Assembly: GCA_964417625.1 (NCBI GenBank)
Contig: CAYQIR010000002.1
Coordinates: forward strand, 11,227-40,957
DNA from: an uncultured Candidatus Saccharibacteria bacterium
Lineage (GTDB): Bacteria > Patescibacteriota > Minisyncoccia > Phycocordibacterales > WO2-35-19
DNA length: 29,731 nucleotides
Reading direction: 5' to 3'
Shown here piece by piece: positions 1-29,731 of the stretch; within the stretch, counting starts at the first letter, position 1; each line of letters begins with the position of its first letter. The position numbers were made by a program, and so were the translations under genes. Under the pieces are notes generated by a model. The model ran no database searches, had not been told where the DNA came from, and saw only the letters and a program-made list of their open reading frames with translations.

Positions 1-72
1 CAAACGTTCGTCCGAGAATGTCAGCCTGATGCTTTGATTGCAGGCCGAGCATCTCAAGTTCCAATGATTCAT
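1..72 (-). CDS. 5' fragment of a hypothetical protein with a CxxC motif (runs off the window)
   Basis: Minus strand reads TATAAT, then GAAGGAGG, then ATG at 72, giving MNHWNLRCSACNQSIRLTFSDERL, open to the window edge. Confidence 0.55.
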   Translation of the reverse strand, partial: MNHWNLRCSACNQSIRLTFSDERL

Positions 73-141
73 TCGGCGTAGCCTCCTTCAGTATTATACA
101 CCTAAACATATTTTTTGTCAATAAATCTTCACAACAAGCTA

Positions 142-150
142 TGCTAAAAT
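142..150 (+). promoter_or_regulatory. Extended -10 promoter for a leaderless ahpC transcript
   Basis: TGcTAAAAT lies 6 nt upstream of the ATG at 157, with no Shine-Dalgarno sequence. Confidence 0.5.
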
Positions 151-156
151 AAACTT

Positions 157-735
157 ATGATTCAAATAGGCGACAAGATACCGGAGCTTCAGTTTGAAGC
201 GTTCCACAATGAGCAGACCAAAAAAATAAAACTTTCCGATTACAAAGGTAAGTGGCTGGTTTTGCTTTTTTACCCGGCCGATTTTACTTTCATCTGCCCA
301 ACTGAGCTCGAGGAAGCGGCTGATTATTACGAAGAATTCAAAAAATTGGGCGCCGAGATTTTGAGTATTTCTACCGACACCGTTTTCGTCCACAAAGCAT
401 GGCACGACCATTCACCGGCAATTAAAAAAGTGAAGTACCCGATGGCCGCCGACCCGACCGGTAAACTCTGCCGGGCCTTCGGCACTTATATAGAGGGCGA
501 CGGAGAAGAAGACGAAGGGCTCTCGAGACGCGCCACCTTTATCATTTCTCCCCAAGGCATCCTCAAAGCTTACGAGATGCACGACAACAGCATCGGCCGC
601 AGCACCGAAGAGATATTACGCAAACTGCAAGCGGCCAAGTTTACCCGCGAGCACAAAGGCCAGGTCTGCCCGGTCAGCTGGAAGCCGGGGCAAAAAACGC
701 TCAAGCCCGGCCTGAAGCTTGTCGGCAAGATTTAA
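157..735 (+). CDS. ahpC: 2-Cys peroxiredoxin (AhpC/Prx1)
   Basis: FYPADFTFICPTE peroxidatic motif and C-terminal VCP resolving Cys; 192 aa. Confidence 0.95.
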   Translation: MIQIGDKIPELQFEAFHNEQTKKIKLSDYKGKWLVLLFYPADFTFICPTELEEAADYYEEFKKLGAEILSISTDTVFVHKAWHDHSPAIKKVKYPMAADPTGKLCRAFGTYIEGDGEEDEGLSRRATFIISPQGILKAYEMHDNSIGRSTEEILRKLQAAKFTREHKGQVCPVSWKPGQKTLKPGLKLVGKI

Positions 736-770
736 TAAATTGTTCAAATATTAAAAATAATTAAAATAAA

Positions 771-1118
771 ATGTCACCAGAAAAACCATACAACCCGACT
801 CCCGAGGAAATAGCCTCGGCTGTGGGAAAAACCGAAGAAGAAATGAGTGAGTATCTACCGTCCCACCCGACCACCAAAAATGTAAACAGGGCCATGACTG
901 ACGTAGCGGCCCAGTTTGGCGAAAAGTTTGAAGGAGGCGATCCGGCAATGTCAGAAGAAGAGGTTATAAATAAATATAATGAAGAAGGCTGGAACTTGGT
1001 GAGCGTATTATCCAAAGTGGAGGAAGCAGACACCGCCAAAGAAGGAAAAGAAATCAAAATAGTCGGTTTGGGTGATAAATTTTTGGTTTTTGAAAAAGAC
1101 AAGAGAGACGAAGAATAA
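771..1118 (+). CDS. Acidic hypothetical protein with a DUF4177-like segment
   Basis: 115-aa ORF co-oriented with its neighbours; INKYNEEGWNLVSV resembles the DUF4177 'LNxxGxEGWELVSV' motif. Confidence 0.6.
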   Translation: MSPEKPYNPTPEEIASAVGKTEEEMSEYLPSHPTTKNVNRAMTDVAAQFGEKFEGGDPAMSEEEVINKYNEEGWNLVSVLSKVEEADTAKEGKEIKIVGLGDKFLVFEKDKRDEE

Positions 1119-1127
1119 ATTTTATTT

Positions 1128-1535
1128 ATGAAGAAGATGCTTAAAATTTCATCGCTTATCACAATCCTTGCCGGCATGATTATGATCGGCAGCGGTTCGT
1201 GGGGCCTCATATTTACGCATAATAGCATTAAGAGAGAAAAGATAACGACTCACAGTGAGGCTTCCATTCCAAACGTTCTCATAGCCGGGCCGTTAACCCT
1301 AAAATCCCAGGCTGACGTTATCAGGGTTCATACCCTTCGCGCTACTGGCGGAAAAACGTTTGCCGAGACGCCGACGACTACTCCCCGGGATATTTGGATC
1401 ACCGCCCTGACGCTCACAACCGCTTTAAATTTTGGCATTTTAGCGTATATTCTTTCCGGCGCCGCCCTGCTTTTGGGCCTTGTGTTTATTTGGATCGGAA
1501 TAGCATTTTTTGCTTTAAGCAAGAAGAACTTTTAA
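1128..1535 (+). CDS. Small two-TM membrane protein of unknown function
   Basis: N- and C-terminal hydrophobic helices; GPLTLKSQADVIRVHTLRATGGKTFAE resembles an actinobacterial small membrane protein family often mislabelled 'aromatic ring-opening dioxygenase LigA'. Confidence 0.7.
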   Translation: MKKMLKISSLITILAGMIMIGSGSWGLIFTHNSIKREKITTHSEASIPNVLIAGPLTLKSQADVIRVHTLRATGGKTFAETPTTTPRDIWITALTLTTALNFGILAYILSGAALLLGLVFIWIGIAFFALSKKNF

Positions 1536-1542
1536 AAACAAA

Positions 1543-2160
1543 CTATTTTGCTAAATATTTTATCGGGTTAACAATATCACCATCGGGTTTTGGACCGCAG
1601 GTTTCGTCATCTTTTATTTTCAAATCTTCGGTTTTAAAAACCGAAAAGTGCAGGTGCGGCCCGGTCGCGAGGCCGGTCGTGCCGATGAGGCCCAAAACAT
1701 CTCCTTTCTTCAATTTATCGCCGACAGCGATTTTGATTTTACTTAGATGGGCATATAACAAGGTATGGCTGTCGTTTTCATTTTGCACCATTACAAATTT
1801 GCCGTAGCCACGACGGTAACAATATTTATCCTGGTCGCCAATGTAAACCACTTTGCCACGGCTCTCGGAAAGTATTTCCGCCCCATAGGCAGCGGCGATA
1901 TCGATGCCGTTATGCCGGCCGTCCCGAAGGCCTCCAAAAACAGCAGCGAACTGAGTCCGGCCGTAACCCTGGGAAATATGGTTTGGAAAATCGGTTGAAG
2001 TAAAATCAACTTTTTTTAGAGAAGTTTTGGCGGTAAATTCCTTGGCCCGGTCCTCTGCCGGAGAAGCGGGGTATAAAAACCCGACCAAGAGGAAGAAGAA
2101 AAAGCTGAGAATTAACATATGGTATAAGCCTTTGTCGCGCAGAGAATCCATAACCGCCAC
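1543..2160 (-). CDS. M23-family peptidase with an N-terminal membrane anchor (start may be the ATG at 2151)
   Basis: HNGIDI (HxxxD) and GPHLHF (HxH) zinc motifs, YAHL, and an N-terminal hydrophobic stretch. Confidence 0.9.
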   Translation of the reverse strand: MAVMDSLRDKGLYHMLILSFFFFLLVGFLYPASPAEDRAKEFTAKTSLKKVDFTSTDFPNHISQGYGRTQFAAVFGGLRDGRHNGIDIAAAYGAEILSESRGKVVYIGDQDKYCYRRGYGKFVMVQNENDSHTLLYAHLSKIKIAVGDKLKKGDVLGLIGTTGLATGPHLHFSVFKTEDLKIKDDETCGPKPDGDIVNPIKYLAK

Positions 2161-2207
2161 ATCATAGCAAACTTTTATTGTAGAGGATAATCTGGTAATA
2201 TTCGGGT

Positions 2208-3155
2208 ATGCAAAAAACCGTACTTTCTGGCATCAAGCCCACGGGGCGGCCGCATCTCGGCAATTATTTCGGCATGATGAAGCAGCTCATCGCTATGCAG
2301 AGCGAAGGCAAAGTGCTCGGGATAATCGTCGATTATCATGCCTTGAACCTCATTCAAAACGCCGAGGAGATGCGCTCGCTCACCCGCGAAATCGCCATTG
2401 ATTATCTGGCTCTCGGGTTTGATACCGAAAAGAATATTCTCTTCAAACAATCCGACGTGCCGGAGCACACCGAGCTTGCTTGGATTTTTGACACTATCAC
2501 TACCGTCCCTTACCTCAAACGCGCCCATGCTTATAAAGACGCGATCGCGAAAGGTGGGGAAGAAGATGTAAGTGTCGGCCTTTTCAATTACCCAATGCTC
2601 ATGGCGGCCGATATTTTGCTTTATGACACCGATATTGTGCCGGTCGGCCAAGACCAAAAACAACACATTGAATTTGCTCGCGACACAGCCGAAAAGTTTA
2701 ACCGCATTTTTGGCGAAGCTTTCAAATTACCCGAAGCTTACATTTTAAAAGACCTAGAAATAGTGCCGGGCCTAGACGGCCGCAAGATGAGCAAAAGTTA
2801 CGGCAATACGATTTCACTTTTTGCCACCGATGCTGAAATTGAAGAAAAAGTGATGAGTATAGTGACTGATTCAAGCGGGGAGAAGCCACAAAACGTTTTT
2901 GCCATTCATAAACTTGTAAGACCAGTGGATGAGCTTGAAAAAGTTTATCAGGAAAATAAAGGCAAGTACAAGGCGCTCAAAGAAATATTGATTGAAGACC
3001 TCAAAAATTTCATCGGGCCTCTGCGAGAAAAGAGAGGACAAATCGCCAATGATTCCGCTTTGGTAGACCGAGTCTTAACTGAGGGTAAAGCCAAAGCCCG
3101 AGCGCTCGCGAGCGCCAAAATGGCAGCTGTCAAAAAAGCAATAGGTGTGGTATAA
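2208..3155 (+). CDS. trpS: Tryptophan-tRNA ligase
   Basis: SGIKPTGRPHLGNY (HIGH), VPVGQDQKQH and KMSKS motifs. Confidence 0.97.
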   Translation: MQKTVLSGIKPTGRPHLGNYFGMMKQLIAMQSEGKVLGIIVDYHALNLIQNAEEMRSLTREIAIDYLALGFDTEKNILFKQSDVPEHTELAWIFDTITTVPYLKRAHAYKDAIAKGGEEDVSVGLFNYPMLMAADILLYDTDIVPVGQDQKQHIEFARDTAEKFNRIFGEAFKLPEAYILKDLEIVPGLDGRKMSKSYGNTISLFATDAEIEEKVMSIVTDSSGEKPQNVFAIHKLVRPVDELEKVYQENKGKYKALKEILIEDLKNFIGPLREKRGQIANDSALVDRVLTEGKAKARALASAKMAAVKKAIGVV

Positions 3156-3162
3156 AGAAAAG

Positions 3163-4587
3163 ATGAAAAGAACTTACATAAGAGATTTGAAAGATAATGT
3201 CGGCAAAGAAGTGACCATAGCCGGGTGGGTTTCGATAGTCCGCGACCAGGGCAAGATGATATTTTTTGACTTTCGCGATATGACTGGCACGGTCCAGGGA
3301 GTGATCCTCTCCAATAAAAAAGATTTGATAGAAAAGGCCAAACCAGTCAGGACAGAATGGGTGGTAGAAGTGTCCGGCACAGTCAACCAAAGACCGGCCA
3401 AAATGGTCAACGACAAAGTTCAGAATGGCGATATTGAGCTGGAAGTAAACGGTTTTGAAATCCTAAACAAAGCGGAAACTTTGCCTTTTGATATCGCAGG
3501 CGACACTTCGGGCATAGATGAAAATACCAGATTAAAATATCGCTACCTGGACCTCCGCAGCGAGAGGATGCAGCGAAATATCAGGTTGCGCAGCGAGTTT
3601 GTGCGGCGAGTGAGAGAACATCTCTTCAGCAAATTTTTCACCGAGATAGAGACCCCGCTCCTGACCGAGTCCACCCCCGAAGGTTCACGCGACTTCGTAG
3701 TACCTTCACGCTTGAACCCTGGCAAGTTTTACGCCTTGCCCCAGTCACCCCAACAATACAAACAGCTCCTCATGACCGCCGGCTTTGAAAGATATTTCCA
3801 AATTGCTCGTGCAGTCCGCGATGAAAATCTCCGTGCCGACCGCGGCTTTGAACACACTCAGGTTGACCTAGAGATGTCGTTCGTACAAATGGAAGATGTA
3901 ATGAACACGGTAGAAGAAATGGTCACGAATGTTGTGGAAGCCATGGGCTACAAAATAAAAGAGAAGCCCTTCCCGAGAATTGCTTACAAAGATGCAATGC
4001 AAAAGTATGGTGCCGACAAGTTTGACTTGCGTACTCCCGAAGAAAAAGAGCAGGGGATTTTGGCCTATGCTTGGGTCGTCAACTTCCCATTTTTTGAAAA
4101 GACCGATCCGAAAGCCGGCACCGGTATGGAAAAGGGTAACTGGACCTTTACCCACAACCCCTTCTCAATGCCAATACCAGAACACTTGGAATGGCTCATG
4201 GAAGGCAAAAATATCGAAGACATCCTCACCACCCAATACGACCTGGTCTGCAACGGTTATGAATCTGGCGGGGGATCAATCCGCGCACACAAACCGGAAA
4301 TTTTGCGAGCCACTTACAAAGTGATTGGTTATTCGGATGAAGAAATAGAAAAAAGCGTCGGCCATATGCTTGAAGCTTTCAAATACGGCACTCCGCCCCA
4401 CGGCGGTATCGCTCTTGGTGTCGAGCGCAATATCATGAACCTGACCGGCGAAACCTTTTTGCGCGAAGTGCAATCGTTCCCGATGACCCGCGGCGGCCAA
4501 ACCGCAGTCATGAACGCGCCCAAAGAATTGACCGAAAAACAACTCAAAGAGTTGTCCCTCAAGATCGAAGAGAAAGACAAAAAATAA
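3163..4587 (+). CDS. aspS: Aspartate-tRNA ligase, short bacterial type lacking the GAD insertion domain
   Basis: OB-fold N-terminus, TPEGSRDF, ALPQSPQQYKQLLM, RDENLRADR and PPHGGIALG; the ATG at 3163 avoids overlap with trpS. Confidence 0.95.
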   Translation: MKRTYIRDLKDNVGKEVTIAGWVSIVRDQGKMIFFDFRDMTGTVQGVILSNKKDLIEKAKPVRTEWVVEVSGTVNQRPAKMVNDKVQNGDIELEVNGFEILNKAETLPFDIAGDTSGIDENTRLKYRYLDLRSERMQRNIRLRSEFVRRVREHLFSKFFTEIETPLLTESTPEGSRDFVVPSRLNPGKFYALPQSPQQYKQLLMTAGFERYFQIARAVRDENLRADRGFEHTQVDLEMSFVQMEDVMNTVEEMVTNVVEAMGYKIKEKPFPRIAYKDAMQKYGADKFDLRTPEEKEQGILAYAWVVNFPFFEKTDPKAGTGMEKGNWTFTHNPFSMPIPEHLEWLMEGKNIEDILTTQYDLVCNGYESGGGSIRAHKPEILRATYKVIGYSDEEIEKSVGHMLEAFKYGTPPHGGIALGVERNIMNLTGETFLREVQSFPMTRGGQTAVMNAPKELTEKQLKELSLKIEEKDKK

Positions 4588-4596
4588 TTTTAGCTA

Positions 4597-4778
4597 GGTA
4601 TAGAGGATTCAACCACATACACAGATGTAAGACGACCGTCAATGATCTGTGTATGCGATATTATACACTTTTTCTTTACGTGACGGTCGTGAATTTTTAT
4701 ATATTTGCATACCTTAATACTCAACATTTTTTGCTATCGCTGAATTTGTTGAGTATGTTTTGTAGCGATTAATCGCTA
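4597..4778. other. Structured intergenic region (candidate ncRNA or pseudoknot, plus palindromes)
   Basis: 11-bp IR at 4616-4626/4645-4655; its loop 4632-4641 is the exact reverse complement of 4681-4690; 10-bp IR at 4717-4726/4747-4756; 16-bp palindrome at 4763-4778. Confidence 0.45.
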
Positions 4779-4869
4779 TATTTATTAAGAGCAACCAAAC
4801 TACTGATTGAAGAATATATAATCAACTTCTATGAATAATTCTAAATAAAGAAAACCGCCCCGCCGGCTA

Positions 4870-5427
4870 TTAGAGCAGACGGGGACGGATCACAACAAGA
4901 ACGACCATGATGGTCTCTATTATCGTGAAAGTGAGCGGTTGCAACGCCTCTGCTAAGTTCCATTTCTTGATGGCGAACAGAGCAAAGACGCACGATACGA
5001 ACCAGACAAACCAAGCTATTGGGTCTTCTCCAGATGGATTTCTGTAACCCTTTTCAAATGTTGGAAAAGCTCCGATGAAAACCGCGGCTTGAGAACAAAC
5101 GATGGCAATTGTTGCCTCGCCATATTTTTTCCAAAGAATGATGCCAGCTAAGGCCCCGACAACACTGACCCATTCGATGGATCCCATCGTCGGCTTACCA
5201 AAGACAACAGCAAGAGTTGCGACAACCCATGCTCCGACAACAGCTCCAGTAAGTTGCCCGGTTGACGGCACCTCCTTCTTTTTCATGGCGATTAGGGCTA
5301 GCGTGTCAACGCTCGCCCAAATCGCCCACGATACTGGAGAAGGGCCTTCCCCGACTGGATTGTTTATGATTGCCCAGATGTAGGGCAAAAAAGCGACAAA
5401 GAACAGAATTCCTGAAATGGTATTCAC
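4870..5427 (-). CDS. Multi-pass membrane protein with a PQ-loop/SemiSWEET-like two-repeat architecture
   Basis: About 6-7 hydrophobic helices with two similar repeats (AFLPY..PVSWAIW and AFPT..PIAWFVW); GTG start preceded by AGGAGG. Confidence 0.7.
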   Translation of the reverse strand: MNTISGILFFVAFLPYIWAIINNPVGEGPSPVSWAIWASVDTLALIAMKKKEVPSTGQLTGAVVGAWVVATLAVVFGKPTMGSIEWVSVVGALAGIILWKKYGEATIAIVCSQAAVFIGAFPTFEKGYRNPSGEDPIAWFVWFVSCVFALFAIKKWNLAEALQPLTFTIIETIMVVLVVIRPRLL

Positions 5428-5485
5428 TTTCCAACCTCCTGCTTCTAATTATATCACATTCACTAAAAAATGCAATGGGTATTTT

Positions 5486-5525
5486 CCCCATCTCCTTGAC
5501 TAAGGAGAGGGTAGGAGGTGAGGTT
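5486..5525 (+). repeat. REP-like palindrome (DUF559-associated family)
   Basis: TCTCCTT-gact-AAGGAGA hairpin followed by the GGGTAGGAGGTGAGGTT tail; matches the copies at 11822 and 24465. Confidence 0.65.
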
Positions 5526-5546
5526 AGAATGTGTTAAAATCTAAGG

Positions 5547-6323
5547 GTGGATACTAATTTCAAAGTGAAAGTGGGGGAGTTTGAGGGGCCGCTGGATTTG
5601 CTTTTGGATTTGATAGAGAAGAGGAAACTCCATATCAGCAACGTATCGCTCTCGCAAGTGGCGGACGAATTTACCGCCTACACCAAATCTTTTGAAGATT
5701 TTCCCATTGGCGACAGCGCCGATTTTATTTTGGTCGCTTCTACATTGCTCCTTATTAAATCCAAATCGCTTTTGCCCACGATTGATCTGACACCCGAAGA
5801 ACAGGTGAGCATTGAGGATTTAGAGGCTCGGCTGGCTCTTTATAAAAAATACAAAGATTTATCGGTTGGATTGGGAAAGATGTTTGGCAATTTTTTGTAT
5901 TTTGCCAAAGAAAAAAAACAGAAAATGGTTGTTTTTGCTCCTACTCCAGACATATCGCTCTCGTCTTTAAAAAACACTCTCTCCGAAATGCTGCAGAACA
6001 TCCCTAAAATAGAAAACTTGTCGAAAGTGATGGTGCAAAAAATTATCAGCCTGGAGGAGATGGTAGAAAAATTATCGGAGCGGATAAGGAGTAGCATCAG
6101 CACCAGCTTCTCGGACTTTGCAGGAATAGGGAAAACGGGTGGTTTGGCCCATTCGAATTTCTCAGGGCAAGCAATCTCACCACAAGCAAGAGTAAATGTG
6201 ATAGTGAGTTTTTTGGCTATGTTAGAGTTGGTCAAGCAGGGCTTGGTCCGCGTCAATCAGGACCGGCAGTTTGAGGATATCCGTATGGAGTCAGATAAAG
6301 TTAGCACGCCCGCTTATTTGTAA
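5547..6323 (+). CDS. scpA: Segregation and condensation protein A
   Basis: FEGPLDLLLDLIEKRKL N-terminus and VIVSFLAMLELVKQG C-terminus; followed by scpB. Confidence 0.93.
   Translation: MDTNFKVKVGEFEGPLDLLLDLIEKRKLHISNVSLSQVADEFTAYTKSFEDFPIGDSADFILVASTLLLIKSKSLLPTIDLTPEEQVSIEDLEARLALYKKYKDLSVGLGKMFGNFLYFAKEKKQKMVVFAPTPDISLSSLKNTLSEMLQNIPKIENLSKVMVQKIISLEEMVEKLSERIRSSISTSFSDFAGIGKTGGLAHSNFSGQAISPQARVNVIVSFLAMLELVKQGLVRVNQDRQFEDIRMESDKVSTPAYL
6142..6172 (+). repeat. Possible degenerate palindromic insertion inside scpA
   Basis: GTTTGGCCC-ATTCGAATTTCTCA-GGGCAAGC hairpin; shares TCG..CTCAGG with the gltX insertion and falls in a low-complexity linker. Confidence 0.35.
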
Positions 6324-6330
6324 ATAACCC

Positions 6331-6879
6331 ATGGAAAATTTAGAACAAAAAATTGAAGCAGTACTGTTTTATGAGAACGAGCCGATGGAAATAAAGCGGC
6401 TAGCTAAACTTTTGGAAAAAAGCGAGAACGAAATAAAAGCGGCATTGAAAAATCTGAGTGAATCGCTCCAAAACCGCGGGGTCTGTTTGGTTATGACGGA
6501 AAAAGAAGCGAGCCTCGCAACTGCGCCAGAAATGCAACCCTTGGTAGAGAAAATCGCAAAGGACGAGATGAGCAAAGAAATCGGCAAAGCGGGCTTGGAA
6601 ACATTGGCCATAATACTTTATAATGGGCCTATATCCCGAAGGGAGATTGATTGCGTGAGAGGAGTCAATTCGACCTTTATATTGCGAAACTTATGCATTC
6701 GGGGACTGGTGGAAAGAGGGGAAGACCCGAGAGATAAGCGAACCTTCAGATACAAAAGCAGTTTGAACCTGTTGGCCGCCTTGGGAGTTAAGAAAGTGGA
6801 AGATTTGCCTGATTTTGCGACATTTCAGCAGAAGCTCGGCGAACTGAAAGAACAAAGCAATGAAGGAGAACAAATTTAA
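6331..6879 (+). CDS. scpB: Segregation and condensation protein B
   Basis: IEAVLF, LETLAIILYNGPISRREIDCVRGVNS and LIRGLV-like motifs. Confidence 0.93.
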   Translation: MENLEQKIEAVLFYENEPMEIKRLAKLLEKSENEIKAALKNLSESLQNRGVCLVMTEKEASLATAPEMQPLVEKIAKDEMSKEIGKAGLETLAIILYNGPISRREIDCVRGVNSTFILRNLCIRGLVERGEDPRDKRTFRYKSSLNLLAALGVKKVEDLPDFATFQQKLGELKEQSNEGEQI

Positions 6880-7828
6880 AGATTTTTTTAATATCGAAAA
6901 CCGGACAAAATATTTTGTTCATGTCTTTGGCGTTTTGCTTTTCTTTTCAGTTGTTATTTTCGGCTTGCTCTTAATCGGGGAGAGAGCTCTCAGCAGGCCG
7001 CCGGAGGTTTCCGCCGAGGAAACACCGGACCCATTTGAAAATATAGAAATCCGGGCCAAAGGCGCTATTGTCTGGGATGTGGTAAACGACCGGAAGCTTT
7101 TTGGAAAAAACCAGGACATGCCTCTGCCCCTCGCTTCACTCACCAAAGTCATGACCGCCGTAACAGCCAATTCCGAATTGCCCGATAATCTCAATATAGA
7201 AATTTTGAATGAGTATCTCTCTCCGGAAGGAGATTCGCAGCTGGAAGCAGGCGATGTTTGGAGGGCAAGCGATCTCCGAGATTTTACTCTGCTCACTTCT
7301 TCCAATGACGGCGCCTTTGCTCTGGCGTCAGTCTCCGAATCAAGGGCTAATCCTCAAACAGATAATCCGGCAGATAACAGGACGAAATTTATCAAGGCGA
7401 TGAACGACACCGCTTCAAAAATCGGCCTGTCCAACAGCCGATTTTTCAACGAGCACGGCTTGGACCGCGAAGAAGACAGGGGAGGCGCTTACGGCTCGGC
7501 CAAAGACATGGCTCTATTGTTTGAATACACCCTCCAGAATCATCCGCAGATTTTGGAAGGCACTCGCTACAAAAATCTGAAATTTGAAAGCGCCGAAAAA
7601 ATATATTCCGCCGAAAATACCAACGCCTTTGTAGATCAGATACCGAACATCTTAGCCTCCAAGACCGGCTACACCGACCTGGCCGGCGGCAACCTGGTCA
7701 TCGCTTATGACGCCGGGCTCAATAGGCCAATTATCATCTCTGTCCTCGGCTCCACCGAAGAAGGCCGGTTTGAAGACACTTTGAAATTGGTGGACGCCAG
7801 CCTAAAATACATCCAAGCCGAACTATGA
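6860..7828 (+). CDS. D-alanyl-D-alanine carboxypeptidase (peptidase S11), membrane anchored
   Basis: ASLTK (SxxK), SSND (SxN), KTG triad and an N-terminal TM helix. Confidence 0.9.
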   Translation: MKENKFKDFFNIENRTKYFVHVFGVLLFFSVVIFGLLLIGERALSRPPEVSAEETPDPFENIEIRAKGAIVWDVVNDRKLFGKNQDMPLPLASLTKVMTAVTANSELPDNLNIEILNEYLSPEGDSQLEAGDVWRASDLRDFTLLTSSNDGAFALASVSESRANPQTDNPADNRTKFIKAMNDTASKIGLSNSRFFNEHGLDREEDRGGAYGSAKDMALLFEYTLQNHPQILEGTRYKNLKFESAEKIYSAENTNAFVDQIPNILASKTGYTDLAGGNLVIAYDAGLNRPIIISVLGSTEEGRFEDTLKLVDASLKYIQAEL

Positions 7829-8904
7829 TTATAGACATCGTAAAAGTTTTTTTGCCGGCAATCGGGTCATTCGTGATTGGGATTTTGATGACCCCGTTTT
7901 TGACCGACTTCCTTTATTCCCATCAAATGTGGAAAAAGAAATCCGGCAAAGTCGATATGAGAGGAGACGATACGCCGATTTTCAACGAGCTTCACAAAGA
8001 AAAACAAGTAAACACTCCCAGAATGGGAGGAGTGGTGGTCTGGGGGTCAGTTTTTATCACCATATCGGTAATTTGGCTTTTAGCTGAATTTATAAGCGGG
8101 CCGACTCTCATCAATCTGGATATTCTTTCCAGGAGCCAGACTTGGATCCCGCTTGCCGCGCTTATTTTAGGCGGGCTTGTCGGTCTCGTTGACGATTATC
8201 TAGTGACCAGGCCGATAGAAGGCAAATATGAAGCAGGAGGAATACCGCTTAAAAAACGGCTGGGAATTGTTTTTGTAATGGCACTTCTTTGCGCGCTTTG
8301 GTTTTATTTTAAGCTGGATGTAAATTCTATCGGGTTGCCGGAGCAGTTTGGCACGGAAATTTTCTTGGGAGCGTTTTTCGTCCCGTTTTTCATATTAGTA
8401 ATATTGGCGATTTACGCCGGAGGGGTTATAGACGGCATTGATGGGCTTTCCGGAGGCGTGTTTGCAACAATGTTTGCCGCCTACGGAGGCATCGCTTTTT
8501 ATCAACAGCAGTATGACTTGGCCGCTTTTTGCGCCGCGGTGGTCGGAGGGATTTTAGCTTTTCTCTGGTTCAATATTCCTCCAGCGCGATACTACATGTC
8601 AGACACCGGCATGATGGGGCTTACGATCACCCTAGGCATTGTGGCCTTTATGACCGATAGGTTGGGGGATGGCTATGGTATTCTGGTTCTGCCTATGATT
8701 GCTCTGCCTCTCGTCGTCACGGTGCTGTCGGATATTATCCAAGTCTTATCAAAAAAATTCAGAGGGAAAAAGGTGTTTTTGGTCGCTCCGCTCCACCATC
8801 ACTTTGAAGCCATTGGCTGGCCGGCTTACAAAGTCACCATGCGCTACTGGATTATTGCCATCATGTGCGCCATCCTCGGCATCACTTTGGCGCTCTTGGG
8901 ATAG
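7825..8904 (+). CDS. mraY: Phospho-N-acetylmuramoyl-pentapeptide transferase
   Basis: TPRMGG, GLVDD, DGIDGL, FLWFN..PARYYMSDTG and APLHHHFE. Confidence 0.93.
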   Translation: MIIDIVKVFLPAIGSFVIGILMTPFLTDFLYSHQMWKKKSGKVDMRGDDTPIFNELHKEKQVNTPRMGGVVVWGSVFITISVIWLLAEFISGPTLINLDILSRSQTWIPLAALILGGLVGLVDDYLVTRPIEGKYEAGGIPLKKRLGIVFVMALLCALWFYFKLDVNSIGLPEQFGTEIFLGAFFVPFFILVILAIYAGGVIDGIDGLSGGVFATMFAAYGGIAFYQQQYDLAAFCAAVVGGILAFLWFNIPPARYYMSDTGMMGLTITLGIVAFMTDRLGDGYGILVLPMIALPLVVTVLSDIIQVLSKKFRGKKVFLVAPLHHHFEAIGWPAYKVTMRYWIIAIMCAILGITLALLG

Positions 8905-8908
8905 TATG

Positions 8909-9077
8909 ATACGAAAATTATGCGAAAGCTACAAAAAGGTAACGAGAATTTTTTCTTCCTTCTCCTTCGCAACCCGTCCGACTGGGTCATCCACCTGTGC
9001 CGGTACGGACAGGTCCGGGCGGAGGAGAGGGGTTGGGGTGAGGTCGAGTTTTTGCAGCTTTTCGTATTATTTCGTAT
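8909..9077. repeat. Nested inverted-repeat element between mraY and ftsW
   Basis: Imperfect ~29-bp IR at 8909-8937/9049-9077; inner 12-bp stem at 8958-8969/9020-9031 with a REP-type GGGGTTGGGGTGAGG tail; innermost ACCTGT..ACAGGT hairpin. Confidence 0.55.
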
Positions 9078-9086
9078 GATTTTCGT

Positions 9087-10193
9087 ATGAAAAGACTAGG
9101 GAAAATAAACAGGCCATTTTTGTGGTGGACAGTAGTGTTGGTCGTGGCCGGTTTTTTTATCTTTACTTCTGCGTCGCTTGGAGTGCTAGCCAGAGATGAG
9201 ATTAAATTCTCCAATGTCGCTTTCAATCAGATTTTTTATGGGCTTTTTATCGGGTCTATCGTGTGCTTGGCGATGGCCCGGATTGATTATCATTTTTGGA
9301 AAAAGAACGCTTTTATTTTTTTCGTAGGAGCGATAGTGTTGACTCTCTTAGTATTTGTACCGGGTCTAGGCATGGAGCACGGCGGAGCCAAGCGCTGGCT
9401 GAATTTAAGATTTATTACTTTCCAACCGGCCGAATTTTTGAAGATTGCCTTTATCGCTTATTTCGCCCTATGGCTGTCTCTGTTAAAAAACAAGGTCAGG
9501 ACTTTCAAATGGGGGTTTTTGCCTTTGTTTATATTCCTCGGCATCATAGGGGCAATCTTGCTTTCTCAGCCGGATACCGACACCTTCGCGGTGATTGCCT
9601 TTGCCGCCCTTTCCATGTACATCGCGGCCGGCGCCAAATGGCGGCATATTTTGGGCATTCTTTTGGTCGGAGTAGGGATTGTAGCAGTGCTTTACATGAC
9701 CAGGCCATACATCAAGCAAAGAATTGAGTCAATGATTAATCCTGGCATTAACAGCCAGACTAGCGGTTATCAGCTCAACCAGTCTATGATCGCCGTCGGG
9801 TCGGGCGAGTTTTGGGGCAAAGGATTCGGCAAAAGCGTCCAAAAATTCAGTTATCTGCCGGAGCCGATTGGGGATTCGGTCTTCGCGGTGGCGGCCGAAG
9901 AGTTCGGATTTTTCGGGATGTTTATAATGCTTGGCGTTTTCGTGATGTTTGGCCTGGAAGGAATGAGGATAGCCTCCAGAGCCCCTGATGACTTCGGTAG
10001 ACTGTTCTCCCTTGGAATTGTTATACTGATAGTGTCCCAGGCAATGGTCAATATTGGCGGTATGATAGGGGTCCTGCCATTAACCGGCATCCCTCTGCCT
10101 TTCGTGAGCCACGGCGGGACGGCGCTCCTCATCAATCTGGCGGAAGCCGGCATTATAATGAATATATCAAGGTCTGCAAGGTCAAAAGGGTAG
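9087..10193 (+). CDS. ftsW: SEDS-family peptidoglycan polymerase FtsW
   Basis: GAKRWL, FQPAEFLKI, QPDTDT, LPEPIGDSVFAV..EEFG and LPFVSHGG; lies directly upstream of murG. Confidence 0.9.
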   Translation: MKRLGKINRPFLWWTVVLVVAGFFIFTSASLGVLARDEIKFSNVAFNQIFYGLFIGSIVCLAMARIDYHFWKKNAFIFFVGAIVLTLLVFVPGLGMEHGGAKRWLNLRFITFQPAEFLKIAFIAYFALWLSLLKNKVRTFKWGFLPLFIFLGIIGAILLSQPDTDTFAVIAFAALSMYIAAGAKWRHILGILLVGVGIVAVLYMTRPYIKQRIESMINPGINSQTSGYQLNQSMIAVGSGEFWGKGFGKSVQKFSYLPEPIGDSVFAVAAEEFGFFGMFIMLGVFVMFGLEGMRIASRAPDDFGRLFSLGIVILIVSQAMVNIGGMIGVLPLTGIPLPFVSHGGTALLINLAEAGIIMNISRSARSKG

Positions 10194-10213
10194 CAGAATT
10201 TTAAATTTATCCT

Positions 10214-11347
10214 ATGAAGATTATCTTTACAGGCGGCGGTTCGGGCGGGCACTTTTATCCGATTATCGCAATAACCGAGTCCATAAAAAAAATCGCCAAG
10301 CAAAAAAAGCTGTTGACCCCAGAGATGTATTTTTTCGGACCAAGCCCTTACAATCAAGGATTGCTTTACGACCACAATATCCGATACCAAAAAGTTACGG
10401 CCGGCAAAATGCGCCGCTACTTTTCGGTTTTGAATTTTTTTGACGCATTCAAAACCGCTTGGGGCGTTCTGATGGCCCTGTTGGACGTGTTTGATATTTT
10501 CCCGGATGTAGTGTTCAGTAAAGGCGCTTACGGGAGCTTCCCGACCATTATGGCAGCGAAGCTTTTGCGCATCCCGGTCTTTATCCACGAGTCTGATTCG
10601 GTGCCGGGCCGGGTCAACAAATGGGCGGGCAAATTTGCGGCTCGCATTGCCGTTTCTTACAAAGAGGCAGGAAGCTATTTCAAAGCGGACAAAGTAGCCT
10701 ACACCGGCCAGCCGGTTTTGGAAGAAAAACTGGTTCCCATCACCAACGGGGCGCCGGAGTTTTTTGGCTTTGACCAGAGCCTGCCGACCTTGTTCATTCT
10801 AGGCGGCTCCCAGGGGGCGGAAGTGATAAATAACGCGGTCCTAGATGTCTTGCCGGACTTAGTCAAAGATTTCCAGATTATTCACCAGGCCGGCGGAGAA
10901 AATATTGAAGTCATGAAAGAATCAGCCGCAGCGATATTATTGGAAAATCCATACAAGGAAAGATACAGGCCGTTTGGCTATTTGAACAGCCTGGAAATGC
11001 GGATGGCCGCCGGACTTTGCAGTTTGGTCGTCAGCCGGGCCGGTTCAACTATTTTTGAAATATCGTCATGGGGCAAGCCATCCATCATCATCCCAATCAG
11101 TGACTCTAACGAAAACCACCAGGTCAAAAATGCTTTTGCTTACGCCAAAACAGGCGCTTGCAGCGTGCTGCAGGAAGAAAATCTGAAATCGCACATTTTT
11201 TTGGCCGAAATCAAGCGCATCATAAATAATAAAGAAATTAACGATAAAATGTCGGAAAGCGCTAAAAACTTTTTCAAGCCTGGCGCCGCCGACCAAATAG
11301 CGGAAGCGCTGCTTTCTATCGCTCTCTCGCACGAGAAGTTGGAGTAA
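10214..11347 (+). CDS. murG: Undecaprenyl-PP-MurNAc-pentapeptide GlcNAc transferase
   Basis: TGGGSGGHFYP, HESDSVPGRVN, GGSQGA, SRAGST and HQVKNA. Confidence 0.95.
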   Translation: MKIIFTGGGSGGHFYPIIAITESIKKIAKQKKLLTPEMYFFGPSPYNQGLLYDHNIRYQKVTAGKMRRYFSVLNFFDAFKTAWGVLMALLDVFDIFPDVVFSKGAYGSFPTIMAAKLLRIPVFIHESDSVPGRVNKWAGKFAARIAVSYKEAGSYFKADKVAYTGQPVLEEKLVPITNGAPEFFGFDQSLPTLFILGGSQGAEVINNAVLDVLPDLVKDFQIIHQAGGENIEVMKESAAAILLENPYKERYRPFGYLNSLEMRMAAGLCSLVVSRAGSTIFEISSWGKPSIIIPISDSNENHQVKNAFAYAKTGACSVLQEENLKSHIFLAEIKRIINNKEINDKMSESAKNFFKPGAADQIAEALLSIALSHEKLE

Positions 11348-11360
11348 CTCTCGCTTAAAA

Positions 11361-11396
11361 CCTAACCCCCTAAATCCCCCTTAACTTAAGGGGGAA
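11361..11396 (-). repeat. REP-like palindrome upstream of the DUF559 gene
   Basis: TCCCCCTTAA-c-TTAAGGGGGA (11375-11395) plus an AACCCCC tail in reverse orientation. Confidence 0.75.
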
Positions 11397-11450
11397 TTTA
11401 TGGAAAGCTTCGCTTGCTCTTAAATTCAAAAAAACGGTTATAATATTCGC

Positions 11451-11834
11451 ATGTATAAATTCAGTTTCAACAACACATCACTCAAAAATCGCAGAAGGAA
11501 GCTGCGAGCCAATCAAACCAATGCTGAGAAAAAATTGTGGGAATTTCTGCGAGGCAGAAGATTTCGTGGACTAAAATTTTATCGCCAGTTTAGTGTTGGA
11601 GCGTACATATTGGATTTTTACTGTTCAAAATTAAGGCTCGCCATTGAACTAGATGGAGGCCATCACAAAGAAAATGAAACGGTGCTGTACGATAAAGATA
11701 GAGAAAAAATTCTAAAGGCCTCGAATGTTCGCGTAATCAGATTTTGGAATGATGAAGTCGAAAATAACACAGAGAATGTGCTGGGAAAATTAGATGAAGA
11801 GATAAATAAGGAAGGTTTGGTTCCCCTCTCTTAA
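11451..11834 (+). CDS. DUF559 / Vsr-like PD-(D/E)XK endonuclease
   Basis: RRKLRANQTNAEKKLW, KFYRQ, ILDFYC, LAIELDGGHH, D..R...L...VIRFWN; TATAAT 6 nt upstream (leaderless). Confidence 0.9.
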   Translation: MYKFSFNNTSLKNRRRKLRANQTNAEKKLWEFLRGRRFRGLKFYRQFSVGAYILDFYCSKLRLAIELDGGHHKENETVLYDKDREKILKASNVRVIRFWNDEVENNTENVLGKLDEEINKEGLVPLS

Positions 11835-11862
11835 TTTAAGAGAGGGGATAGGGGTGAGTTAG
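11822..11862 (+). repeat. REP-like palindrome containing the DUF559 stop codon
   Basis: 13-bp IR TCCCCTCTCTTAA-t-TTAAGAGAGGGGA followed by TAGGGGTGAGTTAG. Confidence 0.8.
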
Positions 11863-11889
11863 AAAAAGGGTGCGGAGCATTCCACAAGT

Positions 11890-11924
11890 TCCCTCTTAAC
11901 TTAAGAGGGATTTAGAGAGTTAGG
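11890..11924 (+). repeat. REP-like palindrome, second copy downstream of DUF559
   Basis: 10-bp IR TCCCTCTTAA-c-TTAAGAGGGA followed by TTTAGAGAGTTAGG. Confidence 0.75.
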
Positions 11925-11949
11925 AGGGGAGGGCAGGGGGAGGTTTTCT

Positions 11950-11958
11950 TGCTATAAT
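11950..11958 (+). promoter_or_regulatory. Extended -10 promoter for a leaderless gltX transcript
   Basis: TGcTATAAT lies 6 nt upstream of the ATG at 11965. Confidence 0.6.
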
Positions 11959-11964
11959 GGCTCT

Positions 11965-13344
11965 ATGGAAAACAGCCAAAAAGTCGTGGTCAGATTCCCG
12001 CCGAGCCCAACCGGTTTTTTGCAAATGGGGAATGTCAGAACTCTGATTTATAATTATTTGTTCGCCAGACAAAATGGCGGCCAGTTTTTGCTCCGCATAG
12101 AAGACACTGACAAAGAAAGGTCAAAAAAAGAGTATGAGGATGCCATATTTGATGATATAAAATGGCTTGGGATTGATTATGACAACAAGCAAGAGGTTTG
12201 GAGATCATCACAAAGGACAGAGATATATAAGCAAAAATTGCATGAGTTAATTAATAAGGGGCATGCTTATATCTCTCAAGAAACTGAAGGAAAGAACAAA
12301 GAAGTTATAAGATTTAAAAATCCCGGCGGTAAAGTAAAATTTCAAGATTTGATAAGAGGAGAAATTGAAATAGACGTCTCTGACCTTGGTGATTTTATTA
12401 TTGCTAGAAACATAAACGATCCCTTGTATCACGTAGCCGTTTCTATTGATGACGCCGAAGCGGGTATGACTCACGTCATCCGAGGAGATGACCATATATC
12501 AAACACCCCCCGTCAGATTTTAATCATCGAGGCGCTAGGCGGTCAAAGGCCTATCTACGCCCACTTACCGATGGTTTTGGCTCCCGATAAAAGTAAACTA
12601 TCAAAAAGAAAACATGGGGAGGCCGTTTCTCTTAGGTATTATAAGGATAGAGGGTACGTACCCGAGGCTATAGTCAATTTCCTCGCAATGGTGGGTTGGA
12701 ACCCCGGAACTGACCAAGAGATTTTCAGTCTGGAAGAACTGATTAAAACTTTTGATTTGAGCAAAGTCCAAAAAAAAGGAGCGATTTTCAATGTAGAAAA
12801 ATTGGATTGGATGAACCGGGAATATATACTTCGTCTTTCAGACGAAGATAAATTTTCAATTTTTAATTTACAATTTTCAAAGACGAAATGGAAGGAACAC
12901 GAAAAAGGCAAGAATAGAGAATTCTTGGAAAAATTATCAAAGATTCTGCTAGACCGAATTCACCGCTCCGGAGAGGTGAGTGAAGCTATAAACTCGGGAG
13001 AATTTGATTATCTTTTTGAAAAACCGGTTTTGGAAAAAGAAAAAATCATGTGGAAAGGGCAAGATCCAGAAGAGGCAAAAATCTTATTACATGAATTAAC
13101 TAAAATTTTAGAAGGTGACACCGATCTAAATAAGATAAAAATTAAAATAATGGATTTAGCAGAAGGGAAGGCCCGCCCACCATCGCTACGCTCAGGCGTG
13201 AGCGGGCGGGGGAGCGTCCTCTGGCCTCTGCGTTACGCATTATCAGGGAGAGAAAGGTCACCTGATCCATTTACGTTAATTGATATTCTGGGAATCAAGG
13301 AGAGTAAAGAGAGAATTATGAAAGCTATGGAAATATTAACATAA
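11965..13344 (+). CDS. gltX: Glutamate-tRNA ligase
   Basis: RFPPSPTG, LRIEDTD, HVIRGDDH, KLSKR and LWPLRYALSG. Confidence 0.95.
   Translation: MENSQKVVVRFPPSPTGFLQMGNVRTLIYNYLFARQNGGQFLLRIEDTDKERSKKEYEDAIFDDIKWLGIDYDNKQEVWRSSQRTEIYKQKLHELINKGHAYISQETEGKNKEVIRFKNPGGKVKFQDLIRGEIEIDVSDLGDFIIARNINDPLYHVAVSIDDAEAGMTHVIRGDDHISNTPRQILIIEALGGQRPIYAHLPMVLAPDKSKLSKRKHGEAVSLRYYKDRGYVPEAIVNFLAMVGWNPGTDQEIFSLEELIKTFDLSKVQKKGAIFNVEKLDWMNREYILRLSDEDKFSIFNLQFSKTKWKEHEKGKNREFLEKLSKILLDRIHRSGEVSEAINSGEFDYLFEKPVLEKEKIMWKGQDPEEAKILLHELTKILEGDTDLNKIKIKIMDLAEGKARPPSLRSGVSGRGSVLWPLRYALSGRERSPDPFTLIDILGIKESKERIMKAMEILT
13171..13210. repeat. Palindromic in-frame insertion (33 nt, ARPPSLRSGVS) inside gltX
   Basis: GC-rich hairpin (GCCCGC/GCGGGC; CCCGCCC/GGGCGGG) inside AT-rich CDS, interrupting the K-GRG-x-VLWP motif. 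Confidence 0.6.
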
Positions 13345-14613
13345 ATGTTATCAAAAAAGCTTATCACAATAATACTGGCTGCGCTTTTAACACTTCATAT
13401 AACAAGTGTGTCTTTTGCCCAATCCGTAGACGAACTGAAGCAAAACATAAACAACCATAATGAAAAAATAAAGCAATTGGACGAGGAGATAAAAGTTTAT
13501 GAAAAGCAGCTGGAGCTGGCCGGCGACGAGGCGGCAACCCTGCAGAGCGCGATTAAAACTCTTGATTTGAACCAAAAAAAAATCAGCGCCGAAATAAGGA
13601 AAACCGAAACCAACATCCAAAAAACCAATCTGACTATTTCCAATCTGGACAATGAAATTACCGACACCTCCGCCAAAGTTAAATCTAATTCCGAGGCGGT
13701 TGTGAAAAGCCTCAACAGCATCCGGCAGAGAGACGAAGAGTCCCTGATTGAAAGCCTGCTCTCCAACAAAACCCTGGCAGATGTGCTGGACGAATACGAA
13801 TCGCTCTCCCAATTTCAGCAAAGCGTCAGGGAACAATCCAGGGAGCTGGAAATGCACAAAAAAGATCTGTCGGATAAAAAAACCATTAAAGAAACAGAAA
13901 AGCAAAAATTAATGTCTCTGAAAGGGGAGCAGAGCGACCAAAATCAGATACTCGGCATTACCAAAAAAGAAAAGAATACTCTGCTCACCGTCACCAAAAA
14001 CAAAGAGGCCAATTACAAAAAAAATCTTCAGGAAAAAATCGCCCTCAAAAACGCTTTTGAGCAGGAACTTTTGGAATTTGAATCCAAATTGAAATTCGCC
14101 ATTGACCCGAATAGTTATTCAAAAGCCGGCAAAGGCATTTTGCTCTGGCCCTTGGATAAAATAAAAATCACCCAGAAATTTGGCGATACCGACTTTGCCC
14201 GGGGAGGAGCCTACAACGGCAAAGGGCACAATGGCGTAGACTTCGGCGCATCCATAGGCACTCCGGTCAAATCGGCAGAGGCAGGCGTGGTAGTCGGCAC
14301 CGGCAATACCGATTTGGTCTGTTCCGGCGCCTCTTACGGCAAATGGGTCCTAATTGAACACCAAAACGGCCTCTCTACTTTGTACGCCCATCTTTCTTTG
14401 ATCAGTGTCAGCCAAAATCAGGAAGTTAAAAGAGGCGGTATGATAGGCTACTCTGGCAACACCGGTTACTCCACCGGACCTCACTTACACTTCACGGTTT
14501 ACGCCACCCAAGGAGTCCGCGTTATGGAGCGCAAAAGCCTGGTCTGCCGAGGCACTTACGTGATGCCGGTTGCCGACCTTAAAGCTTACCTGGACCCGAT
14601 GTCTTATTTGTAA
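13345..14613 (+). CDS. Secreted coiled-coil plus M23 peptidase (EnvC/CwlO-like murein hydrolase or activator)
   Basis: Signal peptide, long heptad region, HNGVDF, YAHLS and STGPHLHF. Confidence 0.9.
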   Translation: MLSKKLITIILAALLTLHITSVSFAQSVDELKQNINNHNEKIKQLDEEIKVYEKQLELAGDEAATLQSAIKTLDLNQKKISAEIRKTETNIQKTNLTISNLDNEITDTSAKVKSNSEAVVKSLNSIRQRDEESLIESLLSNKTLADVLDEYESLSQFQQSVREQSRELEMHKKDLSDKKTIKETEKQKLMSLKGEQSDQNQILGITKKEKNTLLTVTKNKEANYKKNLQEKIALKNAFEQELLEFESKLKFAIDPNSYSKAGKGILLWPLDKIKITQKFGDTDFARGGAYNGKGHNGVDFGASIGTPVKSAEAGVVVGTGNTDLVCSGASYGKWVLIEHQNGLSTLYAHLSLISVSQNQEVKRGGMIGYSGNTGYSTGPHLHFTVYATQGVRVMERKSLVCRGTYVMPVADLKAYLDPMSYL

Positions 14614-14643
14614 AAATAATTTATAATATAATTATCTTTCAAG

Positions 14644-14680
14644 GGGCATCCTTAAACTGCTCCGGTCCCAAAGGGTGCCC
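14644..14680 (+). other. Hairpin with conserved loop, copy 1 (candidate 5'-UTR RNA or DNA motif)
   Basis: 10-bp stem with one G-T pair and loop AAACTGCTCCGGTCCCA; TATAAT at 14622-14627 upstream. Confidence 0.5.
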
Positions 14681-14698
14681 ATTGGCAGAGAACAAAAA

Positions 14699-14989
14699 AT
14701 GATTCAGCAGTCAGATTTTAAAAAAATAAATAGGGAAGTCTCCCCCAATCCAAAACAGTCCGGCTTCATCCAAATAGCCGTCATTATCATCGGCGCTCTG
14801 GTTATCCTCAAGTATGCCTACGATATAGATGTCGTCGGTTTTCTCACCACAGGCAAATTCAGAGTCTGGCTGGACAAAATTTACAATCTAGCCAGTCTGG
14901 GCTGGCAAAAATACGATGCTTACATAATCAAAATTTGGAACTATTTTATTGATTTTGCAAAAAATTTGGTTGCTAAAGCCAGAGGATAG
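14699..14989 (+). CDS. Small membrane protein with a prepilin-like N-terminus (KQSG|FIQIAVIII)
   Basis: The ATG at 14699 lies outside the hairpin; basic/polar leader followed by GF and a hydrophobic helix. Confidence 0.65.
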   Translation: MIQQSDFKKINREVSPNPKQSGFIQIAVIIIGALVILKYAYDIDVVGFLTTGKFRVWLDKIYNLASLGWQKYDAYIIKIWNYFIDFAKNLVAKARG

Positions 14990-15121
14990 GAAGTATTTTA
15001 AAAGAAATATTATATAAATATTATATTTTGTTCATAAAAATTTATTCTGCGTAAGTGGGGAAGTGCATATTTTGGAAAACGGCCGGACCCTGTGTTTATT
15101 TATATATAGTTATAGTATTGT

Positions 15122-15314
15122 GTCGCAAAGATATATTGTGCGACGTTACTACTGTTGCTATCACCCGTCAAAGGGCGTCTTTAAACTGCCCTGTCCCAAA
15201 AGACGCCCTTTGACGGGACAACGGTCCCAAAGGGCTGTGTCCTTGGCAACCTTTGGCTTGACGGGAAAACAAAAATCCCCTTCCGATGTCCATCGGAATA
15301 GGGATTTTTGTTTT
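15122..15314 (+). ncRNA. Candidate ~190-nt structured ncRNA
   Basis: Perfect 19-bp stem at 15164-15182/15199-15217 with loop AAACTGCCCTGTCCCA; closing stem at 15154-15160/15244-15250; further hairpins; ends in a terminator. Strand inferred from G-T pairs. Confidence 0.4.
15266..15314. terminator. Bidirectional intrinsic terminator
   Basis: AAAACAAAAATCCC/GGGATTTTTGTTTT outer IR with inner TTCCGATG/CATCGGAA; lies just beyond the stop of the minus-strand gene at 15332. Confidence 0.75.
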
Positions 15315-15331
15315 AAGTCATTTCAACTATT

Positions 15332-15901
15332 TTATTTTACAGCTAATTCTTTGTATTCAGAATAGGCGGACGTTCTTCCCCAGCACCCGACAGAGGACTG
15401 CCAGGGTCTGACTCCATACTTCTCAAACAAGTGCCTCCCATAAGCGGTGTTCCCTTCTATGGTCAGGATATCGTATCCGAGCTTATCGGAATCGGTGCTG
15501 TGATAGTATTCGTTGATTTGCATTACTCCCCGGTCCAAGCTATTTTGCTCGCCCCGGAGCACTTCGCCGTTCTCGCCATACTGGCGGAAGCGGGATTCGC
15601 ATCTGGCAATTTCAACCATTACTGGTATGTCAGAAAAATAATTTCTGACATATTTCTCCACTTCCACACCCTTCCCTATTTCCACTCTCATTCTTGATTC
15701 TTTCGCCTCTACGGCTATAACCAGCGGTTTTTCCGGTGCGATAAAGGGATTGAATGATGCTCCGCCAAACCCCGTGATACTGGAAGCGATCATCATAAAC
15801 CCCAAAGCGGCAGTTTCGAAAATAAGCCTATTGTTTAATTTTAATCCAATCCATTTTGTGCGTGGCAGGGATTCCCTACCCTCCCGTCTGAATGAATTCA
15901 A
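15332..15901 (-). CDS. Lysozyme-fold / soluble lytic transglycosylase-like secreted protein (true start probably downstream)
   Basis: IARCES catalytic Glu motif, GVMQIN, GN..YG..L...G..PW..S..CW; signal-like FMMIASSITGFG. Confidence 0.75.
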   Translation of the reverse strand: MNSFRREGRESLPRTKWIGLKLNNRLIFETAALGFMMIASSITGFGGASFNPFIAPEKPLVIAVEAKESRMRVEIGKGVEVEKYVRNYFSDIPVMVEIARCESRFRQYGENGEVLRGEQNSLDRGVMQINEYYHSTDSDKLGYDILTIEGNTAYGRHLFEKYGVRPWQSSVGCWGRTSAYSEYKELAVK

Positions 15902-16066
15902 TACGGGTAAACTTCAAAAGTTAACAAAATGTTTGGGAGCTCTTTATGAAAGAAATCGCAAACTCGAACCATGTTGTTGTTGCCTGCGCTTTAACACAAG
16001 GGCTCTATCCCACTCCGCCAAAGGCTTCGCGGGAATAAATAAATCCAGTACTACTGGATTGCAATA

Positions 16067-16095
16067 AGCATAGCATATTTTGCTCTTGCTGTCAA
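16067..16095 (-). promoter_or_regulatory. Sigma70-type promoter for the SLT-like gene
   Basis: Minus strand TTGACA, 17 nt, TATGCT with TG extension; predicted start coincides with the 9-bp hairpin at 16042-16060. Confidence 0.6.
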
Positions 16096-16144
16096 TACAA
16101 AAGTGTGGTCTAATTTAGACGCCAAAAAGCTCGTAATTCGTGTC

Positions 16145-18877
16145 TTAAAATTCTTTGTAGTTTGGATCTACCGCAAAGTTGGCTAACACGGTTTCGTTGC
16201 CAACACCCTTGGTAAATGTGCAGGTTGGTTGCCTTTGATTGCCTTCAGTAGTGCAAGTAACTCCGCTCCAGCCGGTGAATATTCTATTGGAAGCGTGCGA
16301 CTCGATAAGCTGAACGGAAGTGCCGGGTATGTAATTTTCACTGCAATCAGTGCCGCAATTGATTCCCACCGGAAGGCTTGTTACCAGCCCCTGCCCTGTC
16401 CTTATAACATTCAAAGCAGAAGCAGGAGCATCCTGAATATTAATAGTCACCGTATCAAACGAATTTGGCCCAACCGGATCGCAGGCAATGGTATAGCTGG
16501 TGGATTGATATAAAGGACCGACGGTAGCGCTTCCTGAGCCATTCGGATAAGCAGCAGGGTTTGGTTTTGGCTGCGAAGTAATAGTGCAACTATCGACAGT
16601 AGCGCTTGAATATTGCCAGCTTAAAACAGAAGTATCGGTACCATATATAACACTGGTAGGATTGGCATCAATATTTACCACAGCGGGAGGCGTTGGCGTA
16701 ACCGTTGCGGAAACCGTAGGAGAATTTCCTCCGGCATTCGTGCAATATAATGTGTAAGTCGTTGCGGCGCTGATGCCGGATATCGTCTGATTTCCTCCAG
16801 CTACCGCTTTTGAACCGCTCCAGCCTCCCCCAGCAGTGCAGGAAGTAACATTTGAGCCGGAAACCGTCCAGGTCAGAGTTGAGGTTAGAGGCGAAGTGCC
16901 GGTGGTTGGATTGGCGACAAGAGTAACGGTTGGAGCCGGAGGGTTTACCACCACCGTCGCTCTTGCCGTGGCATCAGAAGTGCCGGCTTTTGAGCAAGTG
17001 ATGTCAAATATTTGGGTACTTGCCGGAATGCCGGTTCTGTCTTCAAATCCGCCTGATGGAGTCTTTGATCCGCTCCAATAGTTTGAGGCGGTGCAGGAAG
17101 TCGGGCTGCCTGTCGTGGTCCAGGTCAGCCTGGTAGTTCCCGGAGCAGTGAGCGGACCGGCTGGAGAGGCAGAAAGGGTAACGGAGATCGCGCCGACCGG
17201 CGTCACCGTTGCGGAAACCGTAGGAGAATTTCCTCCGGCATTCGTGCAATATAATGTGTAAGTCGTTGCGGCGCTGATGCCGGATATCGTCTGATTTCCT
17301 CCAGCTACCGCTTTTGAACCGCTCCAGCCTCCCCCAGCAGTGCAGGAAGTAACATTTGAGCCGGAAACCGTCCAGGTCAGAGTTGAGGTTAGAGGCGAAG
17401 TGCCGGTGGTTGGATTGGCGACAAGAGTAACGGTTGGAGCCGGAGGGTTTACCACCACCGTCGCTCTTGCCGTGGCATCAGAAGTGCCGGCTTTTGAGCA
17501 AGTGATGTCAAATATTTGGGTACTTGCCGGAATGCCGGTTCTGTCTTCAAATCCGCCTGATGGAGTCTTTGATCCGCTCCAATAGTTTGAGGCGGTGCAG
17601 GAAGTCGGGCTGCCTGTCGTGGTCCAGGTCAGCCTGGTAGTTCCCGGAGCAGTGAGCGGACCGGCTGGAGAGGCAGAGAGGGTGACGGAGATTGGACACG
17701 CAGATGAGACTGTACCAATAACTGAGCCGCTTGGAGCCGAAGAACCGGCCAGACTGGTTGCTACTACAGTGTATGAATGTGGCGTGCCAGGGGTAAGGCT
17801 AGTGTCCTGAAAAGATAAACCTGATGCATTATACACAGGCGTGCCTCCCCCATCTCTATATACTTGATAACTCGTCGCTCCGCCGGAAGCGTTCCAAGAT
17901 ATATTAAGCAAATTACTGTCGCATGACCCGGCCGAAACGCTGAGGCCGGTAGGAGTAGGAGGCGGCGGTGCTATGGTAGCACTACAAGAACTAACTCCCC
18001 ACCCATAGTCGGTATAACAGGTCCAGGACCAACCGGTACCGGTGGAAGTCAGTGAGCCTTGGGAATTGCCTATATTAAAATGAGCGGTATCGGAAACAGG
18101 CGCTCCGGTATCGCACAAGAATCGGGGGTCATATACTCCGCCACTCTGCGTATCAGGAGCTGCATAATCTTTGTTAACTGCATCACTGTGATACGGAAAA
18201 GCTTTACCATTAAAAGAACCGCAAGTGCCGTAAAAATACGCCATACATTGAGCATTGGTGCCTCCATTTATGCCCGCACATTGCCAATACCAAGGTCCAC
18301 CGCCGACAAAAGTTGACGGATAAGCTAGGCCGCTATCGCAAGCAGGAGTAGATAAAGATGAATATGAACCCAAATGATTATAGCCACAAGCTCCATTAAC
18401 CACCGTCGTATCAACAGTACAGTCATACGAACAAATTTCAGGATTTTCCGTATTTGGGTCACAGTACCCATCTCCACAAGAAGTGCCGTCTCCAGGCTGG
18501 CCGCAACATGCTGTCTGGCCATCACAAGGATCGTTAACATCATCACATACTCCGCCCGGAGGATAGATTGGTATGCAATCGCATCCTGTAGTTGAAGAAC
18601 AATTGAAAATACCGCTTCCTGATGAGTACGGGCAGAATTGGCCTGATGACGCGCAAACGGCTGATCCAGTATCACCACAGTCAATAGAACAACTTCCGTC
18701 GTTACTGTAATTGCATGTGTCGGTTCCGCAAGCTGCATCCCATGTATTACATGTCCCTGAATCAGCCACTACCACCCCTGCTGGTAAAAAATAGAGAACC
18801 AAAAACATTACAGCTAGTAGAAGCAATAAAGTTAATATTCTGGATTTTGGTAAAAATAAGTTAGTAACTATTGACAT
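16145..18877 (-). CDS. 910-aa Cys-rich surface/adhesin-like protein (FN3, Ig-like repeats, InlB-B-repeat-like C-terminus)
   Basis: N-terminal TM/signal; 18 Cys in ~115 aa including CGDGYC; NGACG repeat; FN3-like ISWN..ATSYQVYR; duplicated Ig-like pairs; GQGLVTS.P.GINCG.DC..F.GWSG. Confidence 0.85.
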   Translation of the reverse strand: MSIVTNLFLPKSRILTLLLLLAVMFLVLYFLPAGVVVADSGTCNTWDAACGTDTCNYSNDGSCSIDCGDTGSAVCASSGQFCPYSSGSGIFNCSSTTGCDCIPIYPPGGVCDDVNDPCDGQTACCGQPGDGTSCGDGYCDPNTENPEICSYDCTVDTTVVNGACGYNHLGSYSSLSTPACDSGLAYPSTFVGGGPWYWQCAGINGGTNAQCMAYFYGTCGSFNGKAFPYHSDAVNKDYAAPDTQSGGVYDPRFLCDTGAPVSDTAHFNIGNSQGSLTSTGTGWSWTCYTDYGWGVSSCSATIAPPPPTPTGLSVSAGSCDSNLLNISWNASGGATSYQVYRDGGGTPVYNASGLSFQDTSLTPGTPHSYTVVATSLAGSSAPSGSVIGTVSSACPISVTLSASPAGPLTAPGTTRLTWTTTGSPTSCTASNYWSGSKTPSGGFEDRTGIPASTQIFDITCSKAGTSDATARATVVVNPPAPTVTLVANPTTGTSPLTSTLTWTVSGSNVTSCTAGGGWSGSKAVAGGNQTISGISAATTYTLYCTNAGGNSPTVSATVTPVGAISVTLSASPAGPLTAPGTTRLTWTTTGSPTSCTASNYWSGSKTPSGGFEDRTGIPASTQIFDITCSKAGTSDATARATVVVNPPAPTVTLVANPTTGTSPLTSTLTWTVSGSNVTSCTAGGGWSGSKAVAGGNQTISGISAATTYTLYCTNAGGNSPTVSATVTPTPPAVVNIDANPTSVIYGTDTSVLSWQYSSATVDSCTITSQPKPNPAAYPNGSGSATVGPLYQSTSYTIACDPVGPNSFDTVTINIQDAPASALNVIRTGQGLVTSLPVGINCGTDCSENYIPGTSVQLIESHASNRIFTGWSGVTCTTEGNQRQPTCTFTKGVGNETVLANFAVDPNYKEF
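16695..17692. repeat. 504-bp in-frame tandem duplication
   Basis: 16701-17173 reads identical to 17205-17677 by eye; a few synonymous differences occur only at the unit edges. Confidence 0.95.
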
Positions 18878-18886
18878 ATTATTTTT

Positions 18887-19471
18887 TTATTGTAAGGTTT
18901 TAACTACAAGTTCAACGTTATTTTCTTTTTGAGTAAACATAATTCTGACTTGCGTTTTAGATTGAGAATTTACATATTCCATAAAGCCAAACTTATCAGA
19001 ATACAAGCCTGTTTGGAATAACCACTGAGTATTATTAAAATCTCTAATTTTTTCTAGAATATTACCCTGAATAGTTGAATTGCTGATTGTGTAATTAAAG
19101 AAATAGCCGATTTGTTTCTGTTCTTCATATTCTAATTTTTTGGTGAAAACTTGCGCATCAAAATCAGTAAAAACAAAATCCCGCAACTCTTCGGGCAGAT
19201 CTGCTGACTTTATGGGCGTAGTTTTAACGACGTTAGGAAAAATAATAGCAGCTTGACTTAAAAATGTTCTTTGTTTGTCTCTGAGTTCCTGTTCCGCTGT
19301 TTTGGTATTCGTTGGATTTAGATTAAATTTATCTTGCCAAAAAATCAAATAAAAAGAAATGAGGACGGCAGCAACAATTATTGTCGCTCCTTTAAACCAT
19401 GTGGTCTTAAAAAACGGTTTTGAAGGTGAAGGAATAGTTAAGTTTTGGTTATATATTTCTCCCATTGACAC
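18887..19471 (-). CDS. Single-TM hypothetical protein, AT-rich, probable operon partner of the surface protein (start may be the ATG at 19465)
   Basis: One TM helix; 9-nt gap to the 910-aa gene; TGaTATAAT at 19475-19483; spot count 18/60 GC at 18961-19020. Confidence 0.75.
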   Translation of the reverse strand: MSMGEIYNQNLTIPSPSKPFFKTTWFKGATIIVAAVLISFYLIFWQDKFNLNPTNTKTAEQELRDKQRTFLSQAAIIFPNVVKTTPIKSADLPEELRDFVFTDFDAQVFTKKLEYEEQKQIGYFFNYTISNSTIQGNILEKIRDFNNTQWLFQTGLYSDKFGFMEYVNSQSKTQVRIMFTQKENNVELVVKTLQ

Positions 19472-19639
19472 TCAATTATATCAAAAAATAGTATAATTTT
19501 AGGTAAATGATATGTGGATAAGTGCATTAACACACAGATTGTCCACTCTTTAAAGATACCCGTTTATAACACGTGTTGTATAATTCTAATTAGATGTTTG
19601 ATGTTCGTTGACTTCAACCTGGTATAAAGGAGGTGTCAA

Positions 19640-21769
19640 ATGCGCCATATTTTTTGGGTCGTATTCTTCGTGAACGCGGCCTTGGGACAACAACAATACA
19701 CAATTACAGAGATGCCGGCGATTTCGCCGACTGTCTCAATTGTGACTCGTCTTGCGGTTGGCCCGGACAACAAAGTCTGGGCAGTGTACCAAGATCAAGG
19801 CCGGGGGTTTATCGCCGTCAAAGAAGCAGGTCAGCAGGGGTTTAGTGTGGTTGGTGGTAATGTCAACCCATCTTTCTTTTCCCCTAAAATGTCATGGTCT
19901 GGGCGTTCCGACGGGCCATGGATGACTATGGGATCATTCTTCCCCCAACCTGGAGCACGTAGCCTGCTGGGAGAATTCACGGGCGAAAGAGTCAATGGAG
20001 TTTCTACTTACAAGAATGTTACTTTAGAAGCAACTCTACTTCCCAGCCTAAACGCTCTCTGTCCAAACTACAGCGTTAAAAATGCTGGCAGTAACAATCC
20101 TGCTCCTGTCACTTATATTGGTCCGTTCCCGTCAAACGGGGCTTACCACATGCTGTTGACCGGCACAGATAAACTCACGTCGATTTATCGACTCAACCCT
20201 TCAGGTTGCAGTCTAGACCTCGTCGTCAAGACTTCGATCTGGGCTTTGCAGGCATGGCCAATTGGAAACAATTTGTTCCTTACGGAACGGATCGTGAATC
20301 CAAATTTCATTAGTCAAGTATCTGAGATCGGCACTATTGACTCTGGTGGGAAATTTACCAGCCTGGTCAAGTCTGACAGGAGTGATCGGTGCGACATGGT
20401 GTTTGACCATGCCCAACAGCAGGCTCTTATATCCTGCAAAGACGCTAGAGGCGGTCGCGTCGTCCTGTTCAGGAATGGAGCTATTCGGGAAATTTACTCC
20501 GGTGGCGAAGTGTCGCAGAACGTTCGAGCAATCGCCATAAACGGCGACTATGCCGTGTTCGGTGGCAGCACTACCAATGTACCGATTGCTACGTTGCTAC
20601 TCGCCAATCTCCAAACCGGCACGGTTGCTGTGTTGGTAAAAGCCGGAGACAAGAGGCACCCTGTTGTGGAAGCTCTGGTTGGATTTGTTGCAGATACAAT
20701 AAGTGTTTCCACGGACGGTATAGTGTATTTTGGCGGCGCAGCAGCCGGCTGGGCGAAAACTTTTGTTGTAGCCCCTCATGCCTCAGTCCTTCAGCCACAG
20801 CTTGACCCTATTAGCGGAGTTCTCATTGGCCGGACTGCAACACTCTCCGGCAAGAATCTCGTGCAGCCGCAGACGGTTACGACCGTCCTGCTAAACGGAA
20901 CGAGTATCCCGTTCAATACGCTTGGAGACCGGCTGGACATCACTGCCCCCTCGGTCCCCGGCACCTATGCGGTCCAAGTGAAAGTAGTTGGTGCAGTAGA
21001 GCAACTTTCCAACATCATCCAGCTCACAGTATCAGCGCCTGTGCCGGTCAACCCCGTATTCTCCGCTGCCGCTGTGGTGGACAATGCCTCGGGACAGAAC
21101 CCCTGTTCTCCAGGCGGAATTTGCTCCGTTTATGGTACTCGGCTGGCCATTGCTACCGCCGTAGCTTCAATAATTCCGTTGCCAACCGTGCTTGCCGGTA
21201 CGCAAGTACTGGTAAACAACGTTCCGGCCCCGCTTTTCTTTGTTTCCCCAGGCCAAATCAATTTCCAGATGCCTTGGGAAACAGCTGTAGGCCAGGCAAC
21301 TATGATGGTGATTTCCGGTTCGCTTTCAAGCGACTCGGTTGCCATTACAGTTATAGAGTCAGGGCCAGGGCTTTATCGAGCAAATGGCCTCGCCATTGCT
21401 CAAGATGGCCTGACCGGCATACTGACAAATACCGCCGACTCTCCGGCCTACGGAGGACAGGTGCTGGTGCTATACGGCACAGGGTTTGGGTTGACCGAAT
21501 GCAAAGTTGCAACTGGTTCCATCACTCCCGCAAAGCTTTGCACCGTCCTCCAAAAAGTCTCCGTGAATTTCGCTGGCGCGCAAGCGCAGGTTCTCTGGGC
21601 AGGCCTTTCTCCCGGTTGGATTGGCCTCTACCAGATCAACTTAGTGGTTCCGGACACGCTCCCCATTCCTGGGGACACGCCCGAACTGGTAGAAATTTCT
21701 CTGGAAGTCGGCAACCGCAAGGACGCCACTTCCAAAGGGATTCTGCTTGGTCAAAGGAGGCTTCCATAA
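19640..21769 (+). CDS. Secreted protein with an IPT/TIG-like domain and a Solibacter-type C-terminal domain (TIGR03437-like)
   Basis: Signal peptide; C-terminus LPTVLAGTQVLVNNVPAPLFFVSPGQINFQMP ... VLYGTGFG ... AGLSPGWIGLYQINLVVP; AAGGAGGT Shine-Dalgarno. Confidence 0.85.
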   Translation: MRHIFWVVFFVNAALGQQQYTITEMPAISPTVSIVTRLAVGPDNKVWAVYQDQGRGFIAVKEAGQQGFSVVGGNVNPSFFSPKMSWSGRSDGPWMTMGSFFPQPGARSLLGEFTGERVNGVSTYKNVTLEATLLPSLNALCPNYSVKNAGSNNPAPVTYIGPFPSNGAYHMLLTGTDKLTSIYRLNPSGCSLDLVVKTSIWALQAWPIGNNLFLTERIVNPNFISQVSEIGTIDSGGKFTSLVKSDRSDRCDMVFDHAQQQALISCKDARGGRVVLFRNGAIREIYSGGEVSQNVRAIAINGDYAVFGGSTTNVPIATLLLANLQTGTVAVLVKAGDKRHPVVEALVGFVADTISVSTDGIVYFGGAAAGWAKTFVVAPHASVLQPQLDPISGVLIGRTATLSGKNLVQPQTVTTVLLNGTSIPFNTLGDRLDITAPSVPGTYAVQVKVVGAVEQLSNIIQLTVSAPVPVNPVFSAAAVVDNASGQNPCSPGGICSVYGTRLAIATAVASIIPLPTVLAGTQVLVNNVPAPLFFVSPGQINFQMPWETAVGQATMMVISGSLSSDSVAITVIESGPGLYRANGLAIAQDGLTGILTNTADSPAYGGQVLVLYGTGFGLTECKVATGSITPAKLCTVLQKVSVNFAGAQAQVLWAGLSPGWIGLYQINLVVPDTLPIPGDTPELVEISLEVGNRKDATSKGILLGQRRLP

Positions 21770-21811
21770 CCTCTTTTGTGTACAAAACAATCCCGCTGTT
21801 TGCGGGACCGC

Positions 21812-21860
21812 CCGGCCGGGACGATGCGTAGATTCGCAAAGTCCCGGCCGGTTTTAGTTT
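21812..21860 (+). terminator. Intrinsic terminator
   Basis: 11-bp IR CCGGCCGGGAC/GTCCCGGCCGG followed by TTTTAGTTTT. Confidence 0.7.
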
Positions 21861-21875
21861 TCCACTTTTTTGTGC

Positions 21876-21903
21876 TTGACAATATATATAATTTTGATAT
21901 AAT
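21876..21903 (+). promoter_or_regulatory. Near-consensus sigma70 promoter for the S8 protease gene
   Basis: TTGACA, 16 nt, TATAAT with TG extension; GAGGAG RBS before the ATG at 21951. Confidence 0.7.
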
Positions 21904-21950
21904 AGAACTAGAATTATTGAGGTTATTTGTAAATTTGAGAGGAGACGGAT

Positions 21951-23015
21951 ATGAAAACGGCATTCGCGTTAATCACGCTGGTCGTTTTCGCACGACCGGC
22001 TCAATCACAAACACGGGAACTGAACGATCCGCTTTACGCGCGCCAGGAGAGAAGCTTCGTGCAAGCCGGCGTACCATCCCTTTGGGCCGCCGTCGGCAAG
22101 ACAGTCGAAATTCCGGTCATTGATTTGGACACCGGGGTTGACTGCAACCATGAAGATATCTGGCGCGCGACTGACGCTTCGCAAGCCAAGTCGTTCGCGG
22201 ACAGGAAGCCATGCCAAGATGAATACGGGCACGGCACACGGACTTCGGCCGTTATCGCCGGACAGTCTGGCAACGAGATTGGCATCGCAGGAATCGCTGG
22301 CAACGTCCGGCTCATTCCTTACAAGATTGCCGCTCTCCTGCCGGACGGCACGCTGACCATGGGCGACGACTCGGTCGAAACTCTGGTCAAGGCGTTTGAC
22401 GCCATTGCTGAACTGCCCTACCCGCTCGTGATTGTTAACGCGAGCACGGCAGTCGGCTGCAACTCGCTTGAATGCTTTGGTTCGGATAAAGTCCGGGCAG
22501 CAATCGAGAGATTGCAAAACAAAGCGCTCATCGTAGCAGCCGCCGGCAACAACGGCTTCGGCCGTCAGCAAGGCGGGCAGGATGTGGATGCGTTTGAGCA
22601 TCTGCCCTGCACGGCGAGCAACTTGCCTAATGTGATTTGTGTCGGCGCTGTTGATTTTGAAGGACGGCTCATGTCGTCTTCCAACTTTGGCAGCAAGGTG
22701 CAGATCGCCGCTCCGGGCAACTGGGTTTGGACTGCAGTGCCTGGCAATCAGTACGCTCCGACTTCCGGCACTTCCATCGCGACGCCTTTCGTTTCAGGTA
22801 TCGCCGCGCTAGTAGCCGGGTCAATGCTCGCTGACGGCGCATCAGTCGAAAGAGTGACGCCTGCAACGCTCAAGCAGGCTCTCCTCGCCGGTGCCAAGTC
22901 CGAGCCTCAATCGGAGAATACCTTGGCCACCGCTCCTAACAACCCCGCCGTCGTGGACGGCCTGGGAACGCTAACAGCATTGCAAAAGCTGCTAGCAGAA
23001 CCGCCACAAAACTGA
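21951..23015 (+). CDS. Secreted subtilisin-family (S8) serine protease
   Basis: Catalytic triad in DLDTG, HGT and GTSIATP, oxyanion AAAGN, signal peptide. Confidence 0.93.
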   Translation: MKTAFALITLVVFARPAQSQTRELNDPLYARQERSFVQAGVPSLWAAVGKTVEIPVIDLDTGVDCNHEDIWRATDASQAKSFADRKPCQDEYGHGTRTSAVIAGQSGNEIGIAGIAGNVRLIPYKIAALLPDGTLTMGDDSVETLVKAFDAIAELPYPLVIVNASTAVGCNSLECFGSDKVRAAIERLQNKALIVAAAGNNGFGRQQGGQDVDAFEHLPCTASNLPNVICVGAVDFEGRLMSSSNFGSKVQIAAPGNWVWTAVPGNQYAPTSGTSIATPFVSGIAALVAGSMLADGASVERVTPATLKQALLAGAKSEPQSENTLATAPNNPAVVDGLGTLTALQKLLAEPPQN

Positions 23016-23046
23016 AGCGCCCCGATGTATATCGGGGCGCTTTTCT
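23015..23046. terminator. Intrinsic terminator (probably bidirectional)
   Basis: 12-bp IR AAGCGCCCCGAT-gtat-ATCGGGGCGCTT between convergent genes. Confidence 0.8.
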
Positions 23047-23065
23047 CATTTCAGCTCATCATTCC

Positions 23066-23560
23066 CTATTTCAACCCTTTGCAATTTGAAGCAGGAGTGT
23101 AGCCGGCGGCGCGAGCTTCTTCAATGGAATTAAAAGTGATTTTATTTTTTTCGGAAATTTGTTTGGCGCCAGCGCACCAAGGGTAATGATATTTGGTGCC
23201 ATTTTTTGAACCAACAACCGCACTATTATTCAAACCAGATTGCTCGGAGCCCATGTCTATATTTGCCCCCTTCACTTCTCCTATATTGTTCTTTTCGGTC
23301 TCCCCCTTAATGTAAGGGGGATTAAGGGGGTTATTAGTATCAGGATTTTGCGAAACAATCCGCACCGGCTCCCTCTCCCCGGCTATTTTAGAAATCCGGC
23401 CCAAACAAAAAGCAATAATAGCAACCAAAATGATAACTGCTGGCACGAAATACCGACCAGTCAAAAAGGCCTCCATTTTGGCCCGAAGACCCCCGCCTTT
23501 TGAAGAATCCAAATCTTCTAGGTCCACATATTCCTCTATATTATGTTGATCTTCTTGCAT
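23066..23560 (-). CDS. Membrane-anchored protein with an Ada-type metal-binding domain
   Basis: TM helix followed by GSKNGTKYHYPWC...F.S.EEA.AAGY.PA.NC. Confidence 0.8.
   Translation of the reverse strand: MQEDQHNIEEYVDLEDLDSSKGGGLRAKMEAFLTGRYFVPAVIILVAIIAFCLGRISKIAGEREPVRIVSQNPDTNNPLNPPYIKGETEKNNIGEVKGANIDMGSEQSGLNNSAVVGSKNGTKYHYPWCAGAKQISEKNKITFNSIEEARAAGYTPASNCKGLK
23301..23333 (+). repeat. REP-like palindrome inside the Ada-like CDS
   Basis: TCCCCCTTA-atg-TAAGGGGGA plus TTAAGGGGGTTA; closely matches the reverse complement of 11364-11395 and encodes NPLNPPYIKGE. Confidence 0.75.
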
Positions 23561-23627
23561 TTTATCCGGCTTTGTCTTATACTTTAGGTGTTAAGGATAT
23601 TATAACAAATAAGTCACATTAACTGAT

Positions 23628-23900
23628 ATGGCGCATAAAAAAGCGGCTGGAACAACAAAAAACGGCAGAGATTCGGGCCCGCAATATCTGGGGATTAAAA
23701 TTTCTGATGGCAGCTTGGCAAAGACCGGCGCTATTTTAGTGCGCCAAAGAGGTTCGCAAATCATCGCAGGCAATGGGGTTGGGGTCGGTAAAGATTACAC
23801 TCTTTTTGCTCTCCGAGACGGCAAAGTTAAAATGACCGCCAAAAGAAAAGTTCACTTCGACGGCTCCACTATCGTCAAAAAAGTCGCCAGCTTAGTGTAA
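23628..23900 (+). CDS. rpmA: 50S ribosomal protein L27
   Basis: [27 protein letters not shown] and [11 protein letters not shown]. Confidence 0.97.
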
Positions 23901-24008
23901 AAAATAAAATAGTTCTTGAGCGAGCTTCCGCAGGCTGACTGAGCCGAGGACAAGGAAATTTTCAGCAGAAAATTTCTGGAGCGAGCGAGAGAAGCTATTT
24001 TATTTTTT
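23899..24008. repeat. 110-bp inverted-repeat element between convergent rpmA and rplI
   Basis: Perfect 14-bp terminal IR at 23899-23912/23995-24008 and inner hairpin GAAATTTTC-agca-GAAAATTTC. Confidence 0.6.
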
Positions 24009-24450
24009 ACACTGATTCTACTGACAAAATAAACTCGCCCTTGCTTTTGCCGACTTCGGCGAGGACAGCATGCTCCCCTACTTCCTTGATTGGCTTTTCG
24101 GTTTTCAAAAATTCCGCATCAATATTTATGTGAGCTTGACTCTTCAAAGCTTCGGCAATTTCTGCCGAGTGGATTTTTTCAAACAAGTGGCCTTTGTCGC
24201 TCGCTTTTTTAGTTAGAGTGATTTTTATTCCTTTTAATATCTCAATTTGCTTTTCAGCTAAACTTTCCCTGATTTCAATTTCAGCGATAGCGGTTTTTTT
24301 GAGCTCCTCCGCTTTTTTGACTGCATCCGCAGTGGCGAACTCGGCCATTTTTTGGGGCAACAAAAAATTGTTGGCATACCCGTCGGCCACATTTTTAACT
24401 TCGTACTTTCGGCCAATGCCTTTGATGTCCTGTTTTAATATAACCTTCAT
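24007..24450 (-). CDS. rplI: 50S ribosomal protein L9
   Basis: MKVILKQDIKGIGRKYEVKNVADGYANNFLLP, GHLFEKI and PIKEVGEH. Confidence 0.96.
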   Translation of the reverse strand: MKVILKQDIKGIGRKYEVKNVADGYANNFLLPQKMAEFATADAVKKAEELKKTAIAEIEIRESLAEKQIEILKGIKITLTKKASDKGHLFEKIHSAEIAEALKSQAHINIDAEFLKTEKPIKEVGEHAVLAEVGKSKGEFILSVESV

Positions 24451-24464
24451 GTTTTTTGTTCCTG

Positions 24465-24503
24465 CCCCTATCTTATATTTAAGAGAGGGGTTGGGGTGAG
24501 TTA
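24465..24503 (+). repeat. REP-like palindrome
   Basis: CCCCTATCTTA-tatt-TAAGAGAGGGG plus TTGGGGTGAGTTA; close to the copy at 11822. Confidence 0.75.
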
Positions 24504-24525
24504 TTTTAATCTTTTAATCTTTAAA

Positions 24526-25737
24526 TTACTTCGTGAGATATTCCACCGCTTTGTCCAAAATAGGGTCATTGCCATCCTTGGTATTTTCCGGAGTTACTTT
24601 AACCTCGATATCGGGAGTGAGGCCGCCGTTGGAAATTGAATTGCCGAGCGGAGTGAGCCAATGAGCGACTGTGATTTTTAGAGAAGTGTCGGAGGTCAGA
24701 TCTACCAATTCCTGGACAGAACCTTTGCCGAAAGTCTGTTCTCCAATCAAAGCGGCTTTGCCGTATTCTTTGAGAGCGCCGGCCAAAATCTCGGCAGCCG
24801 AGGCGGAGCCGTTGTTGACCAAAATAACCAGTTTAAGCCTGTCGGTAAAAATATCATAGCCCTTGCTTCGGTACTCATGGTCTTCCCTCTTCCCGCCGAA
24901 ATCTTCGGTCGCCACCACGCGGCCGGTCGGTAAAAACCAGCTGGCCATATCCAAAGCGGCTTCAAGATAACCGCCAGGATTGTTGCGCAAATCTATGACC
25001 AGTTTATCGGAGCCGGATTCTATAAATTCCCGCAAGGCGCCCCTGAAAAAACTTGGGGAGGTGGCTCCGAAGTTGTAAAGTTCAAGCACAAAAACTCCGC
25101 TCGGCAAAAGTTTTGTCTTGACAGTCGGTATTTCAATCACCGCCCGAACCATCTTTTTTATAATCGGCTGATTGACCCCTTTTCTGATAAAAGTAACTGC
25201 AACGGTTGTGCCGACTTCGCCGCGAATCAGTTTAACCGCTTCTTCAGTGCTCATTTTGATTGCAGACTGACCGTCAATCTCTATGATTTTATCGCCGGCC
25301 AAAACCCCAGCTTTATCAGCCGGAGTGCCCTTAAGAGGCGCCACTACAGTCGGCACTCCGTCGACGATATCTATTTCCATTCCCACTCCGCCGAAACTGC
25401 CGCTGATTTCTTCTTCAAAAGCCTTGGATTCTACCGGCGGGAAAAAGACTGTATACGGGTCGTTATAAGAAGCCGCCAGCCCCTCTATGGCGCCCCAGAC
25501 TTTGTCTTGGTCGGCGACCGATGGTGTGGTGGAAGCGGGCGGGGTGAACTTTTCGTCCAAAATATTCCAAGCTTTCCAAAACGGCCCAAAATCCACGGCA
25601 AGAGTCGTGGTCGCATTTATAAATTTGGTTTCGTCAAACCCGTTTCCAGTTCTTTTGCCTATATAAAATCCGGAAGCAAACAGGATAGTCGCTATCAACA
25701 CCGGAGTTAAAAATTGTGTATATCTTTCGTACCTCAT
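24526..25737 (-). CDS. C-terminal processing protease (S41, PDZ)
   Basis: DPYT, FGGVG PDZ, DLRNNPGG, SASAAEI, TFGKGSVQ and GLTPDI. Confidence 0.93.
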   Translation of the reverse strand: MRYERYTQFLTPVLIATILFASGFYIGKRTGNGFDETKFINATTTLAVDFGPFWKAWNILDEKFTPPASTTPSVADQDKVWGAIEGLAASYNDPYTVFFPPVESKAFEEEISGSFGGVGMEIDIVDGVPTVVAPLKGTPADKAGVLAGDKIIEIDGQSAIKMSTEEAVKLIRGEVGTTVAVTFIRKGVNQPIIKKMVRAVIEIPTVKTKLLPSGVFVLELYNFGATSPSFFRGALREFIESGSDKLVIDLRNNPGGYLEAALDMASWFLPTGRVVATEDFGGKREDHEYRSKGYDIFTDRLKLVILVNNGSASAAEILAGALKEYGKAALIGEQTFGKGSVQELVDLTSDTSLKITVAHWLTPLGNSISNGGLTPDIEVKVTPENTKDGNDPILDKAVEYLTK

Positions 25738-25786
25738 TTTCTGTTATAATATATCACAGCTTGGCCTCATATCAAAAATTAAAATC

Positions 25787-26689
25787 ATGATTGTAACACG
25801 TTCCTTTATGGATCAAGTTTGGACCGATTTGAATTCCCCCACCAAAGAAGAACTGGACGGGCTTATTTTGGCCCAAAATTTGGACCCGCTCATCGCTAAG
25901 GACCTCTTGACGCCCACTCCCAGACAGCACGCTAAAGAATTCAGCAATGCTATTTACGCGGTCATCCATATCCCTATTTTCAAGCATGCCCATTCCCTCA
26001 ATTTGGAGCAGGAGGTGGATTTTATCATTACCGAAAAGGGCCTCCTCACCACTCGCTATGACAGCATTGACGCTTTGCACCACTTTGCCAAGCAGATAGA
26101 AGTGGATGAGATTTTGAACAAAGAAAATCATTCCCACCTTTTCTTCGGCCTGATGCGCGAAATCTATAAATTCCTTTTTGACGAAGTTGAATACACCAAA
26201 GACTGGCTCCGTGAGATTGAAAAAAATATTTTCCAGGGCCGGGAGAAGAATATGGTATTTGACATTTCCGAGGCCGGCATCAATCTTTTGAGCTTCAAAA
26301 GAGTGGTAGGGCCGCACGAAGCCGTCTGGAGAAACCTGAAGGAAATTGGCACCAGCCATTTTGGCGAGAAATTCGGTAAAGACGCCAAGGTACTCTTGGA
26401 AGAAGCAGAGCGGCTGACCCTCGAGTTGGGCAACATTTCCGATATGCTTGATGAACTGCGCGAGACCAACAATTCCATTCTCTCGACGAAGCAAAATGAG
26501 GTAATGAAGATTTTCACCATCTTGGCTTTTGTGACTTTCCCTTTGTCGCTCATAGCCGCCATCTTCGGCATGAACACCGCATTCATACCAATTGTCGGAA
26601 CACCGAACGATTTTTGGATAGTAGTAGGGTTTATGTTTATCGTAAGCCTTGCAATGTTCTCCTATTTCAAGTATAAAAAATGGATCTAA
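25787..26689 (+). CDS. corA: CorA-family Mg2+/Co2+ transporter
   Basis: NEVMKIFTI and FGMN signature followed by two C-terminal TM helices. Confidence 0.9.
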   Translation: MIVTRSFMDQVWTDLNSPTKEELDGLILAQNLDPLIAKDLLTPTPRQHAKEFSNAIYAVIHIPIFKHAHSLNLEQEVDFIITEKGLLTTRYDSIDALHHFAKQIEVDEILNKENHSHLFFGLMREIYKFLFDEVEYTKDWLREIEKNIFQGREKNMVFDISEAGINLLSFKRVVGPHEAVWRNLKEIGTSHFGEKFGKDAKVLLEEAERLTLELGNISDMLDELRETNNSILSTKQNEVMKIFTILAFVTFPLSLIAAIFGMNTAFIPIVGTPNDFWIVVGFMFIVSLAMFSYFKYKKWI

Positions 26690-26692
26690 CAT

Positions 26693-28078
26693 ATGGAAAT
26701 AAAATTGCATAACACCCTAAGCGGCAAGAAAGAAGTTTTTAAACCCATCAACGAAAAAGAAGCATTGATGTACAACTGCGGGCCGACCGCTTATGGCGAG
26801 CAGCATATTGGGAATCTTAGTATGTTCGTCTTTACCGATATCCTCCGCCGCACTCTGGAATATGGCGGCTACAAAGTAAAGCAAGTGATAAACATCACCG
26901 ACTTCGGCCACCTCTCCGGCGACAATGAAGGCCGGGCTGACGAAGGCGAGGACCGGATGACTAAGGGCCTCCGGCGCGAAAAAATGGCGCTTACCATGTC
27001 CAACATGCGGGTGCTCGCAGAGAAGTATGCCAATATATTTTTTGAGTCGCTTAAAACTCTCAACGTCAATATCGAAAAAACCCGCTTCCCTTTTGCTTCG
27101 GATTATATTCCGGACCAAATCAAAATGATTCAAACGCTCCAAGAAAAAGGCTTCACTTATAATGGAGAAAACGGCGTATATTTTGATACGAATAAATTTC
27201 CGGACTATGGGGGGCTAGGGCAAATCAATCTCGCCGGGCTCTCGGAGGGGGCGCGGGTAGAAAAAAGCGAGAAGAAAAGCCCGACCGACTTTATCCTCTG
27301 GAAAAAAGATAAAAAAATAGGCTGGGAATCGCCATGGGGCCTCGGCTTCCCGGGTTGGCACATTGAATGTTCGGCTATGATTTTCAAACTGCTTGGCGAA
27401 CAGATAGATATCCACACCGGCGGCATCGAACACATCCCCGTTCACCACAACAACGAAATTGCTCAGGCTGAATCGGCGAGCGGCAAAAAACCGTTTGTGA
27501 AGTTTTGGCTTCATCGGGCTCATCTGAAAATTGACGACAGCAAAATTTCCAAATCCGAAGGCACCGCCGTTTACCTCGGCGACTTCAAGCTCCGCCACAT
27601 CCACCCCCTCTCTTTCCGCTTCTGGCTCCTTACCGCCCACTACAAAACGGGAGCCAACTTCACTTGGGAAGGAGTCCGGGGCGCCCAAACCGCTTTTGAG
27701 AAAATTTTGAATGCTTACCTTGATATGCCAAAGTCAGACAAAAGCGACAAAGAAGTAATGGAAAAATTTGAAAAAGCGATCGTTGATGACCTGAATACTC
27801 CGGTCGCCATCGCCATCATGCAAGAAGCCAGGTCAAAAAAAGTTATAGAAAAAATGGACAAAGTGCTGGGCCTCAATATTGAAAAGCTGGCCAAGGAAAT
27901 AGAGACGAATATTCCCGATGAAATCGCAGAATTGAAGTCAGAAAGAGACAGCGCCAGGAGCGCCAAAAACTGCGAGCACAGCGACGCCTTGCGCAAAGAG
28001 ATTGAAAAAGACAATTTCATCTTGGAAAACAAAAATGGCAAAAGTGTCATTAGAAAAAAATTGTTTTCTTTGATTTAA
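26693..28078 (+). CDS. cysS: Cysteine-tRNA ligase
   Basis: YNCGPT, HIGN, GFPGWHIECS, DIHTGG, HHNNE and KISKS. Confidence 0.97.
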   Translation: MEIKLHNTLSGKKEVFKPINEKEALMYNCGPTAYGEQHIGNLSMFVFTDILRRTLEYGGYKVKQVINITDFGHLSGDNEGRADEGEDRMTKGLRREKMALTMSNMRVLAEKYANIFFESLKTLNVNIEKTRFPFASDYIPDQIKMIQTLQEKGFTYNGENGVYFDTNKFPDYGGLGQINLAGLSEGARVEKSEKKSPTDFILWKKDKKIGWESPWGLGFPGWHIECSAMIFKLLGEQIDIHTGGIEHIPVHHNNEIAQAESASGKKPFVKFWLHRAHLKIDDSKISKSEGTAVYLGDFKLRHIHPLSFRFWLLTAHYKTGANFTWEGVRGAQTAFEKILNAYLDMPKSDKSDKEVMEKFEKAIVDDLNTPVAIAIMQEARSKKVIEKMDKVLGLNIEKLAKEIETNIPDEIAELKSERDSARSAKNCEHSDALRKEIEKDNFILENKNGKSVIRKKLFSLI

Positions 28079-28094
28079 TGTTTGTTTTTTATTT

Positions 28095-28123
28095 CTCTCC
28101 CCTAGTTGTGCGATCGCACAACT
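28095..28123. repeat. 29-bp direct repeat with a perfect 20-bp palindrome (3' end of the PaaX-like gene)
   Basis: CTCTCCCCT-AGTTGTGCGATCGCACAACT; contains the gene's stop codon. Confidence 0.9.
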
Positions 28124-28719
28124 GTGGTAGGTTCCGTATAAGGAAAGTTGATTTTAAGCTTAAAATCTGGCTCTACCGAACGGGCTACGATATAACGCAC
28201 ATATTTTTTGATCTCATACAATTCGGCAATCTTAAACATTTGTTCTTTGCACTCGTGGGGATACACAAAAACAGATTTTTCAAAATTATACATCCCGGCA
28301 AAATTAAGAGCTCTGTTAAAACGCTGCCTGTTTATTTTTAGTTTCTCGGGTATATCAAAAGTTACAATTCTCCAAAAACCATCCCATTTAATTCCTAAAG
28401 GTAATTTGATTGATTTAACTTTAAGGCCGGCAAAATAAATTCTGCCTTCTTTTGTTAATTTCAATTTCCTTTTGCCATTTTTCATCCAAAAGCGTATAAA
28501 TTTTCTTTTTTCAAGTGAGTTGAGTATACGTTCTGTTCTGTACTTATTTTTCCAATCCGGAACCCATCCCAGCAGTTTGATAATATGTCCAGCCGCATTC
28601 GGCGCAGCAACTCCTAAAAATAAAATGGTTCCTAGTTTACCAATCGCCTCTAAAATTTCCAAAGTTCTTTCGTCTCTGGCAAATTTTTTAACTTTTTGAA
28701 TTTTTTCTTTTATCTCCAC
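28102..28719 (-). CDS. PaaX-like protein: winged-HTH plus Cas2/VapD-like domain
   Basis: L..LEKRKFI...KLKLTKEG (wing) followed by WDGFWRIVTFDIPE...R..F.R.L...G...EKSVFV.P; GTG start 8 nt after TATAAT. Confidence 0.8.
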   Translation of the reverse strand: MEIKEKIQKVKKFARDERTLEILEAIGKLGTILFLGVAAPNAAGHIIKLLGWVPDWKNKYRTERILNSLEKRKFIRFWMKNGKRKLKLTKEGRIYFAGLKVKSIKLPLGIKWDGFWRIVTFDIPEKLKINRQRFNRALNFAGMYNFEKSVFVYPHECKEQMFKIAELYEIKKYVRYIVARSVEPDFKLKINFPYTEPTTVVRSHN

Positions 28720-28738
28720 AACTGTTCATTATATCCTA

Positions 28739-28767
28739 CTCTCCCCTAGTTGCGCGATCGCACAACT
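28739..28767. repeat. 29-bp direct repeat, second copy (promoter side of the PaaX-like gene)
   Basis: CTCTCCCCT-AGTTGCGCGATCGCACAACT; 28/29 identical to 28095-28123. Confidence 0.9.
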
Positions 28768-28820
28768 AAGGGATAATGAGAATTGATATAAATTTATGAT
28801 AGAATTTAAAAAATAAAAAT

Positions 28821-28894
28821 GCGAGATTAGTTTAGTGGCAAAATGGGTGCTTCCCAAGCATCAGACGCGAGTTCGATTCTCGCATCTCGCACCA
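28821..28894 (+). tRNA. tRNA-Gly (anticodon CCC)
   Basis: Cloverleaf: acceptor GCGAGAT/ATCTCGC, anticodon arm GGTGC-TTCCCAA-GCATC, T arm GCGAG-TTCGATT-CTCGC, encoded CCA. Confidence 0.95.
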
Positions 28895-29068
28895 CGTAAA
28901 AACTCTCGAGCAGGATTTAAAGTATCTCTCGAGTTCACGTGGCGCAGCCACAAAAACAAAAGCAAAAATGCTCTATAAATCTGCGAGATGAGTTTTGAGT
29001 GACTCGTGAGACGTGGTTTGTAATAAATATGATAATATTTATTACAAGCTTTACGTCTTTTACGAGCA

Positions 29069-29341
29069 ATGCACTACGTTGTCTACATTTTAGAAGATCA
29101 AATAGACAAAACTTGGTATATTGGTTTTACTCATGATTTAAAGCAAAGATTGAAAGACCATAAATCTGGACATAGCCCTTATACAAGCAAGAAAAAAGAT
29201 TTGAAACTTATTTATGCAGAAATGTATTTGAGTAAAGCGGATGCTTTGGGTAGAGAAAAATTTTTGAAAAGTGGGTCTGGGCATAGATTTATAAAGAAGC
29301 AGTTGGCAAATTATTTTGATCTAAGCAAATTAGACCGCTAG
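29069..29341 (+). CDS. Stand-alone GIY-YIG nuclease-family protein
   Basis: YVVYIL, WYIGFT.DL..RL..H, EMYLSK.DA..RE.FLKSG.G. Confidence 0.9.
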   Translation: MHYVVYILEDQIDKTWYIGFTHDLKQRLKDHKSGHSPYTSKKKDLKLIYAEMYLSKADALGREKFLKSGSGHRFIKKQLANYFDLSKLDR

Positions 29342-29460
29342 TTATCCTATTTCCTCTGTTCCCAATACATCTATTTGCGTTTTCTGGCGACCTAATTTCG
29401 TTAGATAGGAATAGTTACCTAGACCTTTATTTTTAGACGTTTTTCGATTAAAATGGTCAT

Positions 29461-29731
29461 GTGGAAGAATTACCAATTACACAAGGTGTTGAGAGGGAAA
29501 AGACTCCTGAAAAAGGTGCAAATGTGCTCATATCCATTGAACTTATTCGTCATCCTGAAAAAGATTTTCAAACTGGCAGTCTTTCTGAAAAAGGAAAAGT
29601 AGATTTTTTAGATAAACTAAAAGAAGAGCATCAACCCGACCAATATGACACGACAAAATTTTATGTTACACCTCTAAAGCGAGGCCAGGAAGTTAAAGAG
29701 CCCATCCAAACATTCCTAGATAATGAAGGTA
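29461..29731 (+). CDS. 5' part of a probable histidine-phosphatase-superfamily protein (runs off the window)
   Basis: Frame is open from 29452 to the end of the window; putative GTG start; IELIRHPEKDFQTGSLSEKG resembles the RHG...L(T/S)xxG motif. Confidence 0.5.
   Translation, partial: MEELPITQGVEREKTPEKGANVLISIELIRHPEKDFQTGSLSEKGKVDFLDKLKEEHQPDQYDTTKFYVTPLKRGQEVKEPIQTFLDNEG

What the first reader, a model, noticed from the sequence alone, without database searches (positions are those of the whole stretch)
14644..15234. Same loop sequence presented on two unrelated stems
Seen: hairpin 1 has stem GGGCATCCTT/AAGGGTGCCC and loop AAACTGCTCCGGTCCCA. Hairpin 2 has a perfect 19-bp stem ending ..GCGTCTTT/AAAGACGC.. 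and loop AAACTGCCCTGTCCCA. A third partial copy, CGGTCCCAAAGGG at 15222-15234, equals 14663-14675 exactly. Conserved loop with divergent but paired stems is the signature of a functional RNA or ssDNA recognition motif, not a simple duplication. The two hairpins bracket a small prepilin-like membrane gene. I cannot match the motif to a known riboswitch, ribozyme, attC or IS end.
Basis: partly seen in the sequence, partly recalled or inferred. Interest (0 to 1): 0.7.

Follow-up and report, generated by a model that had tools for sequence, protein, structure and literature searches.

The report
Small hairpin repeat that invades genes
The two hairpins are copies of a roughly 53-base palindromic repeat that is scattered through the genomes of a group of ultra-small groundwater bacteria, where it even sits in-frame inside essential genes; it is not a regulatory RNA for the neighbouring gene.

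Summary
H1 (14635-14689) and H2 (15164-15217) are hairpins that share the loop AAACTGCYC(C)GGTCCCA, and a half copy lies at 15222-15249.

The stems are not unrelated. They align at 77% identity, and their differences are compensatory.

The motif has no Rfam match. Collection scans and a covariance model found 17 distinct copies in Zambryskibacteria-like Parcubacteria. In these copies 95% of stem cells are paired and 11 of 18 pairs show double changes.

Six sites lie inside long ORFs: RecG, PriA, ValRS, FolD, and LepA twice. They occur in both orientations, are always in-frame and stop-free, and never use the two frames that contain TAA.

Close relatives show empty sites: H1 in four genomes, H2 in three, LepA site b, and 84 of 119 RecG homologs. 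There are also flipped loops, copies nested in the loops of other copies, and swapped stem subtypes.

The bracketed gene exists in relatives without either hairpin, so the bracketing is coincidental.

My best reading is a mobile, non-autonomous palindromic mini-element, analogous to Rickettsia palindromic elements but a third of their size. How it is mobilised is unknown. A host function is not excluded.

The parts
14635..14689 (+). Element copy H1. Core stem 14644-14653 / 14671-14680, 17-nt loop 14654-14670, and an outer imperfect stem. It lies between the M23 peptidase stop (14613) and the ATG of the small membrane ORF (14699).
   Evidence: Sequence; fold -23.2 kcal/mol, z -2.4; covariance model 71.2 bits. 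The site is empty in syntenic L019, L030, L031 and L033, and the window spacer is about 58 nt longer.
15164..15217 (+). Element copy H2. Perfect 19-bp stem and 16-nt loop 15183-15198, in the spacer between the small membrane ORF and the convergent SLT-like gene.
   Evidence: covariance model 71.3 bits. The stem subtype GGCGT is shared with the ValRS copy in L008/L023. The site is filled in L019 and empty in L030, L031 and L033.
15222..15249 (+). 3' half of an older, disrupted copy: the end of the loop (CGGTCCCA) plus the 3' arm AAGGGCTGTGTCCTTGGCAAC. Its presumed 5' stub GTTGC lies at 15153-15157, so H2 sits inside it.
   Evidence: Exact 13-mer shared with H1. The arm ends in the family's CCTTGGCA motif (alignment A2). 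The centroid fold pairs 15153-15158 with 15244-15249 around H2. Nested copies of the same kind occur in L019 LepA and L039 RecG. The stub assignment is an inference.
15250..15262 (+). Possible further arm debris: CCTTTGGCTTGACGGG-like sequence that repeats the 3' end of H2 (TTGACGGG).
   Evidence: Read directly from the sequence. Weak, not tested statistically.
14699..14989 (+). Small membrane ORF between the two copies. This is context, not part of the element.
   Evidence: ORF. Conserved with synteny in L019, L030, L031 and L033 without the hairpins. No Pfam family.
15266..15314 (.). Bidirectional terminator-like hairpin with A/T runs, between H2 and the SLT-like gene. This is context.
   Evidence: Sequence and fold. 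Analogous hairpins lie at the same place in L019 and L030.

Best explanation
H1 and H2 are two copies of a family of very small (about 49-57 nt) palindromic dispersed repeats. A third copy is present as a disrupted remnant. The family is specific to a clade of Parcubacteria (Zambryskibacteria and relatives).

Each copy is a 17-19 bp, almost purely Watson-Crick stem. The stem base is (G)YCAARG and the stem top is CYTT/AARG. The middle 5 bp are free to covary. The loop is an asymmetric 16-17 nt sequence, RAACTGCYCCRGTCCCA.

The element is, or recently was, mobile and non-autonomous. It appears at new sites, including inside the loops of resident copies. It can be flipped by recombination between its arms. 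It can be overwritten by another stem subtype.

When it lands in a gene, it survives only in a permissive surface loop, in one of the four stop-free frames, and with a net length that is a multiple of three. It is then translated as about 13-18 extra residues.

Shown here: family membership, covariation, in-frame coding copies, filled and empty sites, flipping, and nesting.

Inferred: (1) the conserved loop plus stem ends are the recognition surface of a trans-acting, structure-specific enzyme that acts on the hairpin, probably as ssDNA; (2) the two window copies have no dedicated role for the gene between them.
For: Family and structure:
- The genome and metagenome scans found the loop inside perfect 17-19 bp stems only in CPR contigs. 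There are three exact-loop copies in one genome (MHWB01: L003, L011, L014). A fourth copy with the same stem, 4.2 kb from the PriA copy, lies on a metagenome contig carrying the same PriA copy as L003 (L016 6527-6587).
- Across 17 distinct copies, 95.4% of stem cells are paired, 11 of 18 pairs change on both sides, and 0 of 500 shuffles reach this. All slid controls collapse.

Coding copies:
- They lie in RecG, FolD, PriA, ValRS and LepA (two sites), sense or antisense, inside open frames of 311-755 codons (514 and 150 where the locus cuts the gene short). They use four of the six frames; the two frames with TAA are never used.
- They coincide with gaps relative to solved homologs.

Filled versus empty sites:
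- LepA site b is empty in L019 and filled in L025, a difference of 48 nt.
- H1 is empty in four syntenic genomes and H2 in three.
- In RecG, 84 of 119 homologs keep the native TNKEK-like sequence and 17 carry the element. The DNA difference is 39 nt.

Dynamics at the RecG site:
- L038 has the loop flipped, with the GAAC variant that removes the TAA.
- L039 has another family member nested in the loop.
- L040 carries the ACAGT stem subtype seen in PriA of a sister genome.
- In L002 the stem is decaying.

Nested or remnant copies occur in L019 LepA and in the window at 15222-15249.

G.U pairs are nearly absent: 5 of 306 cells. This fits a DNA palindrome better than a selected RNA helix.

No Rfam family matches.
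Against: - No transposase, recombinase or other candidate mobilising gene was seen in the window or in any fetched locus (gene tables of 31-33 and 53-56). Whole genomes could not be searched.
- No target-site duplication could be defined. At the RecG site about 12 native bases are replaced rather than simply split, which is not the footprint of a classical cut-and-paste or copy-and-paste transposon.
- Pairing is kept between orthologous RecG copies through double, nonsynonymous changes (L004 versus L017). This could mean the hairpin itself is under selection in place.
- The copy number is low: about one extra copy per 30-45 kb of fetched sequence.
Confidence: 0.72

Rival explanations
1. Host-functional motif. 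The hairpin is a recognition site, as RNA in transcripts or as DNA, for a host protein involved in regulating mRNA stability or translation, or in chromosome organisation or replication. It is kept by selection at each site, and its dispersal is secondary.
For: The loop is far better conserved across copies than the middle of the stem (A2 and A4). Orthologous RecG copies keep pairing through compensatory changes that alter the protein. In four simple cases the single non-Watson-Crick pair is G.U on the transcribed strand (H1, L014, L019 spacer, L025b). Several diverged copies lie directly after stop codons (L028 12495, L027 9677).
Against: Both orientations occur within genes, and the loop is flipped at one and the same RecG site. 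Most close relatives lack the element at every site examined. In an unbiased RecG protein set the loop peptide varies (NCSGPK, NYPGSK, KCPDPK and others), and in L002 the stem is decaying. The apparent loop conservation among my DNA loci is partly ascertainment, because they were found with a loop pattern. G.U pairs are rare.
Confidence: 0.13
2. RNA-level intervening sequence. The hairpin is cut out of the mRNA, or bypassed by the ribosome, so it never reaches the protein.
For: It is a long perfect stem inside coding sequence, about 50 nt, similar in size to known translational bypass gaps (from my own knowledge of T4 gene 60). In FolD it occupies the place of a segment that is conserved in solved homologs.
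Against: All six coding sites are stop-free and keep the reading frame across the element. The two TAA-containing frames are never used. The flipped RecG allele carries exactly the substitution that removes the TAA. Net length differences are multiples of three: 48 nt and 39 nt. The canonical FolD segment is missing from the whole clade, including alleles without the hairpin.
Confidence: 0.03
3. Locally generated palindromes. Each hairpin arose in place by template switching or quasi-palindrome correction during replication, without transposition.
For: The stems are nearly perfect Watson-Crick palindromes. Arm-to-arm correction would explain the compensatory changes without selection. Other hairpins with different loops exist in the same genomes (gltX in L031).
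Against: A local process cannot produce the same 17-nt asymmetric loop, the same stem base and the same stem top at 11 or more unrelated sites in several genomes. The insertions are the full element length (+48 nt and +58 nt).
Confidence: 0.04

Closest known systems
Rickettsia palindromic elements (RPE; described in review PMC10969869)
   Same: A dispersed palindromic repeat family in a small genome. Many copies are inserted in-frame in unrelated housekeeping genes and translated as extra peptide segments, while others are intergenic. The mobilising mechanism is unknown.
   Different: RPEs are about 100-150 bp and occur in an alphaproteobacterium. This element is about 53 nt: a single long perfect stem with a conserved asymmetric loop, in Parcubacteria. 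The coding copies use four different frames, so there is no conserved peptide. Sequence similarity to RPEs was not tested.
REP / REPIN elements mobilised by RAYT transposases (PMC3116915 listed; details from my own knowledge)
   Same: Short hairpin-forming repeats in which structure and a short motif are conserved while stems covary. They are thought to be recognised as ssDNA hairpins by a trans-acting HUH enzyme.
   Different: REPs are extragenic, shorter, imperfect, usually paired as REPINs, and carry a GTAG-type motif next to the stem. Here the copies are single, have a 17-nt conserved loop, and are frequently intragenic. No RAYT was seen, but whole genomes were not searched.
Very small dispersed repeats and MITEs of cyanobacteria (Elhai et al. 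2008, Genome Research; from memory, not read here)
   Same: Tiny mobile repeats with hairpin potential that are found nested within each other and occasionally inside genes.
   Different: Different sequences and phylum.
Classical MITEs
   Same: Non-autonomous elements with inverted-repeat ends; the two arms resemble these.
   Different: No target-site duplication was detectable, no parent IS is known, the size is at the extreme low end, and the whole element is one hairpin.

Membership tests
RPE-like in-frame palindromic repeats (functional class) | Dispersed multi-copy family within one genome | tested here: met
   Three exact-loop copies in MHWB01 (L003, L011, L014). A diverged fourth copy on a matching metagenome contig (L016 6527). 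Two copies plus a remnant in the window.
RPE-like in-frame palindromic repeats (functional class) | Palindromic, with conserved hairpin potential | tested here: met
   95.4% of cells paired, 11 of 18 pairs with double changes, 0 of 500 shuffles.
RPE-like in-frame palindromic repeats (functional class) | Copies inside ORFs that keep the frame and add a peptide segment | tested here: met
   RecG, FolD, PriA, ValRS and LepA (two sites), all open and in-frame. The inserts coincide with gaps relative to PDB homologs.
RPE families 1-10 of Rickettsia (homology) | Length of about 100-150 bp, sequence similarity, and a conserved encoded peptide | tested here: not met
   Length is 49-57 nt and four different frames are used. 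Direct sequence comparison with RPEs was not done.
MITE | Terminal inverted repeats | tested here: met
   The two arms are 17-19 nt inverted repeats.
MITE | Target-site duplication flanking the element | tested here: inconclusive
   Filled and empty comparisons for LepA site b, RecG and H1 show no clear direct repeat. At the RecG site about 12 native bases are replaced.
MITE | A related autonomous IS with a transposase in the same genomes | not testable with these tools
   Only 6-22 kb around each hit could be read. None was seen there.
REP/REPIN-RAYT | Extragenic location, with a RAYT gene flanked by REPs | tested here: not met
   Six sites are intragenic. No Y1 transposase was found in the window. 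The genome-wide RAYT search was not possible.
Known structured RNA family (riboswitch, ribozyme, sRNA) | Match to an Rfam covariance model | tested here: not met
   No hit at gathering thresholds. Only chance-level miRNA-like hits at E up to 10.
Cis-regulatory RNA | Constant orientation and position relative to a regulated gene class | tested here: not met
   Sense and antisense, coding and intergenic copies all occur, and the loop is flipped at one site.
Intrinsic terminator | GC-rich hairpin directly followed by a U run | tested here: not met
   H1 is followed by CATTGGCAGAG and H2 by ACAACGG. A separate terminator lies at 15266-15314.
CRISPR repeat / integron attC / IS200-IS605 end | Regular array with spacers; adjacent integrase and cassettes; or TnpA/TnpB between the hairpins | tested here: not met
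   There are two copies 529 nt apart, with a conserved host gene between them that exists without them in relatives. No such genes are in the window.

The most novel reading that the evidence does not exclude
The hairpin is the substrate of an undescribed, structure-specific DNA mobilisation or homing system in CPR bacteria. This might use one of the abundant stand-alone small nucleases (GIY-YIG or DUF559/Vsr-like) or an HUH enzyme. Such a system would paste the element into hairpin loops and into the same permissive codons of housekeeping genes again and again. That would explain the interleaving of filled and native RecG alleles in the tree, the nested copies and the stem swaps. Alternatively, the hairpin has been recruited as a genome-wide recognition site with a host function.
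Probability: 0.15. Interest if true: 0.8.

Novelty: new variant of a known kind. Interest (0 to 1): 0.55.

Why it matters
CPR bacteria have tiny, streamlined genomes and are thought to carry few mobile elements. A 53-nt hairpin repeat that colonises the coding sequence of RecG, PriA, LepA, ValRS and FolD shows that even these genomes tolerate selfish DNA, and that their core proteins are reshaped by it.

Such elements explain some of the lineage-specific insertions that complicate alignments, phylogenies and structure predictions of CPR proteins. They can mislead searches for structured RNAs, as happened here.

The combination of a conserved loop, a covarying stem, loop-targeted nesting and in-place flipping gives a clear handle for finding the enzyme that moves the element.

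Tried and rejected
- Rfam at gathering and at permissive thresholds gave nothing real. The tRNA/tmRNA scan found only tRNA-Gly at 28821.
- The viral contig scan gave three matches, none in a hairpin, so they are chance matches.
- Nine of the 15 genome hits and one metagenome hit (L005 = L022, Nanoarchaeia) lack the long stem and were treated as chance.
- I tested whether element orientation follows the replication direction using GC skew of the loci. The signs were inconsistent, so this was uninformative. Copies on the same contig share a strand in 5 of 5 cases, but flipping at the RecG site shows that orientation is not fixed.
- At first I read the RecG orthologs as showing nucleotide-level purifying selection: 51 of 53 bases identical against about 50% identity at flanking third codon positions. 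I withdrew this for the loop, because those loci were selected with a loop pattern. The unbiased protein set shows loop variation.
- I tested the model 'only the loop is mobile and the stem is an inverted copy of the target'. It is rejected because the filled sites are longer by the full element (+48 nt and +58 nt) and because stems share a consensus across sites.
- The 'prepilin-like' label has no N_methyl or any other Pfam hit.
- The DNA of the flipped FolD allele P0016 could not be fetched. The flipped state was confirmed at DNA level in RecG instead.
- The PriA alignment to PDB did not reach the insert, so it was uninformative.
- Literature searches for such elements in CPR found nothing.

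Full report
**1. The observation**

- H1 has the stem GGGCATCCTT / AAGGGTGCCC (14644-14653 / 14671-14680, one U.G pair) and the loop AAACTGCTCCGGTCCCA (14654-14670).
- H2 has a perfect 19-bp stem (15164-15182 / 15199-15217) and the loop AAACTGCCCTGTCCCA (15183-15198).
- CGGTCCCAAAGGG is present at both 14663 and 15222.

The loop pattern is expected 0.22 times by chance in the window and was found twice. The region 15100-15330 folds far better than shuffles (z = -9.3).

One point is wrong. The stems are not unrelated. The repeat finder aligns 14639-14673 with 15168-15202 at 77% (D11), and the stem differences are compensatory.

**2. Not a known RNA**

Rfam gives only tRNA-Gly in the window and chance-level hits in the region.

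**3. A family in relatives**

I scanned 185,579 species genomes for TTAAACTGCYCN{1,3}GTCCCAAA and obtained 15 loci. Six of them have the loop inside perfect 17-19 bp stems, and all six are Candidatus Zambryskibacteria or 'Patescibacteria group' MAGs. Three are in a single genome. The other nine have no such stem.

The metagenome scan gave 11 loci. Ten show the same hairpin, and they come from groundwater (Hainich) and JGI samples. Viral contigs gave only chance matches.

I built a covariance model from 12 copies (A2, R1). It found further, more diverged copies in the fetched loci.

Across 17 distinct copies, 95.4% of stem cells pair, 11 of 18 pairs change on both sides, no shuffle reaches this, and all slid controls collapse. 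The consensus is (G)YCAARG-N5-CYTT [RAACTGCYCCRGTCCCA] AARG-N5-CYTTGR(C). G.U pairs are almost absent: 5 of 306 cells.

**4. The turn: it sits inside genes**

In the related loci the hairpin lies within long open reading frames:

- RecG (four lineages, sense; peptide ..SQGRTLNCSGPKGPTLA..)
- FolD (sense, in another frame; TLKLPQSQR)
- PriA (antisense)
- a ValRS-type synthetase (antisense)
- LepA/EF4 (two sites, antisense, in a third frame)

Every copy is stop-free and keeps the frame. Four of the six possible frames are used. The two that contain TAA are not.

Alignments with solved homologs place the inserts in gaps:

- LepA has +14 and +13 residues relative to the best-matching solved EF4 (PDB 5imq).
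- RecG has 36 residues where E. coli RecG has 10, between two helicase blocks.
- ValRS has +7 residues.

In FolD the whole clade lacks the canonical FHPxNxGxL segment, and the spacer between DxDGL and PATARGV ranges from 8 to 31 residues.

**5. Evidence that it moves**

(a) Filled and empty sites.
- LepA site b is empty in L019 and filled in the closely related LepA of L025, a difference of 48 nt.
- H1 is absent from four syntenic relatives, whose spacer is 20-27 nt against 85 nt in the window.
- H2 is present in the window and L019 and absent in L030, L031 and L033.
- Of 119 close RecG homologs, 84 keep a native five-residue TNKEK-like sequence, 17 carry the element, and 18 carry other short inserts at the same codon. 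At DNA level the filled allele is 39 nt longer, and about 12 native bases are replaced.

(b) A recent copy. L016 6527-6587 has the same 19-bp stem as the PriA copy 4.2 kb away.

(c) Flipping. In L038 the RecG element has its loop reversed (TGGGACAGGGGCAGTTC). It carries the GAAC variant, which turns the would-be TAA into CAA. FolD protein P0016 shows the same flipped reading.

(d) Nesting. L039 RecG and L019 LepA each carry a second family member in place of the resident loop.

(e) Stem swapping. RecG of L040 has the ACAGT stem subtype, which sits in PriA of a sister genome.

(f) Decay. L002 has a degraded stem.

In a neighbour-joining tree of RecG, filled alleles are confined to one part of the tree but are interleaved with native alleles. 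Deletion could not regenerate those native alleles. So the element was either gained repeatedly at one codon, or alleles are exchanged by recombination. The tree is only a distance tree, so I do not press this point.

**6. What this means for the window**

H1 is an insertion into the spacer upstream of the small membrane ORF.

H2 lies in the spacer downstream of that ORF, inside the wreck of an older copy. The older copy's 3' half is at 15222-15249 and its 5' stub GTTGC is at 15153-15157. The centroid fold pairs the two. A separate terminator follows at 15266-15314.

The gene between the hairpins is conserved with the same neighbours (gltX, M23 peptidase, SLT-like gene) in L019, L030, L031 and L033, without H1 and mostly without H2. 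The bracketing is therefore coincidental. The gene has no prepilin or other Pfam match.

The window is otherwise an ordinary CPR chromosome segment with no transposase.

**7. Mechanism**

Shown: a dispersed, covarying hairpin family that is gained at new sites, is tolerated and read through in coding sequence, and flips, nests and swaps.

Inferred: the invariant parts (loop, stem base, stem top) are what a trans-acting, structure-specific enzyme recognises. The free middle of the stem only has to pair.

Three things point to a DNA-level hairpin rather than a selected RNA: the near absence of G.U pairs, the occurrence in both orientations, and insertion into the loops of resident copies, which are single-stranded when the hairpin is extruded.

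I cannot name the enzyme. The RecG junction, a replacement without a clear target duplication, does not look like classical transposition. It would also fit templated repair or a homing-like conversion.

**8. Rivals**

- A host-functional recognition motif remains possible (0.13). The loop is much better conserved than the stem middle, and pairing is kept between orthologs by nonsynonymous double changes. But most relatives lack the element at every site, the loop flips in place, the loop peptide varies in the unbiased RecG set, and my DNA set is biased towards intact loops.
- RNA-level removal or ribosomal bypass is unlikely, given frame and stop avoidance and the TAA-removing variant.
- Purely local palindrome formation cannot explain the shared loop, although arm-to-arm correction may help keep stems perfect.

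**9. Comparison with what is known**

The closest analogue is the Rickettsia palindromic elements: dispersed palindromic repeats that are frequently inserted in-frame into housekeeping genes (PMC10969869). This family shares that behaviour. It differs in being a third of the size, in being a single long stem with a conserved asymmetric loop, in using several frames, and in belonging to a different phylum.

It resembles REP/REPIN elements in the logic of a conserved motif with a covarying stem. However, it is intragenic, occurs singly, and lacks a visible RAYT.

I found no description of such elements in CPR bacteria. I therefore rate it a new variant of a known kind.

**10. Caveats**

- Only 6-22 kb around each hit could be read, so copy number per genome and associated genes are unknown.
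- The roughly one extra copy per 30-45 kb comes from loci chosen because they already had one.
- E-values from R1 are rough.
- Orthology of H2 in the window and in L019 is uncertain, because the stems differ at many positions.

Noticed in passing
window 15127-15147 (also L019, L030, L031, L033): The 21-nt block AAAGATATATTGTGCGACGTT is invariant in five genomes, within an otherwise unalignable spacer between the small membrane gene and the convergent SLT-like gene (A3). The hairpin it forms in the window is not conserved. It could be a promoter, a protein-binding site or part of a small RNA; this is unexplained.
   Followed up: partly
window 11361-11413, 11823-11861, 11872-11924, 23301-23333, 24465-24503, 5495-5524, 9023-9044: A second, unrelated palindromic repeat family, with core CCCCTCTCTTAA..TTAAGAGAGGGG followed by TAGGGGTGAG. 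Two copies in inverted orientation flank the DUF559 (Vsr-like endonuclease) gene at 11451-11834.
   Followed up: partly
FolD homologs, alignment A1 columns 257-300 (e.g. L014 FolD residues ITPPNPLLLQEGEQKSK): A second variable in-frame insert is present in some FolD homologs and absent in others (PPNPLLLQEGE / PAPLLEAGEGSEQTKPSLPK). It looks like the translation of another palindromic repeat.
   Followed up: no
RecG homologs P0241-P0360, codon after KFPSK: The same codon of RecG that hosts the hairpin carries other short in-frame inserts in other lineages: TLRLRSGQAT (scattered over the tree), R(D/N/S)PSxSSGQx, INPPAGGKNT and SLSTSSRQAT. This suggests an insertion or tolerance hot spot used by several mini-element families.
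   Followed up: partly
L031 12381-12436 (gltX): An in-frame hairpin with the family's stem top and base (CAAAGGGGAGGCCTT / AAGGCCTCCCCTT) but an unrelated loop (AGGGAATTTTCA), inside the glutamyl-tRNA synthetase gene.
   Followed up: partly
window 16145-23015: A block of about 7 kb is absent from the syntenic locus L019. It contains a 910-aa secreted repeat protein with an exact 300-nt internal duplication (16695-16994 = 17199-17498), a TIG-domain protein and an S8 subtilase. Other relatives have an FtsX/ABC/YknX block in this region.
   Followed up: no
window 28098-28130 and 28741-28773: The inverted repeat TCCCCTAGTTGYGCGATCGCACAACT flanks the PaaX-like gene at 28102-28719, next to tRNA-Gly(CCC) at 28821 and a small GIY-YIG gene at 29069-29341.
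   Followed up: no
window as a whole versus related loci: The window has 46% G+C, whereas the related Zambryskibacteria-like loci have 33-40%. The closest homologs of its proteins are only about 70% identical, so the source genome has no close relative in the collections searched.
   Followed up: no

Follow-up and report, generated by a model that had tools for sequence, protein, structure and literature searches.

Genes and signals of the islet

The window, meaning the whole 29.7-kb stretch of DNA analysed here, contains a gene whose reading frame is open throughout and encodes a protein of 709 aa. Three further genes, which encode a secreted S8 subtilase, a small membrane protein and a large, Cys-rich surface protein with repeats, make up a four-gene islet with it (Table 1). 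The islet is 6.9 kb long and is bounded by the intergenic stretches 15902-16144 and 23016-23065.

Table 1 Features of the islet and of the signals around the 709-aa gene
Feature	Position	Strand	Description or basis
Four-gene accessory islet (large protein, membrane protein, 709-aa protein, S8)	16145..23015		comparison with three relatives
Large Cys-rich repeat surface protein, 910 aa	16145..18877	-	signal/TM, Cys-rich head, repeats
Small membrane protein, 192 aa	18887..19465	-	one N-terminal TM helix, GC 0.32, divergent from the 709-aa gene
Shine-Dalgarno AAGGAGGTG of the 709-aa gene	19627..19635	+	read from the sequence; ATG (19640) four bases on
Gene of the 709-aa protein	19640..21769	+	signal peptide, propeller-like, Ig-like/IPT, Soli_cterm, short tail without membrane anchor
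TIGR03437 (Soli_cterm) module, residues 472-692	21053..21715	+	NCBIfam 180 bits, AF2, Foldseek, Cys pair
Intrinsic-terminator-like hairpin and U-run, 3' of the 709-aa gene	21812..21861	+	-47 kcal/mol, z = -5.7
Promoter-like site of S8	21876..21903	+	TTGACA-16-TATAAT, 12/12 matches, TG upstream of -10
Secreted S8 subtilase, 354 aa, signal peptide	21951..23015	+	Pfam Peptidase_S8, 1e-31
Bidirectional terminator hairpin	23014..23043		13 bp, 8 GC pairs; between the convergent S8 and 164-aa genes; right edge of the islet

The strong Shine-Dalgarno and the terminator of its own that a sequence-only reading had ascribed to the 709-aa gene were both confirmed. The GC-rich terminator hairpin itself spans 21812-21851 and is followed by UUUUAGUUUU; because of its long loop, it was overlooked by a simple terminator scanner. 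The same reading had noted a GC-richer block free of mobility genes, and this also held: the GC content is 0.526 for the 709-aa gene and 0.581 for the S8 gene, against 0.444 in the window outside 16145-23015, and no mobility gene was found within the islet. In and next to 15900-23200, neither mobility genes nor a tRNA target nor flanking direct repeats were detected, the window's only tRNA lying at 28821-28894.

The S8 protein scored 110.6 bits against PF00082 (gathering score 21.8) and carries the catalytic motifs DTG at 60, HGT at 94 and GTSIATP at 273 (D60/H94/S275). Its score against the type VII secretion mycosin model TIGR03921 (112.6 bits) is below the equivalog cut-off of 278.75, and it was classed as a generic S8 protease. 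The 910-aa protein has fn3/Ig-like repeats followed by an InlB-B-repeat-like C-terminus ending in ...FAVDPNYKEF, and its gene includes a perfect 504-nt tandem duplication (16701-17677), which is beyond the period limit of Tandem Repeats Finder. For the small membrane protein, no match was obtained in Pfam or NCBIfam, and exact-sequence look-ups were likewise empty.

Architecture and predicted structure of the 709-aa protein

The protein begins with a Sec-type signal peptide (residues 1-16, ...AALG/QQQ), which was read from the sequence and is conserved in the family alignment described below, followed by a beta-propeller-like domain (residues ~20-380) and an Ig-like/IPT domain (~385-466). The sequence-only reading had recognised a Solibacter-type C-terminal domain with SPGQIN and GLYQIN motifs at its end, and this identification proved correct: TIGR03437 matched residues 479-681 over model positions 1-207 of 225 (E = 5.3e-53), with a score of 180.1 bits that is about six times the curated NCBIfam cut-off of 29.05 bits and far beyond chance. 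Only ~17-28 residues remain between the module and the stop. The two motifs occupy residues 536-541 and 662-667, and S536, Q539, N541, G662, Q665 and N667 are invariant in an alignment of 14 full-length relatives. A Cys pair, C621/C634, also lies inside the module. The NCBIfam model is of the type "paralog_domain", and the window holds a single copy of the module. We found nothing relevant on TIGR03437 or Soli_cterm in the literature.

The AF2 model of the whole protein has a pLDDT of 79.8, and that of the module alone reaches 92.9 and consists of two tandem Ig-like domains. Foldseek matched the module to the tandem IPT/Ig domains of plexin and MET and to the S-layer protein SbsC. For the whole protein, the best Foldseek matches were propeller-plus-IPT ectodomains, namely plexin and MET (Sema-IPT), integrin alpha and bacterial sialidase, all of which, like our protein, combine a beta-propeller head with a chain of Ig-like/IPT domains; the likeness is one of architecture only, as the identity is 7-14%, there is no sequence homology and the TM-scores are low (0.2-0.3). 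The S-layer and surface-array proteins SbsC, SbsB and Sap share with it secretion and, by prediction, tandem Ig-like domains; unlike them, it shows no SLH or other anchoring domain detectable with Pfam and NCBIfam.

Given this architecture, the protein would be exported by the Sec pathway to the cell surface or the extracellular space and is probably disulfide-bonded (predicted pairs C141/C190 and C621/C634), its propeller-like head being held out on a stalk that one IPT/TIG-like domain and the two Ig-like domains of TIGR03437 make up. The S8 subtilase may be its co-secreted partner. From the predicted architecture, we infer a cell-surface binding or adhesion module in which a ligand-binding head sits on an Ig stalk. 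It might otherwise be a secreted polymer-scavenging enzyme, and not an adhesin, whose head is a propeller-type glycosidase, lyase or sialidase-like domain. Foldseek matches to a Micromonospora sialidase (propeller, Ig and CBM) and to the oligogalacturonate lyase 3c5m (TMt 0.54), as well as the secreted protease encoded alongside, agree with such an enzyme. However, no catalytic family was matched by sequence in Pfam, NCBIfam or PDB, and the invariant N-terminal residues of the family are mostly Cys, Gly and Pro, that is, structural; we consider an enzyme unlikely. The propeller-like head (~360 residues) had no match at all in Pfam or NCBIfam, and a PDB sequence profile search with the protein matched the middle Ig-like domain only.

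Genomic setting and relatives of the islet

All named top matches of the window's CysRS belong to Candidatus Paceibacterota, Parcubacteria or Patescibacteria (53-69% identity), the best of them (69%) being an NCBI "Candidatus Paceibacterota bacterium". Together with three collinear Paceibacteria-type relatives, this bears out the CPR-like genome proposed from the sequence. To the left and right of the islet, the relatives (loci L099, L102/L103 and L104) have the gene order of the window at 59-83% identity, and collinearity with GCA_036517695.1 spans 11 genes. At the site of the islet, between a 157-aa gene and the 159-aa/L27 genes, the three relatives instead carry a MacAB-like exporter (YknX/ABC/FtsX genes); in L104, the slot holds further inserted genes and the MacA/YknX gene lies outside the examined locus. 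No homologues were found between the islet genes and the relatives' slot genes in either direction, nor do the relatives' 17-21-kb loci at this site contain any TIGR03437 module. The islet has probably displaced a MacAB-like ABC exporter in the window genome. That it is missing at the orthologous site in three collinear relatives is the one point in favour of the horizontal transfer suggested by the sequence-only reading, whose interpretation otherwise mostly failed.

The raw GC excess of the 709-aa gene resides in codon positions 1 and 2 and reflects its amino-acid composition. At 4-fold degenerate sites, the GC3 is 0.439 for the large protein, 0.364 for the membrane protein and 0.526 for the 709-aa protein, versus 0.60-0.74 for the window backbone, with S8 (0.644) within the backbone range; the deviation of the islet runs to lower GC. 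Readings of total GC3, which gave native usage in the window and foreign usage in the related loci L005 and L098, were set aside as largely an amino-acid effect in the light of the 4-fold values.

Word-indexed searches, with the full protein or with the N-terminal family alignment, gave almost nothing, and the family emerged only through an exhaustive HMMER search. This yielded 13 full-length representatives with 27-35% identity over residues ~7-699, all with TIGR03437. Overall, the family comprises at least 16 diverged proteins of ~700 aa with signal peptide, propeller-like domain, Ig-like domain and TIGR03437. An HMM of its N-terminal part scores the window protein at 397 bits and matches the family alone (16 members, including P0019 and L005).

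The only family locus with a taxon name is L005, from the MAG Candidatus Zambryskibacteria RIFCSPLOWO2_01_FULL_39_39 (MHWB01000009.1; family gene at 7452-9479), while L091, L098, L084 and L085 are CPR-like by their low-GC flanks and synteny. The L005 protein has the same three-part architecture and TIGR03437 tail, with 30% identity over 520 aa, and its gene is likewise accompanied by those of a large Cys-rich and a small membrane protein and, downstream, of an S8 protease. It differs in lacking the Cys pair, in its S8 protein, which is 617 aa long with an extra Ig-like C-terminus against 354 aa in the window (28% identity, E = 3e-23), and in its position beside DnaK/DnaJ/GrpE instead of L27/L9. 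The large Cys-rich protein and the divergent small membrane protein are also kept upstream in the low-GC contigs L091 and L098. The 910-aa protein is 46% identical to its counterpart in L005 over 91 aa and 42% to that in L098 over 121 aa; the gene of small-membrane-protein type occupies the equivalent position in L005, L091 and L098, its match in L005 being weak (E = 0.005). Across the conserved neighbourhood of the window, L005, L091 and L098, identities are 26-50%. A scan of metagenomes with a degenerate DNA pattern returned 10 stretches, of which 4 were real and 3 of these came from the L005 organism.

The genes flanking the module differ from genome to genome, an IS200-like transposase adjoining it in L085, and most family contigs are only 2-6 kb and hence offer little context. 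Two loci, L086 and L087, have GC-rich flanks (0.55-0.60), and the family may be present outside low-GC CPR too. These data point to a family that would be resident in Paceibacteria/Parcubacteria-type (CPR) genomes and kept beside the large Cys-rich and small membrane proteins, sometimes with S8. A module that is resident and moves as a unit fits them better than strictly vertical descent.

Origin of the TIGR03437 module

That TIGR03437 is an acidobacterial-dominated domain was upheld by a GTDB scan, in which 79 of the best 80 loci for the module are Acidobacteriota. The scan was pattern-based, covered up to 600 stretches and is no census; it used a 5-sequence alignment with its patterns in the C-terminal module, the 14-sequence alignment being too divergent for a genome scan. 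Among these 80 loci, L005 alone matches beyond the C-terminal module. In the exhaustive HMMER search, 18,699 representative clusters matched at E <= 1e-3. The TIGR03437 proteins of Solibacter usitatus, Bryobacterales and Terriglobia resemble ours in their C-terminal ~220-aa module with SPxQIN and GLYQxN. Unlike it, the 79 acidobacterial loci lack the N-terminal propeller-like domain (the N-terminal HMM gave zero matches in their ORFs) and the Cys pair of the module, which a motif search found in 12/16 family members vs 0/86 acidobacterial domains. The window shows one copy, where Acidobacteria have a huge expansion of paralogues; its genomic context is CPR, and its 4-fold GC3 is far lower.

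Within the module, family members are 44-48% identical and acidobacterial domains reach up to 45%, and a neighbour-joining tree of 255 module sequences, the domain phylogeny proposed in the sequence-only reading, recovered neither the family as a clade nor a donor. On these close identities and this tree, the sharing may have run in either direction and is only probably old. An old CPR family, which the sequence-only reading had named as the outcome contrary to its own view, is essentially what the recurrence in CPR genomes gives, although the tree shows no clade and does not show vertical descent. We favour, as moderately probable overall, a propeller-Ig-Soli_cterm family resident in CPR that has a surface-protein role and an ancient sharing of TIGR03437 with Acidobacteria, the islet having come from CPR or by relocation. 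Another CPR genome, or relocation within the genome, is the likeliest source of the islet. The sharing of TIGR03437 with Acidobacteria is probably ancient and is uninformative on the present host.

A more specific history, in which a CPR ancestor captured TIGR03437 from Acidobacteria long ago and kept it because of living on acidobacterial hosts, seems rather improbable to us. The domain's abundance is indeed skewed to Acidobacteria (79 of the best 80 loci; 18,699 clusters), the CPR family is small and combines its module with an N-terminal domain that is otherwise unrelated. On the other hand, the tree does not support this direction, the fold of the module, a tandem of Ig domains, is generic and calls for no host-specific role, and the taxon sampling is a single pattern-based scan of up to 600 stretches. 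We give still less credit to an extension of this history, in which the four-gene block would serve Paceibacteria as a portable module for attachment to the host, with an Ig-like tail that was captured long ago from Acidobacteria and still contacts acidobacterial surfaces; if it were true, CPR lineages living on Acidobacteria would be marked by where the module occurs.

On the transfer from an acidobacterial host or neighbour that the sequence-only reading had proposed, perhaps for surface mimicry or for use of the host's export pathway, the gene, alone or with S8, would have come recently and could point to the host. The acidobacterial majority among the best module loci, the block's GC above that of the window and its lack in collinear relatives would suit this idea, which is nevertheless very improbable and in practice refuted. 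The best acidobacterial matches are limited to the C-terminal ~230 aa (residues ~440-700) at 33-45% identity; the N-terminal domain is not in the acidobacterial loci; and the 4-fold GC3 of 0.526 is lower than in every one of 89 acidobacterial Soli_cterm ORFs (0.757 +/- 0.077, minimum 0.557), and none of 86 acidobacterial domains has the Cys pair. Moreover, CPR genomes conserve the full protein together with its neighbours, as seen in the Zambryskibacteria MAG and two low-GC contigs (~30% identity for the gene), and the gene does not serve to identify a host.

An assembly chimera, with a GC-rich block of another organism misjoined to a CPR backbone, is hardly credible: the window is from a metagenomic contig, Logan contigs stop close to the edges of the gene (19530, 21910 and 21933) and no independent assembly was found to support the left islet junction (15.9-16.15 kb) or 19471-19530, but Logan contigs from two sequencing runs (L002 and L003), 100% identical to the window, run contiguously through S8, the 164-aa gene, L27 and L9 and thus bridge the right junction, the gene order on both sides of the 709-aa gene recurs in independently assembled genomes, and the divergent small membrane gene has the low GC typical of CPR.

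Few CPR bacteria have, to our knowledge, a known host, and a reliable host-derived gene would be valuable for them; the 709-aa gene is not one, and its use in this way would be misleading. As for the domain, TIGR03437 occurs outside Acidobacteria too and is predicted to consist of two tandem Ig-like domains. Common to Paceibacteria-type genomes is a surface-protein module, so far undescribed, that is mobile between sites and in the window genome has probably displaced an ABC exporter. It is reasonable to consider modules of this kind as candidates for the machinery by which these episymbionts attach, and the propeller-like head of the 709-aa protein offers a defined object for binding studies.

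Domain architecture and predicted structure

The gene at 19640-21769 (+) is open throughout and encodes a protein of 709 residues with eight cysteines and no membrane anchor. TIGR03437, NCBIfam's "Solibacter uncharacterized C-terminal domain", matched residues 479-681 (E = 5.3e-53, 180 bits; curated cut-off 29), and Pfam gave just a weak IPT/TIG match. The motifs SPGQIN (residues 536-541) and GLYQIN (residues 662-667) hold six invariant columns of the family alignment. The sequence-only reading had named this domain from the two motifs and had described a strong Shine-Dalgarno sequence, a terminator of the gene's own and a GC-richer block. All of these points were confirmed; GC is 0.526 for this gene and 0.581 for the next, an S8 subtilase, vs 0.444 for the rest of the window.

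An exhaustive HMMER search returned 18,699 representative clusters bearing the module and 13 full-length relatives (~700 aa, 27-35% identity over residues ~7-699), all of which carry TIGR03437. The family alignment runs from a signal peptide through an N-terminal region of ~380 residues, with C141 and C190 invariant, and a middle Ig-like domain to the TIGR03437 module. An HMM of the N-terminal region matched this family only (16 members, P0019 and the homologue in the Candidatus Zambryskibacteria locus L005 included) and no ORF across 79 acidobacterial loci.

AlphaFold2 with the family alignment modelled the whole protein as all-beta (pLDDT 79.8), and its best PDB matches were propeller-plus-IPT/Ig ectodomains, namely plexin, MET, integrin alpha and a Micromonospora sialidase. 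Modelled alone (pLDDT 92.9), the module resembled the tandem IPT/Ig domains of plexin and MET, and also the S-layer protein SbsC; TIGR03437 is therefore predicted to be two Ig-like domains rather than a sorting signal.

Gene neighbourhood and the islet

When one genome per GTDB species was scanned and the best 80 loci were considered, 79 belonged to Acidobacteriota (Bryobacterales, Solibacteraceae, Terriglobia) and aligned to residues ~440-700 only, at 30-43% identity. The sole other locus, L005 (RIFCSPLOWO2_01_FULL_39_39), aligned to residues 177-677; its 675-aa homologue is 30% identical over 520 aa, with TIGR03437 at 1.8e-35. Order and orientation of the neighbours around the family gene are identical in L005 and the window: the large Cys-rich proteins are 46% identical over the C-terminal 91 residues, the small membrane proteins match weakly, and the downstream S8 subtilases share 28% identity (E = 3e-23). 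The L005 set adjoins DnaK, DnaJ and GrpE. Both large proteins have a common InlB-B-repeat-like C-terminal domain and end in FAVDPNYKEF, possibly a C-terminal recognition or sorting motif. The 617-aa S8 protease of L005 has a C-terminal extension, missing from the 354-aa window S8, that in part matches the module HMM (E = 1e-7), so that S8 and family protein of L005 have a common Ig-like element.

Large protein, membrane protein and family gene also occur together in two more independent contigs. In L091 these are 35%, 56% and 50% identical to L005, respectively; L098 has a large protein with 42% identity to the window's over 121 aa, then a 192-aa membrane protein, and a DsbA-like gene downstream of the family gene. 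In other contigs with family genes, the flanks are low-GC (L084, L085) or GC-rich (L086, L087). An IS200-like Y1 transposase (Pfam 2.5e-12) adjoins the L085 gene, and a remnant nearly identical to the gene's own last ~60 residues lies upstream of the L086 gene, which hint at local rearrangement.

Coordinates of features and supporting sequences
Feature	Position	Strand	Remark
Shine-Dalgarno sequence, strong	19627-19635	+	family gene
GC-rich hairpin and U-run	21812-21861	+	after family gene; -47 kcal/mol, z = -5.7
Sigma-70 consensus	21876-21903		before S8 gene
Large Cys-rich protein	16145-18877	-	910 aa
Tandem duplication	16701-17173, 17205-17677		identical copies
164-aa protein	23066-23560	-	sub-threshold NCBIfam "sunset domain" and Ada zinc-binding domain matches
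Exporter slot	15902-23065		= L099 2191-6510 = L102/L103 ~2930-6540; also L104
Logan contig L001	19530-21910		coverage
Logan contig L003	21886-23625		coverage
Logan contig L002	21933-24086		coverage
DUF559 gene and GluRS	11451-13344		low GC
PaaX-like protein	28102-28719	-	downstream of CysRS
tRNA-Gly(CCC)	28821-28894
GIY-YIG nuclease gene	29069-29341
L005 large protein	L005 4369-6783
L005 S8 protease	L005 9611-11464
Y1 transposase	L085 1-924
Gene remnant	L086 378-800
L099			collinear relative; CysRS identity 73%
L102/L103			collinear relative; GCA_036517695.1, named Paceibacterota
L104			collinear relative; GCA_048499675.1

In the window, M23, a small ORF and a 189-aa gene (-) precede the islet (910-aa protein, 192-aa protein, family gene, S8), and the 164-aa gene (-), L27, L9, S41, CorA and CysRS follow it. 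In all three collinear relatives this slot is occupied by an exporter set (MacA/YknX-like, ABC ATPase, FtsX permease); that of L104 has additional inserted genes, its MacA/YknX gene lying beyond the fetched locus. The islet is absent from the relatives' loci and the exporter from the window, with no homologues either way, which makes the 6.9-kb block at 16145-23015 a derived replacement. It lacks flanking repeats, a tRNA and any mobility gene, the last as the sequence-only reading had stated. Four-fold GC3 is below the backbone in three of the four islet genes, a composition compatible with descent from a lower-GC genome, most likely another CPR, or with relocation. The adjacency of the 164-aa gene and L27 is conserved in each of the three relatives, the L099 protein being 59% identical.

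Within the 910-aa surface protein, a perfect 504-nt tandem duplication yields two identical 168-aa repeat units, either a very recent event or a site at which short-read assembly may have miscounted the copies. An unusually perfect match to the sigma-70 consensus (12/12; TTGACA, 16 nt, TATAAT, TG upstream) precedes the S8 gene, whose product has an intact D/H/S triad.

Chimerism at the right junction (23015-23066) had been a concern. Logan contigs from SRR12113384 and SRR12113383 match the window at 100% identity. In L002 and L003, S8 is linked with the 164-aa gene, L27 and L9, which gives this junction independent support; for 19471-19530 and 15.9-16.15 kb support comes from conserved gene order in other genomes only.

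The surrounding genome

Most window genes are housekeeping (TrpRS, Asx-RS, ScpA/B, MraY-like, FtsW, MurG, GluRS, two M23 peptidases, L27, L9, S41 protease, CorA, CysRS). Named relatives of CysRS are without exception Candidatus Paceibacterota (69% and 57%), Parcubacteria or Patescibacteria, and gene order is shared with the three long-contig relatives across about eleven genes (59-83% protein identity); this is a CPR genome. The endonuclease-like DUF559 gene and GluRS lie in a stretch of GC 0.38-0.39 (four-fold GC3 of GluRS 0.458 vs backbone 0.60-0.74), which is possibly another segment of unusual composition. Two long ORFs overlap on opposite strands: 25787-26689 (+) is CorA (Pfam 1e-49, 64% identity to L099), and the 312-aa antisense ORF 25772-26710 (-) was rejected as spurious. 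Beyond CysRS the window continues with a PaaX-like gene, tRNA-Gly(CCC) and a GIY-YIG nuclease gene; in some relatives (L102/L103, L104) CysRS likewise has PaaX-like and GIY-YIG genes after it.

Origin and probable role of the family

Horizontal transfer from an acidobacterial host or neighbour, which could have identified the symbiont's host, had been proposed and is not supported: nothing favours a recent acidobacterial donor. The module is at most 45% identical to acidobacterial copies and 44-48% to other family members, and its neighbour-joining tree gave no resolution. Within the module, a cysteine pair (TGxG..C..C; in this protein C621 and C634) is shared by 12 of 16 family members and three N-terminally truncated fragments, and is absent from all 86 acidobacterial domains. 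The raw GC excess is located at codon positions 1 and 2, because the protein is Gly/Ala/Pro-rich and Lys/Asn/Ile-poor; at four-fold degenerate sites the gene (0.526) is below the backbone and below all 89 acidobacterial Soli_cterm ORFs (mean 0.757, minimum 0.557). Old sharing of the module between phyla, in either direction, is plausible.

The data demonstrate that the protein has the architecture of a secreted multidomain protein, that its gene neighbourhood is conserved and that the block is an islet. The main rival for the protein's role is a secreted propeller-type enzyme; surface adhesion or binding is most likely. Three Ig-like domains would keep a ligand-binding, propeller-like head at a distance from the cell, and the protein would cooperate with the large Cys-rich repeat protein, the small membrane protein, which may serve as anchor or assembly factor, and the secreted subtilase with its own consensus promoter and catalytic triad. 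The protein is a member of a CPR surface-protein family, undescribed but of ordinary appearance, whose gene is part of a portable four-gene module.

Follow-up and report, generated by a model that had tools for sequence, protein, structure and literature searches.

The stretch of DNA analysed here (29,731 nucleotides, hereafter the window) carries a gene for a PaaX-like mini-protein that is packed between two direct copies of a palindrome, and gene-specific palindrome pairs of this kind were found around most members of the protein family in Patescibacteria. The association of the palindrome pair with the family is specific. The best explanation, to which we give about even chances, is that gene and palindromes form a self-contained autoregulatory unit, both palindromes being recognised by the protein. 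As to its kind, the feature is best described as an autoregulated DNA-binding protein with a new architecture, with a small chance of something more unusual. A literature search for PaaX combined with Patescibacteria, CPR, Cas2-like or palindromes found no such paper, and a gene flanked by its own two palindromes across a PaaX-like family seems not to have been described before.

The gene (28102..28719, minus strand) is an open reading frame of 205 amino acids with a GTG start. It is convergent with cysS (26693..28078, plus strand; assigned from its reading frame, synteny and CysS homologues), the left boundary of a conserved site, and divergent from the gene for tRNA-Gly(ccc) (28821..28894, plus strand), which forms the right boundary. 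The downstream (3′) copy of a 29-bp direct repeat spans 28095..28123, 17 nt after the cysS stop, and includes the gene's final codons with the stop codon; the upstream (5′) copy spans 28739..28767, with its palindrome over the −35 region. The repeat reads CTCTCCCCTAGTTG[T/C]GCGATCGCACAACT, its copies being identical in 28 of 29 positions, and weaker similarity stretches it to 45 nt at 82% (28079-28123 versus 28723-28767; family D4). Within it, the 20-bp palindrome AGTTGTGCGATCGCACAACT is perfect at 28104-28123, with the centre CGATCG, and shows one mismatch at 28748-28767, which is a T·G on the gene strand; the upstream hairpin can be extended to about 28742-28773. At up to three mismatches, AGTTGTGCGATCGCACAACT has exactly two matches in the 29.7-kb window where shuffled sequences predict 0, and both copies fold as single-stranded DNA hairpins (z = −4.5 downstream and z = −4.4 upstream, relative to shuffled controls). 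A 20.6-kb segment of a related genome likewise contains just two copies of the palindrome. The direct repeats with their embedded palindrome, first described in a sequence-only reading of the window, are thus confirmed.

Read along the gene strand, the 5′ copy leads into ...GGGGAGAGTAGGA-TATAAT-GAACAGTT-GTG. The TATAAT −10 element (28728..28733, minus strand) precedes the GTG start at 28719 by 8 nt, a distance that suggests a leaderless mRNA. The centre of the upstream palindrome is found 24 nt upstream of the −10 element, over the −35 region, and a promoter scan detected no −35 consensus on this strand, in agreement with the position proposed earlier. Two further details of that reading proved to be real in the window and confined to it. 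An extra half-site, ACAGTTGTG (28717..28725, minus strand), overlaps the GTG start codon; the motif has two matches in the window (28117-28125 and 28717-28725) with 0.11 expected, and a comparison of start regions revealed no equivalent at orthologue start codons. Moreover, the reading frame runs through the downstream palindrome as ...VVRSHN-stop, a tail that is not present in the aligned homologues. As the palindrome follows the stop codon in other loci, translation of the repeat in the window is incidental.

The absence of paa genes and of a CRISPR array, as previously stated, was borne out: no CRISPR array was found in the window, and the ten large window ORFs scanned against Pfam included no cas or paa gene. 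The neighbours are cysS, corA, an S41 protease gene, lepA and murJ, i.e. there is no paa linkage, and a 20-kb related locus is equally free of cas genes. The unit is monocistronic, situated between convergent and divergent neighbours, with no adjacent antitoxin that could serve as partner in a VapD-like toxin–antitoxin pair. Neither the window ORFs nor the related locus revealed a recombinase, HUH, Cas1 or integrase partner next to the gene.

For the family-wide comparison, 81 homologous loci were fetched. A common exact repeat of at least 12 nt, often 20-45 nt, was present on both flanks in 39 of the 57 distinct Patescibacteria loci (30-80% identity) with enough flanking sequence, compared with 5 of 156 other ORFs from the same loci; when loci with short flanks were included, 53 of 71 shared at least 11 nt. 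Several loci without a shared repeat still carry palindromes of the same centre with diverged arms. Palindromes with C-N-A-T-N-G at their centre and at least eight matched pairs amount to 74 in the flanks of 71 loci and to just 10 in the remaining 282 kb, all of these being weak and without likeness in sequence to the locus's own palindromes, which corresponds to an enrichment of about 80-fold. The centres are CGATCG (34), CTATAG (19), CTATCG (10), CGATAG (4), CAATTG (3) and CCATGG (3), and the centre is kept across proteins that are just 30% identical. The arms have a median length of 16-17 nt and reach 27 nt. The 79%-identical orthologue L001 carries CTAGTTGACCGATCGGTCAACTAG on both sides of its gene in the same layout as the window; its inner triplets differ from those of the window and have changed symmetrically in both copies. 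In general the repeats are in direct orientation, the inner arms are common to both copies around one gene in most loci, and copies are identical even where their symmetry has decayed (L004, 29/29; L061, 41/41; L078, 48/49). The centre of the downstream copy lies between about 12 nt before and about 90 nt after the stop codon of the homologues, and each locus holds one family gene, a second copy never having been seen. A survey of the flanks of PaaX-like genes in CPR genomes, suggested as a check on the original observation, thus recovered gene-specific palindromic direct repeats around most members. This clean, computable signature, a gene together with its own two sites, makes the family well suited to matching an uncharacterised protein of unculturable organisms with a DNA target.

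An ordinary origin of the hairpins, by coincidence or as common intergenic terminators or dispersed REP-like repeats, is essentially excluded by these data. The window does contain other dispersed hairpin repeats (families D3, D9 and D10), one pair of which brackets a DUF559 gene (11451-11834). Against this, the palindrome pair recurs in most of the 71 independent loci, is specific to each locus and is enriched by the factor given above; in the window there are only the two copies, with 0 expected, and no T-runs follow them. Taken singly, a number of standard identities were rejected as well. Canonical intrinsic terminators do not fit: a run of at least four T follows 17-21% of the copies, equally upstream and downstream, and a terminator scan returned none at the window palindromes, so that termination, with no T-run after either copy, would not be canonical. 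The tRNA was the sole Rfam match, which leaves no known RNA family. A dispersed REP-like repeat is at odds with two copies per 20-30 kb and negative controls, a replication origin or terminus with the lack of a skew inflection at the site, and a phage or plasmid origin with the outcome of the database searches reported below. An operator of the next gene was rejected for the downstream copy, as the gene that comes next runs in the same direction in 29 loci but is convergent in 36.

The protein matches the Pfam family PaaX_M (PF20803, the central Cas2-like domain of PaaX) at 1.3e-18, with 67 bits against a cut-off of 24. An AlphaFold2 model (pLDDT 76) comprises a winged helix at approximately residues 20-90, with helices to about residue 71 and the wing at 75-88, and a Cas2-like ferredoxin domain at approximately residues 111-184 with the invariant motif WD..WR...FD.PE.....R...KS.F..P..C. 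The best Foldseek matches were E. coli PaaX (8a39), Rv0674 (3kfw) and many Cas2 proteins, consistent with the PaaX-type pairing of winged HTH and Cas2-like fold recognised at the outset. A PaaX_C domain is lacking, and the chain stops about 20 residues beyond the middle domain. Across 71 members, W112, D113, W116, R117, F121, D122, P124, E125, R131, S149, F151, P154 and C157 are strictly conserved, almost all of them in the Cas2-like domain, and the winged helix is variable. The family comprises 3060 clusters at 50% identity with E ≤ 1e-10, nearly all listed members being about 170-230 amino acids long, and source names place it in Patescibacteria (Paceibacterota, Zambryskibacteria, Sungbacteria). 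A family of some 3000 clusters is of interest in a group with tiny genomes and few recognisable regulators.

Comparison with the two nearest relatives shows how far the likeness goes. E. coli PaaX (PDB 8a39, TIGR02277) has the same order of winged helix and PaaX_M, and a WDG.W motif opens the middle domain, as it does here. Conversely, the window protein scores 18.4 bits against the TIGR02277 equivalog cut-off of 264.55. PaaX is about 300 amino acids long, includes PaaX_C and is accompanied by paa genes, whereas the present protein has 205 residues, no PaaX_C and no paa genes nearby; moreover, its putative sites are long palindromes able to form hairpins, one on either side of the gene that encodes it. 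With Cas2 and VapD the protein has in common the ferredoxin fold and the [FY]DI...R...SVF motifs, matched by D122, R131 and S149. D122, invariant in 71 sequences, corresponds to the Asp that is conserved in Cas2 where strand 1 ends; E. coli PaaX, we presume, is without this Cas2-type aspartate (FDIPE here). The invariance of D122, R131 and S149 suggests a catalytic role. However, the score for Cas2 TIGR01573 remains below the cut-off (14.2 versus 24.5 bits), the PADLOC Cas2 model aligns with E = 0.0017 over just 38 residues, and the domain is fused to a winged helix with no cas1, CRISPR array or antitoxin at hand. The resemblance to a CRISPR repeat-spacer-repeat unit is superficial, the “spacer” being the gene itself.

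The position of the upstream palindrome was compared across loci. In the orthologue group the layout is palindrome, 7-10 nt, TATAAT, 6-8 nt, start codon. Throughout the family, a −10-like hexamer ending 4-10 nt before the start was found for 26 of 70 genes, compared with 19 of 156 controls, and this promoter layout fits leaderless mRNAs. The upstream copy is located in the promoter region throughout. In the 16 loci where it could be measured, the distance from the −10 element upstream to the palindrome centre ranges from −2 to 74 nt, mostly 16-43 nt; relative to the start codon, the centre is at about −10 to −72 in most loci (one copy, in L057, is further upstream). In a few loci the upstream palindrome overlaps the −10 element or the start itself (centre −10 to −18). 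Such variation in position within the promoter is easier to reconcile with a repressor than with an activator.

We propose that the PaaX-like protein would recognise the two direct copies of the palindrome between which it is encoded. The −35 region of the promoter, which has a −10 element only and probably yields a leaderless mRNA, is taken up by the upstream copy, and protein bound there would shut off its own transcription. The downstream copy would mark the 3′ boundary and may serve as second operator in a loop of about 650 bp or, alternatively, as a roadblock against the convergent cysS transcript; it is probably a 3′ RNA hairpin as well. Recognition would combine the centre V-C-K-A-T-M-G-B with the geometry of the stem, arm sequence being free as long as it stays complementary. 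PaaX binds palindromic operators under the control of a ligand pocket, its ligand being phenylacetyl-CoA, and the protein of the module is likened to it by analogy: the invariant Cas2-like pocket might bind an effector, or might keep a catalytic activity. The protein has a transcription-factor build of the PaaX type; its winged helix is variable and its Cas2-like domain invariant. A palindromic site overlapping the gene's own promoter, as in autoregulated transcription factors, is present, and cognate binding and repression are predicted. Autoregulated repressors of the DeoR, GalR and LacI types loop DNA between operators, with one operator at the promoter and a second identical site a few hundred bp away, as here. 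In the present case, though, the second site is located beyond the 3′ end of the regulator gene, no target gene is visible, and the sites are perfect palindromes of 30-50 bp, with arms that change in a compensatory way. The first of the two options originally considered, an autoregulator that binds both ends, is compatible with the family-wide flanking repeats.

The evolution of the arms provides a more detailed view of what is constrained. Arm positions 4-17 are 80-95% complementary; their sequence information is just 0.1-0.5 bits, and every one of the four pair types is represented. Complementarity drops to background beyond about 20 nt, and controls in which the partner is slid by 1-2 positions give 0.1-0.5. 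When the two copies around one gene were compared in 26 loci, 354 pairs were identical and 31 differed by a single change; of the double changes, 32 were compensatory and 6 disruptive. These counts include some ascertainment bias, as the arms were defined by complementarity. Outer arms differ between the copies of one gene, each copy still being self-complementary, in L037, L062 and L068; in L037, L038 and L068 it is the entire outer arms that differ, and each copy is still a perfect palindrome. In one sub-family the recognition helix (..LRRAIRNLYQSKLI..) is nearly constant, yet the arms around the shared centre are unrelated. A conserved centre with free but complementary arms indicates that the centre is read as sequence, and the arms may be constrained mainly as structure or else read by more variable parts of the protein. 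Mutual information between protein and DNA gave top columns scattered over the whole protein, in a test confounded by phylogeny. The compensatory arms around a fixed centre of 6-8 bp show that hairpin or cruciform geometry is selected at a promoter, which is rare.

These same properties limit the confidence in the autoregulatory reading. Arms of up to 27 nt go far beyond what a winged-helix dimer would cover, compensating outer arms are not required of an operator that is read purely as duplex, and near-identical recognition helices go with unrelated arms in the sub-family mentioned above. The invariant residues of the Cas2/VapD type stay unused by the explanation. A regulator whose sites all flank its own gene would have no visible host function, and a self-only target combined with a patchy distribution looks more like a selfish or accessory module. 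Because of the putative nature of the binding, the overlong arms, the invariant Cas2-type residues, the self-only target and the patchy distribution, autoregulation is put no higher than an even prospect.

Mismatches in the arms bear on a possible role in RNA. On the sense strand, G·T outnumbers A·C by 18 to 6 in downstream copies, a bias that hints at the 3′ copy also functioning as an RNA hairpin; the upstream copies show 16 of each. In its full form, an RNA-level module would have both palindromes act as RNA hairpins in 3′-end formation or stabilisation, or in read-through processing, with the Cas2/VapD-like domain binding or cleaving them and thereby setting the level of its own mRNA. We regard this as distinctly improbable, even though several observations agree with it. 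Relatives among Cas2 and VapD are reported to be endoribonucleases (PMC3351183; reference list of PMC11980593), the G·U-compatible mismatches are enriched in the downstream copy, and the stems change in a compensatory manner. The upstream neighbour is co-directional in 36 of 55 loci, so that the upstream hairpin would often fall in a read-through transcript. On the other hand, the upstream copy lies 5′ of the −10 element and is therefore outside the gene's own transcript; in the orthologues it also sits beside the divergent tRNA gene, where sense transcription is unlikely. The equal counts in the upstream copies lack any wobble bias, there is neither a T-tract nor a known RNA family, and a winged helix usually reads DNA.

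The genomic site of the gene is conserved. The order S41 protease-CorA-CysS-gene-tRNA-Gly(ccc) and the orientation of the gene are kept in 13 orthologous loci, in which CysS is 47-69% and the gene product 47-80% identical to those of the window. Conserved synteny despite this divergence of CysS argues for a resident gene under purifying selection. Phage and plasmid collections returned no tblastn match to the family, IMG/VR gave one match in 2.9 million viral contigs, and near-identical copies in different contexts were not seen among the loci. A currently mobile element in this lineage is thereby argued against. In the autoregulatory module proposed above, the unit would be inherited vertically at a fixed site in the lineage of the window and lost by recombination between its own repeats, direct repeats making the gene prone to loss.

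Relatives lacking the gene were sought via CysS, with ten contigs read and absences confirmed by a family HMM. The gene is present in L088 and L091, of the same lineage as L011, and absent in the other eight (L086, L087, L089, L090, L092, L093, L095 and L096); it is dispensable. In seven of these eight the palindrome is absent too, and in L095 and L086 tRNA-Gly follows within 11-20 nt of cysS. The exception is L089, in which a solitary 34-bp palindrome, ACCACTCAAGCGCGCGA|TCGCGCGCTTGGGTGGT, with the centre CGATCG, follows the cysS stop and precedes a tRNA-Gly gene with 2 nt differences from the one in the window. An empty allele with one palindrome between cysS and tRNA-Gly had been predicted from the window alone. 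A chance origin of the L089 palindrome, at the background rate of such palindromes, is very unlikely, and the solo palindrome therefore indicates that recombination or deletion between the repeats has happened. The scar may be the product of dedicated excision or, equally, of ordinary repeat-mediated deletion.

Dedicated excision would be expected if the unit were a hairpin-ended cassette that can be excised or inserted, or the domesticated remnant of such a cassette. The winged helix would then bring the Cas2-fold domain to the C-N-A-T-N-G apex of a hairpin or cruciform, where it would nick or cleave. Excision would leave one palindrome, and insertion at a palindromic site would duplicate that site. 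We judge this unlikely, though it is the main rival. The direct repeats stay identical despite decayed symmetry, as expected if sites must match for strand exchange, and the D, R and S residues of the Cas2/VapD type are invariant. A conserved tip with free, compensating stems is characteristic of rolling-circle origins, IS200/IS605 ends and attC, and the conserved apex with compensating stems observed here matches the pattern of hairpins that undergo nicking or recombination. The unit is complete in itself, further sites being absent nearby; it shows presence and absence at one site, and in L089 the solo palindrome is found exactly where excision would leave one. Yet the gene keeps one site and one orientation in 13 orthologous loci across deep divergence, no near-identical copies occur in different contexts, and no locus has a second copy. 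Phage, plasmid and viral collections contain next to no members of the family, the gene has no recombinase, HUH or Cas1 partner beside it, and a solo palindrome results equally from ordinary deletion between direct repeats of 30-45 bp. The minimal mobile element first envisaged, in its strong form, is not supported, in view of the fixed site, the single copy per locus and this near absence from mobile collections. A slightly smaller probability is assigned to the broader proposal of an unrecognised class of single-gene, hairpin-bounded units in Patescibacteria. In these, the winged helix would target a catalytic Cas2-fold domain to the apex, and the protein would nick, resolve or recombine its sites, again as an excisable or insertable cassette or a relic. 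The protein would then also represent a free-standing Cas2-fold protein with a functional tie to palindromic direct repeats outside CRISPR.

Known elements with a comparable anatomy are IS200/IS605, REP/RAYT and attC cassettes. In these, as here, a small gene lies between direct hairpin repeats whose tips are conserved and whose stems vary, and a given site may have or lack the gene. Unlike IS200/IS605 and REP/RAYT, the present protein has no HUH/Y1 motif (Pfam gives PaaX_M alone, and there is no invariant His-hydrophobic-His), and its repeats come as two copies without dispersal, at a site fixed across deep divergence. An integron cassette is a promoterless ORF with one attC, an integrase and attI, whereas here a TATAAT lies inside the unit, there are two repeats and no integrase is nearby. 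If the Cas2-fold domain does act on the repeats, the Cas2 fold would be linked to palindromic repeats independently of CRISPR, in a new minimal element; if it is inactive on them, the module would still represent a new architecture of autoregulation and would explain the easy loss of the gene.

Finally, the history of the region was compared with that of the gene. The genomes whose two flanks are most similar to those of the window (L089, L090 and L095; CysS 66-70% identical, same tRNA variant) are all without the gene, L004 has the same tRNA variant as the window and does carry the gene, and the protein of the window nests among those of genomes with CysS about 50% identical. The distances of CysS, CorA and the gene are poorly correlated (Spearman 0.16 for CorA versus CysS), and the tRNA-Gly variants are discordant too. 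With CorA, CysS and tRNA-Gly variants mutually discordant, the region is a mosaic; the discordance of neighbouring genes is general, so that transfer of a cassette alone cannot be read from it. In favour of an excisable unit is a single 35%-identical member, L053, whose gene adjoins cysS in the opposite orientation and is still located between palindromes; this one case is also consistent with one ancient inversion.

The interval between cysS and tRNA-Gly is a hot spot of recombination and rearrangement. One syntenic slot is occupied by two deeply divergent CysS lineages, as seen when the window's cysS (26693-28078) is compared with the homologous loci carrying the PaaX_M gene (L001-L011) and the contigs of CysS relatives (L086-L096). 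Identity to the window's CysS is about 50% in one lineage versus 63-73% in the other, and CorA and the S41 protease are at a similar distance from the window's proteins in both CysS sets. Two variants of tRNA-Gly(ccc) occur, the distribution of which is independent of CysS type. Moreover, the interval contains inverted tRNAs and insertions of genes such as Gmad2. In L004, a locus with the PaaX_M gene, a duplicated cysS fragment of 59 residues (3674-3850) is located between this gene and full-length cysS, adjoined by an inserted 129-aa ORF.

Directly downstream of tRNA-Gly(ccc), the window encodes a 90-aa GIY-YIG nuclease (29069-29341, + strand). Ahead of this gene, at about 29003-29066, there is an AT-rich inverted repeat. 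In L087 (4900-5560), a related locus, a GIY-YIG gene adjoins a tRNA-Gly in inverted orientation, and partial tRNA copies occur on either side, which suggests a homing-type element aimed at the tRNA-Gly region.

The window holds a second small nuclease-like gene placed between hairpin repeats, namely a DUF559/REase-like gene at 11451-11834 (Pfam, 3.4e-35) with murG and gltX as its neighbours on either side. Within 11363-11913 the gene is flanked by direct hairpin copies, TCCCCCTTAACTTAAGGGGGA at 11375-11395 and TCCCTCTTAACTTAAGAGGGA at 11890-11910, and this hairpin differs from the palindrome of the PaaX_M gene. A third, inverted copy is found at 23301-23333, and a second hairpin-plus-tail repeat, CCCCTCTCTTAATTTAAGAGAGGGG..GGGGTGAGTTA, recurs at 11823-11861 and 24465-24503. 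The genome thus carries dispersed intergenic hairpin families; further hairpin-repeat copies are located at 9025-9042 and 5505-5522.

L067, another locus with the family gene, contains a second long palindrome, centred on CGATAG (ACATTTACATCTTTACGCGA|TAGCGTATAGATGTCAATAT, about 2385-2425). Located downstream of the family gene at a distance of about 1 kb, and close to the contig end, it might represent the flank of another unit, interrupted by that end.

Finally, an exact 300-nt direct repeat (16695-16994 and 17199-17498, 504 nt apart) falls within the window's ORF 16145-18877 (- strand), the 910-aa product of which gave no match in a Pfam scan. The repeat has arisen either by very recent duplication within the ORF or as an artefact of assembly.
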